A stretch of DNA of 64,000 bases from Haliotis rufescens (taxonomy: Eukaryota). Below, piece after piece: positions 1 to 64,000 of this stretch (position 1 is the stretch's first letter; each line of letters starts with the position of its first letter). Both the position numbers and the translations under genes were made by a program. The notes under the pieces were generated by a model. The model was given only the letters and a program-made list of their open reading frames with translations, had not been told where the DNA came from and did not search any database. The DNA lies in the NCBI RefSeq assembly GCF_023055435.1, contig NW_025963779.1, positions 83,886,001 to 83,950,000 on the forward strand, given 5' to 3'.

Positions 1-50
1 TGAGACCGGACCACCTACTGCGAAATATATTGCTCGTGACGCGAGACAAA

Positions 51-236
51 CTAGCGCGTGCAGCGTGCTCGTGTGATAATGTGGAAGCTGGTAGCATTGA
101 ACATCCGGGCTATCGTGACCTTAGATAGCCCCGGATGATGATTGGGGTCAGGGCAGACCCTATCTGCCATCTTATCGGAAGGGTATCGGAATAGTGTCAG
201 TGAAAACGAAAGCAGATTGCTTCTTGATTTTGACAT
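51..236 (-). pseudogene. Possible highly decayed Penelope-like element fragment (RT-endonuclease linker)
   Basis: Translation KSRSNLL...DRVCPDPNHHPGLSKV resembles, by eye, the R-x-x-L-L...DRVPLV-x-T-Y-H-P-x-L linker of PLEs. No catalytic motif recognised. Confidence 0.25.
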
Positions 237-836
237 TTCTGTATGTATGAGATCTCAGTAGATTCTCAAAGTGTTGGCGGTTCACGTCATACTGTATTCT
301 AGTACGGTTCGCAGGAATGGAAGGATCTTGTTTTGCAATAATACTGTCATCGGGTCAGAAGGGCGTTGTCAGCAGGTCAGAGCTTCTCACCCAATGCATA
401 GCCTGCTACAAGGCAGCGTCAAACAACTAGAAACAAACACACCTGGTGCCTAGCACGTATAAGAGGAAGTACGTTTGCATCACAAACATATTGTATTCCC
501 CTGACAAATCTTCAGTCTGGTCAATATTGGCCTGCTGTCTAATGGACTGTGGAAGGCACCAGTCTGTCTTACAGACCCTGATACAAATATATCAGCCCAT
601 GCAAGTCTATAATGTTTGGCAAGTCTAGATTTCTGCAGTATCTGAAAATGAAGAGAGTCTCTGGGATCCTTTTTATTATTTTTTTATTAAGATAATTTAA
701 CAACTTTTTTACTCTACGATATGTTGATTTCAGAGACTTGATGTTAGTCTAGCACCAGCCGTAAACACCATAGAGCTATGCGGTGGAAGAGCTCAGACAG
801 GGGCTATAACATTACTTGGGATCTCATTCTTTCTGA

Positions 837-1120
837 GTGAGTGAGTGAGTGAGTTGGGTTTAACGCCGCTTTTAACAGTATTCCAGTAATATCGCGGCGT
901 GTCAGCTTAATGTGGGAGGAAAGCCCGAAGTGATGCAGGTCACAGACGTTTACCACTTCGGTGAAACCCACGGGCACGGGTATGGTGCTGACAAACCTAG
1001 AAACATAATCGGGGCGAACCAGGATTCGAACCCACAATCATAGATTTCTGGCGTGCCCAAGGGACGCAACTCTGCACAGCGAATCGCGGCGCCTTAGACG
1101 ACTGGGCCACCCGTGCCCCC
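837..1120 (-). mobile_element. tRNA-derived SINE family A (V-domain-like), full length
   Basis: Minus strand: A box TGGCCCAGTCG, B box GGTTCGAATCC, GTGGGTTTC...GCTTTCCTCCCACA body, (ACTC)n tail. 12-bp TSD cattctttctga at 825-836 and 1121-1132. Confidence 0.93.
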
Positions 1121-1396
1121 CATTCTTTCTGAAATTTTCATAGGCGTAACTGGTTATGTCCTTCAGCGATGCTAACATCGACATAGCTTACTTCTATATG
1201 GTGTTCAGTGCGTCTTCGAAGTGATGCATGTCATCTGGAGACAGTATCCCAGTCAACATGTCAGCGGTAGAAGCTTATGTATGGCACCAATAATGCACGG
1301 AAACAACAAATACACCAAGGAGTAACTACCACACATACAAAGTCATTACGGAGTTGAATAAGTAGTACGGACCAGACAAACCGTTGATTGCAATGA

Positions 1397-1671
1397 GTGA
1401 GTGAGTTGGGTTTAACGCCGTTTTTAACATTATTCCAGTTATATCACGGCGTGTCAGCTTAATGTAGGAGGAAAGCCCGAAGTGATGCAGATCTCAGACG
1501 TTCACCACTTCGGCGAAACCCACGAGCACGGGTATAGTGCTGACAAACCTAGAAACATAATCGGGGCGAACCCGGATTCGAACCATAATCAAAGGTTTCG
1601 GGCGTGCCCAAGGGACGCAACTCTGCACAGAGAATCGCGGCGTCTTAGACGACTGGGCCACCCGTGCCCCC
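1397..1671 (-). mobile_element. SINE family A, full length
   Basis: Near-identical to 837-1120. 12-bp TSD tgattgcaatga at 1385-1396 and 1672-1683. Confidence 0.93.
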
Positions 1672-1754
1672 TGATTGCAATGAACAGTGTCGGGTACACA
1701 AAATTAGCCAGATCGCACATCGGAATTATCTGATCTCCACGTGTCAAGCATGGC

Positions 1755-1988
1755 ACCCCCGTGTACATCCGGGTAACAATAGGTCTTCAGCAACACATGC
1801 TTGTCGTAAGAGGCGACTAATGAGATCGGCTGACTTGGTTGATGCACGTCATCGTATCCCAATTCGATGCTCATGATGTCAATCACTGGATTGTCTGGTC
1901 CAGAATAGATTATTCACAGGCCGCAGTCACATATTACTGAGTGCGGTGTTAAACAACAAACAAACAAACAAACGAATAACCAAACAAA
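1755..1988 (+). mobile_element. Retroposon family C (non-tRNA head), diverged copy with a single hairpin
   Basis: CCCGTG..ATCCGGGT..GGTCTTCAGCAAC..GCTTGTCGTAAGAGGCGACTAA head, shared body and tail, (AAAC)n end. tcaagcat repeated on both flanks. Confidence 0.85.
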
Positions 1989-3582
1989 TCAAGCATAGGA
2001 TACTGAGAACGGGATAACCACAGGGTTATCAAGATTCACATCAATGAAAGGTTAACAGCGGAAGACTGTACGCAGTTTGCTTTGATTGTGGTTGAGTTTC
2101 ATATCAACGAAATCTAGGAGTTAACGAGGATATGGGCGTATCTAGTGCGGACTATGTCTCGAACTCCGGCTAAATCGAAATGTTCCTTACGTCTCCAAAC
2201 ATTGAGCTGTCGGAAGCTTCCCGAAAAATTAGATGGCGCGGACTGCATCGGTGCCGAAAGACCATTCATTGCCACCCAGAGGGCTTTGAATAAACCCATG
2301 TCTGTGGGGTCCTGCAGTCCTTTCCCATCTATACATGACAGCGAGAGTGGCTGTTGTGTGAAGCCACATGCGGCAATAATCCAGGCACAACAAGACGGAC
2401 CAGGCAAATCAGTGGTTGATAGCATGAACATCGGAACCTGACACGCGATCATCAAGGTCACATATTGTTACCACCGTATGCTCTTCAGACGACACTTACG
2501 AAGGATGGATTGATAAGGGGACGTGCACAACAATGCCGAGACAATGCTTAGCCCACATTACACGAACATAGTCATTTGCTCAAGATTTTTTTGGAATGAT
2601 GGATACTTCTCCGATGAATAGATATTTGCATAGATATTTCCCGAGGATCAATCACTGTATACAACAATGGATTTTGAAGCACACCGCAAGTGACGTTATA
2701 CGCAAGGGGAAGATGTCATCCCGCCGGCAATACACTAAACAGCGCTTATCTCACGCTGAAAGGTCAGCACATCATGCACGTTCAAACCGAGCACACAAAG
2801 CCGACCAATCACACGTCACTTTCCAATCTCATGTCGGTATCCCTCCGCGCTGTAATCAATCTGATCTCCCAAGCGGCCGTGATTACTCAAATGCGATTAC
2901 CTTCCTCGGAACTTTATTTCTCACTTGGGATAAGACCCGAAGCAGCCGATACACTCATTTACAAATACTCTGTCAAAGAGCGCGTTGGGTATGATGTAGC
3001 TTCCAGCGACAACTTTATTACTTACAACCTGGGGATAATTGATGTCGGTTTGAGAGTAACGCAGGTCAGACCGATGACAGCTTACAACTAAAGTGGCGAA
3101 ATTTATTCATTAGATAGTTAGGAGGTGTCCTTGGGAGCAACCTGGCTTCATTGACGGCCGAACATTAAAAGCGGTGCTGAGGAGTTTGTGATCACATGGC
3201 AGTTTATTGGGCACAAAAGTCGCGCTTATATGCATAACTTTGCACAAATGGTTAAGAAAACACAGACATTAAGTCATGCACAAAGAGATATGTTATTTCA
3301 TCTTAGGTAATTCACGAAATGGAATCAGTACTGACGCGATCCGGAAAAGTGGGAATCTAAATTGGTGTTAGCGCTCGTCAAATGCATGGATTACCAGAAT
3401 GATATTAACCGGTACGGGTATAGGTCAGTGGTACAACGTCCCTGAAGGGATCCTGGGGGGTGGGTTCAACCCCCCAACTTGCCCCTGAGTATTTCTGTGT
3501 CAGCACCATGCCCGTTCTCCTGGGTGTAAGTGCTAAACATCCAGGTTTACAGAAATGCTGTTGAATTATAAATTGTCAATGC

Positions 3583-3748
3583 AAGAGAATAACCAGCCTT
3601 GATTTCCTGCCAAAACAGATTCCACTTGGCGTAAAGGGCAAATATCAGTGAACATTATACGAATGGACCACTGAAAATCAGTGATGACGCCAGGTGTTCG
3701 CGAAAAGGGTAAGCATGTTATTGTCCTATCGGTAGCACCGCCGTTCAC
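3583..3748 (-). mobile_element. Solo pseudo-LTR-like fragment of a Penelope-like element
   Basis: cagtgatgacgccaggtgttcgcgaaaagggtaagc matches the motif flanking the RT relic at 52.7/54.4 kb. 3583-3704 resembles 5731-5862. Confidence 0.65.
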
Positions 3749-4156
3749 ACAATTTCCTAAAACATTAAATGTTCGTGTAATGTTTGCATAAAAAGTAAGT
3801 TTTTATTGCCTGACGCACTACATCAGTACTTCTGCCATGCGACGTCAGCCTGTAAACAAACCAGACAATCAGTGGTCGATGAACCAGAAAATCCAGGGCA
3901 GTGAGAGTATCATCGCTGATTTTGTTGAAACCAATAAAACGGTATGTTTATTTTGAATTACGTCTTCTGTGAACAAGTGCAGAGATCTGCAGATTCTAAG
4001 TAAAGAAAACGTTAAAAAATATATTCGTTTTGCAACACAGTGGGGCTCAGTTTATATATCAAATTACAATTGACCGTCTAGTGGATATTTATCTATCCTA
4101 GATATACTATCTATATTTATTTATTCTAGTGAATAATCAGAGAGGAATCTAGGATT

Positions 4157-4250
4157 GACCGTCTGCCCGGGGAGCGGTTTGTCGGGGGTTCGACCTCCGC
4201 CCGCGTCATACTTAAGACGTTCAAAGATAAGGTACTTCTGGTTCTGCACG
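4157..4250 (+). mobile_element. Degraded SINE family D-like head, cut by an assembly gap
   Basis: B box ggttcgacc followed by cgcgtcatac..aagacgttcaaagataaggtactt, as in 17896-18244. Confidence 0.55.
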
Positions 4251-4392
4251 NNNNNNNNNNNNNNNNNNNNNNNNNNNNNNNNNNNNNNNNNNNNNNNNNN
4301 NNNNNNNNNNNNNNNNNNNNNNNNNNNNNNNNNNNNNNNNNNNNNNNNNNNNNNNNNNNNNNNNNNNNNNNNNNNNNNNNNNNNNNNNNNNN
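4251..4392. other. Assembly gap (N run); further gaps at 6745-6923, 7747-7888 and 7955-8094
   Basis: Runs of N of 142, 179, 142 and 140 nt. Confidence 0.99.
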
Positions 4393-4745
4393 AGTAGCTT
4401 GATACACATTGCACTGATCAAACAAATAGCTTGATACAAATTGCACTGTTCAAACAAATAGCTTGATACAAATTGCACCGATCAAACACATAGCTTGATA
4501 CAAATTGCGCTGATCAAACCAGTAGCTTGATACAAATTGCACTGTTCAAACACATAGCTTGATACAAATTGCACTGATCAAACAAATAGCTTGATACAAA
4601 TTGCACTGTTCAAACAAATAGCTTGATACAAATTGCACCGATCAAACACATAGCTTGATACAAATTGCACTGTTCAAACACATAGCTTGATACAAATTGC
4701 ACTGTTCAAACACATAGCTTGATACACATTGCACCGATCAAACTA
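4393..4745. repeat. 32-bp minisatellite, ~11 copies (tagcttgatacaaattgcactgatcaaacaaa)
   Basis: Direct tandem repetition; abuts an N-gap, so the true array may be longer. Confidence 0.95.
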
Positions 4746-4796
4746 GTAGCATACCTGCAATCTCAAGTCTGTCACGACAATACCTTCAAGCCAACA

Positions 4797-5057
4797 GACC
4801 CGTGAGGATCCGGGGTTGAATCGGTCTTCAGCAACCCATTCTTGTCGTGAAAGGCGACTATGCGTGTTGTAAGAGGCGACTAACGGGATCGGGTGGTGAT
4901 GCTCCCTTGGTTGATGCATGTCATCGTATTCCAATTGCGTGGATCGATGCTCATGATGTCAAACACTGGATTGTCTGGTCCCGCCTCGATTATTTAAAGA
5001 CCGCCGTCGTATAGCTGGAATATTGCTGAGTGCGACGTTAAACAATAAAGATACAAA
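4797..5057 (+). mobile_element. Retroposon family C, double-hairpin variant
   Basis: Starts GACCCGTGAGGATCCGGGG; two tandem (T)GTCGTAAGAGGCGACTA-like units; tail gctggaatattgctgagtgcgacgttaaac. Confidence 0.88.
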
Positions 5058-5073
5058 CAAACTAACATAGCAC

Positions 5074-5206
5074 GATGTTGTGTGACGTTATGTGTGACAT
5101 GCGTGTGACGTGTTGTGCGACGAGTGTGTCGTGTTGTGTGACGTGATATATGACGTGTTGTGTGACGTGTTGCGTGACGTGATGTATGACGAGTTGTGTG
5201 ACGTGT
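5074..5206. repeat. Degenerate ~12-bp tandem repeat (tgtgacgtgttg)
   Basis: Direct reading. Confidence 0.85.
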
Positions 5207-5324
5207 TTTGTTTGGGAAATTTGTATTTCTCTATACATATGTCGTCCATTCTGTACCTGATTCATCTTGTACCTAATGCACCTCTTCTGTGCCAGGACAT
5301 ACACGCCTCAATAGTACGAGCCAG

Positions 5325-6085
5325 AGTCATTGATAGCATCTATGTGTATTTAGGGGATAAGAATTTTAGAAAAGAAGTAGGCATCATCATGGGCACAAAT
5401 GTGCTCCCTTTATTGATGCTGATCTATTTTTATGCAAATGAATCGGAATTTCTGCTCGGGTTGACAAAGTAAAAAAAGAAGGGAATTTGGCCCCTTAAGC
5501 TTCAGGTATATCGATGATCTGAAAACGTTCAATAATGGTCAAATAGTCAATGCTGAACCATATTCCAGCAGCTCCACCCTCTTCCAACTTTTGAGGTGTA
5601 ATCGTGCATGCTCATTCTTCCCAGATTTCAAAGAGCGTCATACGACTCTTGCTCAAAAGTTGTTTGATCAGGGTTACAACAATCAAGGTCTCTGCAAAGC
5701 TTTTATGGAAATATATAAAGTGTCAGATGTAAGAGAATAACCAGTCTAGATTATCCGCCGAAACAGATTATAATCATAAAAAATTTATAAAGGTAAAAAT
5801 AGCTGTGAACATTATAAGAATTGACCACTGAAAATCAGTGATGACACCAGGTGTTCGCGAAAGAAGACACGTGGATGACATTTCCAAATTTGACGCATTA
5901 GGGACAAAAGTCAATTCCCTAGTTTGACTTGTACCATACATTCCAGTGTTTTATTCAGGTAAACAATTGACTTGCCTTTCCATTTGTTTGTTACGAGTAT
6001 CACCGGTGGGGCAGAATACGCTCACATTTTCGCGAACACCTCGTATCATCACTATTTGATAGTGATTCATAAATACATGATCATG
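5325..6085 (+). mobile_element. Decayed Penelope-like retroelement (RT 3' half plus pseudo-LTR motif)
   Basis: IDSIYVYLGDKNFRKEVGIIMGTN..LL..YANESEFL, FRYIDDL (~5502-5522), SQLLRCNRACSFFPDFKERHTTLAQKLFDQGY; frameshifts and stops. pLTR motif at ~5987-6080, with an inverted pLTR piece at ~5731-5862. Confidence 0.85.
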
Positions 6086-7559
6086 ATATAGTCGGAATGG
6101 CACGTTGGACTTTCCTTTAGTAGATTTCTTAAAATAATGAAAATGGTTTTATTTACTATAATGGTTAATGAATTCTTCAATGCCACGTACAGTGAAAGCC
6201 CCGTAGAGTGAAAGTTTGTCTAACGTCTACCGTTTTGTAGTTAGGGGGGTTAGTGAAAATAGCGTATTATAACTGAAGGATTGTACTTGAACTTTTCTAT
6301 CAAAGTAATGTGACACGACATCACTCGAAAGTCAGAGGGACAAGAGTGGATCACTACATCGGGTAGAACCGTCGTTGACAGGTTTCGGCGTCTGACTAGC
6401 GGGCGTACAACTACAGGGTTGTATATGTTACAGTCAATGTGTAAAATCAGTCAATTCCTAAAACGACTGAAAGTTTCACTTAGGCAATTTATAAAACGCC
6501 AAAATATTTCAGTCCTTTTATAAATAGTTTCCCGTCAGATAGCCTAAAAGTTATTAAGAATCTCAAAAGGGCTGCAAAACATCACAATATACTAATTATG
6601 TTAGGATTTGTAGCCAAAAAATATAAAATGTATGCATTGACTTTCGTATTCTTTTTATCATAATATTTTTAGTCACATGTTTGGAATTCGTTATCATGAT
6701 ATATTAAATGGAAAAATAATTGTATTTAGTCGGTTTGTAAATTGNNNNNNNNNNNNNNNNNNNNNNNNNNNNNNNNNNNNNNNNNNNNNNNNNNNNNNNN
6801 NNNNNNNNNNNNNNNNNNNNNNNNNNNNNNNNNNNNNNNNNNNNNNNNNNNNNNNNNNNNNNNNNNNNNNNNNNNNNNNNNNNNNNNNNNNNNNNNNNNN
6901 NNNNNNNNNNNNNNNNNNNNNNNATTTTGGCTCTTGGAAATCACCAAAAATAGAAAATACAAATAAGATACAAAAGTCCAAATATGAGCTGTATAATTAT
7001 ACTCAACCAGTTTCACGGATGTGAGTTTGAAACAATATATATATAAATATATCAAACATGAGGACCACAGAACAGACCAGGTATCACTCGTGCATTTGTG
7101 TCGACATTTTATACGATACCAGGAGATACGTTTATCTGTACATATATCAAGTTGCCACAGAAAGAACACCTGCGTCAAATTACAATGCGGGATCAGACTA
7201 TAGCCACACTATAATCACGCGGATCGCCTGCCACAGCACGAACAACACTGTATCGTTCTTCAATCAATCACATCGATTCATACTGAGTACAAAATTAAAT
7301 TGAAGGTGAAAAATCCTGGAGAGAGGTTAATGCTGTTCGACAAAGTTGAATATTTCTCATCTAGTTTTGACAAGATGACTTGGTTTGTTGTTTAATGGTT
7401 TGTGAAAGAGTCATTTAGATAAATATGATAAGTTATAATGTATTGATATTCAGTAGTTATCTGTGATATGAAGGGAGAGGCCATAATGGCCACGTTTACC
7501 ATGGTTCTGAGGTGTTAAGTTGTAGTATTACTAATGTATATGTCACACATGCTGCAATA

Positions 7560-7954
7560 ACACACACACACACACACATTCACACACGCCCATACACTCA
7601 TTCACACACACACACACACTTATTCACACACACTCATTCACTCACACACACGCACACACTCATTCACTCACACTCACACGCACACACACTCATTCACTCA
7701 CACCCACACACTCGTTCACTCACACCCACACACTCACACACTCGTTNNNNNNNNNNNNNNNNNNNNNNNNNNNNNNNNNNNNNNNNNNNNNNNNNNNNNN
7801 NNNNNNNNNNNNNNNNNNNNNNNNNNNNNNNNNNNNNNNNNNNNNNNNNNNNNNNNNNNNNNNNNNNNNNNNNNNNNNNNNNNNNNNNCGCACGCACACA
7901 CACGCACACTCATTCACTCACACCCACACACTCGTTCACTCACACCCACACACT
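7560..7954. repeat. (CA)n/(CACT)n compound microsatellite spanning gaps
   Basis: Direct reading. Confidence 0.95.
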
Positions 7955-9486
7955 NNNNNNNNNNNNNNNNNNNNNNNNNNNNNNNNNNNNNNNNNNNNNN
8001 NNNNNNNNNNNNNNNNNNNNNNNNNNNNNNNNNNNNNNNNNNNNNNNNNNNNNNNNNNNNNNNNNNNNNNNNNNNNNNNNNNNNNNNNNNNNNNTATTCA
8101 CCAGTGTTTACATATTTTAACCTGTACCCGATGTGTTTGGTTAACTTCAGATTGCAAGTCCGAATAATGAGTAAATTAAGCACGAGTATCGTATCCCTTC
8201 CCTCTAAACTTGTAAAGAACCGGGCAGGATGTAACTTAAACTTTTTACAACGTTTAACTTATAAACAACTTCCTGTATTGTGAACACCACGAGATTCGAA
8301 TAAACGCCATTTCTCAAAACGATTGTAAGCTTCAATATGACAGCTGCTTGATGTTTTTAGGCAAGATTTATTTAAAGCTATGTAAATTAGTACGTTAAAA
8401 CAGTGAAGAACGGCACATATAACACATCCACTGACATGTACGTCATCCCTTGTCTGAAATATACGTCAAGTTCTACAATGACAACATAGTCTGACATCTT
8501 TCAGCAAACATATTTTTGAATGTGATGACCTTGCGAAATCTTCTTCTGTATGTAAACATAAATATTTTTTTTAAATGTTTAACCTGAACTATCTTCGTAA
8601 AAGGCGTCGGAGTTAAAGGCCTACATGGCAATGTTTGGCCCGAATCCACCAGACAAATATCTCTACAAACGTATCGTCTCGTAAAAACGATATTCACTCG
8701 TTTATGTTGCAGCTGTTGTTTAATAGCTTGTGTTTCAATTACCTAAGACATGTGTGATCCCATGATATTGGCTACACACGACGCTAGTGGAACCCTATAC
8801 CCCATACAGGTGTATGTAATAACGCTGTCAATGTGCACCCTGGCCATGAACAGGGACTATAAAAGTTGGACCGTCACGAAAGGAAATTAGCTGGCTTTCA
8901 TGCCCAGTACTCAAAGATCCATGTGCGAAAATATTCGTAGAATATTTCATATTTCAGTCCATGTAAAGTTTTAAAAAACCCAAAGGTTTTCACTTTTCAT
9001 ACAAACAGGGATTGTATTGGTTCGTTCTGGTCAGTGAAACAATCACTGAAATGTTCATTCGTGCAAATCCATATTTTCTATAAAATCCCGAAAATTTGAA
9101 AATGAAGTTAACATATCGAAATGGCATGTTCAAATCATATTAAAACTAGAAATACAGTGGGTTGTCTGTTTATCTTTAAGTCACAAAAGGACTAGCACAT
9201 GGCAATTTCTTTATTGTGACTAATACTAATATTTAAGTTAGATGTATTTGCTAAATCTAATCGAAAAAACTACATGATTGTCCAATTAATAACGATTAAC
9301 AGGGATATACCTGCCCCTCCCTGTATAGAACATGTACGTTCCCTGTCGAACATGAAAATAATTCACAAAGGTGTTTAAGTGCAACGCTTTTCTTTCTAAC
9401 GATAATCCAACCATGAAATGTATAAATATGACAAATAATTGTTGTACAAGAGGTACTTGACGATATGTGTCTCGGGACCTAAATTA

Positions 9487-9536
9487 CAGGTACGCTAGGG
9501 AGAACCAGGTAAACACTCTCGCACACCTGTCAGGTG
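9487..9536. promoter_or_regulatory. CAGGT(G/A) cluster 1 (4 sites)
   Basis: CAGGTA 9487 and 9506; CACCTG 9524; CAGGTG 9531. Function is inferred. Confidence 0.45.
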
Positions 9537-10616
9537 TTCCCGCGTTCTTGATTAACCCCATTGTGATATGCTCTATCCTACTTATGTATACCCTCATCCA
9601 CAACCATCGTTTTCACATCTTTCCGTCCCGACTGAGCGAATGTCGCTCCACACAGCCGTCCGACTGTTTGAGATACGTCAACGATGAACGTTGTTGTGAA
9701 GTGTGGCTGTTTGGTTTTATAAGGGATGTACGTTTGTTAGTGAAAGATGTTCAGGGATGACAACGGGATCGCTCGTCTGTAAAGGATTTAAAAAGTGTAA
9801 ACCAATAAATTGTGTAACTGTTTGATTCAGAGTTGCTATAGATACTCAGCTCCCGTTTATATCGCCAATGAATTTCTATTGAGGAGTTCTAGGTTGTTGA
9901 AAGCACGTGTTACGGAACGCTGGCCACAGCAGTGCTGATTAAAAAAGCTATTTATGTTAAATTGACTGAAGATGTCGGTGAGGGATCTATCTTATAAATA
10001 GTCGCATAATAACGATTATTCGTTACAACTTTGGTTTTGTCATCAACTGGGCTCCCTTTGAATACAAGCAATATGAAGGAGCACCCATGTGCTTCCTATG
10101 GTAGTGAATTGTAAGGCTCGCTCTAGCCACACGGCTCAAGTCATCCGCGTTGATGTATTAAAATAGGAGTATAGGATGCAAGACTATTGACATGTCTGTT
10201 CATAGAACCAGTTTTATACGCTTTCAAAGATTGACCCCTTAAATAATAAGTCACACATCTCTCTTAGCTGTATCTTACCCAAACGCTTCAAATATGTTTT
10301 AAGTGTCTCATATGGTTTCAAAGCAATCATATCATATCGCTTAATATCAAATAGGATTTCATATCATATCAGTCACAGGCAGGGTGGTTTGTACGCCTGC
10401 ACTAAAAGTATCAAGGTAAAATCAGATCAAGTATTTCGGCACGAAATGTAGAAATTGATGTTAGCTCTTCTTGGGTCGAATAGAAACATTTTCATATTCC
10501 CGAATTAATAATATTATTTTCCGAACAATAAATACATATTAATGCGGAATATAAAAAAATTTGTCCTATATATGACACAAGCGTTCGCGTCGGCCTAATA
10601 TGTCACAGAACCTGTA

Positions 10617-10707
10617 CAGGTGATACAATCACGGCTACCTGTCGCGCTCGGCGTTATAATCAGCACACACCTGTTGAGCTTGCCGCGTTGATTGACAAAC
10701 CCAGGTA
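10617..10707. promoter_or_regulatory. CAGGT(G/A) cluster 2 (4 sites)
   Basis: CAGGTG 10617; TACCTG 10636; CACCTG 10668; CAGGTA 10702. Function is inferred. Confidence 0.45.
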
Positions 10708-11510
10708 AGACTGATAGCGCACGACAGCGGAGCTCCTCTCGCCTGCTCGCTACTTGTATATCCTATATTAAACTACTTGGGCGAGAGTACTTTGATCCTC
10801 GGGCGCATTCCTGTCATACAGGCAGAGATAAGGCGTCTCTATCGTCACCCACGATAAGGCGACTCTACCCTCACCCCCTCGACAGAGGACACCGTGGGTG
10901 GGGGACAGGTTTTAAGGCGGGAAATATTTATATTTCATACCCAAATATTTCCAGTATTATGAAAATGTTATAGGTCTCCTGTGTCCCACCACCTCGAGGG
11001 TTTTTTCACACTTTTTTAAATGTCCCTGTCAGAAATGACATTATTATGACATCTATATGACGCCCGCTACGGGGAACTCTGCAATGAAATAACACATTGC
11101 TGACGGGGATTTGAGTTTGGGATCAGGAGCGAATAAAACGCAATCACTCAAACAGTATTCGGTTTATTTTCTCTAATAAAAAGTATGGTTCAAGTTTTGT
11201 AAAGACTTTTCAAACAACTTTGTAAAAGTAATGTTTTAATTGTTAGTTCCCTGTCCCTGTTCTGTTAAGTGTACATATTACAGATATATGAGAATTACTT
11301 AAATTCGAAAAAGGACATTTAATACGACGTTTTCCCCTCGTTTTCACGGGTTAGCGTGTAAGAATAGTGAATTTTTCGATGTAGCTGGATGTCACTTTGC
11401 GAAATATATTTGAATGAGTTTTATAACCTGTCGAAATCTTGTCGAACCCTGTTCTTCAGGACGCCTTGTCAAACCTGTTTTTAAAATTTGTTTTAAAGTT
11501 AACGGTATAT

Positions 11511-11820
11511 TGTAGTAATCAGATACACTTTCACTGCCAGCTTCCGTTTCCCGAGAGAAGTACTGTGAGTCATATACCAACAATATATTCATGAACACAA
11601 CACTTTCAAATCTCGGCGGTATACGAACCTCTTTATCGGCGGCCCTTCACGCTACCACCTGTGCTAGCGAGACTACTGTCGTCACAATTGTAACTTTTTA
11701 CCAAGTCACCATTAACTAAGCTTGGTTTATTTATGCATTTTATGTAACTATTGCACTGGTGGAATATATGTTATACAATTGCCTGTGAATCTGATTTGCA
11801 CATATAATCTCAATTTCAAT
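11511..11820. repeat. Diverged direct duplicate of 13791-14113
   Basis: Shared blocks tgtagtaatcaga(t/c)acactttc, ccttcacgctaccacctgtgcta, gtcaccattaac and tgcctgtgaatctgatttgcacat in the same order. Confidence 0.85.
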
Positions 11821-12647
11821 ATATATATATATATAAATTCTAAACATGTTTAAACTCTAATTCAAAACATTTTAAGATTATGGGGATGTTGTGTTTTAAT
11901 GGTGTTCAGGTTGTGAGATGATAGCTAATTTCATGTGTTTACACCATAACGTCTTCAGATAGGACACATGAAATGTGTTTTCCATTTGGGATTTGAACAC
12001 ATTCCTAAACAGATTTAGATCTAAACATACCTCTGTGTGTTTACATTCTAAACACATTTTACAGATCGCTGCTTAAGAAGAGATACGCCTTAACTACATC
12101 TGAATGTGGAACTATTTGTTCCGTAAGGTCAATCACTGTTGTGTTTACATGTACTGAATAATTCGTGTTTGTGGTGTCGATATATCATTCTTGTTTATCA
12201 TGCGATCAGTCATTGTCCTTCCAGAAGTATTTTTCAACAAACTCCCCTAAAAATATACATACCTTCTTCCCACGAAACCAAACAACGTCAATTATGAAAA
12301 ATATAAGAATTCTGGTGACGACAACCCCGCTTCAGTTTTAAATGTTACAATCGTCCCTGTATAAATCACAGGAAACCTCAAATCAGTATAACGCTCACTA
12401 AAAAACATTAACCTACAAGTCACAAAAATGCGCTCTCTTAAACCATTTATCATTAATCATGCAGCCGTCATAGTTTTAAAACACATCCATACTACATGGC
12501 CGTGCATTAACTTGGTAGAAGGGATATATGTTTCTGTAAAAGTAAAACTATTTGTAGCCACCCTTGATGATTTATCATTACAATCTCGAGAAACAATATT
12601 AGGGGCAAGCAAACAATCACCCCATAAACACCTATGGGAAAATTTAT

Positions 12648-12766
12648 TACCTGGAGTGCCTACAGGTTGAATAAATGGCAGTTTTGTGTGCCACAGGTGA
12701 GAAACTCGAGATTACCTGGGCCCAGGTGTATCACCTGGATTTGCACCTGTGATCAATGCTTACCTG
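12648..12766. promoter_or_regulatory. CAGGT(G/A) cluster 3 (7 sites)
   Basis: TACCTG 12648, 12713, 12761; CAGGTG 12694, 12723; CACCTG 12732, 12744. Function is inferred. Confidence 0.55.
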
Positions 12767-13050
12767 ACGATTATTAATTGCAAATACAGGGTAAACTCGG
12801 GTTGTGTAGATCGAGTGATAAGAGACCAGCAAACAAACCCTTCCGCGAAAGCCCCCAGCTTGTACTGTATGATGACCAAGTTTAAACTGTATGACATGAA
12901 GGTAAAAAAATGTTGAATAAATTTGTAACTTTTTTTAATTCAAGTATGCTGGTGTACAATAGTGGAGAAGATCATGCTATTGGAATATGCGGTTATGCTG
13001 AATACATGTTAGTGTAAAGGAAGACTGTAATACAATAGTAAAATCAGCCA

Positions 13051-13400
13051 GAGAGAGAGCGAGAGAGAGAGAGAGAGAGAGAGAGACTCACACACGCACA
13101 CAAGCCCAGACACACACCCACACACTCACACCCTTACAGACTTACACACACACAGATATTTACTCACACACCCACACAAGCACACACCCACACACACACA
13201 CACACTCACATACAGACTCACCCACTGACTGATATACACACTGAAACACGCACACATAGTCACACACACGCACACAAAGTCACACGCACGCACATGCACA
13301 TGAGCACAGTCGCACGCACACGCACGCGCACAGACACACGCACGCATACGCACACACACTGAAACGCGCACACACAGTCATGCGCACGCACGTGTGTGTG
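13051..13400. repeat. (GA)n followed by degenerate (CA)n microsatellite
   Basis: Direct reading. Confidence 0.95.
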
Positions 13401-13482
13401 TAAGGAAAGGGGGGTCAATAAAAGCTATTTTAGAAGTAAAAATGGCTTACTTTGGGGTTGGGTGGGTGGTGTTAACAAAATA

Positions 13483-13762
13483 GTGAGTGAGTGAGTTGGG
13501 TTTAACGCCGCTTTTAACAATATTCCAGTTACATCGCGGCGTGTCAGCTTAATGTGGGAGGAAAGCCCGAAGTGATGCAGGTCTCAGACGTTTACCACTT
13601 CGGTGAAACCCACGAGCACGGGTATGGTGCTGACAAACCTAGAAACATAATCGGGGCGAACCGGGATTCGAACCCACAATCATAGGTTTCTAGCGTGCCC
13701 ACGGGACGCAATTCTGCACAGCGAATCGCGGCGCCTTAGACGACTGGGCCACCCGTGCCCCC
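13483..13762 (-). mobile_element. SINE family A, full length
   Basis: 12-bp TSD gttaacaaaata at 13471-13482 and 13763-13774. Confidence 0.93.
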
Positions 13763-13790
13763 GTTAACAAAATAAGCTAAGGGTCTACTT

Positions 13791-14113
13791 TGTAGTAATC
13801 AGACACACTTTCGTTGTCAGCTTCCTGTATGAGAGAGTACTAGTTGTCTTACAGCGACATCATATTCGTGAACACATAGATGTTTTAACCTCGGTGGGAT
13901 AGGACTCTGCAACCTCTTGGTCTGTGGTCCTTCACGCTACCACCTGTGCTACGGAAACTGTTGTCGTCACGAGTGTCAGTTTTCTTGTCACCATTAACCG
14001 ACTTTGGTTAAGTTGTATATTTTTCAGTAAATATTGTACAAGTTCCCTGTCGTTCCTGGTGGCATAAGTGTTGTGCAAGTGCCTGTGAATCTGATTTGCA
14101 CATCTAATTTCAA
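13791..14113. repeat. Diverged direct duplicate of 11511-11820
   Basis: Same ordered blocks as its partner. Confidence 0.85.
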
Positions 14114-14203
14114 TATATATTACACATATTATCCATATTTGACTTATTATTAATGATATGCACTTTATTTTAATTCGAAACATTATAAAACGTGTTTAAA
14201 TTG

Positions 14204-14350
14204 TGGGGTTAAACGTCGCGTTTAGCAATATTCTGTAAATATCACGGCGGGGACACACAGAATGGGTTTCACACATTACCCAAAGAAGGAATCGAACCCG
14301 AATCATTGACGCGAAGAGTGAACGCCTTGAGCGCTTGGCCGACCCAGCGC
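14204..14350 (-). mobile_element. SINE family B, degraded
   Basis: Similar to the reverse complement of 48025-48189 (tail, ggaatcgaaccc B box). Confidence 0.75.
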
Positions 14351-15432
14351 GCGTTCATATCTATGTCTAGGATAAACACTATACACTTATATTTCCATAT
14401 CTCCAAGGAAACACATTTACACATTAATATCAATATTGATACAATCATACGGAAAAGGTGATTTTAAGTCGGTTATATTTCCATAAACACAAGTTCATGT
14501 TTTATCCTTCAAAATATCGAAACTAAAAGTCTGTGATTGTAATTCCCGTTTGCGCTATCTGATGTACAAGGCTTCACAATTGTAAATAACTCATCCGTAT
14601 TCAGTGAATACACAACATCAAATGGCCATGCTACGTTTGGCGTACATAATGCATCAATATTTCACCCAAATGGCCCGTCAACACACACAACACAGGGACT
14701 CAACAACAAGAGTTCCATCAATCAAGATAAAACTCCACACTTCTCTTCAGATATTCAACATTACTTTCCTTGTTATCTTCGCATTGGCCTCTGTAAAATA
14801 TTTTGACAAATTATTCCTGCGATATGAATACCCTATCAGGAGTCTATCACAACACTGCGGGGAGAACATCAGATCGCTGTATGGAGCTCGCATCACCGCT
14901 AACATGGCGACCAAGACGAGGGAGAAGTCATTTTTCTTGTAACGGTTATCTTGTTGACAGACGTTACACATTAGACGCGATATATGTGAGCTGTATGCCA
15001 TGTAAATAGCCGTAAAGCCGATCTTTGTCCGTGAATAATCAACGCTCCCTAGAGACTGTGTTTATTCTCCTGTATGTCGCTGTGGCATTTTGAAGAAGGT
15101 AATATTTTATCAAAACGAGAGTGCTGAGCGTGATTCTTTGAAAATGAGATAATGAAAAACAACTTGTAAAAGCCAAATTTATGAACTTGTCTTTCAACGT
15201 TTGAAATTACGATGTGATTAGTGGAAGTGTGAAGTACATCCTGCGCTTTCAAATGCATTTAGAAATTCAGTATCACTCAATATGTGAATACAATGCTGGG
15301 CGTAAGCCAACGATATATGCCTTGCTTGGCCCCATTATACAAAGTAGTCGTACAGACCCAAGGCTGTCATAACTCTTGGACTTAGCTTGTCCTTAAAACC
15401 GGACTATGGTCACTCTTACCATGCAAGGAAAA

Positions 15433-15488
15433 GAGGTGAGGTGAAATTAGGTTTAACGTCGTGTGCAAGATTATTGCACTTATATAGC

Positions 15489-15529
<41 letters not shown>

Positions 15530-15757
15530 CTGCTTGTACTAGTCCGGACTGATGCCGATTTATAGTGCTAGCCCACTGAGATACCATGCCGCAGTTTAAC
15601 ATGAATACCCACTCAGAAACAGTATACTGACTCCGAGCCGACCAGTCCTTGTTTTAGCCCCTTAATGCCGAGCGCCAGACAGGGTAACAACAAGTACCAT
15701 CTTTTAACGTCTTTTGGTATGACGCGGCCAGGGATCGAACCCCGGACCTTCCACTGT
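15433..15757 (-). mobile_element. SINE family D (Meta-domain-like), 5'-truncated, with expanded internal (CA)n
   Basis: Matches 53329-53681; ends just beyond the B box. Confidence 0.9.
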
Positions 15758-16226
15758 CCTATTTACTTGAAAGCTCAGATATTTAATATATTTTAGATGA
15801 GAGCTACCGAATATACACAAAACTAAAGTCGTATAATGTGTATTATATGGATGTTTCCAACGCTGACAACAGCCTACGTCATTTCGCCTGTTTGTGACGT
15901 TGACCTTGACACGTTTCCGCGTGCAGTTATCGCTCCTGTCAAAATCAACACTGCGCGTGTATTTCTTATTACTCGGATATCATCTAGTGAGCAGAGTGGT
16001 ATTTGTAATTACTGGTGTGATACGGCGTGTTACTGCATCTCCTGGCGTATATATCACATACCGTATCGACACATGAGCGAGCGCCTCAGTCAGGAATGCT
16101 TATACAGCGCGTGCTTACTCCCGCCAATCTGCAGGTGCGAGGCGGGCATGTTTGTTTCGTGTTTCACGAATCACGCGTAGGTATGCCGACGGAAGACTCC
16201 TTATGACATTATACAACTCTCTATTA

Positions 16227-16396
16227 TTGTTTGTTGTTCCCTGTTTAACGTGCAACTCATCAATATTCCAGTTATATGACGGCGGTATACGATAATGGGA
16301 TACGATTGACATGCATCACCCACGTCAGCGAGTCTGACCACAGGATCCCGTAAGTCGTCTCTTACGACGAAAATGGGTTGCTGAAGACCTTTTCTA
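16227..16396 (-). mobile_element. Retroposon family C, internally deleted
   Basis: Reverse complement reads GGTCTTCAGCAACCCATTTTCGTCGTAAGAGACGACTTACGGGATC, followed by the tail. Confidence 0.8.
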
Positions 16397-16524
16397 TTAA
16401 TGCACTATTCATTCTCACGCTACCTCATCGCATTCACGATCTGGGTTCGATTCCATTCATTAAAAACCCATTTTTGCTGTCCCCTGCCGTGAGGAACATT
16501 TCGAAAGTCACCGCAACGGATTAA

Positions 16525-16762
16525 GTCAGATGGGTTTAACGGCAAATTGAACATTATTTAATTAACAAGGTTATGCAAGCTTACTGTGGAGGTAAAACCG
16601 AAGACGGTAACCACTGTGTCAAAAGATGGTAGCACGGATATGGTTCTTGCAAACCAACGATTTTAAAATATTAGTTTAACCCTTGACCAGCGGCTCATAA
16701 TACGCCGAGATAGTTCTGCACAACGAATCGCGGTTCCTCAGATCTCTTGACCACCCGTGCCC
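16525..16762 (-). mobile_element. SINE family A, old degraded copy
   Basis: gggtttaacg at the tail end; tctgcacaacgaatcgcgg..ccacccgtgccc at the head end. Confidence 0.7.
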
Positions 16763-17416
16763 GTCACGAAACCGGAAGTGCCTTGTACAAGCCATGTTTA
16801 ATGTATCCGTTCTCATTTTAAACCCACTCAACCAGTCAACAAATTAACATCGGTATCAATTTCGTGAAGGAGACTAGTACAAGATTATAGCGCACGCCTG
16901 AATAATATAACCATCCTCAGATTTAACCAACAGACAAAACTGCCGTTTAAATGGTAGTCTTTAATAAAGACGATTATTTCAGCCTTAAACAACACGCTAT
17001 GGCGCTATAACAATTCAAATTGTGACATCAAAGATGGCTAGATAGGGTGTAATTCATACGGATCAAATTAACCAGTGATATCATTTCCTCGTCTAAGTAG
17101 GCGAGTGTCGTGACAACGATGCATTCGGTTACCACCAGAACATTTAAGCCAAATAGACCTGAAACAATCTCAACATTAACTGACCAAGAGTAACACGAAG
17201 TCAATATGGTTTCCTTACGGCCGAATTGCTGGTGTCTTTTGGGGTTATTGGGATTGTATATTATGAAAAAAATCACAAGAATTATGTTACAACATGTGTC
17301 CCGTAGTGTGTTCATAATAACAATGTATTTGTCTGTGGGTATGAAAACGACGCTTGGTGGTTCTCCTGAACAGAATGCTTTTTCAATCAAATACTGACCA
17401 GGGTAAATATTAGCCC

Positions 17417-17582
17417 CTGGTCATGAATATAGTTTTTGCTAATCCCAGACTATGGTCTTTGGTCTGTTAGCACCAACCCAGACCAAAGACCATAGTCTGG
17501 GATTAGCAAAAACTATACCTCTGGTCATGAATATAGTTGAGCTAATCCCAGACTATGGTCTTTGGTCTGTTAGCACCAACCC
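17417..17582. repeat. Direct-inverted-direct triplication with a perfect 39-bp hairpin
   Basis: Arms 17428-17466 and 17479-17517 are exact reverse complements; 17417-17479 is repeated at 17521-17582. Confidence 0.95.
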
Positions 17583-17895
17583 CGTGCTCGAGGGCAAATG
17601 AAAATGGTAAACGTCGTAGATCTGTGCCACTTGAGGCTTTCTTTCTACATTAAACTGATGGATGATCCAAAGAAACATCGTTGTCTCTTCTCAAAGAGCC
17701 GCAGTAAACGTCATTTCTCTTCTCGAAGAACAACAGTAGACGTCATTGTCTCGCCTCGTAGACCTACAGTAGACGGTATAGTCTCTTCTCGTAGAGCCAC
17801 AGTAGGGCTTATAGGGCTTCAATTAACATCAGGTGACATCTACGAGAGCTTAAGCTTTCGTTATAGTCGTATCTACTACAGTACTTAAGGTCATA

Positions 17896-18244
17896 GACCG
17901 CCTCCGTGGTCTAGTGGTAGAGTGTCCGTTCTGTGAGCGAAACGTTCAATCCCCGGCCGCGTCATACCAAAAGACGCTTAAAGATGGTACTTGTTATCCT
18001 GCTTGGCGCTCGGCATTAAGAGGCTAAAACAAGGACTGATCGGCTCGGAGTCAGTATACTGTGTCTGAGTGAAGTATTCATGTTAAACTGCGGGGTGGTA
18101 TCTCCGTGGGCTTGCACTATAAAATCGGCTTTAGTCCGGACTAGTAAAAGCAGCCACACACACATACACACTCACGTGCATGCACGTCGCTATAAAAGTG
18201 CAATAATCTTGCACGCGACGTTAAACGCCATTTCATCTCACCTC
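17896..18244 (+). mobile_element. SINE family D (Meta-domain-like), full length
   Basis: A box TGGTCTAGTGG, degenerate B box, ataccaaaagacg..gatggtacttg..ggcattaagagg..ggctcggagtcagtata body. 13-bp TSD acttaaggtcata at 17883-17895 and 18245-18257. Confidence 0.92.
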
Positions 18245-21200
18245 ACTTAAGGTCATAACACATGTAAAATAAAAAAACGAAAAAAAAACACTTTCAAACC
18301 AACATTTCCCGATATGTTCCACAGCCCAACGACGATGACATTCAAACAGAGAGAAACGAAAGTGCAGTGAAAAAACTAGTCCTGCACCATGACTGTGGAA
18401 TTTATATTTTTTAGGTATTTTATTAGGCAAGTCTAGATCAAACTAAACAAGTCTAGTTTGCTTGATTCCAACAGCAGAAGAGGAAAGATTCTTTCGAAAA
18501 ATGTTTTATCATTTTAAAGACATGTTTTAATTGACGAAGTGTTAGTCTATGAAAAAACAACGTCAAAGCTATTGTTCTCACTCCACGATGTGTTGCAGGA
18601 AAGGAGTTGGGCAGATTAAGGTTGTGACAGATTGAACACCACCATAGGTCCCGGAGGCTTCCAACGGCGGCAGGAGCGACACGGGGCTGGAGTTGTGTGT
18701 CAGTCTATGGCGAACAGCCGGGTGTGGGGAAAGGTCAGTGTTAGACAATCACTTTGTAATCTACGGCAATCACACTGACACTGCTCCCTCTCATCTAAAC
18801 CTTTGAACTTCTAACACTTGACTGACTGTCTCTCACAGGCCCAACTACCGTCTGGTGACATCACATTACATTATGGAGCAAGTGTTACGGGGGAGAGGGG
18901 ATGGGGAAGACGACGGGGAGAGTTAATAGTCGTATGGGAGCGTAATAATCACATATACATCATTTGAAACAGTGTAAAAAAAAGTTCACTTCGGTGCAGT
19001 CATTATAAGGTGGGTTATGTCCCTTTAATTCACATCGGATGCTCTGGTTTTCAACTAAGTTAAATCGCCTGTGTATTCCGTGTTTGTCAATAGCGTTTCC
19101 ATGTAATACCTGATGTCGGTAAACGTGACAAGGCTGATCTCTCGGTAATAACAAGGAACGTAAACTACAGGAGAACCATTAGCTGGAACTGGACAACTGG
19201 ACTGACGCTTAGAAGAAGAAATGAAACAGGAAATATTTATTGGCAACTCTAGAGCAACAGACTCATAGTTGCATGGACAAGTCTTCCAGATTACTTTGCC
19301 GCCGCAATGTAATCAAACGGTTTTTAAATGGAAATTTATTCATTTAAAGACAAATTGTAATACATATTTGCGGAATCTACCCCAAGCAGATGGCAGAACG
19401 CAGATGTGAGCGTGAATGTAGGGAACACACAGCAACAACCTCAGAATTAACATACAAAAAAGCCATGGCGTCTCTAACATCTCGTGTATGCCAATTCAAC
19501 GCGCGCCGTTAAAAATAAGATATACATCTATTTGAAATATTTTACCGCTGAGGCTAAATCGAACACGTGCAGGGTAAAAGAACATAGAACCGCTGTAAAG
19601 CTCCGAGTTTGTCTGAAAACTTCACAATATCAACTCGCCAATCACCACACATGCTGATCAGAAATTCAATCCTGTTATAATTGCATTCGCTCGTTCTTGC
19701 GAAGGGAGATAATAAATTAAGATGTTTTTTGTGGGTATATCAAAATTGCGATTAGGAAAATATAACGGAACGAAGCTTTTGAGTAGCTTGTATCAAGAGG
19801 GGGAGAAACAGAAGCGGAAATGGAGGACGGTGGGGGTAGGGGGCATGAGTGGATATAAAACTGTACGCTGATGTATTGCACAAGCTGGAGCTTTCCTACT
19901 TCCCCTCTGGGTTTTTTCTGCGCAGACGCGAAACGATAAGGCCGCGAGAGTATCGAATCGGCTGGCAGATTACAAGATTTGATAGAAAGTCCGCCCTCAG
20001 ATATACGATAGGGCATGCTGAATGAACAATCCCTACTGATAGATTTGTTATATTTGGATATTTTTTCAGCCTCGTTCTGGTACCGCGAGATTTATGACGT
20101 ATGACAATGGATCGTAATTCCGTCGGCGTAGCATTGTTTTACACACGAAACATCTAGATAATTGCGCGATATATTCTTTTCGGAGATGAAAGACACTGAA
20201 AGGAAGAGATAAGCTTCACATAAGGCAAAGTAGACCTGAACTCTGGTTAACGATGTAGTTGGCTTTTTACAAGCAATGAAAACTGACACCGCTTATGTTA
20301 TCGTCGTTAATATGACGTCTTTATTTGCTTTTGGGATTGGCTGTTTGTAAACCTAGAAATGTCGAAAGTGACGAAAGAAGGAATACTGCGTTCGGATCCT
20401 TCTCTTTTTTGTAAATTAAAAAAAATATCTTACAAATCGTCCATTATCTTCAGTAATGTCTGAGTAGGGGGGAAAGCGGCAAGGGGGTGGATCTCACATT
20501 TAAATGTAAATGATAAAACATATGTAAAAGGTGTCTTGTACACAATACCATGTGTTTAAGCTCTGCACTAACCATTAACAACCAAAAAAGTATAACTGAT
20601 TTGTTTCCGTGAATTATAAGCGACAAGTCCTGTCACTGTCACTGAATGCCATGTATTTTTAAGACAACCTATTATTTCCCACATTTTTTCATACCAGAAC
20701 TCAAAACAACCAATTTACCGGGTTATCTCTGTTGTAGGAACACTTAAATTTCCAATCACTTTTACCGATATATCGACTCGACATGATCGATTTCTAAGCA
20801 CAATGCACGATTAGATTTTTTTTTAGAAAATCTGCCATGCAATACTCTATTATATCAGATTACATCAAGATATTTAAAAACAACAATTGCATTAAACACA
20901 TTAAACATCTTTCTATTTGGACAGATCCCCCCAGCATGGTGTACATCAGACGAATATCCAGGACATGTTTTAAGCGTGTGAAACTGTTTTGGAAAACCTA
21001 ATGCATATTAATGTTTCGCCCGCTGTGGTAGTGATTCTACCTTGAGAAATGCGCACCTCTTTGTCTAGAAAGCCCATAACGTAAGTAATCCACGGACATT
21101 TTTAACAACGTAATGAAACAAAGCAGCTTGCCGTTGTGCGGGCTCATTCTTCAAAGTGCTAGAAACAGGTTTCCAGCAAAAATGTGGAAAAACAGATTGA

Positions 21201-22779
21201 ATAATTCAGAGAAATATCACTGTGTTGTATTAGAAGGCATCGTCTGGCGTCAGCGAGGTGTAGTCGCAGTCGGAGACGGGCACGCTGACAACCGCAACGG
21301 CAGAAAACATTTAAAATTTGAATGATTTTCACAAATTACACGAAATGTCACCATTAAATAATTTATCTTCCATGTCGTAGATTTCGGTCACTCGTGAAGG
21401 CTATGTCGCGTACGGAAAGTCTTTTTTTTTCTTATAAATATTAATAATTACTTATTTCAATTATCAATTTTTATAATTCAAAATTAGTATATTCATGTTA
21501 TAATTTTCTCGATCTCCAATAGTACAAATTCTTAAATAATCATAAAAAAACATCATTGGATTAAACATTAACATGAAAATAATAAAAGTACAAATTGATC
21601 TCAAAAGAGAAATAAGTCACAAGTTCATTAACGCGGACAGTAAAAAATAAGTTACCGGCTAATTCTACATCCTGTCCACACCGGAAGGGCAGATACCATA
21701 ACCTAGGCCAGAAGCTTCTCGGAGCCGAATTCGCCGAGACTTGGGCGTTATTTCAGATGAATGTATCTCACTCGTCAGAAGCGTCGTTATGAGTAGTTGA
21801 GAGTGTATCTTAACCCGAAGTGTGAAGTTTACGACACAAGCCTTCTTTTATCATACGCTGCAACGACCTTAGCAACGCGCGGTTAATACTACCGAGATAA
21901 ACACTACGAGGTGTTTACCAGTGACGTTATCAAGATGGGAGAGTGATACATTTTATTAAAATATATATGCTCGAAAATACGATGACTTCTGATAAACTGT
22001 ACAAGTCTCCCTGCTTATCTTGTTCCAGACTGACGAAATTGAATTAACAAATGTTTTGGCTTTCATCCTTCATGTCATTGCAAAGAAATATGCGTTTGAT
22101 TTATCACCATTTCAACACCCGGTAATCTTTGCATTAGTAACTATTTAAAAACGATTGACGGTATAAATGGTATACCATTATATGAAATAACGTTTTTTTC
22201 GTCCTATTTACATGTATTTTATAACAGTAATTTATTCATATTTGAAAAGTTTGCGTTTTTCATTTCAGTTCTTAAAAAATGAACACACAAATGGCATATT
22301 TACCTTTTGTTGGTGAGTCTAGGATTCATGTTTTCTCTATTTTCTCTTTATTCCTGGAATTGCTCATGTTGTGGAATATTCCTTCAATATTGGCGCTAGA
22401 GGCAACCGCGTAACTGTCGGAATAAATCCTTAGCACGATGTGAATTACTCTAACGTGGGGATCGTTAGGCCCTCACATATATATACATTAACAGATGGGT
22501 AAATAAGCCCCTACCAAAATTACTCTCCAAACGACGAGACCAAAGCTTCGCGCCAAGCGAGCGATATCGTCTGCTTGTCGAAAATCTCATCTGCTGTGCA
22601 GTATTGGAAGAGAAGCAGACGAGATGTGATGGGTGTTTGACAGATTCAGATCGAGATTGGAGAAATAATGACAACGGGATTGCATAATTACTACTATTTA
22701 TCGCCGACTTTGGGGAAGATTATTACTGCGCTGAGCCGGAGTGAGTTATAATAGCTAACGAGCGAGATGAAGATATCTC

Positions 22780-22802
22780 GGGGGGGGGGGGGGGGGGGGG
22801 GG
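22780..22802. repeat. Poly-G tract (23 G)
   Basis: Direct reading. Confidence 0.95.
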
Positions 22803-22939
22803 AGGAGATGGGTGACGGTGAGGGTGGAAGGAGGGGTGGGGTGAAGTGTGGGAGGAGAGAGGAGAGCAGGGCTATGGAGATGGGGCGCGGGTGGGGGTGG
22901 GGGGGATAAATTTGTTTGGGTTTGAGGTTGGGGCTTCAT

Positions 22940-25090
22940 GTGTAGGTTGCGAGGAGGAGGTTTGTCCGGGGTGCAGCAGGTGTTTGTGTTGTGTAGGGTG
23001 CGAGGAGGAGATTTGTCCGAGGTGCAGCAGGGGTTTGTGTTGTTTAGGGTTGTCCGAGGTGAAGCAGGGGTTTGTGTTGTGTAGGGTTGTCCGAGGTGAA
23101 GCAGGGGTTTGTGTTGTGTAGGGTGCCAAGAGAGGATTGTCCGGGGTGCACCAGGGGTTTGTGTTGTGTAGGGTTGTCCGAGGTGAAGCAGGGCTTTGTG
23201 TTGTGTAGGGTTGTCCGAAGTGAAGCAGGGGTTTGTGTTGTTTAGGGTTGTCCGAGGTGAAACAGGGGTTTGTGTTGTGTAGGGTTGTCCGAGGTGAAGC
23301 AGGGGTTTGTGTTGTGTAGGGTGCGAAGAGAGGATTGTCCGGGGTGCACCAGGGGTTTGTGTTGTGTAGGGTTGTCCGAGGTGAAGCAGGGCTTTGTGTT
23401 GTGTAGGGTTGTCCGAAGTGAAGCAGGGGTTTGTGTTGTGTAGGGTTGTCCGAGGTGCAGCAGGGCTTTGTGTTGTTTAGGGTTGTCCGGGGTGCAGCAG
23501 GGGTTTGTGGTGTGTAGGGTTGTCCGAGGTGCGGCAGGGGTTTGTGTTTTTTACGGTTGTCCGGGGTGCAGCAGGGCTTTGTGTTGTTTAGGGTTGTCCG
23601 GGGTGCACCAGGGCTTTGTGTTGTGTAGGGTTCTCCGAGGTGCAGCAGGGGTTTGTGTTGTGTAGGGTGCCAGGAGAGGGTTGTCCGGGGTGCAGCAGGG
23701 GTTTGTGTTGTGTAGGGTTGTCCGAGGTGAAGCAGGGGTTTGTTTTGTGTAGGGTTGTCCGAGGTGCAGCAGGGGTTTGTGTTGTGTAGGGTTGTCCGAA
23801 GTGAAGCAGGGGTTTGTGTTATGTAGGGTTGTCCGAGGTGCAGCAGGGGTTTGTGTTGTTTAGGGTTGTCCGAGGTGCAGCAGGGGTTTGTGTTGTTTAG
23901 GGTTGTCCGAGGTGAAGCAGGGGTTTGTGTTGTGTAGGGTTGTCCGAAGTGAAGCAGGGGTTTGTGTTGTGTAGGGTTGTCCGAGGTGCAGCAGGGGTTT
24001 GTGTTGTGTAGGGTTGTCCGAGGTGCAGCAGGGGTTTGTGTTGTTTAGGGTTGTCCGAGGTGCAGCAGGGGTTTGTGTTGTTTAGGGTTGTCCGAGGTGA
24101 AGCAGGGGTTTGTTTTGTGTAGGGTTGTCCGAGGTGCAGCAGGGGTTTGTGTTGTGTAGGGTTGTCCGAAGTGAAGCAGGGGTTTGTGTTGTGTAGGGTT
24201 GTCCGAGGTGCAGCAGGGGTTTGTGTTGTGTAGGGTTGTCCGAGGTGCAGCAGGGGTTTGTGTTGTTTAGGGTTGTCCGAGGTGCAGCAGGGGTTTGTGT
24301 TGTGTAGGGTTGTCCGGGGTGCAGCAGGGCTTTGTGTTGTTTAGGGTTGTCCGAGGTGCAGCAGAGGTTTGTGTTGTGTAGGGTTGTCCGAGGTGCGGCA
24401 GGGGTTTGTGTTTTTTAGGGTTGTCCGGGGTGCAGCAGGGCTTTGTGTTGTTTAGGGTGCGAGGAGAGGGTTGTCCGAGGTGCAGCAGGGGTTTGTGTTG
24501 TGTAGGGTTGTCCGAGGTGAAGCAGGGGTTTGTTTTGTGTAGGGTTGTCCGAGGTGCAGCAGGGGTTTGTGTTGTGTAGGGTTGTCCGGGGTGCAGCAGG
24601 GCTTTGTGTTGTTTAGGGTTGTCCGAGGTGCAGCAGGGGTTTGTGTTGTGTAGGGTGCGAGGAGAGGATTGTCCGGGGTGCAGCAAGGGTTTGTGTTGTG
24701 TAGGGTTGTCCGAGGTGAAGCAGGGGTTTGTTTTGTGTAGGGTTGTCCGAGGTGCAGCAGGGGTTTGTGTTGTGTAGGGTTGTCCGAAGTGAAGCAGGGC
24801 TTTGTGTTGTGTAGGGTTGTCCGAGGAGCAGCAGGGCTTTGTGTTGTTTAGGGTTGTCCGGGGTGCAGCAGGGCTTTGTGTTGTTGAGGGTTGTCCGGGG
24901 TGCAGCAGGGGTTTGTGTTGTGTAGGGTTGTCCGAGTTGCACCAGGGGTTTGTGTTGTGTAGGGTGCGAGGAGAGGGTGTTCCGGGTTGCAGCAGGGGTT
25001 TGTTGTGTAGGGTGCGAGGAGGAGGGTTGTCCGAGGTGCAGCAGGGCTTTGTGTTGTGAAGGGTTGTCCGGGGTGCAGCAGGGGTTTGTA
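22940..25090. repeat. 37-bp G/T-rich minisatellite (tttgtgttgtgtagggttgtccgaggtgcagcagggg)
   Basis: Period 37, with occasional ~50-bp variants. Confidence 0.97.
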
Positions 25091-25197
25091 CTGAGGGGAG
25101 GGGTGTCGGCAGTACGTTTTATGGTGTACGAGTAACAAGGGAGACGAGGTGTTTTTGATGAGAGGGGAACGGGAGCCTGGGGAAGGTGTTTGTTATG

Positions 25198-28100
25198 TGG
25201 GAGGGTAACAGGGGAGTGAGATGTTTGTGTGTGAGGGAAACGTGAGTGAGATGTTTGTGTGTGAGGGTAACAGGGGAGTGAGATGTTTGTGTGTGAGAGT
25301 ACCAGGGGAGTGAGATGTTTGTGTGTGAGAGTACCAGGGGAGTGAGATGTTTGTGTGTGAGCGTAACAGGGGAGTGAGATGTTTGTGTGTGAGGGTAACA
25401 GGGGAGTGAGATGTTTGTGTGTGAGAGTACCAGGGGAGTGAGATGTTTGTGTGTGAGGGTAACAGGGGAGTGAGATGTTTGTGTGTGAGGGAAACAGGGG
25501 AGTGAGATGTTTGTGTGTGAGGGTAACAGGGGAGTGAGATGTTTGTGTGTGAGAGTACCAGGGGAGTGAGATGTTTGTGTGTGAGGGAAACAGGGGAGTG
25601 GGGTGTTTGTGTGTGAGGGTAACAGGGGAGTGAGATGTTTGTGTGTGAGGGAAACAGGGGAGTGGGGTGTTTGTGTGTGAGGGTAACAGGGGATTGAGAT
25701 GTTTGTGTGAGAGGGTAACAGGGGAGTGGGGTGTTTGTGTGTCTGAGAGTACCAGGGGAGTGAGATGTTTGAGTGTGAGGGTAACAGGGGAGTGAGATAT
25801 TTGTGTGTGAGGGAAACGCGAGTGAGATGTTTGTGTGTGAGGGTAACAGGGGAGTGAGATGTTTGTGTGTGAGGGAAACAGGGGAGTGGGGTGTTTGTGT
25901 GTGAGGGTAACAGGGGAGTGAGATATTTGTGTGTGAGGGTAACAGGGGAGTGAGATATTTGTGTGTGAGGGTAACAGGGGAGTGGGGTGTTTGTGTGTGA
26001 GGGTAACAGGGGAGTGAGATATTTGTGTGTGAGGGTAACAGGGGAGTGAGATGTTTGTGTGTGAGAGTACCAGGGTAGAGTGAGATGTTTGTGTGTGAGG
26101 GTAACAGGGGAGTGAGATGTTTGTGTGTGAGAGTACCAGGGGAGTGAGATGTTTGTGTGTGAGGGTAACAGGGGAGTGAGATGTTTGTGTGTCAGGGAAA
26201 CGTGAGTGAGATGTTTGTGTGTGAGGGTAACAGGGGAGTGAGATGTTTGTGTGTGAGGGAAACAGGGGAGTGGGGTGTTTGTGTGTGAGGGTAACAGGGG
26301 ATTGAGATGTTTGTGTGAGAGGGTAACAGGGGAGTGGGGTGTTTGTGTGTCTGAGAGTACCAGGGGAGTGAGATGTTTGAGTGTGAGGGTAATAGGGGAG
26401 TGAGATATTTGTGTGTGAGGGTAACAGGGGAGTGAGATATTTGTGTGTGAGGGTAACAGGGGATTGAGATGTTTGTGTGAGAGGGTAACAGGGGAGTGGG
26501 GTGTTTGTGTGTCTGAGAGTACCAGGGGAGTGAGATATTTGTGTGTGAGGGTAACAGGGGAGTGAGATATTTGTGTGTGAGGGAAACAGGGGAGTGAGAT
26601 ATTTGTGTGTGAGGGTAACAGGGGAGTGGGGTGTTTGTGTGTGAGGGTAACAGGGGAGTGAGATATTTGTGTGTGAGGGTAACAGGGGAGTGAGATGTTT
26701 GTGTGTGAGAGTACCAGGGTAGAGTGAGATGTTTGTGTGTGAGGGTAACAGGGGAGTGAGATGTTTGTGTGTGAGAGTACCAGGGGAGTGAGATGTTTGT
26801 GTGTGAGGGTAACAGGGGAGTGAGATGTTTGTGTGTCAGGGAAACGTGAGTGAGATGTTTGTGTGTGAGGGTAACAGGGGAGTGAGATGTTTGTGTGTCA
26901 GGGAAACAGGGGAGTGGGGTGTTTGTGTGTGAGGGTAACAGGGGATTGAGATGTTTGTGTGAGAGGGTAACAGGGGAGTGGGGTGTTTGTGTGTCTGAGA
27001 GTACCAGGGGAGTGAGATGTTTGAGTGTGAGGGTAATAGGGGAGTGAGATATTTGTGTGTGAGGGTAACAGAGGAGTGAGATATTTGTGTGTGAGGGTAA
27101 CAGGGGATTGAGATGTTTGTGTGAGAGGGTAACAGGGGAGTGGGGTGTTTGTGTGTCTGAGAGTACCAGGGGAGTGAGATATTTGTGTGTGAGGGTAACA
27201 GGGGAGTGAGATATTTGTGTGTGAGGGTAACAGGGGAGTGAGATATTTGTGTGTGAGGGTAACAGGGGAGTGGGGTGTTTGTGTGTGAGGGTAACAGGGG
27301 AGTGAGATATTTGTGTTTGAGGGTAACAGGGGAGTGAGATGTTTGTGTGTGATAGTACCAGGGTAGAGTGAGATGTTTGTGTGTGAGGGTAACAGGGGAG
27401 TGAGATGTTTGTGTGTGAGGGTAACAGGGGAGTGAGATGTTTGTGTGTGAGAGTACCAGGGGAGTGAGATGTTTGTGTGTGAGAGTACCAGGGGAGTGAG
27501 ATGTTTGTGTGTGAGGGTAACAGGGGAGTGAGATGTTTGTGTGTGAGGGAAACAGGGGAGTGAGATGTTTGTGTGTGAGGGTAACAGGGGAGTGAGATGT
27601 TTGTGTGTGAGAGTACCAGGGGAGTGAGATGTTTGTGTGTGAGGGTAACAGGGGAGTGAGATGTTTGTGTGTGAGAGTACCAGGGGAGTGAGATGTTTGT
27701 GTGTGAGGGAAACAGGGGAGCGGGGTGTTTGTGTGTGAGGGTAACAGGGGAGTGAGATGTTTGTGTGTGAGGGAAACAGGGGAGTGGGGTGTTTGTGTGT
27801 GAGGGTAACAGGGGAGTGAGATGTTTGTGTGAGAGGGTAACAGGGGAGTGAGATGTTTGTGTGTGAGAGTACCAGGGGAGTGAGATGTTTGTGTGTGAGG
27901 GTAACAGGGGAGTGAGATGTTTGTGTGTGAGGGTAACAGGGGAGTGAGATGTTTGTGTGTGAGAGTACCAGGGGAGTGAGATGTTTGTGTGTGAGAGTAC
28001 CAGGGGAGTGAGATGTTTGTGTGTGAGGGTAACAGGGGAGTGAGATGTTTGTGTGTGAGGGAAACAGGGGAGTGAGATGTTTGTGTGTGAGGGTAACAGG

Positions 28101-28998
28101 GGAGTGAGATGTTTGTGTGTGAGAGTACCAGGGGAGTGAGATGTTTGTGTGTGAGGGTAACAGGGGAGTGAGATGTTTGTGTGTGAGGGAAACAGGGGAG
28201 TGAGATGTTTGTGTGTGAGGGTAACAGGGGAGTGAGATGTTTGTGTGTGAGATTACCAGGGGAGTGAGATGTTTGTGTGTGAGGGTAACAGGGGAGTGAG
28301 ATGTTTGTGTGTGAGGGAAACAGGGGAGTGGGGTGTTTGTGTGTGAGGGAAACAGGGGAGTGGGGTGTTTGTGTGTGAGGGAAACGGGGGAGTGGGGTGT
28401 TTGTGTGTGAGGGAAACAGGGGGGTGGGGTGTTTGTGTGTGAGGGTAACAGGGGAGTGGGGTGTTTGTGTGTGAGGGAAACAGGGGAGTGGGGTGTTTGT
28501 GTGTCAGGGAAACAGGGGAGTAGGGTGTTTGTGTGTGAGGGAAACAGGGGAGAGGGGTTTTTGTGTGTGAGGGTAACAGGGGATTGAGATGTTTGTGTGA
28601 GAGGGTAACAGGGGAGTGGGGTGTTTGTGTGTCTGAGAGTACCAGGGGAGTGAGATGTTTGTGTGTGAGGGAAACGGGAGTGAGATGTTTGTGTCAGAGG
28701 GTAACAGGGGAGTGAGGTGTTTGTGTGAGGGAAACATGGGAGTGGGGTGTTTGTGTGTGAGGGAAACAGGGGTGTGGGGTGTTTGTGTGTGAGGGAAACG
28801 GGGGAATGGGGTGTTTCTGTGTGAGGGTAACAGGGGAACGGGGTGTTTGTGTGTGAGGGAAACGGGGGAGTGGGGTGTTTGTGTGAGGGAAACATGGGAG
28901 TGGGGTTTTTGTGTGTGAGGGAAACAGGGGAGTGGGGTGTTTGTGTGTGAGGGAAACAGGGGAGTGGGGTGTTTGTGTGTGAGGGAAACGGGGGTGTG
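25198..28998. repeat. 32-bp G/T-rich minisatellite (gtgagatgtttgtgtgtgagggtaacagggga) with a 644-bp higher-order repeat
   Basis: Period 32; variant markers recur every 644 bp. Confidence 0.97.
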
Positions 28999-29007
28999 GT
29001 TTTCCTA

Positions 29008-29765
29008 AAACCACCCTCACCCCTCCCAACCTCCACCCAACACCACCCTCATCCCTCTCAACCTCCACCCAACACCACCCTCACCCCTCCAAACCTCCAC
29101 TCAACCTCCACCCGAGTCTACCCACCCAATAAACCACCCTCACCCCTCCCAATCTCAACTCAAAACCAACCTTATCTCTCCCAACCTCCACCCAACACCA
29201 CCCTCATCCTTCCAAACCTCCACTCAGCCTCACCCTCACCCTTCCCAACCTCCACCCAACCTCACCCTCATCCCTCCCAACTCCACCCAACACTACCCTC
29301 ACCCCTCCCAACCTCCATCCAACACCACCCTCACCCCACTCAACCTCCACCCAACACTACCCTCACCCATCCCAACCTCCGCTTAACCGCACCCTTCCCA
29401 ACATCCTACCAACACCACGTCACCCCATTCCAACCTCCACTGAACCTCCACCCGACTCAACCCACCCTAAAACCACCCTCATCCCTCACAACCTCCACTC
29501 AACCTCACCCTCACCCTTCCCAACCTCCACCCAACCTCACCCTCATCCCTCCCAACTCCACCCAACACCACCCTCATCCCTCCCAACCTAAACTCAACCT
29601 CACCCTCATACTTCCCAACCTCCACCAAACCTCACCCTCACCCCTCCCAACCTCCACCCAATACAACCCTTACCCCTCCCAACCTCCACACAACACCATC
29701 CTCACCCCTCCCAGCCTCCACCCAACGCCACCCTCACCCCTCCCAACCTCCACTCAACCTCTACC
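29008..29765. repeat. Diverged ~32-bp C/A-rich minisatellite (ccaacctccacccaacaccaccctcacccctc)
   Basis: Direct reading; strand skew opposite to the preceding array. Confidence 0.92.
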
Positions 29766-30319
29766 CGACACCCGCATCGAACCATTAATCCACGTATCTG
29801 GTGTTCTCCTTCTCTATCAGCCTACAACCGGTGGAACGCCCAATGTCATCTCGTTTGCTTTCACGTCTACCAGCATTGACAAAGCCAGCGATCTACTTGA
29901 TGGGTTATACGAGGAGGGGCATTTACGAGTGTCAGCACAAATTATCACTCTGACTGCAATCATATCTGAATCCTGTACCTTCACCCGCCTGATTTATGAT
30001 TTTAAAAACGCAGTGTGTTTGGTTTTCTATTATCCACGTTAATCCCGTCGTTCCGTCACAAACATTGTAAACTTTGGCAATAAAAGTTGTCTTCAAAGTA
30101 ACTGTCTCGTCAGTGTCGGCTTTCGACTCGTTCTCGGTATCATTACGTCGTAGAAAGACAATTGTCGGAAGGGCCCGTTTTGAAAATGTGGCATAGTTTT
30201 TCATCTAAATCATCCCTATTCCCTCAGTTGTGACGACGCATTGTATTGTAGATTGGAGCCTTCACCTAGCCAGTGTTGGTTGTAGTTTATGGCAGATTTT
30301 AAAGTGCACGTAAGAACGA

Positions 30320-32230
30320 AAGTGTGGTTTAATAAAATTACCTGTTGGAGGGGCTCCCAGGAAGGAAATAGGTCAGGAAAGAATGAAAGTGTCGTTTAAT
30401 AACATTCCCTGTTGGAGGGGCTTCCCAGGAAGGAACTAGGGAATGTAAAAAAGAAAGTGTCGTTTAATAACATTACCTGTTGGAGGGACTCCCCAGAAGA
30501 AACGAGGGCATGTAAAAAAGAAAGTGTCGTTTAATAACATTACCTGTTGGAGGAACTCCCCAGGAAGAAACGTGGGAATGAAGCAAAAAAGCGCTTTTTA
30601 ATAACATTATCTGTTGGAGAGGCTCCCCAGGAAGAAACGAGGGAATGTAAGAAATAAAAGATCCTTTTAATAACATTCCCTGTTGGAGGGGCTCCCCAGG
30701 AAGGAACGAGGGAATGTAAAAAAGAAAGTGTCGTTTAATAACATTACCTGTTGGAGGGACTCCCCAGTAAGAAACGTGGGAATGTAGCAAAAAAAGCGCT
30801 TTTTAATAACATTCCCTGTTGGAGGGGCTCCCAGGAAGGAACAAGGGAATGTAAGAAATAAAAGATCCTTTTAATAACATTCCCTGTTGGGGGTAGACCC
30901 CAGGAAGGAACGAGGGAATGTAAGAAGGAAAGTGTCGTTTAATAACATTTCCTGTTGGAGGGACTCCCCAGTAAGAAACGTGGGAATGTAGCAAAAAAAG
31001 CGCTTTTTAATAACATTCCCTGTTGGAGGGGCTCCCAGGAAGGAACAAGGGAATGTAAGAAATAAAGTGCCGTTAATAACATTCCCTGTTGGAGGGACTC
31101 CCCAGAAGAAACGAGGGAATGTAAAAAGAAAGTGTCGTTTAATAACATTACCTGTTGGAGGGACCCCCCAGAAGAAACGAGGGAATGTAAAACAGAAAGT
31201 GTCGTTTAATAACATTCCCTGTTGGAGGGGCTCCAAGCAAGGAACGAGGGAATGTAAAACAGAAAGTGTCGTTTAATAACATTACCTGTTGGAGGGGCTC
31301 CAAGCAAGGAACGAGGGAATGTAAAACAGAAAGTGTCGTTTAATAACATTACCTGTTGGAGGGGCTCCAAGCAAGGAACGGGGGAATGTAAAACAGAAAA
31401 GTGTCGTTTAATAACATTACCTGTTGGAGGGACTCCCCAGAAGAAACGAGGGAATGTAAAACAGAAAGTGTCGTTTAATAACATTACCTGTTGGAGGGGC
31501 TCCAAGCAAGGAACGAGGGAATGTAAAACAGAAAGTGTCGTTTAATAACATTACCTGTTGGAGGGGCTCCAAGCAAGGAACGAGGGAATGTAAAACAGAA
31601 AGTGTCGTTTAATAACATTCCCTGTTGGAGGGGCTCCAAGCAAGGAACGAGGGAATGTAAAACAGAAAGTGTCGTTTAATAACATTACCTGTTGGAGGGG
31701 CTCCAAGCAAGGAACGAGGGAATGTAAAACAGAAAGTGCCGTTTAATAACATTACCTGTTGGAGGGGCTCCAAGCAAGGAACGAGGGAATGTAAAACAGA
31801 AAGTGTCGTTTAATGACATTACCTGTTGGAGGGGCTCCAAGCAAGAAACGAGGGAATGTAAAACAGAAAGTGTCGTTTAATAACATTACCTGTTGGAGGG
31901 GCTCCAAGCAAGGAACGAGGGAATGTAAAACAGAAAGTGTCGTTTAATAACATTACCTGTTGGAGGGACTCCCCAGAAGAAGCGAGGGAATGTAAAACAG
32001 AAAGTGTCGTTTAATAACATTCCCTGTTGGAGGGGCTCCAAGCAAGGAACGAGGGAATGTAAAACAGAAAGTGTCGTTTAATAACATTACCTGTTGGAGG
32101 GACCCCCCAAGCAAGGAACGAGGGAAAGTAAGAAATAAATAAATCATCATTTGATAACATTCCCTGTTGGAGGGGCTGAACAAGTGCATGTAAGAAAGAA
32201 ATCGTCGTTTTATAACATTACCTGTTAGAG
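30320..32230. repeat. 67-bp minisatellite (aataacattacctgttggaggggctccaagcaaggaacgagggaatgtaaaacagaaagtgtcgttt)
   Basis: Period 67-68; trimeric superstructure on the left and degenerate edge units. Confidence 0.97.
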
Positions 32231-32481
32231 TGACATAAACAAACGCCAACATTACAACATTTCATACATGTCATTTACCGCAACGCCAAACATTAAGATG
32301 GGACACCTGTACCCTATTACACTATCGGTAGCAATAAGCTGTAGCGTATATACTCACGTGACTGAATACTCCCAATCGATCACCAATATAATCTGCCAAC
32401 GCCTAATGGCATGCGTGTCATGTTACTTCAGTAATTATTGTCATTTATCATAAACTTTTAAAAAAGTGAGTGCGCTCAAAT

Positions 32482-32622
32482 TAGCCTAGTGGTAAACGCG
32501 TTCGCCCCTGACGGCGAAGATATATGGGTTCGATTCTCCACATAGGTTTGATGTGCGAAACCCGTTCTTGGTATTTCCGTTGTAGCATTGATGGAATATT
32601 GCTTAAAGCAGCGTAAAAACCT
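32482..32622 (+). mobile_element. SINE family B, degraded
   Basis: tagcctagtggtaaa A box, ggttcgattc B box, ggaatattgcttaaagcagcgtaaaa tail. Confidence 0.8.
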
Positions 32623-35600
32623 ACAAAAATTCAATTTATGCGTTAATTTTTCCCCATCATAACCAAACATCGCACATCTGCATAAAAAACAATACTCCCA
32701 ACCCAGACACAACAATCGAAGTAGTGTGATCGACGCCAACTGGAATCTCGTTGACGCCACTATTGTCACGTGACATGGCTGAAGGGTTTCCAGATTACCT
32801 AAAAAACTCGAGTGATCGGCCAGGAAAACGAGTTAGCATTCTCCGTGTCAAAGTGGAGGCCGGGGCAATTCGTCATGGCGTTGCCATATTGGCACACTTC
32901 TCAACTTTTTGGCCACGGATCTCAGAGAATTCGTGTCGAGCTTTACTAAGAAATCAGATGTGTTTATATACGGGAGAAAGATACAGGACTTGTGTTCAAG
33001 TTGCTATTATAGCGATTGTTTGTTGAACGCGTTGCTGTCGTTTGGTTGGTTCTAATACATATGTCATATCCTATCAGCCATCTGAAGGGCAGCGTTCCTT
33101 CACGAACCTTTGGCTATCTCAATCTGACAACTGTTTCTTTTTCAATGTACTCTTAAAGTCGTCCAAAATGCGTAAAAGAATCGGTTTAGCCGTTAGTACA
33201 GGGAGACTAATATATGGGATAGCAAACAAGTTTGGTGAAATCTTTAAGACCCAACTTTTTGACATACTCTGTTCGCGCAGTGGCAATGTAAACAAACAAC
33301 GCGACATGCTATAGGTTCACCAGATATTTCCTTGTTCGTAAAAATTGTTCATGAATACCACAGTATGAATGGGAATCTCACGTTGGACCAGCTCACAAAT
33401 ATCAGAGAACCAAATTTCTTCATGAACCTCTGACGGGTGTTCTTGTAGAAAGCCTTGTCAGGGGTTTACTGACAAGGACGACGAGGATATCGTTTGCTGA
33501 AACTTTGGGAAGAGTCATCAGGTTATCTGTTCGGTGAGCAAATGTACCTACCGCTGGACCGCCCGTACCCTCCTACCTGGTCTGTGTGAGTGAGTGAATA
33601 GTGTTTTACGTCGTATTTGTTGTTTTGTGCCAAGACAAACCAGAATATATATATTTAAAGTTTTAAATATATATAATGTGACAAGGATCAAGCGGTGCGA
33701 AGACGAACAGCCGTCCTCCCTCCCTCTGTGAGTCTTGTATTCAAAGGTTTTCAATGCAGATCAGGGCCTAGCCTTGCTCCAAGTCTGTACTGAAAGAAAA
33801 GTCCATAGATGTGTAGTAATTATATCCTCCTAATAGGCAAGTCTAGATATGTGGACAGTAAGGACTCCAGTCTCTTATATGGACAACTTGTTCTCATTAT
33901 TTACATAATCTAGAAATTATTATTTAAACTAATAATTATTGCTTGAGAGACTTTTGCAAGTCTATGCATGACATAGGTAGTTAAAGGTGACTTGAAGAAC
34001 ATCAAGTACATAGGTGTATATGTGTATGTGTGAGTGACATGACGCATTGTAGTCACCTAGTATTGGGACGCGTGCCACAAAACCCTGGACCCCTACAAGC
34101 TCCATGAAGATCTGATGCTCGAGTTCAGTAAGGATAATTCGTGACAGAAATATAAACAGAGGAACATCTATGGTGGCTCTTAGAAACGTTTATATTCCAA
34201 AACAACCATTCTTTTAAAACGCCCTTTAAATTCCCCACAACAAAGGGGAACAACTTGACCTACTTTAAAACAACTAAAAAAATCCCGAAATGTGAGCATG
34301 TACGAGACAGGCGTTGTGTTTTCAGTTAGAGTGTATCAGCATAGGCTTTGCCTAAACACGGAATGGGGAGGCCAGTAGCATGATAAATCTCCGGCCTCTG
34401 GAACAGTGCTAATCACTATCACATCCTCGCAAAATACGTTGATGCCACGAACAAAAACTTCCATGATATTTTCAGACTGGCAGTGATGTGTATTTCGTCT
34501 GATGGTACTCTGGTTTTTGGTGTGCTATATGGCGCTAATGAACTGCTAGCTAAATGTACCGTGCAGTATGCGGGGAGGATATTATTTCTACAGAAACCAT
34601 CACAGTAGGCGGTGGCATCAAACGCGGAAATCTGAACTCCAGGAAACCCCAGAGTGACTTTTCAGTGCCCCGAGGACGGTAGAGACATCAGCGGGGCCGT
34701 CGTTGTGTCGTTGCTGACGTATCCGCGGGAATAACGATTTTCCTTCCACGTCTTACAATATCACGCAGATATGGGCGTAGAGTGCAAGACAAAAGTGATA
34801 GAATTTGACTGGTTTAAACGTCTAATAATTTAAATGAATCTGCTTAACATCAAATAAAATACTATTATTTTATTTTTATAGTTATTTTTTGCCTGCACTT
34901 TAAATGATGTGGTTTGAGACCTGACTGTAATTGTATCAATCTAAACGACGACAATATTTAAGTTCAAGACGCCTCGATATTAATTTGTTTATTAATCGTA
35001 AAGCACATTAAGTACCTAACAACGCCCTTATGTGCCACAGAACAAGGCCAGGACTTCCGCATTTCCATATGACTATGGTTAATCTGCGATGGCCATGATT
35101 AACTGTAGGCATATGAAACAAACGGGAGTTCTTCGACTTCTTTTGGACGTGGCACATTAACTATAGTCAATTAGTCATATGAAAAAGTTCGGATGTTCCT
35201 CAACTTCTTTTGAGTAGTATACCTTCACCAATCCATGCCAACGCATTTCATACCTATCGTGACCAATAACATTTACTGAAGTGGCTTTCGTGAAACCGAC
35301 CCAGGGTCTCGCGAGATTCTATACGGAACATAAATTGCCATCTCCACACGGCTAACTGTGTGCCACATCAAAGACTGGAGCCCTCAAACCAAATGCTTAG
35401 CGCCAACAACGTCGTTTCTTTCATTCAGATCTGACATTACATAACTTTGGGTGTAAAATGGGTCGTGACATTCCCAAGCTGTACTGACGGGGTGTAGAGT
35501 AGAGCGGGGAATGCGATGTAAACAGCGAGAGGTCTCGCCACCGTGATAAACCAACCCCTGCTGCATCGCCCTTCGACGGGGGAAGCCAGCTTGTCAAGGC

Positions 35601-36168
35601 CCCATCTCCGCATCACAGATGTTCTACCCATGCAGCGCCATCGCTGCCTCTGCTATCTTTATGAGTTGAAAATACACGTTTCCCTTGATGAGATAAGACG
35701 GCTCAAATTTGCCAATTTGTCAGGAACGGAGCTGATCTGCGAGCGTTCTTGAGTGTGAGGTGGCGTGGAAGTGGACGCGCGGGTGGCCCTTTTCACTGAG
35801 GTGCAACCAGCCTCCTCCAGATACGTGTTCCGGGTTCGAGCCTAGTGGTAACAGTCACGTGCCATCTAAACCTTTTTGGATAGTGTTGAGTTTGTAGTTT
35901 CGTAGCGTATCAGTACCCAGAGTATCAACTTATCACGTCAATACAACCCGATGACTGACACTGGAAATGAAGCCTTTATTGTGGGCTGCCGCTCATTTCT
36001 AATCGCAGTGATCTCCTGAAATTTAGATTGAGCCCGATAATTAAGCCATAAGTTTTATTTAGTCGAATTAGCATATCGATGATTTGAATCTCTTGTGTAT
36101 TTAACACCGATTACTTACACAGCGTAAAAAGTGGTTTTCTTACGTCATCCCATTCTGGTTGTTTGTGT

Positions 36169-36341
36169 TACTACTACGTTTATAACGAACACGCTTATAA
36201 CGAACGGACGGATATAACGAACTGTGTTTAGTCTCGCGCTTTTGCTGTATTTATATTTTATTTAAGCTTATAACGAATTACGTCTATTACGAACTAAAAT
36301 TAGTGGTCCCTTTGCGTTCGTTATAACCGTAGTTTACTGTA
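36169..36341. mobile_element. MITE, probably Tc1/mariner-pogo type
   Basis: Left actacgtttataacgaac versus right gttcgttataaccgtagtttactg followed by TA; internal repeated tataacgaa motifs. Confidence 0.7.
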
Positions 36342-36402
36342 TTAATAATACCTGGTGTGTTGTTCGACTAACCGACCCCTGTTACTAAATAATAATAATC
36401 GT

Positions 36403-36509
36403 GGCCCCGTTGCACAAAGCGATCTTAGCGCTACGACTATCGTAAGCTTATGTTAAAGCATGCGAATTACGATCGCCTTAGCTTAAGATCGTTTTGTGCA
36501 CGGATCCCA
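36403..36509. mobile_element. Palindromic MITE; related copy at 55665-55777
   Basis: Imperfect TIRs gcacaaagcgatcttag / ttaagatcgttttgtgc. Confidence 0.7.
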
Positions 36510-36610
36510 TGTCTTTTGCCGAGCCGTTTCTCCAGAAAGCGAAATTCGAAAACCATTACTTCGAGAGAGCAATGAAGCGTAACCAACATTTTGAGAAAGT
36601 ATGATCGAGG

Positions 36611-36758
36611 GAGTTGGGTTTGACTCTCCTTTTACCTTTTGGTAGCAATATCATGACGAGGTACTCGAGAAATTAGTTTCACGCATTGAACTCACGTATG
36701 GAATCAATACCGGGTCTTCGTTGTGATAAGCAAACGCTTTAACCACTGGGCTATCCCA
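36611..36758 (-). mobile_element. SINE family B, degraded
   Basis: aaacgctttaaccactgggcta head; ccgggtcttcg. Confidence 0.7.
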
Positions 36759-37147
36759 CAAGTCCTGCAACACTTTAGATGGTCAATTCTAGGCTAAAAG
36801 TATGTTGCAGAAGGTGGGTAGTTCTCATCTGTCCAGGGCGATTATTCGACGATCATCACCCCTAAACCGTCAACTTGTCATCAGTGTGTGTAGGTTGAAG
36901 GCACTGCTATGCTAGAGATGTCTCGTAGCATGCTGGAGGCACAGGATCTAATGCACCAATGACACCACAATTTGATGTTCATAGTTGCGTCCCTTTGCCG
37001 AGCCAGGATACAGTAGGTTTCGCAACAGTGGCACGACCTGCGTTACTTTGGGTTGTGCTTAAGTTTGGGACTGACACTTTAATATAACTAAACTAAACCC
37101 AACTCACTCACATGTAGCATGTCCGTTTAGCGGACAAATTCATTAAG

Positions 37148-37289
37148 TGAGTGAGTGAGGGGTTTAACGCCGCTTTTAACAGTATTCCAGTTATATCGCG
37201 GCGTGTCAGCTTAATGTGGGAGGAAAGCCCGAAGTGATGCAGGTCGCAGACGTTTACTACTTCAGTGAAACCCACGAGCACGGGTATGG
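37148..37289 (-). mobile_element. SINE family A, 5'-truncated at insertion
   Basis: Tail half only, flanked by 9-bp TSD ttcattaag at 37139-37147 and 37290-37298. Confidence 0.9.
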
Positions 37290-38139
37290 TTCATTAAGAG
37301 TACAATTGTGCGATGGAGGGAGGTACGAATACAAACAAGCGTTGTTCTGTTTAAGGAAAATACATTTTTCAAGGCTGGCATTTTAAACGAAAACCCCAGC
37401 GTGAAATAGGTCGTACTCGATCAACATTGACTTGCGATATTTCAAAATTATTTTTTTTATGTAATGCGTGTATGGATGCTTCATAAAATACAGAGAAAAA
37501 CTGGTGATATAATGACAGTCACAATTAGTCATGGTAGGAATTGATAATATCTGCCCTTTCAAAATGTCATTCGCGTCCCATTTGCACTGAACACTTTGTC
37601 ATTTGAGGTCCAGTATTCAAAAATATCAACAATATACGTTAATATTAATAAATGCCATTTATAAGGTACTCAGAGGAATTTGGTTTGGGAAAAACACCTC
37701 GAGTATAATACATAAAGAATATTCATGTATCAAAACAAAATGAAATTAAAATAAAATTAACAGTGATAGGATGACAATAAAATCGAACGTGAAGCAATCC
37801 CTCTTCTTCTTGTAAGATACATGTATGTAAGGGCCGTCGTGTTGAAAGCAAGGCAAGAGACGAAAATAGGGACGTTTCATCTGCCGTGAGTTGATATGAC
37901 CAACTCGCATTAATTCTGTGACAACAAAGGCACCAGACAGTGTCCCCTGGTGATGTCGACAGAAACCTATATAAGATTAGCCTCAGAGGAGGGTAGATAA
38001 TTTTCAGATTTAAAGACCGACCACTGGAGCTGAGTGTTGTGGGTGAGTTGGGTTCAACGCCGCTTTTAACAGTATCAGAGGTTTGACAGTCTGACTGTGG
38101 TGGCTGATGCCCACTGGTTGTGTGAAGATGGGGATAGGT

Positions 38140-40975
38140 ACATTGGTTAATGTGATGGTGGTGATAAACGTTGGTTGGTGTGATAGTGATGTGCACTGGT
38201 CGGTGTGATTGTGATGATTGTGGCTGTGGACATAGGTTGGTGTGATTGTGACGGTGGACATTGGTTGGTGTGATTGTGGCTGTGGACATAGGTTGGTGTG
38301 ATTGTGACGGTGGACATTGGTTGGTGTGATTGTGACGGTGGACATAGGTTGGTGTGATAGTGGTGTGCACTGGTCGGGGTGATTGTGGCGGTGGACATTG
38401 GTTGGTGTGATAGTGGTGTGCACTGGTCGGGGTGATTGTGGCAGTGGACATTGGTTGGTGTGATTGTGGCTGTGGACATTGGTTGGTGTGATTGTGATGT
38501 GGACATTGGTTGGTGTGATTGTGATGGTGGACATTGGTTGGTGTGATAGTGGTGGTGGACATTGGTTGGTGTGATTGTGGCTGTGGACATTGGTTGGTGT
38601 GATTGTGGCTGTGGACATAGGTTGGTGTGATTGTGACGGTGGACATTGGTTGGTGTGATTGTGGCTGTGGACATAGGTTGGTGTGATTGTGACGGTGGAC
38701 ATTGGTTGGTGTGATTGTGACGGTGGACATAGGTTGGTGTGATAGTGGTGTGCACTGGTCGGGGTGATTGTGGCGGTGGACATTGGTTGGTGTGATAGTG
38801 GTGTGCACTGGTCGGGGTGATTGTGGCTGTGGACATTGGTTGGTGTGATTGTGATGGTGGACATAGGTTGGTGTGATTGTGGTGGTGGACATAGGTTGGT
38901 GTGATTGTGGCGGTGGACATAGGTTGGTGTGATTGTAGCGGTGGACATTGGTTGGTGTGATTGTGGTGGTGGACATTGGTTGGTGTGATAGTGATGGTGG
39001 ACATTGGTTGGTGTGATTGTGATGGCGGATTTTAGTTGGTGTGATTGTGGTGGTGGAAGTTAGTTGGTGTGATTGTGGCGGTGGACATTGGTTGGTGTGA
39101 TTGTGATGGTGGACATTGGTTGGTGTGATTGTGATGGTTGAAGTTAGTTGGTGTGATTGTGGTGGTGGAAGTTAGTTGGTGTGATTGTGGCGGTGGACAT
39201 TGGTTGGTGTGATTGTGGTGGTGGAAGTTAGTTGGTGTGATTGTGATGGTAGAAGTTTTGTGGTGTTATTGTGGTGTGGACATTTGTTGGGGTGATTGTG
39301 GTCGTGGACATAGCTTGATGTGATTGTGGTGGTGGACATAGGTTGGTGAGATAATGATGTGGACATTGGTTGGTGTGATTGTGATTGTGGAAGTTAGTTG
39401 GTGTGATTGTGGTGGTGGAAGTTAGTTGGTGTGATTGTGGCGGTGGACATTGGTTGGTGTGATTGTGGTGGTGGAAGTTAGTTGGTGTGATTGTGATGGT
39501 AGAAGTTTTGTGGTGTTATTGTGGTGTGGACATTGGTTGGGGTGATTGTGGTCGTGGACATAGCTTGATGTGATTGTGGTGGTGGACATAGGTTGGTGAG
39601 ATAATGATGTGGACATTGGGTGTTGTGATGGCGGTGTGGTTGGTGTGGTGCTGGTGGACATTGGTTGGGGTGATAGTGGTGGTGGACATTGGTGGGTGGG
39701 GGCGGTGTGATGGTGGACATTGGTTGGGGTGATAGTGGTGGTGGACATTGGTTGGGGTGATAGTGGTGGTGGACATTGGTTGGTGTGGTGCTGGTTGACA
39801 TTGGTTGGTGTGGTGCTGGTTGACATTGGTTGGGGTGATAGTGGTGGTGGACATTGGTTGGGGTGATAGTGGTGGTGGACATAGGTTGGGGTGATAGTGG
39901 TGGTTGACATTGGTTGGGGTGATAGTGGTGGTGGACATTGGTTGGGGTGATAGTGGTGGTGGACATTGGTTTGTGTGGTGCTGGTGGACATTGGTTGGGG
40001 TGATAGTGGTGGTGGACATTGGTTGGGGTGATAGTGGTGGTGGACATTGGTTGGGGTGATAGTGGTGGTGGACATTGGTTGGGGTGATAGTGGTGGTGGA
40101 CATTGGTTGGGGTGATAGTGGTGGTGGACATTGGTTGGGGTGATAGTGGTGGTGGACATTGGTTGGGGTGATAGTGGTGGTGGACATTGGTTGGTGTGGT
40201 GCTGGTTGACATTGGTTGGTGTGGTGCTGGTTGACATTGGTTGGGGTGATAGTGGTGGTGGACATTGGTTGGGGTGATAGTGGTGGTGGACATAGGTTTG
40301 GGTGATAGTGGTGGTTGACATTGGTTGGGGTGATAGTGGTGGTGGACATTGGTTGGGGTGATAGTGGTGGTGGACATTGGTTGGTGTGGTGCTGGTGGAC
40401 ATTGGTTGGGGTGATAGTGGTGGTGGACATTGGTTGGGGTGATAGTGGTGGTGGACATAGGTTGGGGTGATAGTGGTGGTGGACATTGGTTGGGGTGATA
40501 GTGGTGGTGGACATTGGTTGGGGTGATAGTGGTGGTGGACATTGGTTGGGGTGATAGTGGTGGTGGACATTGGTTGGGGTGATAGTGGTGGTGGACATTG
40601 GTTGGGGTGATAGTGGTGGTGGACATTGGTTGGGGTGATAGTGGTGGTGGACATTGGTTGGGGTGATAGTGGTGGTGGACATAGGTTGGGGTGATAGTGG
40701 TGGTGGACATTGGTTGGGGTGATAGTGGTGGTGGACATTGGTTGGGGTGATAGTGGTGGTGGACATTGGTTGGGGTGATAGTGGTGGTGGACATTGGTTG
40801 GGGTGATAGTGGTGGTGGACATTGGTTGGGGTGATAGTGGTGGTGGACATTGGTTGGGGTGATAGTGCTGGTGGACATTGGTTGGGGTGATAGTGCTGGT
40901 GGACATTGGTTGGGGTGATAGTGGTGGTGGACATTGGTTGGTGGGGGCGGTGGGGGCGGTGTGATGGTGGGCAAT
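38140..40975. repeat. 28-bp G/T-rich minisatellite (ggacattggttggggtgatagtggtggt)
   Basis: Period 28; heterogeneous left part, homogeneous right part. Confidence 0.97.
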
Positions 40976-43893
40976 GGTTCGGTGGAGTTAGACCTACATT
41001 AGACACTGTATTATTAATTCTGGTGCTTGCACTCTGATTTAGAAAAAAAACTGCTTTAGAAATCAAATCACTTTCAGGGTGTCCTTTGTTATTGAAATTG
41101 ACCTGTCTTCGCGTCGATGTGATGCCGGAAGTAAATATTATCTTATTCAAGCGGTGTCTGTTCCCTGTTGCTATAACGAGTGTATATGTTAATATAATTC
41201 AGTTCTGAAATTCTGAATCGAATCCAAGGCTTTTATCATTCAAAGCCATGTTAACCAAAGTCTGGCTACAAATGGTGCGACGTCAAACCTGTCTAGTGAC
41301 ATCAACAGAGGGCCCGCCTATTCATATCAGACTTTGGAATTCCGGAAGCGTTAGGATATCGTTATTCATTCACTGTTTGCAATTTCCGCACCCGGATCGG
41401 CACGGTCATAATGAAATGTTTCGCCATTTTCCGAGTAAACACAGTTTTAGATGAACTATGTCCCGTCATGAGACAAAGACTGATAGCTGGCTTAAGACGG
41501 AATGTTTACGATTACTGAATCAATATAATATTTGACGAAATGAAAAAATGCAATTTCAGATTGTAATCCACATTTTGGGAGTTGGGACATGTTGATTGCA
41601 CTTGAGAAGCTTGTCTTGACGCAATCTGGTGATTTTACGAAAATATTACATTTTGGCGGAATTGTAATAATACATTATTGCTTAAATGTATTGAGAATAT
41701 TAAATTTCTGAGTACTCAGCGGTCATAAAGCGAACGTTTATTGAATGCGACGGACATTAAACGCTGTTCGTCTCAGTAAAGATACGCACTGTTTATTACG
41801 TCAAGAAGAATCACACTTCGTCATATTTGGATAAGGTGGCAGAATAGACGATAAAATTGTTCCCAAAATTCCACTGGGTGAACAACCCTTTCCTGAAAGA
41901 CTAAAGGTAGATAATCGCTCACTTGAAATCTCATGCTGATAAAGGTGACGTCATTCGTGTCAATTTTAAACATTAATGAATCCTTTAACACATATACCGT
42001 TACAGGGTGCTAGTAATCGGTCTAATCGTATATATCGGACCACTTATGGCAATAATGCGGAAACGATCAAACTGTCTGTTTCACGAGAAAAATATGCAAT
42101 TATTACAAAATTCGTGAATCTCTTCGTTAGCACGATACATAGCTGATCACTCGTTCAAACACCCGAGATCTTTTTCAACGCAGCACAAAGGAGAAATAAA
42201 TAAAAATCGATTCCGATTCAGACATGGGTTCCAAGTTTTCCATCGAGGATTTAGTCCGATATATTTCCATAATTGCCTCTTGTTTGGAAAGAGGTACTGT
42301 CGGCACTAATCAAGCGGACGCGAGTGGATACTGAAAGCTGGAATGGTGATAGCTGAAACGAAAGCGGAAAACGGCCGATTCATTAACGTTGGCATTTTCC
42401 TTTAAATCCCTTGTCGTCTGTCGATCTATATGCTTTATCCCGTAGATGTTTCCTAATGTAATTTTTCAGATGGGAAACAAAATATATTGAGAGTGGGGGA
42501 TCGTAGAGGGAGCGGGCCGTTTAAAGAGCAACAATTGCTAAAAGCAGATAAAAACGAACCATGACCTTCTGGTTATTTCCGCGTGCAATAAAAGTAGGAA
42601 TTACAGAATTTACAGCCACAGGCAAATCTCGTATTATGAAGTATTCGCCAGTTTGGCAATTAGCGTAGAATGGTTTCGCCAATTTGTTAGAAAGTCCTTA
42701 TCGATCTCACCACTTCAAAGTCGTCAAATAAAGGCCGAATGTTCCCCTCTGCTACAAGGGTCGTCCTAGACGTGCAATATATACACTCGGAACTCTCTCC
42801 AATACATTGTTCGCCAGCCTTCCGCTACGCTCCGTACTCGGGCTAATGGAGATTTCAATACAAGTCCGCAAATATCAATTTATATCCCAGAGGCATATAG
42901 TAATGACGCCGTTCTATGAAATTAAGTGTGAGATTGTCCTGTTTAGGCACCGGCCTACTCCAAGACCTGTGAAGTTCTGAAAGCCGAATTGAGACTTTAA
43001 GAACTTGGAGGAAGAAGTGGAATAGCGGCGCTTGTCCACAAAGGATTTGGCAAAGGCTTCTCGGAATTTCATCCTTGAAATGGGTACTTGAGTCTTTAAC
43101 GAACAATTTTCATTGAACACACTTAAAAGGGCTCTTAATAACTTCCCTACCACCATCATCTGAACATGCATTTAAAACGCCATGAGGCAGAGGTGATCAT
43201 ATTTGAGTTCATAAACGGCCTTGAGTGAAAATGTCCTCGTGAAATTGGAAGACTGGAATGTGCAATGTGAGCTAGAGTCGGGACATAGCTTACAGCAAGA
43301 CGACCCCGTCTCATAAGTGTCGAACCTCCTTCAAGCCCTTCTTGGTCACTTATCTACGCGAGGTCATTGCTTTTAGACTTCCACGCTAGATTTTGATGGC
43401 ACCACAGACTGACATTTAACCCCTGAAATATAGTTATCTTATTTCAAAATATATATCTACAAGATATAAAAAACATAAAATCCAAATGGAGCCCAGAACA
43501 ATGCTTGGACAATCAAGACTTGCTCAATTATTCAAGATTTCGTTTTTAATTTATTCTCTTGGGTCTGGGAGACAGAATAATGTCACCGCCAATGCCGAAC
43601 TAGGCTAGTCGGCTGTCGCCATGTTGATTATGAACCGGATGTCGATTTCGTAACGCGATTTTGAAGATGTCAGCGTTATAGTGAAGTTATTTCCGAGAGT
43701 TATTTTTATACTTATCTCGCTGTCATATTAAAAAAACAAAGAGCTCAAACAAACGGGTCCTCGAAAATCCACACGAAGCATTTAACAATTAAAACGACGA
43801 ATGGTGTTCGTGAACACCTCCCGGATAACAAATAGCGCCATCGTACATGAGGGTCGATTAAACCTTTGCACACGTATGAGCCCCCATGCATCA

Positions 43894-44077
43894 GCTGCAT
43901 TTTCAGCAACATTTACAAAGTGTGGAGTCTCTGTACTGTATCGTCAGCGTTATTTTCAAAGTGTGACAAGCCTCCAGGCTGCATTTTCAGCAACATTTAC
44001 TACAAAGTGTAAAGAGTCTCTACTGTATTTTCAGCGTCATTTTCAAAGTGTGACAATCCTTAAGGCTGCATTTTCAG
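43894..44077. repeat. ~85-bp tandem duplication (two copies plus the start of a third)
   Basis: gctgcattttcag at 43894, 43978 and 44065. Confidence 0.85.
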
Positions 44078-44336
44078 GCATGAATATTCAGTCCGCCGCA
44101 TGAAGTTCTCAAGACGAACACAAACTGCCATTGACAAACAGCAGGTATCCATCAAGAGCTCATGCATATTCATATTTCAATCACTGTAACAAAACAGTGA
44201 CAGAGTAAATGAATGGAATTGGTATATTCAATAACAACGATGACACCTGGTGTTCGCGAAAAGGCTGAGCATATCCTGCCACTGGCAGAACTCGAAGTCC
44301 TGGCTCACAAGATCGAATGGAACGATGGTGTATTTC

Positions 44337-44492
44337 AGTGAGTGAGTGAGCATGGTTTTACGCCGCTTTTAGCAATATTCCCGCCTCGTCATAGCTGGGG
44401 ACACCAGAAATGGGATTCACACCTTGTACCCATGTGGGGAACCGAACCCGGGTCTTCGGCGTGACGAGCGAACGCTTTAACCACTGGGCTAC
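44337..44492 (-). mobile_element. SINE family B
   Basis: Close match to the reverse complement of 48025-48189. Confidence 0.88.
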
Positions 44493-46412
44493 AGATGTAA
44501 TTGAATATTGATACAGTAGTAAAGACTAGAATGGTAAAGTGCCTTGGTTGATGTCGCTACGTACAGAATCTCGCGATTATTGGGAGGGAGAGTCGATTCT
44601 CAATCGCCACGACCCTTGATATCCAGTACTGCAACGTATGAACGCCTTTCACATGGAACGATCGCTTGAGTGCAAACAATTCCTGACCGATCCCTTGTAC
44701 TTCCACACCCGGCTGTGAAAGTACGCTATGGTAATTGTGACTATCGATCCCAGCTTGTCTTTCAACTCATGATATAAGGACTTTCAATCAAGCGGGTCAA
44801 TGAAACAATTCGGATGTATCTTTATAATTGTCACTGTATTAAGTCCAGACTCGATCCAAACACAGATACGTTCGCAGGTGGTAATTAAATTATCACCTTG
44901 TAACGAGCCTTGACGTCCGAGCATATGCTGGTTCGCTTCGGAGACCTCCCTCTGGTCTCAACAGCATGGCGTCGTCATAAAGACAAAACAACAATTAAGG
45001 GTTATGCGTGTTTCAGGGCCCATGAAGTCCATTGCTTCCGCGAGGGGTCAAAACGATGCATACCAAACAGATCACGATAAGGAAAATAATTATTTTGTCA
45101 ACATGCTACCGGCTACTGGCTATCGGGAGAAAGGTTGAGGGAGATCCCGCGCCTTCACGTTTCCGCCGGGATTATGCGAGACGTCATCAGGACATACTAC
45201 AATAAATTGCTGTTTTCGTTTCGGTTTCTCTAACTCTCTTGTGTCAACTTTTTTATGCTCCCTGAAAACATTAGCGGAAGAAGACGACTCCATTTAGACG
45301 CGGGAGAAGATTTCCTCCAATTATCTCCCTTGTTTTTTTTGCCTTTGAAACCATATCCCGCGGACGGTAGTACACCGTGATTTGATAGAGAATGACACTG
45401 CTGAGATACATTGTTACATGCGGCGATATCGTCGAGGCGATTTCCGAGTGGGGTTTCCTTCAAAGATGACCTCCATTGTTGTAAAAAACGGAAAAACCTT
45501 CAGTAGACTGACCCCTATTTAGAAAAGAATATCCACGTGAGTAGCCTCTTTACCCTTAATCCGTGCTGCGACCCCACAGAACGAAGACCGTATTAACTCT
45601 AAGCTAGTTTACCGTGGAGTCCTTTTCTGTTCCTCTTACTGCTAGGTTTGGAAACCATGAAGTAAGACTTTGCAGGAATTCCAAAAGAAAACCTTATCTT
45701 TCGAACCTTGTTTAATGCACGCTTGATGCGGCTTTAAGTCAGCGCGGAGTCTTTTATTTCATTACACAGTGTAATAATGCATCTTGATGAAAAAAAAAGG
45801 AATTAGGAGTCTTGTGTTGAGGCATAGGATGAGATAGTAATGTTTTGTGCGTACTCGAAAAGCCGGACATGTTAGTCACAGCCGGAAAAGGCAACATTTT
45901 TTTTAAAGTTGAAGACTAGTGAATTTGTGAAAAAAGAGGTTTACAATGTCCGCCCAGATCTGTTTAAATGGGAATCGGAATTCCATAAAAGACCTTCCAG
46001 GTCTACAAATAGGAGAGCGCATTATAGTGTCAGGAAGACAGTCATTGGCCGTTTGTTTTAGTATTTTTGGTTGGGTTTGTGTTTATTTATTTTAACATTG
46101 GGCTATCGGATGGTTATAGAACGCTATTGGGGGCACACGCACGTCCAAGTAGTTCATTGTCTGCCTTTAATCTCTTGCTTCTTTGAGTTGGAGTGAGTGA
46201 GTGAGTGATATTCCATCAATATCGATTAGCTTATATCAGTGAGGGGATTCGAACCTTACAGTCAACCGTGACCAGCGAGTGATTAATCCGCTGGGCTAGC
46301 AAACATCCATTGTTTTAGCTGGATATCAGCAAATCCTAATAATAGTGTTGCAGTTAAGTTGAATTAAGACCATCATTCAATTCTATACAAATACTCTAAT
46401 TTTTGTGGACAG

Positions 46413-46632
46413 TTCCGGGTTAGAATTGGTCTTTAGCAACCAATAGTGAGAGGCGACTAATGGGATCGGGTGGTCGGACTCGCTGACTTGGTTGATGCAT
46501 GTCATCGTATCTTAATTGCGAAGATCGATGCTCATGATGTCAATCCAGTCTGGTCCAGACTCGATTATTTACAGACCGCCGTCATAAGGCTGGAATATTG
46601 TTGAGTGCGACGTCAAACAACAACAAAACAAA
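46413..46632 (+). mobile_element. Retroposon family C
   Basis: tccgggttagaattggtctttagcaacc..gaggcgactaatgggatc head, shared body and tail. Confidence 0.85.
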
Positions 46633-47554
46633 AGATTTCATATGGTTTTGCTAACAGACAAAGACGACAATCAGACTCACAGAGGCACTTCGATATATTC
46701 CTGTATTGTTACCCGTGCTAAACAAAAAATCTTTGAACATGTTGCCCTGTATTTCAAGAACCCTTGAACGAGTCAGATCTGGAACCAACGCTCCAGTCAT
46801 TCATCTAGAACAAACCTCTCGCCCTGTGAGGAAACTCTTGAGTTATTCTTGATACGCATGGAGTAATAGAGTGAGTGAGTGAAGGACGGAGAACGCTTGG
46901 TCGTTCTTCACACGTTTTACCACTACTGAGAATCGAACCTAGTCTGCGATGTGACGAACCATCCTAATAACCACCCACAAACTAATCAACCGAAAAGCAC
47001 TGACTGAAAAGATTAACTGGCTTGAAAATCCAACAGAATTAAACTTTAGAAAACCATTGTCGTTGACATCATGTATGTGTGCAGGTTTTTTAAACTTTTT
47101 ACCAACTTATTATAGTTTTCTGACAAAAACTATATTTCAATTTATCAAAAGCAACTCGGTGTTAGGAAATCCAATATTTATATTTCCGTTTCACGTAGTC
47201 GTGCCTAGCAGATGTTGACAAGTGCATATATTGTCCTTTCTCTGACAATGGGGTCGATGCAGTGGGAGAATGAGTAAAACACTATCTGTGTTCCAGGCGG
47301 GGCCCCATGGAGAGAGGCCCTGTTCAAAAGACGTGCAAATTATAATTTTATTGATGAGATGTTTGCAGCTAGAATCTCCCAGAGAACTCTAACAGCCGCG
47401 ATGAAAGCAAGGCAGAGATGACAGGATTTTGACAATGAATTCAGCGACTGTGAAAAAACTTCTAATGGTGGGTAACATGAAATCGGGAAACTATCGATTG
47501 GTGTTAGTACAGTACCGGACAGACGTAGGTAACACTTTTGTTCGGAGTAATGTT

Positions 47555-47737
47555 GAGTTAGTGAGTTGGGTTTGACGTCGTTTTGGACAGTATTCCAGTT
47601 TATTGTGTGAGGAAAGGCCGCAGTTTTAGTCGTTTACCACTTTGGTGAAACACACGAGCACGGGTATGGTGCTGACAAACTTAGAATCAATCGGGGCGAA
47701 CCGGGATTCGAACCCACACTCATAGGTTTCTGGCGTG
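47555..47737 (-). mobile_element. SINE family A, degraded and truncated
   Basis: cacgagcacgggtatggtgctgacaaac..aatcggggcgaaccgggattcgaacccaca. Confidence 0.85.
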
Positions 47738-48024
47738 TGTTTCATAATGTGTTGCACTGAGATGTAACTAGGTACTCACGCGTGTATCTACCGGGTTAGA
47801 GTATATAATACCCGTGCCAGAGCTTCATGAACATGTTAGGGAATATTCACGACACATTTTTCATGAAAACGTCAGGCGTACTCACGACAAATTACCACGG
47901 GTTCTAATAACTCCATATACAAGGGCAACTAGATTAACAATGGCACTAGTATTTCACCCATCAAAACTATTCGTAGCATAATAGTAATAGTCATTTGTGA
48001 CCACCCCTGTTCTTTCGTTTACGG

Positions 48025-48189
48025 GGGGCGGTCGGGTAGCCTAGTGGTTAAAGCGTTCGCTCGTCACGCCGAAGACCCGAGTTCGATTCCCGACATAGGT
48101 ACAATGTGTGAAGCCCATTTCGGGTGTCCACCGCCGTGATATTGATGGAATATTGCTAAAAGCGGCGTAAAACCATACTCACTCACTCA
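48025..48189 (+). mobile_element. tRNA(Asp)-like SINE family B, full length
   Basis: A box TAGCCTAGTGG; GTCACGC..AGACC.GAGTTCGATTCCC as in tRNA-Asp; (ACTC)n tail. 13-bp TSD ctttcgtttacgg at 48012-48024 and 48190-48202. Confidence 0.93.
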
Positions 48190-49082
48190 CTTTCGTTTAC
48201 GGTCAAAGTCGAATAGTGGCGGTACCTGCCCGACTAAACCCGGAATTTCCCGAGGTGAATATCACAGCTTATGTTCACCGTGTATTGGAGACCTCTCTGA
48301 ATATGACGTCTCTATTTGACGAACAAGTTTGAAACACAGACTGTAGATTGATTTATTTGACAGGAGTGTTAAGTAGCTGACCCGTGCCCTGTATGTGACC
48401 TATCTCGGAATGTAACATCTTGATGTAACTCAAAGAGGGAAAAACTGGTAGAATTTAAACAACTGGGGCGTATCATTGTGTGCTTTTGGTCGCCATGGAA
48501 CCCGCCCCGTTTCTGAGGTGGTATCATTAATCGCCAAGCTATTGAGTTGTGTTTTCTTTTCGTCCGCAATGCTTGTTTGTGCCAATATACGTTACATTCA
48601 CTATCCGCCCTGACGGGGACTTATTAGCATGGTGTCTCGGCTCAGGATCATATTTGTTTCAGAATTCTTCGATGTCACGATCCATGTTTCCCCTCGGAAC
48701 GCCCGTCTCCCTTGTGTGGCATTGTCTGAGTGTTCATAGAAAGGGTTTGCGCATTTGTGGGTATATCTAAGACGGTTGTGCAGTAGCTCAAGTGGTGATC
48801 CTTCGGAATGTTGGACATGATTGTTATATTGTTGTTGTTGGTGGTGGTGTTGTTGTTGTTGCTGCTGCTGTTTATTCGTGTCTATTACTTGGTGAATTGG
48901 GCTTTCCATCTGCATCAAAATCACAATTAATAAGTTTCATCTTTTTCAGACATGATTGGACTATGCATAGACCAGTATATGATGGGACGGCCGAGGGTGG
49001 AAACTGGACTTTTATAGTCAGATGACTCCCTTGCGTATGGAAGATGGCCATTTCCACCCATAAGTTTCTAATGTTAACCATT

Positions 49083-49647
49083 GTCATCATCAGCATCACC
49101 TGCAGTAACATCATTATCACGAGTAACGACATCATTATCACTAGCATCATCGCCAGTAACGACATCTTTTTCACTAGCATCATCACCAGTAACGACACTA
49201 TTATCACCATCATCACCACCAGTAACGACATCATTATCACTAGCATCATCGCCAGTAACGACGCCATTATCACCAGCATCATCACCAGAAACGACATCAT
49301 TATCGCCAGCAGCATCAGCAGTAACGACATCATTATCACTAGCATCATCGCCAGTAACGACGCCATTATCACCAGCATCATCACCAGAAACGACATCATT
49401 ATCGCCAGCAACATCAGCAGTAACGACATCATTATCACTAGCATCATCGCCAGTAACGACACCATTATCACCAGCATCATCACCAGTAACGACATCATTA
49501 TCGCCAGCAGCATCAGCAGTAACGACATCATTTTCATCAGCATCACCTGCAGTAACGCCATCTTCTTTAGCATCAACAGCAGTAGCGACATCATTATCAC
49601 CAGCAACAACAGCAGTAACGACATCATTATCATCAGCATCACCTGCA
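49083..49647. repeat. 33-bp triplet-structured minisatellite (cagtaacgacatcattatcaccagcatcatcac)
   Basis: Period 33; four overlapping ORFs in the supplied track. Confidence 0.95.
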
Positions 49648-50370
49648 TTAAACGGCATTGTCACAATTATCAGTCGCATTATCATATATGGTACCCTCCT
49701 CTCTATATAACCATTAAGTGGGTACATCGTAACGTCACTATCGCTACGGTTGTGAACAGTATCTCCCATCTCTGCTATCTGGCCTCCAGTTCCACGTCCT
49801 TCCAGCCTGCTGCTGTTCGCGAACACCCAAATCCTGTGAGGCGATTAATGGCGACTTTGAATCGATAACAAAGTAAATTGCACGCACTGTCTCTTGACAA
49901 ATTCCTTTCACGGGCAAAGCTCCATGTGATGAATATAGAAGCAAGCGGGGATCAGGCAAGGAGATGTGCGAAAGATACTCTTTAGAGAACAAGATGAAAC
50001 AGCATTGATGGTAGACGTGTAATCCTCGAGACGGGTAGCAGAGCGAATAGAACCACCTCGGATGTGCCCCGCTCGTGACAACAGTCGGGTGACAACAGTC
50101 GGGTGGATGCAGTTATTACTTCTGTACCGGTTGTAACAGATGCAGGATAACCTGACTGGGTGAGCCCCTAGGGGCGGGGACAAACTGGCCCCAGGATTCG
50201 CTGCGTGTCCTTAATAGCGATAATGGTGGTTGGTTCACTGTCACTGAGAATGTTTAATATGTGAATATTATCAGTCCCCAATTTGACTACTTTGTGTCCG
50301 AGGACACTATGGGGGTAGTGATATAACTGCGTCACATGCTAACTGCGTTAACGCTTCCCCGTAAGTCAAT

Positions 50371-50894
50371 TCACTCACTCACTGTATATGCTGCGTCGTA
50401 TCAGGTTCACTGACTCACTCACTCACCCACCTACTCACTCACTCACTCACTGTATAGGCTGCGTCGTATCAGGTTCACAAACTCACTCACCCACTCACTC
50501 ACACACTCACACACTCACTCACTGTATAGTCTGCGTCGTATCAGGTTCACCCACTCACTCACACACTCACTCACTCACTGTATAGGCTGCGTCGTATCAG
50601 GTTCAACCACTCACTCACTCACTCACTCACTGTATAGGCTGCGTCGTATCAGGTTCACCCACTCACTCACTCATTCACTCACTCACTCACTCACTGTATA
50701 GGCTGCGTCGTATCAGGTTCACTAACTCACACACTCACTCACTGTATAGGCTGCGTCGTATCAGGTTCACCCACTCACTCACTCACTCACTGTATAGGCT
50801 GCGTCGTATCAGGTTCACTCACTCACTCACTCACTCATTCACTCATTCACTCGCTCACTCACTCACTGTAACAGTTGTGTGGTATCAGGTGTAC
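50371..50894. repeat. Compound repeat: 28-bp constant unit (tgtataggctgcgtcgtatcaggttcac) x8 with variable (ACTC)n spacers
   Basis: Units at 50383, 50451, 50523, 50579, 50631, 50695, 50743 and 50791; degenerate ninth at 50867. Confidence 0.93.
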
Positions 50895-51491
50895 TGACAT
50901 TTCGGAGAGGAAAGGGGGAACTCTCGAGACATTGGTGACGCCAGTGTTATGAATAAGTCCAGCATATTTTGACCAGTGTATTCTATTGAAACCATTCTCA
51001 CGCATTAAAACCAACACCGGTATTCAGGCCACGACAACGACAAATGTCTTTTCTGTGTTCATGTCAACTGATTTGACCAACATCCCCCTTTACTACAGCA
51101 CTATCACCTCAATCCAACTAATTACAAAATTATATAAAAATGTATTATATCAGCAACGACGCTTATGCTAGGATTTGTGTTTCATCTAATGTCAGTCTTT
51201 CACGTTTCAATCAGTAACAGTACCAGTTTAACAGTGGCGACCTGTGAATGATTGTGTCTGGGCCTGGTAAACCCGTGGGTAACAGCGTGAGCAACGCCCC
51301 GAGATGTATTCGGAATGTCATATTTCTTCCAATTTTGCAATAATAACAATTTCCGAAATCCCATAAAAAAATTATTTTGAAGAAAACATATAATATAACT
51401 TTGTGGAACACATTGGTGCGACCATATCGATCGTTGGTTGGCCTTATTGATCGCTGGTTGAAAGGTCCAATCATGCTTTTCATGACGTCTT

Positions 51492-51788
51492 GATACAGAT
51501 GAAATATTGCTGGCGATATGCCGTAGACACGCCCACTCACTCCCTTGGGAAGTGGAGTAGAGACGAGATCAAACCGGTTAACATGGCGTCCTGAAATAGA
51601 TATTGCTTAGTATATGCTGCAGACATACCCGTCCACCAACTCAATCACTCACTCAGGAAATAGAGACAAGATCAACCAGGTTAACATTATACAGATGTAA
51701 TATTGCATATTGTATGCCGTAGACACGCCCATCCACCCACTCACTCACTTACTCGGGAAGTAGAGACAAGATCAACCAGGCTAACATA
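51492..51788. repeat. Three diverged ~95-105-bp tandem units containing SINE-tail-like sequence
   Basis: Repeated atattgc..tatgc(c/t)g(t/c)agaca..actcac..tagagac(g/a)agatcaa...taacat. Confidence 0.75.
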
Positions 51789-52220
51789 GCGGAAGGACAG
51801 CAGGGCTTGTTAACCGTTACTTTGTTCCTGGCGCCCCCTGTCCAGCTGGACTTCCAAGGTTTAATCCGCAAGGATCCCGCAGATACCAAAGCGTTCCGGC
51901 CTCAGATGCTGCCGTAGGCGATGTTCCCGGTGCTGAAGCCTCCGCAGACTGTTTGTGACGCTGTACTCAGTCCTGTCACCGACAAACGCAATCAGATGTA
52001 ACCAGTAATAGAAGACGTCTTATCAGCATCGCCTGCGTTGACTACTCCGCAATGGGGCGCCACCTGCACTTGTAGCCCACCATAGATCTTGTCAGGACCA
52101 ACAGATTCATCTGATGCGATCTGTATCATTAGACAGAACGGGTGGCGTTTGTGTATAAACTGAATTTCCCCTCGAACGACGAGGGTTTTGTGTGCTATGA
52201 ATTGCTTATTAATAATATGA

Positions 52221-52496
52221 GACCCGTGAAGATTCCGTGGTAGAATAGGTCTTCAGCAACCCATGCTTGCCGTAAAAGGTGACTATGCTTGTCGTACAAG
52301 GCGACTAACGGGATCGGGTGGTCAGGCTCGCTGACTTGGTTGATGCATGTCATCGATCCCAATTGCGTGGATTGATGCTCATGATATCAATCACTGGATT
52401 GTCTGGTCCAGACTCGATTATTTACAGACCGCCGTCATATAGCTGGAATATTGCTCAGTGCGGCGTTAAACAACAATCCAAACCAAAACCAAAAAA
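52221..52496 (+). mobile_element. Retroposon family C, complete, double-hairpin variant
   Basis: Begins GACCCGTGAAGA; 14-bp TSD tattaataatatga at 52207-52220 and 52497-52510. Confidence 0.92.
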
Positions 52497-52689
52497 TATT
52501 AATAATATGAAGGGTTGCATTTCTAATGAGTGAGTGAGGTCATGTTGTTTTATGCCGGTGTGGACCGTGTTCCAGCAGTGTCATGGCGAGGATTACCTGT
52601 ATCAATCAGTGTTAAACGTGTGGAATTAAAAGCAACAAAACCCTTTCCATATTCATGAGAAAACAGTTGTACAATTCCGATTTTATTAT

Positions 52690-54545
52690 GAGCATGTGTT
52701 TATGAATCACTATTAAACAGTGATGATGCCAGGTGTGCCACCGGTGGCACTCGTCACAAACACATGCAAAGGCATTGCAATTGTTCACTCGAAACAACAC
52801 GGGAACATGTGGTACATGTGAAAATAAGGAATTGCGTCAGACATCAGTCTTGTCACTGCTTTCCAAATTTGTAAATGTCCTTAAAATGTCTACCATAACA
52901 CGTTTTGAAAGCTTACTGAGGCCTTGAATTTTGTAAACTTGATCAATTTAGAGCAAGAGTCGTATGACGCATTTGGAAATCGTCGTGGAAAGAGTATCAT
53001 CGATTGTACCTCAAAAGCTGGAATATAGTTCTACATAAAGGGAAGGTTGACTATTGGAAAGTCGAAGTCATCCATCTTGTCATTCGGTATAGTGTGGAGA
53101 TTTCTGAATCGTTATGCACAGATCTAAATATGCAACAGTCGGTTCACTGATCTCCTTCACAACCAGTACACGTGTTTAAATCAGTGGAAGGGAATTAGCT
53201 ATTGATGGTTATTGAACGATATCATATCATCGATATATACCTGAAGATTAAGACTTGCAAATCCGAGCAGAAATTCCGATTCATTTGCTGAAAGAAACAG
53301 ATCCGTAAGAAGGGGATCACAATTGGTGAGATGAGGTGAGGTGAAATTGGGTTTAACGTCGCGTCCAAGATTATTGCACTTATATAGCGACGTGCATGCA
53401 CGTGTGTGTGTGTGTGTGCTTGTACTAGACCGGACTGATGCCGATTCATAGTGCTAGCCCACTGAGATACCATGCCGCAGTTTAACATGAATACCCCACT
53501 CAGACACAGTATACTGACTCCGAGCCGACCAGTCCTTGCTTTAACCCTTAATGCCGAGCGCCAGACAGGGTTACAACAAGTACCATCTTTTAACGTCTTT
53601 TGGTATGACGCGGCCGGGGATCGAACCCCGGACCTTCCGCTCTCCGCGCGAACGCTCTACCACTAGACCACGGAGGCGGTCGATCACAATTGGTGCCGAT
53701 GGGTATACCTACTTCTTGCCCAAATGGCTCACCACCATTATTACATAGTTGTTATCAACGAGGGAGACAAGTATTTCACATTGTTTTCTCAGTAATCTTC
53801 AGATGGCATTTGCTTTCATTTTAGACAAATTGTCCTGAACCTCTGAAGACAGATAAGCAACTAACTATATCTATGGTCATCACGTTTAGTAACAAACGCC
53901 CCATGGGTCAAGGAATGCAGTCTTTCCTCAAGTTCATCATGCGTGATGGTGGTGTACAAAATTGACAAAATTAAATGTTGTGACGGAGCTGATATCTTTT
54001 CTGAGATTGATAAAAGTCAAGCAAATTGTTGGAGTTTTTTAGAAATCACGTGGTATTCATTCCTCGATTGTATTATAGATTATTGTGAATCTTTGAGACA
54101 GGGATTTCCTGGTACATTTGCTGGACCCAGCAATATATCTCTCTTTGACTAGATTTTATGGAACTTTGGAATGCAGTAAAAAGACAATTGTCATGTCCTC
54201 AGGCTTTAGAGTCAAGTCAAAATTTGCTAGGACTGATGCGTGGTTTCAACAGATTTCTTACTCAGTTAACACAGTCTTACATTCTTTGAAAATCTACAAT
54301 CTGGTCCAAATTGATCTGCTCTCTAATGGACTGGGACAGGTACCTCCTGTGAACAGGGCGGAGTTATGCAGTTTGATAGATAAGGCAAGATGTTACTGGT
54401 TGTCCAGGATAAGTTGGACCAACTCACGGGTATGAATCACTATCAAGCAGTGATGACACCAGGTGTTCGCGAAAAGGTGAGGGTATCCTGCCCCATCGGT
54501 GGCACCCGTCACAAACACATGCAAAGCCATTGCAATTGTTTTTGT
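52690..54545 (-). mobile_element. Decayed 5'-truncated Penelope-like retroelement (Naiad-like layout) with pseudo-LTR direct repeats
   Basis: Minus-strand remnants ASKCT, KNS, LYTTI, GIPIGTNCDPLLTDLFL (split by a SINE), YIDD, DKMDDFDFPIVNLPF, AFKTCYGRH. Direct repeats at ~52701-52783 and ~54431-54540. Confidence 0.85.
53329..53681 (-). mobile_element. SINE family D, full length, nested in the PLE RT
   Basis: Intact A and B boxes; 14-bp TSD gatcacaattggtg at 53315-53328 and 53682-53695. Confidence 0.94.
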
Positions 54546-55664
54546 AGTCGGTGCACAGGGTTTGGGGCAAACATATTTGGTTACGCATGTTGTGCACGTG
54601 CAGGCCATGACGATGAATTTATCTACGCTCCCGTGGTCACACGTGTTGTTCATAAGACTATTAAGAGGCCGGTGTGAAAAGTTGATACGAGAATTCTCTG
54701 AAAGTCGTTTAATAGAAGTTAATTACAAACAAATGTCAAAGATAGGTAAGCATGGCCAAATCATACATTCTCAGGCTCGAGAATTGGCCTTTAATAAATT
54801 ACATCAGACTGTGAAAACTTGTGCTATGATCCAGTTGTCTCAATATAAATTCAGCTACCAAAATTACTTTTACGGCATGCTGAAACCCCACAAACAATCA
54901 CATGGGGTTCACTAAGGAGAATATCATTGAGTCAACTATCACCACGTTAAGGTCTCAAACTTTCACAATCATTTGATGAATGACATGACACTATTCATTA
55001 TTGCTCCCTGGGGTAAAACATGTATTCCATTTTTTTACAGGAAATGAAGTTCTTTCTTTGTCACGATACTTCTCAATTGTCGCTATCTATGCAAATTTGC
55101 TGTCACCGTTTTCACAGTTATCGGGTACTATTATGTGCTATTGAACTCGCCACTAGGACTCGTTGCTAGCCGAGACAAGACACAAAGTCCATCGTACTAC
55201 TTGTCGCGGACCAGCTACCCCTTTCTTCACAATTGTACGCTCCAGTGAGCGGACCTCATACATAGTTATCCCGGGTGAATTGTCAGGTCACAACTCAACT
55301 TATCCTGGCTTACCCATAGATTTCTTGTCATATATTTTATATATATATGGAGTATATAGCTTTGCCAGTAACACCACAACCTCCGTCTTCCTTCGACAAA
55401 CGTATCACATAATTACTACGCTTATGAATTTCGAATCATCAACCAATCAAAATGCCTCTTCTTGACCTACGTATAGATCTCCTTTCTTGTATTTGAGATG
55501 CGACGGCTAAGACGAGTCATGCATACGCCATACCGCCACTCGTTTGAATCATGTAACAGGAGCGTTATTTGATTGGGTTGCTATTGTCTTAGTCGTGTTA
55601 CTGGGACGGGACTCATCCTCGTTTGTCCACTGTTTATATCTCAATTCTATTACGATAAATGCCC

Positions 55665-55777
55665 TGGAAGCCGTTCAACACAGCGATCGTAGCGCCAAGC
55701 CGATCGTAACTCCCATACTTTAACATACACTTACGACAGTCTTAGCGCTACGATCGCTTTGTGGAACCGGTCCCTGG
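55665..55777. mobile_element. Palindromic MITE related to 36403-36509
   Basis: agcgatcgtagcgc(c)aag / cttagcgctacgatcgct inverted arms. Confidence 0.72.
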
Positions 55778-57578
55778 ACCAATTCGTCACCACAGCTTCG
55801 TTTTCGAGGTGACTTCACATTCCTTGTCTCTTGTCACTAACTTCTGTCGCGCATGGATATAAGGTGACCAGAGGGTTAATTCTAGCATCGTGTCACTCGG
55901 ATGGGGTCAAAACGAACCTACGCGAATAAGCACAGGATATTTATCCTAAAAGAATGTGGATAGAATACTCTGGGTAATTATCGAGTATGTATTCTATTGA
56001 CAACAATGAAGACAACGCTTTAATGTAAGTGTTTCAGTGGCATCTCATTGGCTAACTAAGCAATTGTTTTTGCGTTTATGTTTCAATAATGTTTCAAATA
56101 TATGTTTCAAATAGGTCACGCTCACTAACGGATTACTGTTTCCTGATTGGCTGATAATGGAATGGGCGGAGCTTGTGTAGCATCCTACCTCTGAATATGT
56201 CTCGGGGTCCGTATTCTTGTCTACCGTTTGTTTACTGCTAATAATTAACTCAAGTCTGTGAAGTTATTATTTTTTTAAGTATTTATTTTGAAGATTTGAC
56301 TTCAATATGTTTTTTCCGCTCATGGAGGTATGCACATAAACTTCGTGCACACTTTGGGTAAATCCGCTACCATGAACGTAAAACAATATTGAGGTCATAT
56401 CTTAAGTACTTCTGAAGCATATTGAAGCACATTGAAGCACATTGAAGCGATATGTTGGAGTTGACAGGTACATGACATACATGTCACTTGAAGCTATGTG
56501 TTGAGTCAGCTTCGAACGCTACTTAACATTAAACTATACACTTTGAAATGAAAGTCGTTGAAATCCAGAGACCGTATGCAGATATGTTATCACAAAGTAG
56601 CGTTTTGGAAGTGCATTATGTCACTGAAAGAACGGATCAAAGTTCTATCATTTTATTGAACATGTTATTCCTTGACGCGGCGGTACAAAACCAATATCTT
56701 GTTTCTGAATTGAGAGGAACTAAAAAGGATAATGGAAAAAGATCAAAGAGAATTGTTAATAGTTACTCGATCAAACTAGCTGACAGAAGCAAAACATTTC
56801 AACAAAACTTCATAAAAAATCTCTTGCATTTTTATCGAGGGAGCATCTCAAAACCAGTGTGACGATAATATTGAAATGTCTCGTGGCGCTGGTCATCGCG
56901 CATGCGTGTCAAGATTGGAAAAAACACACTATGCAAAATCATTTTTTGCAAAAAAAGGAAGATCGGGTGGATAGTGAAACATTCCGAGACTCAAATGTCT
57001 TCTAAACGTTAGTTCCTATGGTGGAGTTTGTTGGTAACCCTGGGCTGTGAACTTCTACGTAAATGTCAGACAGACATTGGCGGCTACAGCCAACCCTAAG
57101 GGCGTCACCATGCCATGCATCTTTAATGAGTAAATACCACACTACAGAATCAATGGCGGAAAATAACTGCAGAAACCGTCGTGTCAAATCTTTGGGATGG
57201 GTCTGAAGCGGAACAGGATGTTTGCAGCAGTAATTTTTAGAATTTATGTTATGATATTACGTCATAATCGTCTTTACACGTCAGTATTTGCTGATATGAC
57301 GGCGTGACGAGCGTATGAGCCTCAATTCATTGCGTCGAGGAATAAAGACACACAGCCAAGTCCCATCCGAGAGATGCACTCCCTGGTCGTCCCCCATAAA
57401 CACCACCCCCAACCACACCACCACCCACCCTACCCCACCCCATCCGGGTGTATTCCTATGCCTAGTGTGCCCAGTCGGGTGGTAGGGTGGTCTCAACCAT
57501 CCATCTCGCTATGATGCCATTTACCGACCTGGGATGAGTTTGTTGGTGGTTCTAGTCCGAGATTCGTCAGAGCTGTGA

Positions 57579-57732
57579 GTGAGTATGGCACCGCTTCTTA
57601 GCAATACTCCAGCAATATTACGTCGGGGGACACCAGAAATGGGCTTCGCACATTGGACCCATGTCGGGAATCGAACCCAGGTTTTCGGCCTGACGAGCGA
57701 ACGCTTTAACCACTGGGCTACCCGACCGTCCC
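57579..57732 (-). mobile_element. SINE family B, full length
   Basis: TSD tcagag(c/t)tgtga at 57567-57578 and 57733-57744 (one mismatch). Confidence 0.9.
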
Positions 57733-57791
57733 TCAGAGTTGTGATCCTCGGTATGTCACGGGGCCATGCACGCGATGGTGGGTCTCGTCCA

Positions 57792-58030
57792 AGTGAGTAA
57801 GTGAGTATGGTTTAATGCCGCTTTTAGCAATAATAAAGCAATATCACGGCGGGTACACGTGTGCGTGCGTGTGTGTGCGTGTGCGCGCGTGTGTGCGTGC
57901 GTGCGTGCGTGCGTGCATGCTTGTGTCTCTGTGCTCTGATTTATGTCGGGTTTATAGTGCTAACCCACTGATGTACCACACATCAGTTTAACATGGATAC
58001 CCCACTCAGACACAGAATACTGACTCCGAC
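57792..58030 (-). mobile_element. Family B tail fragment joined through (GCGT)n to a family D body fragment
   Basis: B-type tail at 57792-57855; D-type tatagtgctaacccactg..cccactcagacacagaatactgactccga at ~57945-58030. Confidence 0.75.
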
Positions 58031-58524
58031 CCTGAAATTAAAAATTGTTCTCGGGTCCATTTTGACTTTTCTTTTGATTTAGTGGACACATAATTTGTTC
58101 AAATGAGATAACTTTATTTCTGGGACTAAACGTTAGTCTCGGGACATGCTAGCCGAGGGACGTGAGACATGACCTGAGCATGAGACAAATCAGGTCCAGG
58201 GCACTGCTGCGGTTTTACTGCATTTATCATCATTTATCTAGAAGGTTCGTGCTTTCCACCTCACGATTGGAAACAAATTGGATATATTTTTAAAGCATTC
58301 TTGAAAACATTAAATCTCGTAAATTAGCTAAGGCGCTTTTCTGTCACTGCAATGCAATATAGATATGGTGTCCATGAATAATCATGTCCTGTACAACACA
58401 CGTCCATTTGGAGTTTAGATTCCTGGGTTGAAGAAAAATGGACAGATAAATGGAAATTGACATGCTTTTGTGTATCGATACTTTTGTTTTGAACATGATG
58501 AGTTACGTGTGGCCTCACAATAAG

Positions 58525-58684
58525 TGAGTGAGTATGGTTTTACACCGCTTTTAGCAATATTCCAGCAATATCACAGCGGGGGGACCACAAATGGGCTTCA
58601 CACATTGTAACCATGTCGGGAATCGAACCCGGGTCTTAGGCGTGACGAGCGAACGCCTTAACCACTAGGTTACCCGACCGCCGC
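58525..58684 (-). mobile_element. SINE family B, full length
   Basis: TSD cctcaca(a/t)taag at 58513-58524 and 58685-58696 (one mismatch). Confidence 0.9.
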
Positions 58685-59002
58685 CCTCACATTAAGAATG
58701 TAGAATATCCAGCCATTTTCAAAATAAATGATCGTGAATAAAACACGACCGAGACCGACACAAATCCCAGACATGGGCACCACTAAAGGCAACTCCCGAG
58801 ACCCAGTCCAACACCTAAATATTTAATCTCAGTTAAACCCCTTAAACCTAACTTAAACCCCTTAAACCTAACTCAAGCGTAACCCGAACACCGCTTCAAT
58901 CGCCTAAACTGGTTCCAATTCTCTTACAAGACTCAAATCCAATTCTCTAATCAAACTCCATGTTTCACAACGAACCTTCAAACCTTATCACGAATACACG
59001 CA

Positions 59003-59121
59003 GGCGGGGTAGCATAGTGGTACAAGCTGGAAGTCCGAGTTCGAATTCTAAATTGAGTACACTGTGTAGCTCTCATATTGCCGCAACATTGCCGAAAATG
59101 GCGTAAAACTATACTCACTCA
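59003..59121 (+). mobile_element. SINE family B, heavily deleted
   Basis: gggtagcatagtggt, gagttcgaa, ggcgtaaaactatactcactc. Confidence 0.6.
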
Positions 59122-59362
59122 CCACAACTACAGTAGTAGTAAAGTAGTAAAATGGTTATTAAAGTGTCACACGCACAACATGTACAATATACAACTCCCC
59201 AAGCCCAATCCGAACTTAACGCTAACCCTTCAACCCATTGCCCCTCCTAGCCCCGACTACTTAATCCTTATCTAAATCCCCAACCCAACATACAACCATA
59301 CCCCGCATCCCATCCAAATTTCAACCTACCCCAATCTAACTCCTAAAAACCTATCCCTCCCT

Positions 59363-59401
59363 CCCCAGCCCCAGCCCCAGCCCCAGCCCCAGCCCCAGCC
59401 C
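59363..59401. repeat. (CCCCAG)n hexamer repeat at the end of a C-rich tract
   Basis: Direct reading. Confidence 0.9.
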
Positions 59402-60489
59402 AAGTAGTGGCCCCAGCGGTATGCGGCCACTACTGGAGAAATCTTTATTTTCGCCCAGATGATTCTTGGCCCTATATTGTGTTTTTAAAAAGTGCCCAGT
59501 GATCGGGAGTTACCGAACTGGAGCACGGGCAGAATGATAGTATTGTTGTTATGATGCCCATTTAAATATAAACATATCGATTGCAATAAAGTAAATATAA
59601 CTTCCTAATGCTTTTAAGAGATTTACTGCGCTCTTTCAGAATTTCAAAGACACACTGGCAATAAATCCATCAAGATTCCGAGAAATCACTGTTCATCATT
59701 TCAGCCTAAATAACTACATGACGACTTGCAGAAGGAAAGGGCATAAACGTTATCGCTTCGATGGGAGGCAACTCTAGGTCACGTTTCAAACGCTCGCAAG
59801 GGGTCACTTTACAGAGACCTTCAGAAACGCTCTGGTGACTCTTCTGAACAGGAGGGAGAATGAGGTGGATGATGGAGGTTGCGCACGCAACGTTAACAAG
59901 TCACGTGGAAATAATGGCGGTTTCGGGGTTTGGCGGTTCATATGTCCGAAAAAGAGGGCAAGGGAGGGCAAATTTAGCCTGACCAGTCCTGACCACAGTC
60001 TAATTTCAGTCTAACTCCACGCCTGCGGGTATTTTCCGGGGCCGTGTATGGTAGAACATTAATACCCGTATCTGATAACAGATCCGTTCTCGTGTGTCAT
60101 TTTAGTGAGCACTATTACAAACTTAGTGCCGACTTTAAACAAATAATACGAGAGACAGGTGGTCTTGATACGTTGAATTTTGTTGGATAATATGTTCCGA
60201 TTTAACTTTTGTAATTCAAGATCCGTTAACACCAAGATTCGATGGATAGGAATACAAGTCTGGAATTCGTGCCTTGTCTCCGCCATTGTTGCGCTGTGAC
60301 GTATGTGCGCTCTGTTGTCATTAGATCTAAGCAGGTTATATATTACATTGTTTTTGTTTCTGATGAATACAACAAAGCAGTTAAAACAAGCAAAACACAT
60401 AAGAAACTCACTATTCATTGCACATTGCAGATAAGAGGCTCATTGTTGCACTGCACAGTCAATGATATCGGATTCTTCTACATGGACGT

Positions 60490-60708
60490 GACCCGGGATG
60501 GAATAGGTCTTCAACAGGCCATGCTTGTCGTAAGAAGCGACTATGCTTGTCGTAAGAGGCGACTAACGGGATCGGGTGGCCAGGCTCGCTGACTGGTTAG
60601 CGCATGTCATCCTATCCCAATTGCGCTCAATAACCGGATTGTCTGGTACAGACCGCCGTCATATAGCTGGACTATTGCTGAGTGCGGCGTCAAACAACAA
60701 ACAAACAA
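60490..60708 (+). mobile_element. Retroposon family C, double-hairpin variant
   Basis: Starts GACCCG; two tandem TGCTTGTCGTAAGA(A/G)GCGACTA; shared tail with (AAAC)n. Confidence 0.88.
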
Positions 60709-62122
60709 GACGGATGAGGTGTCCATCTAAGGTAGGTCACGTGTTTCCGGCGATGGAGATGTCAGTCACAGATGAGGTCTCGGCGGCTGATGTTACTGGC
60801 TGGGTTTGTGTAGATCTCAACCCGCAGTGACAAATTGCCGTCACTTTCTCCCGGGATCTGTCTGCACCAGAACAGAACGTCAACCCACGAACTACATACA
60901 TATATTTAGCAGTAATTTGATGAAGACAATATTCAGTGATGATTTTGATAACGATATATATCAATAGTTCGAGGTTTCATTTTATATTTGTGTTGTTAAT
61001 AAAAAATATTAAATACGTGGTATTCAAACGTGGTATTAGAATGGGAATTATGTACGTGCAATAAAGTCAAGATCGACATCTGGAAACTAAAGCACTGAAA
61101 GCATCCGAGTTCGTTTGTAACATTGTCTGATGTTGGACATGCATCGATGAGTGCGATCCACTTTTCAAGACAACCGCACAAGTCGCACGGACGGAATAGT
61201 GCTACAAGTTGTTACAGAGAGTACTGAAACGGGGTGCATATAAAACCTGAACTCGTCAAAAAAACGAAATAAGATTTCCAGCCATGTTCAGCATATAGAG
61301 GAACGTCCCCCACCCCCTCTAGGGGCTGACGCTAAACCTATTACACACGGTGGATGAGCAGAATGGCGGTCCCTACACTCTCCGGTGTGTAGACTTAGGT
61401 TTATGTCAGGAAAAAGTGTAAAACTAAACCTAATTAAAATGTCTGCACACATGATAAATAAGCTTCGACGGGAAAACGAATTAGCAGGTCCCTGTGTAAC
61501 GGGGAGAGTGTTATTTCTGTCAGTTAGGCCGCCGACAGTCAGACGCAGTGCTTGTTTTCCAGCGCTTGGCAAGTTTTTTTTCGACGGGATGTCGAATTCT
61601 TGAGTATTTCTCCAGAAGAAAAACAGGATATTTTCTCTCTTTCCCTTCTGTTTCTCAAGGCGCCGTGTTATGATTCTGCCATTTCCAATGTTGATCGATG
61701 GGATGAAATATGCATAGCTAATTTTCTTCTCGTTTGGATTCAATCGATGTTTGCTTTCAAAGACTTCGGCCATACGTCCTCTTGTTTTCACAGAACTCGG
61801 CTTCCATAATATGTTCTGCAGTTTATATCGGATTATGTTTTCAAGTCGTTTTTATTTGTCAAATGATTATTGATACGATTTCCATATTTATGAAACGTAA
61901 ACACTTTGGCCAGGCCTGATGGAAGATGCAGTGGTGCTCAAGTCAGCAGCTTCAGTATCAACCCAAACTTTACCGGACGTGTACCGCTACACTGATGTAA
62001 GTTATGCGCGGTAGTTATAAAACATATGACCTGCGCTATTCCTGGCGTCACATGCAATACTTGTCGAACCAGATCACTCCCTTTTAATATCCATGACAGG
62101 GGCCGGGTTAGTCAAAACGTTT

Positions 62123-64000
62123 TTACAATGTGTGATCTGGCTGACTGGTGTGTACCCCGATTGTGTTGTTGGGTACTGGTTACAATGTGTGATCTGGCTG
62201 ACTGGTGTGTACCCCGATCGTGTTGTTGGGTACTGGTTACAATGTGTGATCTGGCTGACTGGTGTGTACCCCGATCGTGTTGTTGGGTACTGGTTACAAT
62301 GTGAGATCTGTCTGACTGGTGTGTACCCCGATCGTGTTGTTGGGTACTGGTTACAATGTGTGATCTGGCTGACTGGTGTGTATCCCGATCGTGTTGTTGG
62401 GTACTGGTTACAATGTGAGATCTGTCTGACTGGTGTGTACCCCGATCGTGTTGTTGGGTACTGGTTACAATGTGTGATCTTGTTGACTGGTGTGGCATTG
62501 TACCCCGATCGTGTTGTTTGGTACTGGTTACAATGTGAGATCTGTCTGACTGGTGTGGCATGTACCCCGATCGTGTTGTTGGGTACTGGTTACAATGTGA
62601 GATCTGTCTGACTGGTGTGTACCCCGATCGTGTTGTTGGGTACTGGTTACAATGTGAGATCTGTCTGACTGGTGTTTACCCCGATCGTGTTGTTGGGTAC
62701 TGGTTACAATGTGAGATCTGTCTGACTGGTGTGGCATTGTACCCCGATCTCGTTGTTGGGTACTGGTTACAATGTGTGATCTGGCTGACTGGTGTGGCAT
62801 TGTACCCCGATCGTGTTGTTGGGTACTGGTTACAATGTGAGATCTGTCTGACTGGTGTGTACCCCGATCGTGTTGTTGGGTACTGGTTACAATGTGTGAT
62901 CTGGCTGACTGGTGTGTACCCCGATCGTGTTGTTGGGTACTGGTTACAATGTGTGATCTGTCTGACTGGTGTGTACCCCGATCGTGTTGTTGGGTACTGG
63001 TTACAATGTGTGATCTGGCTGACTTGTGTGGCATATACCCCGATCGTGTTGTTGGGTACTGGTTACAATGTGTGATCTTGGTGACTGGTGTGGCATTGTA
63101 CCCCGATCGTGTTGTTTGGTACTGGTTACAATGTGAGATCTGTCTGACTGGTGTGGCATGTACCCCGATCGTGTTGTTGGGTACTGGTTACAATGTGAGA
63201 TCTTTCTGACTGGTGTGTACCCCGATCGTGTTGTTGGGTACTGGTTACAATGTGAGATCTGGCTGATTTGTGTTTACCCCGATCGCGTTGTTGGGTACTG
63301 GTTACAATGTGTTATCTGGCTGACTTGTGTGGCATGTACCCCGATCGCGTTGTTGGGTACTGGTTACAATGTGTGATCTGGCTGACTGGTGTGGCATTGT
63401 ACCCCGATCGTGTTGTTGGGTACTGGTTACGATGTGAGATCTTGCTGACCGGTGTGTACCCCGATCGTGTTGTTGGGTTCTGGTTACAATGTGAGATCTG
63501 TCTGACTGGTGTTTACCCCGATCGTGTTGTTGGGTACTGGTTACAATGTGTGATCTGGCTGACTGGTGTGGCATTGTACCCCGATCGTGTTGTTGGGTAC
63601 TGGTTACAATGTGTGATCTGGCTGACTGGTGTGTATCCCGATCGTGTTGTTGGGTACTGGTTACAATGTGAGATCTGTCTGACTGGTGTGTACCCCGATC
63701 GTGTTATTGGGTACTGGTTACAATGTGTGATCTGTCTGACTTGTGTGGCATATACCCCGATCGTGTTGTTGGGTACTGGTTACAATGTGTGATCTTGTTG
63801 ACTGGTGTGGCATTGTACCCCGATCGTGTTGTTGGGTACTGGTTACAATGTGAGATCTGTCTGACTGGTGTGGTATGTACCCCGATCGTGTTGTTGGGTA
63901 CTTGTTACAATGTGAGATCTGTCTGACTGGTGTGTACCCCGATCGTGTTGTTGGGTACTGGTTACAATGTGAGATCTGTCTGACTGGTGTTTACCCCGAT
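62123..64000. repeat. 57-bp minisatellite (ttacaatgtgtgatctggctgactggtgtgtaccccgatcgtgttgttgggtactgg), running off the window end
   Basis: Period 57, with longer variants carrying gcat/gcatt-type insertions. Confidence 0.97.

Follow-up and report, generated by a model that had tools for sequence, protein, structure and literature searches.

The window, by which we mean the entire 64-kb stretch of DNA analysed here, harbors six copies of one SINE family. The copy beginning at position 52221 is bounded by an exact 14-bp target-site duplication (TSD) that directly adjoins G52221, just as the original prediction described. The copies and the duplication are located as follows:

52221..52496, + strand: whole SINE copy, assigned to the LP-SINE type, 276 bp with its A/C-rich tail
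52207..52220, + strand: 5' TSD, 14 bp, identical to 52497-52510
52497..52510, + strand: 3' TSD, pairing with 52207-52220
1755..1975, + strand: older SINE copy with a single hairpin unit
about 4797..5048, + strand: full-length SINE copy with two hairpin units
16230..16400, - strand: SINE copy, 5'-eroded and with an internal deletion (family match at 16339-16434)
46406..46633, + strand: eroded SINE copy
about 60484..60710, + strand: degenerate SINE copy with deletions in head and body

Forty further genomic copies of the 52221 element scored 96-98% identity. The window copies had been described as starting at or near GACCCG; a fixed start does hold genome-wide, but the GACCCG at 60490 is the chance product of a deletion, the real start of that copy lying near 60484. 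The copies formerly placed at 16227 and 46413 are both eroded at their 5' ends. Several long minisatellite arrays, whose repeat units measure about 57-74 bp, also lie in the window (22939-25089, 25124-28999, 30303-32234, 38089-40982 and 62123-64000).

From its type, its length and a head held in common with Pan_3, we infer that the 52221 element is the Haliotis LP-SINE of PMC4758252. In the available text of that report, LP-SINEs are mollusc elements (Hdi_LP/Hmi_LP, Lsa_2, Oco/Oed_LP and Sgl_LP) that have no tRNA head and combine a LINE-derived head of about 70 bp with TSDs and a tandem-repeat tail. The present element likewise has neither a tRNA nor a 5S head, carries variable TSDs and 3' tandem repeats, and begins with about 70 bp resembling a LINE 5' UTR: the motif recurs in intact LINEs of APE-RT-RNase H type, within their 5' UTRs, in keeping with the LINE relationship proposed earlier for this head. 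The Hmi_LP consensus measures 255 bp, against 256 bp for the 52221 element before its tail, and the snail SINE Pan_3, given in the supplement, has the same head motif (PMC4758252). A tRNA-derived (SINE2) identity was rejected, since no tRNA-like head with A and B boxes was found by ARAGORN or Rfam. ARAGORN returned no genes, and the Rfam tRNA-like matches in the window (48036, 53606 and 58608) all lie on SINEs of other families, as the earlier claim of a tRNA-free head would have it.

The LP-SINE report also noted homology between the head and the 5' end of each of three Repbase LINEs, Nimb-17_LMi, I-3_DR and RTE-9_CPB, which belong to two clades. It put the head forward, as a proposal, as a Pol II promoter, and left to experiment how SINEs and LINEs acquire a precise 5' end without a Pol III head or ribozyme (PMC4758252). 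The available portions of the report are concerned with sequence homology and the promoter idea, and contain no RNA structure, viruses or partner LINE (PMC4758252). The SINE type itself is known from that report. What appears to be new is the fold, its presence in viruses and a LINE module joining an HDV-like ribozyme to the motif, none of the three having been found in Rfam 15 or in the literature searched, outside which most subscription papers and Repbase reports fall.

An internal 19-mer of the SINE has 22,753 exact matches in the 1.33-Gb host genome, and the reversed 19-mer has none. Among 90 copies chosen by the 19-mer alone (the first 90 loci on one contig, C1, including a few duplicates), 60 start at positions 1-3, eight at positions 4-10 and 22 further in, so that the 5'-end plot called for by the original prediction places two-thirds of the copies within 3 nt of one base. 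Upstream of the start, base composition equals background (n=50). The 30 closest copies, a set picked for full length, start at or adjoining the same G, and in many of them TSDs of 9-16 bp abut it.

As RNA, the 70-90-nt head is predicted to form two tandem pseudoknots and a fixed hairpin. In this model the first, H-type knot comprises P1 (3-5 bp), a UG loop, P2 (6-7 bp) and a linker ending in AGAAUA; one base later, a second knot formed by P3 and P4 would enclose GUCG-loop-CGAC and UAA. In the 52221 copy the elements map as follows:

52221..52254, + strand: predicted pseudoknot 1 (P1 and P2; covariation of P2)
52223-52226 with 52236-52239, + strand: P1 of pseudoknot 1, loop UG, with one mismatch in this copy
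52228-52235 with 52248-52254, + strand: P2 of pseudoknot 1, z -9.7
52242-52247, + strand: conserved AGAAUA linker of pseudoknot 1
52255..52312, + strand: predicted pseudoknot 2 (P3 and P4), around the hairpin unit(s)
52255-52258 with 52264-52267 (or 52286-52289), + strand: P3 of pseudoknot 2, z -5.7
52260-52263 with 52309-52312, + strand: P4 of pseudoknot 2, z -5.9, the alignment count not covering this helix
52263..52284, + strand: degenerate first copy of the tandem hairpin unit, present in 30/30 top copies
52291..52308, + strand: conserved hairpin P5, GUCG(U)/(G)CGAC with a purine-rich loop, then UAA; invariant in 20/20 aligned rows, an invariance partly built into the search pattern

Support for the fold comes from covariation. 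A total of 210 motif matches were reduced to 32 clusters and, with the three clusters of the SINE merged and five degenerate singletons left out, to 25 representatives, of which four were replaced and one dropped in the covariation set. Each helix was assessed by the duplex energy of its own versus swapped partner strands over 20,000 permutations. For P2, which pairs the P1 loop with the bases following AGAAUW, no permutation was as good (n=21, P1 not being located in four); the same was true of P3 and P4 across 21-25 families, and in the seven viral sequences alone P2 was equalled in just 8 of 20,000. When 20 families are aligned with MAFFT, five with long linkers being left out, 88% of cells are paired under the proposed fold, against 36-56% in slid controls, and two-sided changes occur at 7/7 P2 pairs and 3/4 P3 pairs, figures to be read with the knowledge that some of the transposon families are related and that the structure was derived from the same sequences. 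P1 is 87% paired and largely invariant; its mismatch in the 52221 copy is common to 11 of the 30 closest copies (a set biased by the query), which have still spread. P4 appears by eye to be weak or absent in three of the seven viral sequences (L248, L314 and L317).

These three covarying helices uphold the idea of a structured, pseudoknotted head, with its pairings in part redrawn. The inner stem proposed originally, (TG)AAGATC/GGTCTT(CA), is supported by both the swap test and the alignment. The outer stem GACCCGT/ACGGGATC fares poorly, with 46.5% of cells paired and a z of -1.7 (1024/20,000), as does the pseudoknot GGGTT/AACC(C), at 37-60% paired with z values of 0.2 and -0.1. Of the proposed hairpin GTCGT-AAGAG-GCGAC, the GTCG/CGAC stem stands, but the loop of the 52221 copy is ACAAG. 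This copy also carries a tandem duplication of the hairpin unit of about 22 nt, a feature that had gone unremarked; copies with a single unit occur as well (1755 in the window, and loci L040, L056 and L057). Nested-only folding, a method that cannot model pseudoknots, gave no significant result for the window copies (z -0.62 and -0.80) and a z of -3.1 for the viral sequence L309. A GNRA-tetraloop reading of the hairpin is broken, by eye, by the loop variants AAAA and AUGA. In one family (L065, L104) a microsatellite-like insertion of about 60 nt occupies the linker of the first knot with pairing kept, and copies at L037, L040, L060, L077 and L331 carry the first knot, or the entire head, repeated in tandem.

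The motif extends well beyond this SINE. The 19-mer was found at 120 or more metagenome loci, which belong to several repeat families that are unrelated to one another and differ in their bodies; in one of these (L084, L121, L128) the motif is followed by a tRNA-like segment. In four families with different first bases, the loop U lies exactly 6 nt 3' of the start, and a fifth motif-starting family begins 5 nt before it (n=8). All five begin with a purine. An extra G at -7 of the A-starting families was seen in just 4/32 and 4/24 copies; since no extra G precedes these families, a cap signature is absent.

Seven GTDB contigs also contain the 19-mer or motif. One of them bears an intact LINE (L324:5980-12045) whose ORF2 encodes a 1238-aa endonuclease-RT-RNase H protein. 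This animal-type LINE occupies one end of a scaffold from a bacterial symbiont and is likely host DNA within the assembly; we take all seven matches to be eukaryotic DNA in assemblies, as is shown for L324 alone.

Many intact relatives of the L324 LINE reside in the host genome. In 14 of 16 full-length LINEs the 5' module is common, with a median identity of 96% across 130 nt, despite a median ORF2 identity of 63% (for example L357:1387-1445 and L631-L646); in the remaining two, a 5' truncation falls within the module. The sequences suggest that these LINE families may recently have swapped 5' modules. The module consists of a minimal HDV-like ribozyme of about 58 nt with the motif directly 3' of it. 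The upstream 57 nt or so match Rfam RF02682 at an E-value of 0.0037, below the gathering score, and P1 with its G-U, L3, GG, GCUAA and P2 can be seen directly. Fourteen of the 16 LINEs begin at the HDV G1, and 13 of those have an 11-14-bp TSD at this base, exactly abutting in ten. Of 886 exact genomic matches to the start of the LINE motif, 849 still have the ribozyme strand upstream, which leaves little room for cutting at the motif's 5' edge in these LINEs. Downstream, the motif lies 400-550 nt ahead of ORF1.

At the other end of the SINE lies a further element in common with the LINEs:

52430..52473, + strand: 3' tail common to the genome's intact LINEs and the window's tRNA-headed SINEs (sequence comparison, BLAST)

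A SINE-like tail is present in six of the 16 full-length LINEs; identity is about 80% across 44 nt with L631, L632, L634 and L635, and 29/32 nt match in L633/L638. Since the tails resemble one another and the TSD lengths agree, these LINEs, bearing the HDV-plus-motif module, likely mobilise the SINE. The tRNA-headed family with the same tail ends in (ACTC)n and is represented at 48030-48190 (+), 58520-58679 (-), 44355-44500 (-) and 57597-57760 (-).

The whole architecture is also found in eight IMG/VR contigs, representing seven distinct sequences. Six are small viral genomes. Four of these have a Pfam match to an RNA-dependent RNA polymerase (RdRp) of tombus-like or toti-like type (RdRP_3 in L314, L316 and L406; RdRP_4 in L309), one (L248/L315) encodes a Peptidase_A21-type capsid, and L218 encodes an S-domain capsid and a 1217-aa ORF (L218:255-3905, - strand). 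This ORF has no match in Pfam or the PDB, so the RNA-virus status of L218 rests on its capsid match and layout. All six have the motif in sense orientation. The distance from the final stop codon to its AGAAUA linker is 25-221 nt, and the contig ends 14-119 nt away; in L218 a second, tandem copy is interrupted by that end. The seventh sequence is a DNA virus of 212,482 bp, perhaps invertebrate iridescent virus 6, in which the motif is intergenic, between ORFs on the same strand. Relaxed viral scans gave matches lacking the knot in 25/33 and 2/10 cases, which we counted as chance. No hairpin stem variant with an upstream knot occurred among the matches listed (122 relaxed).

Covariation and the presence of the motif in RNA viruses together indicate that it acts as RNA. 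Taken together, the findings leave it evenly balanced, in our estimation, whether this is an undescribed structured RNA exchanged among LINEs, SINEs, distant RNA viruses and a large DNA virus, with the SINE carved out by exonucleases and neither promoter nor ribozyme involved. The specific reading that we favor, and to which we give slightly less than an even chance, is that the head fold is an xrRNA-like block to 5'-to-3' exoribonucleases, so that host transcripts are trimmed back to one defined start. SINE copies would be transcribed inside host Pol II transcripts; decay of the Xrn1/Xrn2 type would run to the base of P1 and stall; and ORF2 of the partner LINE would copy the protected, uncapped RNA by way of the tail that both elements have. 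For LINEs, the fold might support the HDV-like ribozyme by shielding uncapped RNA, and in viruses it could yield a short 3' subgenomic RNA or shield the 3' end. Such a block would account for all three placements of the motif: first in the element, where it marks the 5' end; inside LINEs, which keep what lies upstream of it; and in the viruses.

The head resembles known xrRNAs in having a pseudoknot at its 5' edge and a viral position in 3' UTRs or between genes. According to the available text of PMC12397905, viral xrRNAs of classes 1-3 are compact pseudoknots at the start of 3' UTRs or in intergenic regions, sometimes in tandem, which halt Xrn1 at the P1 base and so set the end of the product. 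However, the fold is like no known xrRNA class. Classes 1 and 2 have a three-way junction with a double pseudoknot and class 3 has L2B and J1/2 docking (PMC12397905), whereas the head motif, comparing layouts by eye for class 3, has neither; it has instead two tandem H-type knots and an invariant hairpin, and it occurs in host retrotransposons. The purine at the first base of all five families is more readily explained by transcription initiation than by a stalled nuclease. LINE RNA with a 5'-OH is already a poor Xrn1 substrate, so that the need of the LINE for a second block is conjectural. The invariant hairpin and UAA could just as readily bind a protein or form a catalytic core.

A different role for the fold, which we consider unlikely, would be as a cap-independent translation element or a protein- or ribosome-binding element, IRES-like in LINEs and 3'-CITE-like in viruses; the SINE would then retain it to reach ORF2p, the fixed start coming from some other step. 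The positions of the motif lend themselves to this: ahead of ORF1 in LINEs, behind a ribozyme that leaves uncapped RNA; some 150 nt ahead of an ORF in the DNA virus; and, in tombus-like viruses, within the 3' UTR, a frequent site of translation enhancers. The invariant sequence of the hairpin, with no stem variant among the matches listed, is also what a binding site would have. The equal distance from start to fold in four non-coding SINE families is left unexplained by this role.

A dual DNA/RNA element like trypanosome Pr77, combining an internal Pol II promoter at the first purine with a separate RNA role, seems to us quite improbable. It would account for the purine in 5/5 families, and the head, which makes up the 5' ends of the three LINEs named above, has been proposed as a promoter (PMC4758252, in its available text). 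Against it, the compensatory changes mean selection on RNA pairing, the motif is present in RdRp-encoding viruses without a DNA stage, almost no LINE copies in the genome start at the motif, and the cap-G signal is absent. The first two points likewise weaken the earlier suggestion of a LINE-derived internal promoter as a pure DNA role.

We regard a new small self-cleaving ribozyme, cutting just 5' of G1 and freeing the SINE from host transcripts, as similarly doubtful. It would explain the sharp start; the invariant AGAAUA, hairpin and CUAA could make an active site; domain 2 resembles, by eye, the HDV topology minus P3/L3; and a G-U wobble involving G1 is possible at the P1 base in some copies. 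Linear RNA viruses do have ribozymes in their UTRs, mostly 5' and rarely 3', according to the available text of bioRxiv 10.1101/2024.05.16.594327, so that viral placement alone is compatible with cleavage. However, a cut would separate viral genomes from their 3' ends, and LINEs whose motif is intact and still covarying retain the upstream HDV-like ribozyme, with TSDs abutting its G1 (see above), which also weakens the self-cleavage at the 5' edge raised by the original prediction. Furthermore, the motif had no Rfam ribozyme match at E<=5 or E<=10, although the same search found the HDV-like ribozyme; no other relevant Rfam family matched the head at these relaxed E-values either, and hammerhead, twister, twister-sister, pistol, hatchet and hairpin ribozymes were without a match at E<=5 in the window and 12 diverse loci. 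The judgement that the head lies outside the HDV, twister and hammerhead consensus thus holds. An HDV-like ribozyme as the SINE head itself is dismissed, the covarying helices giving another topology with no Rfam HDV match; compared by eye, HDV, twister and pistol topologies are a misfit.

Short structured modules that define LINE 5' ends and are common to different LINEs are known from the HDV-like ribozymes at non-LTR 5' ends and from Pr77 of L1Tc/Ingi (as cited in PMC5786205 and PMC4758252). The motif differs from the former in having no P3, L3 or P1.1, a true HDV-like ribozyme adjoining it in this genome as a separate module. As in the bipartite non-autonomous elements RIME, NARTc and Bov-A (PMC5786205, available text), both the 5' part and the 3' tail of the SINE are LINE-related; unlike them, it dispenses with the first 58 nt of its LINE (the ribozyme), starts at the motif and has a body of about 120 nt.

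A single module of about 75 nt ties the RNA biology of retrotransposons to that of RNA viruses. It adds a candidate xrRNA scaffold and points to potential decay roadblocks, numbering in the thousands, within host transcripts. If the exoribonuclease block proves true, animal genomes would have their first demonstrated xrRNA, with tens of thousands of copies per genome; should the motif cleave instead, it would represent a new ribozyme class. Small-RNA reads from three runs of a related species are mostly antisense and about 30 nt long, and in these shallow data (9-118 and 0-46 reads) sense-strand 5' ends do not accumulate at the motif. Reads from the SINE body are dominated by a single piRNA-like antisense small RNA of about 31 nt at 52394-52424 of the window (63 reads in run X22).
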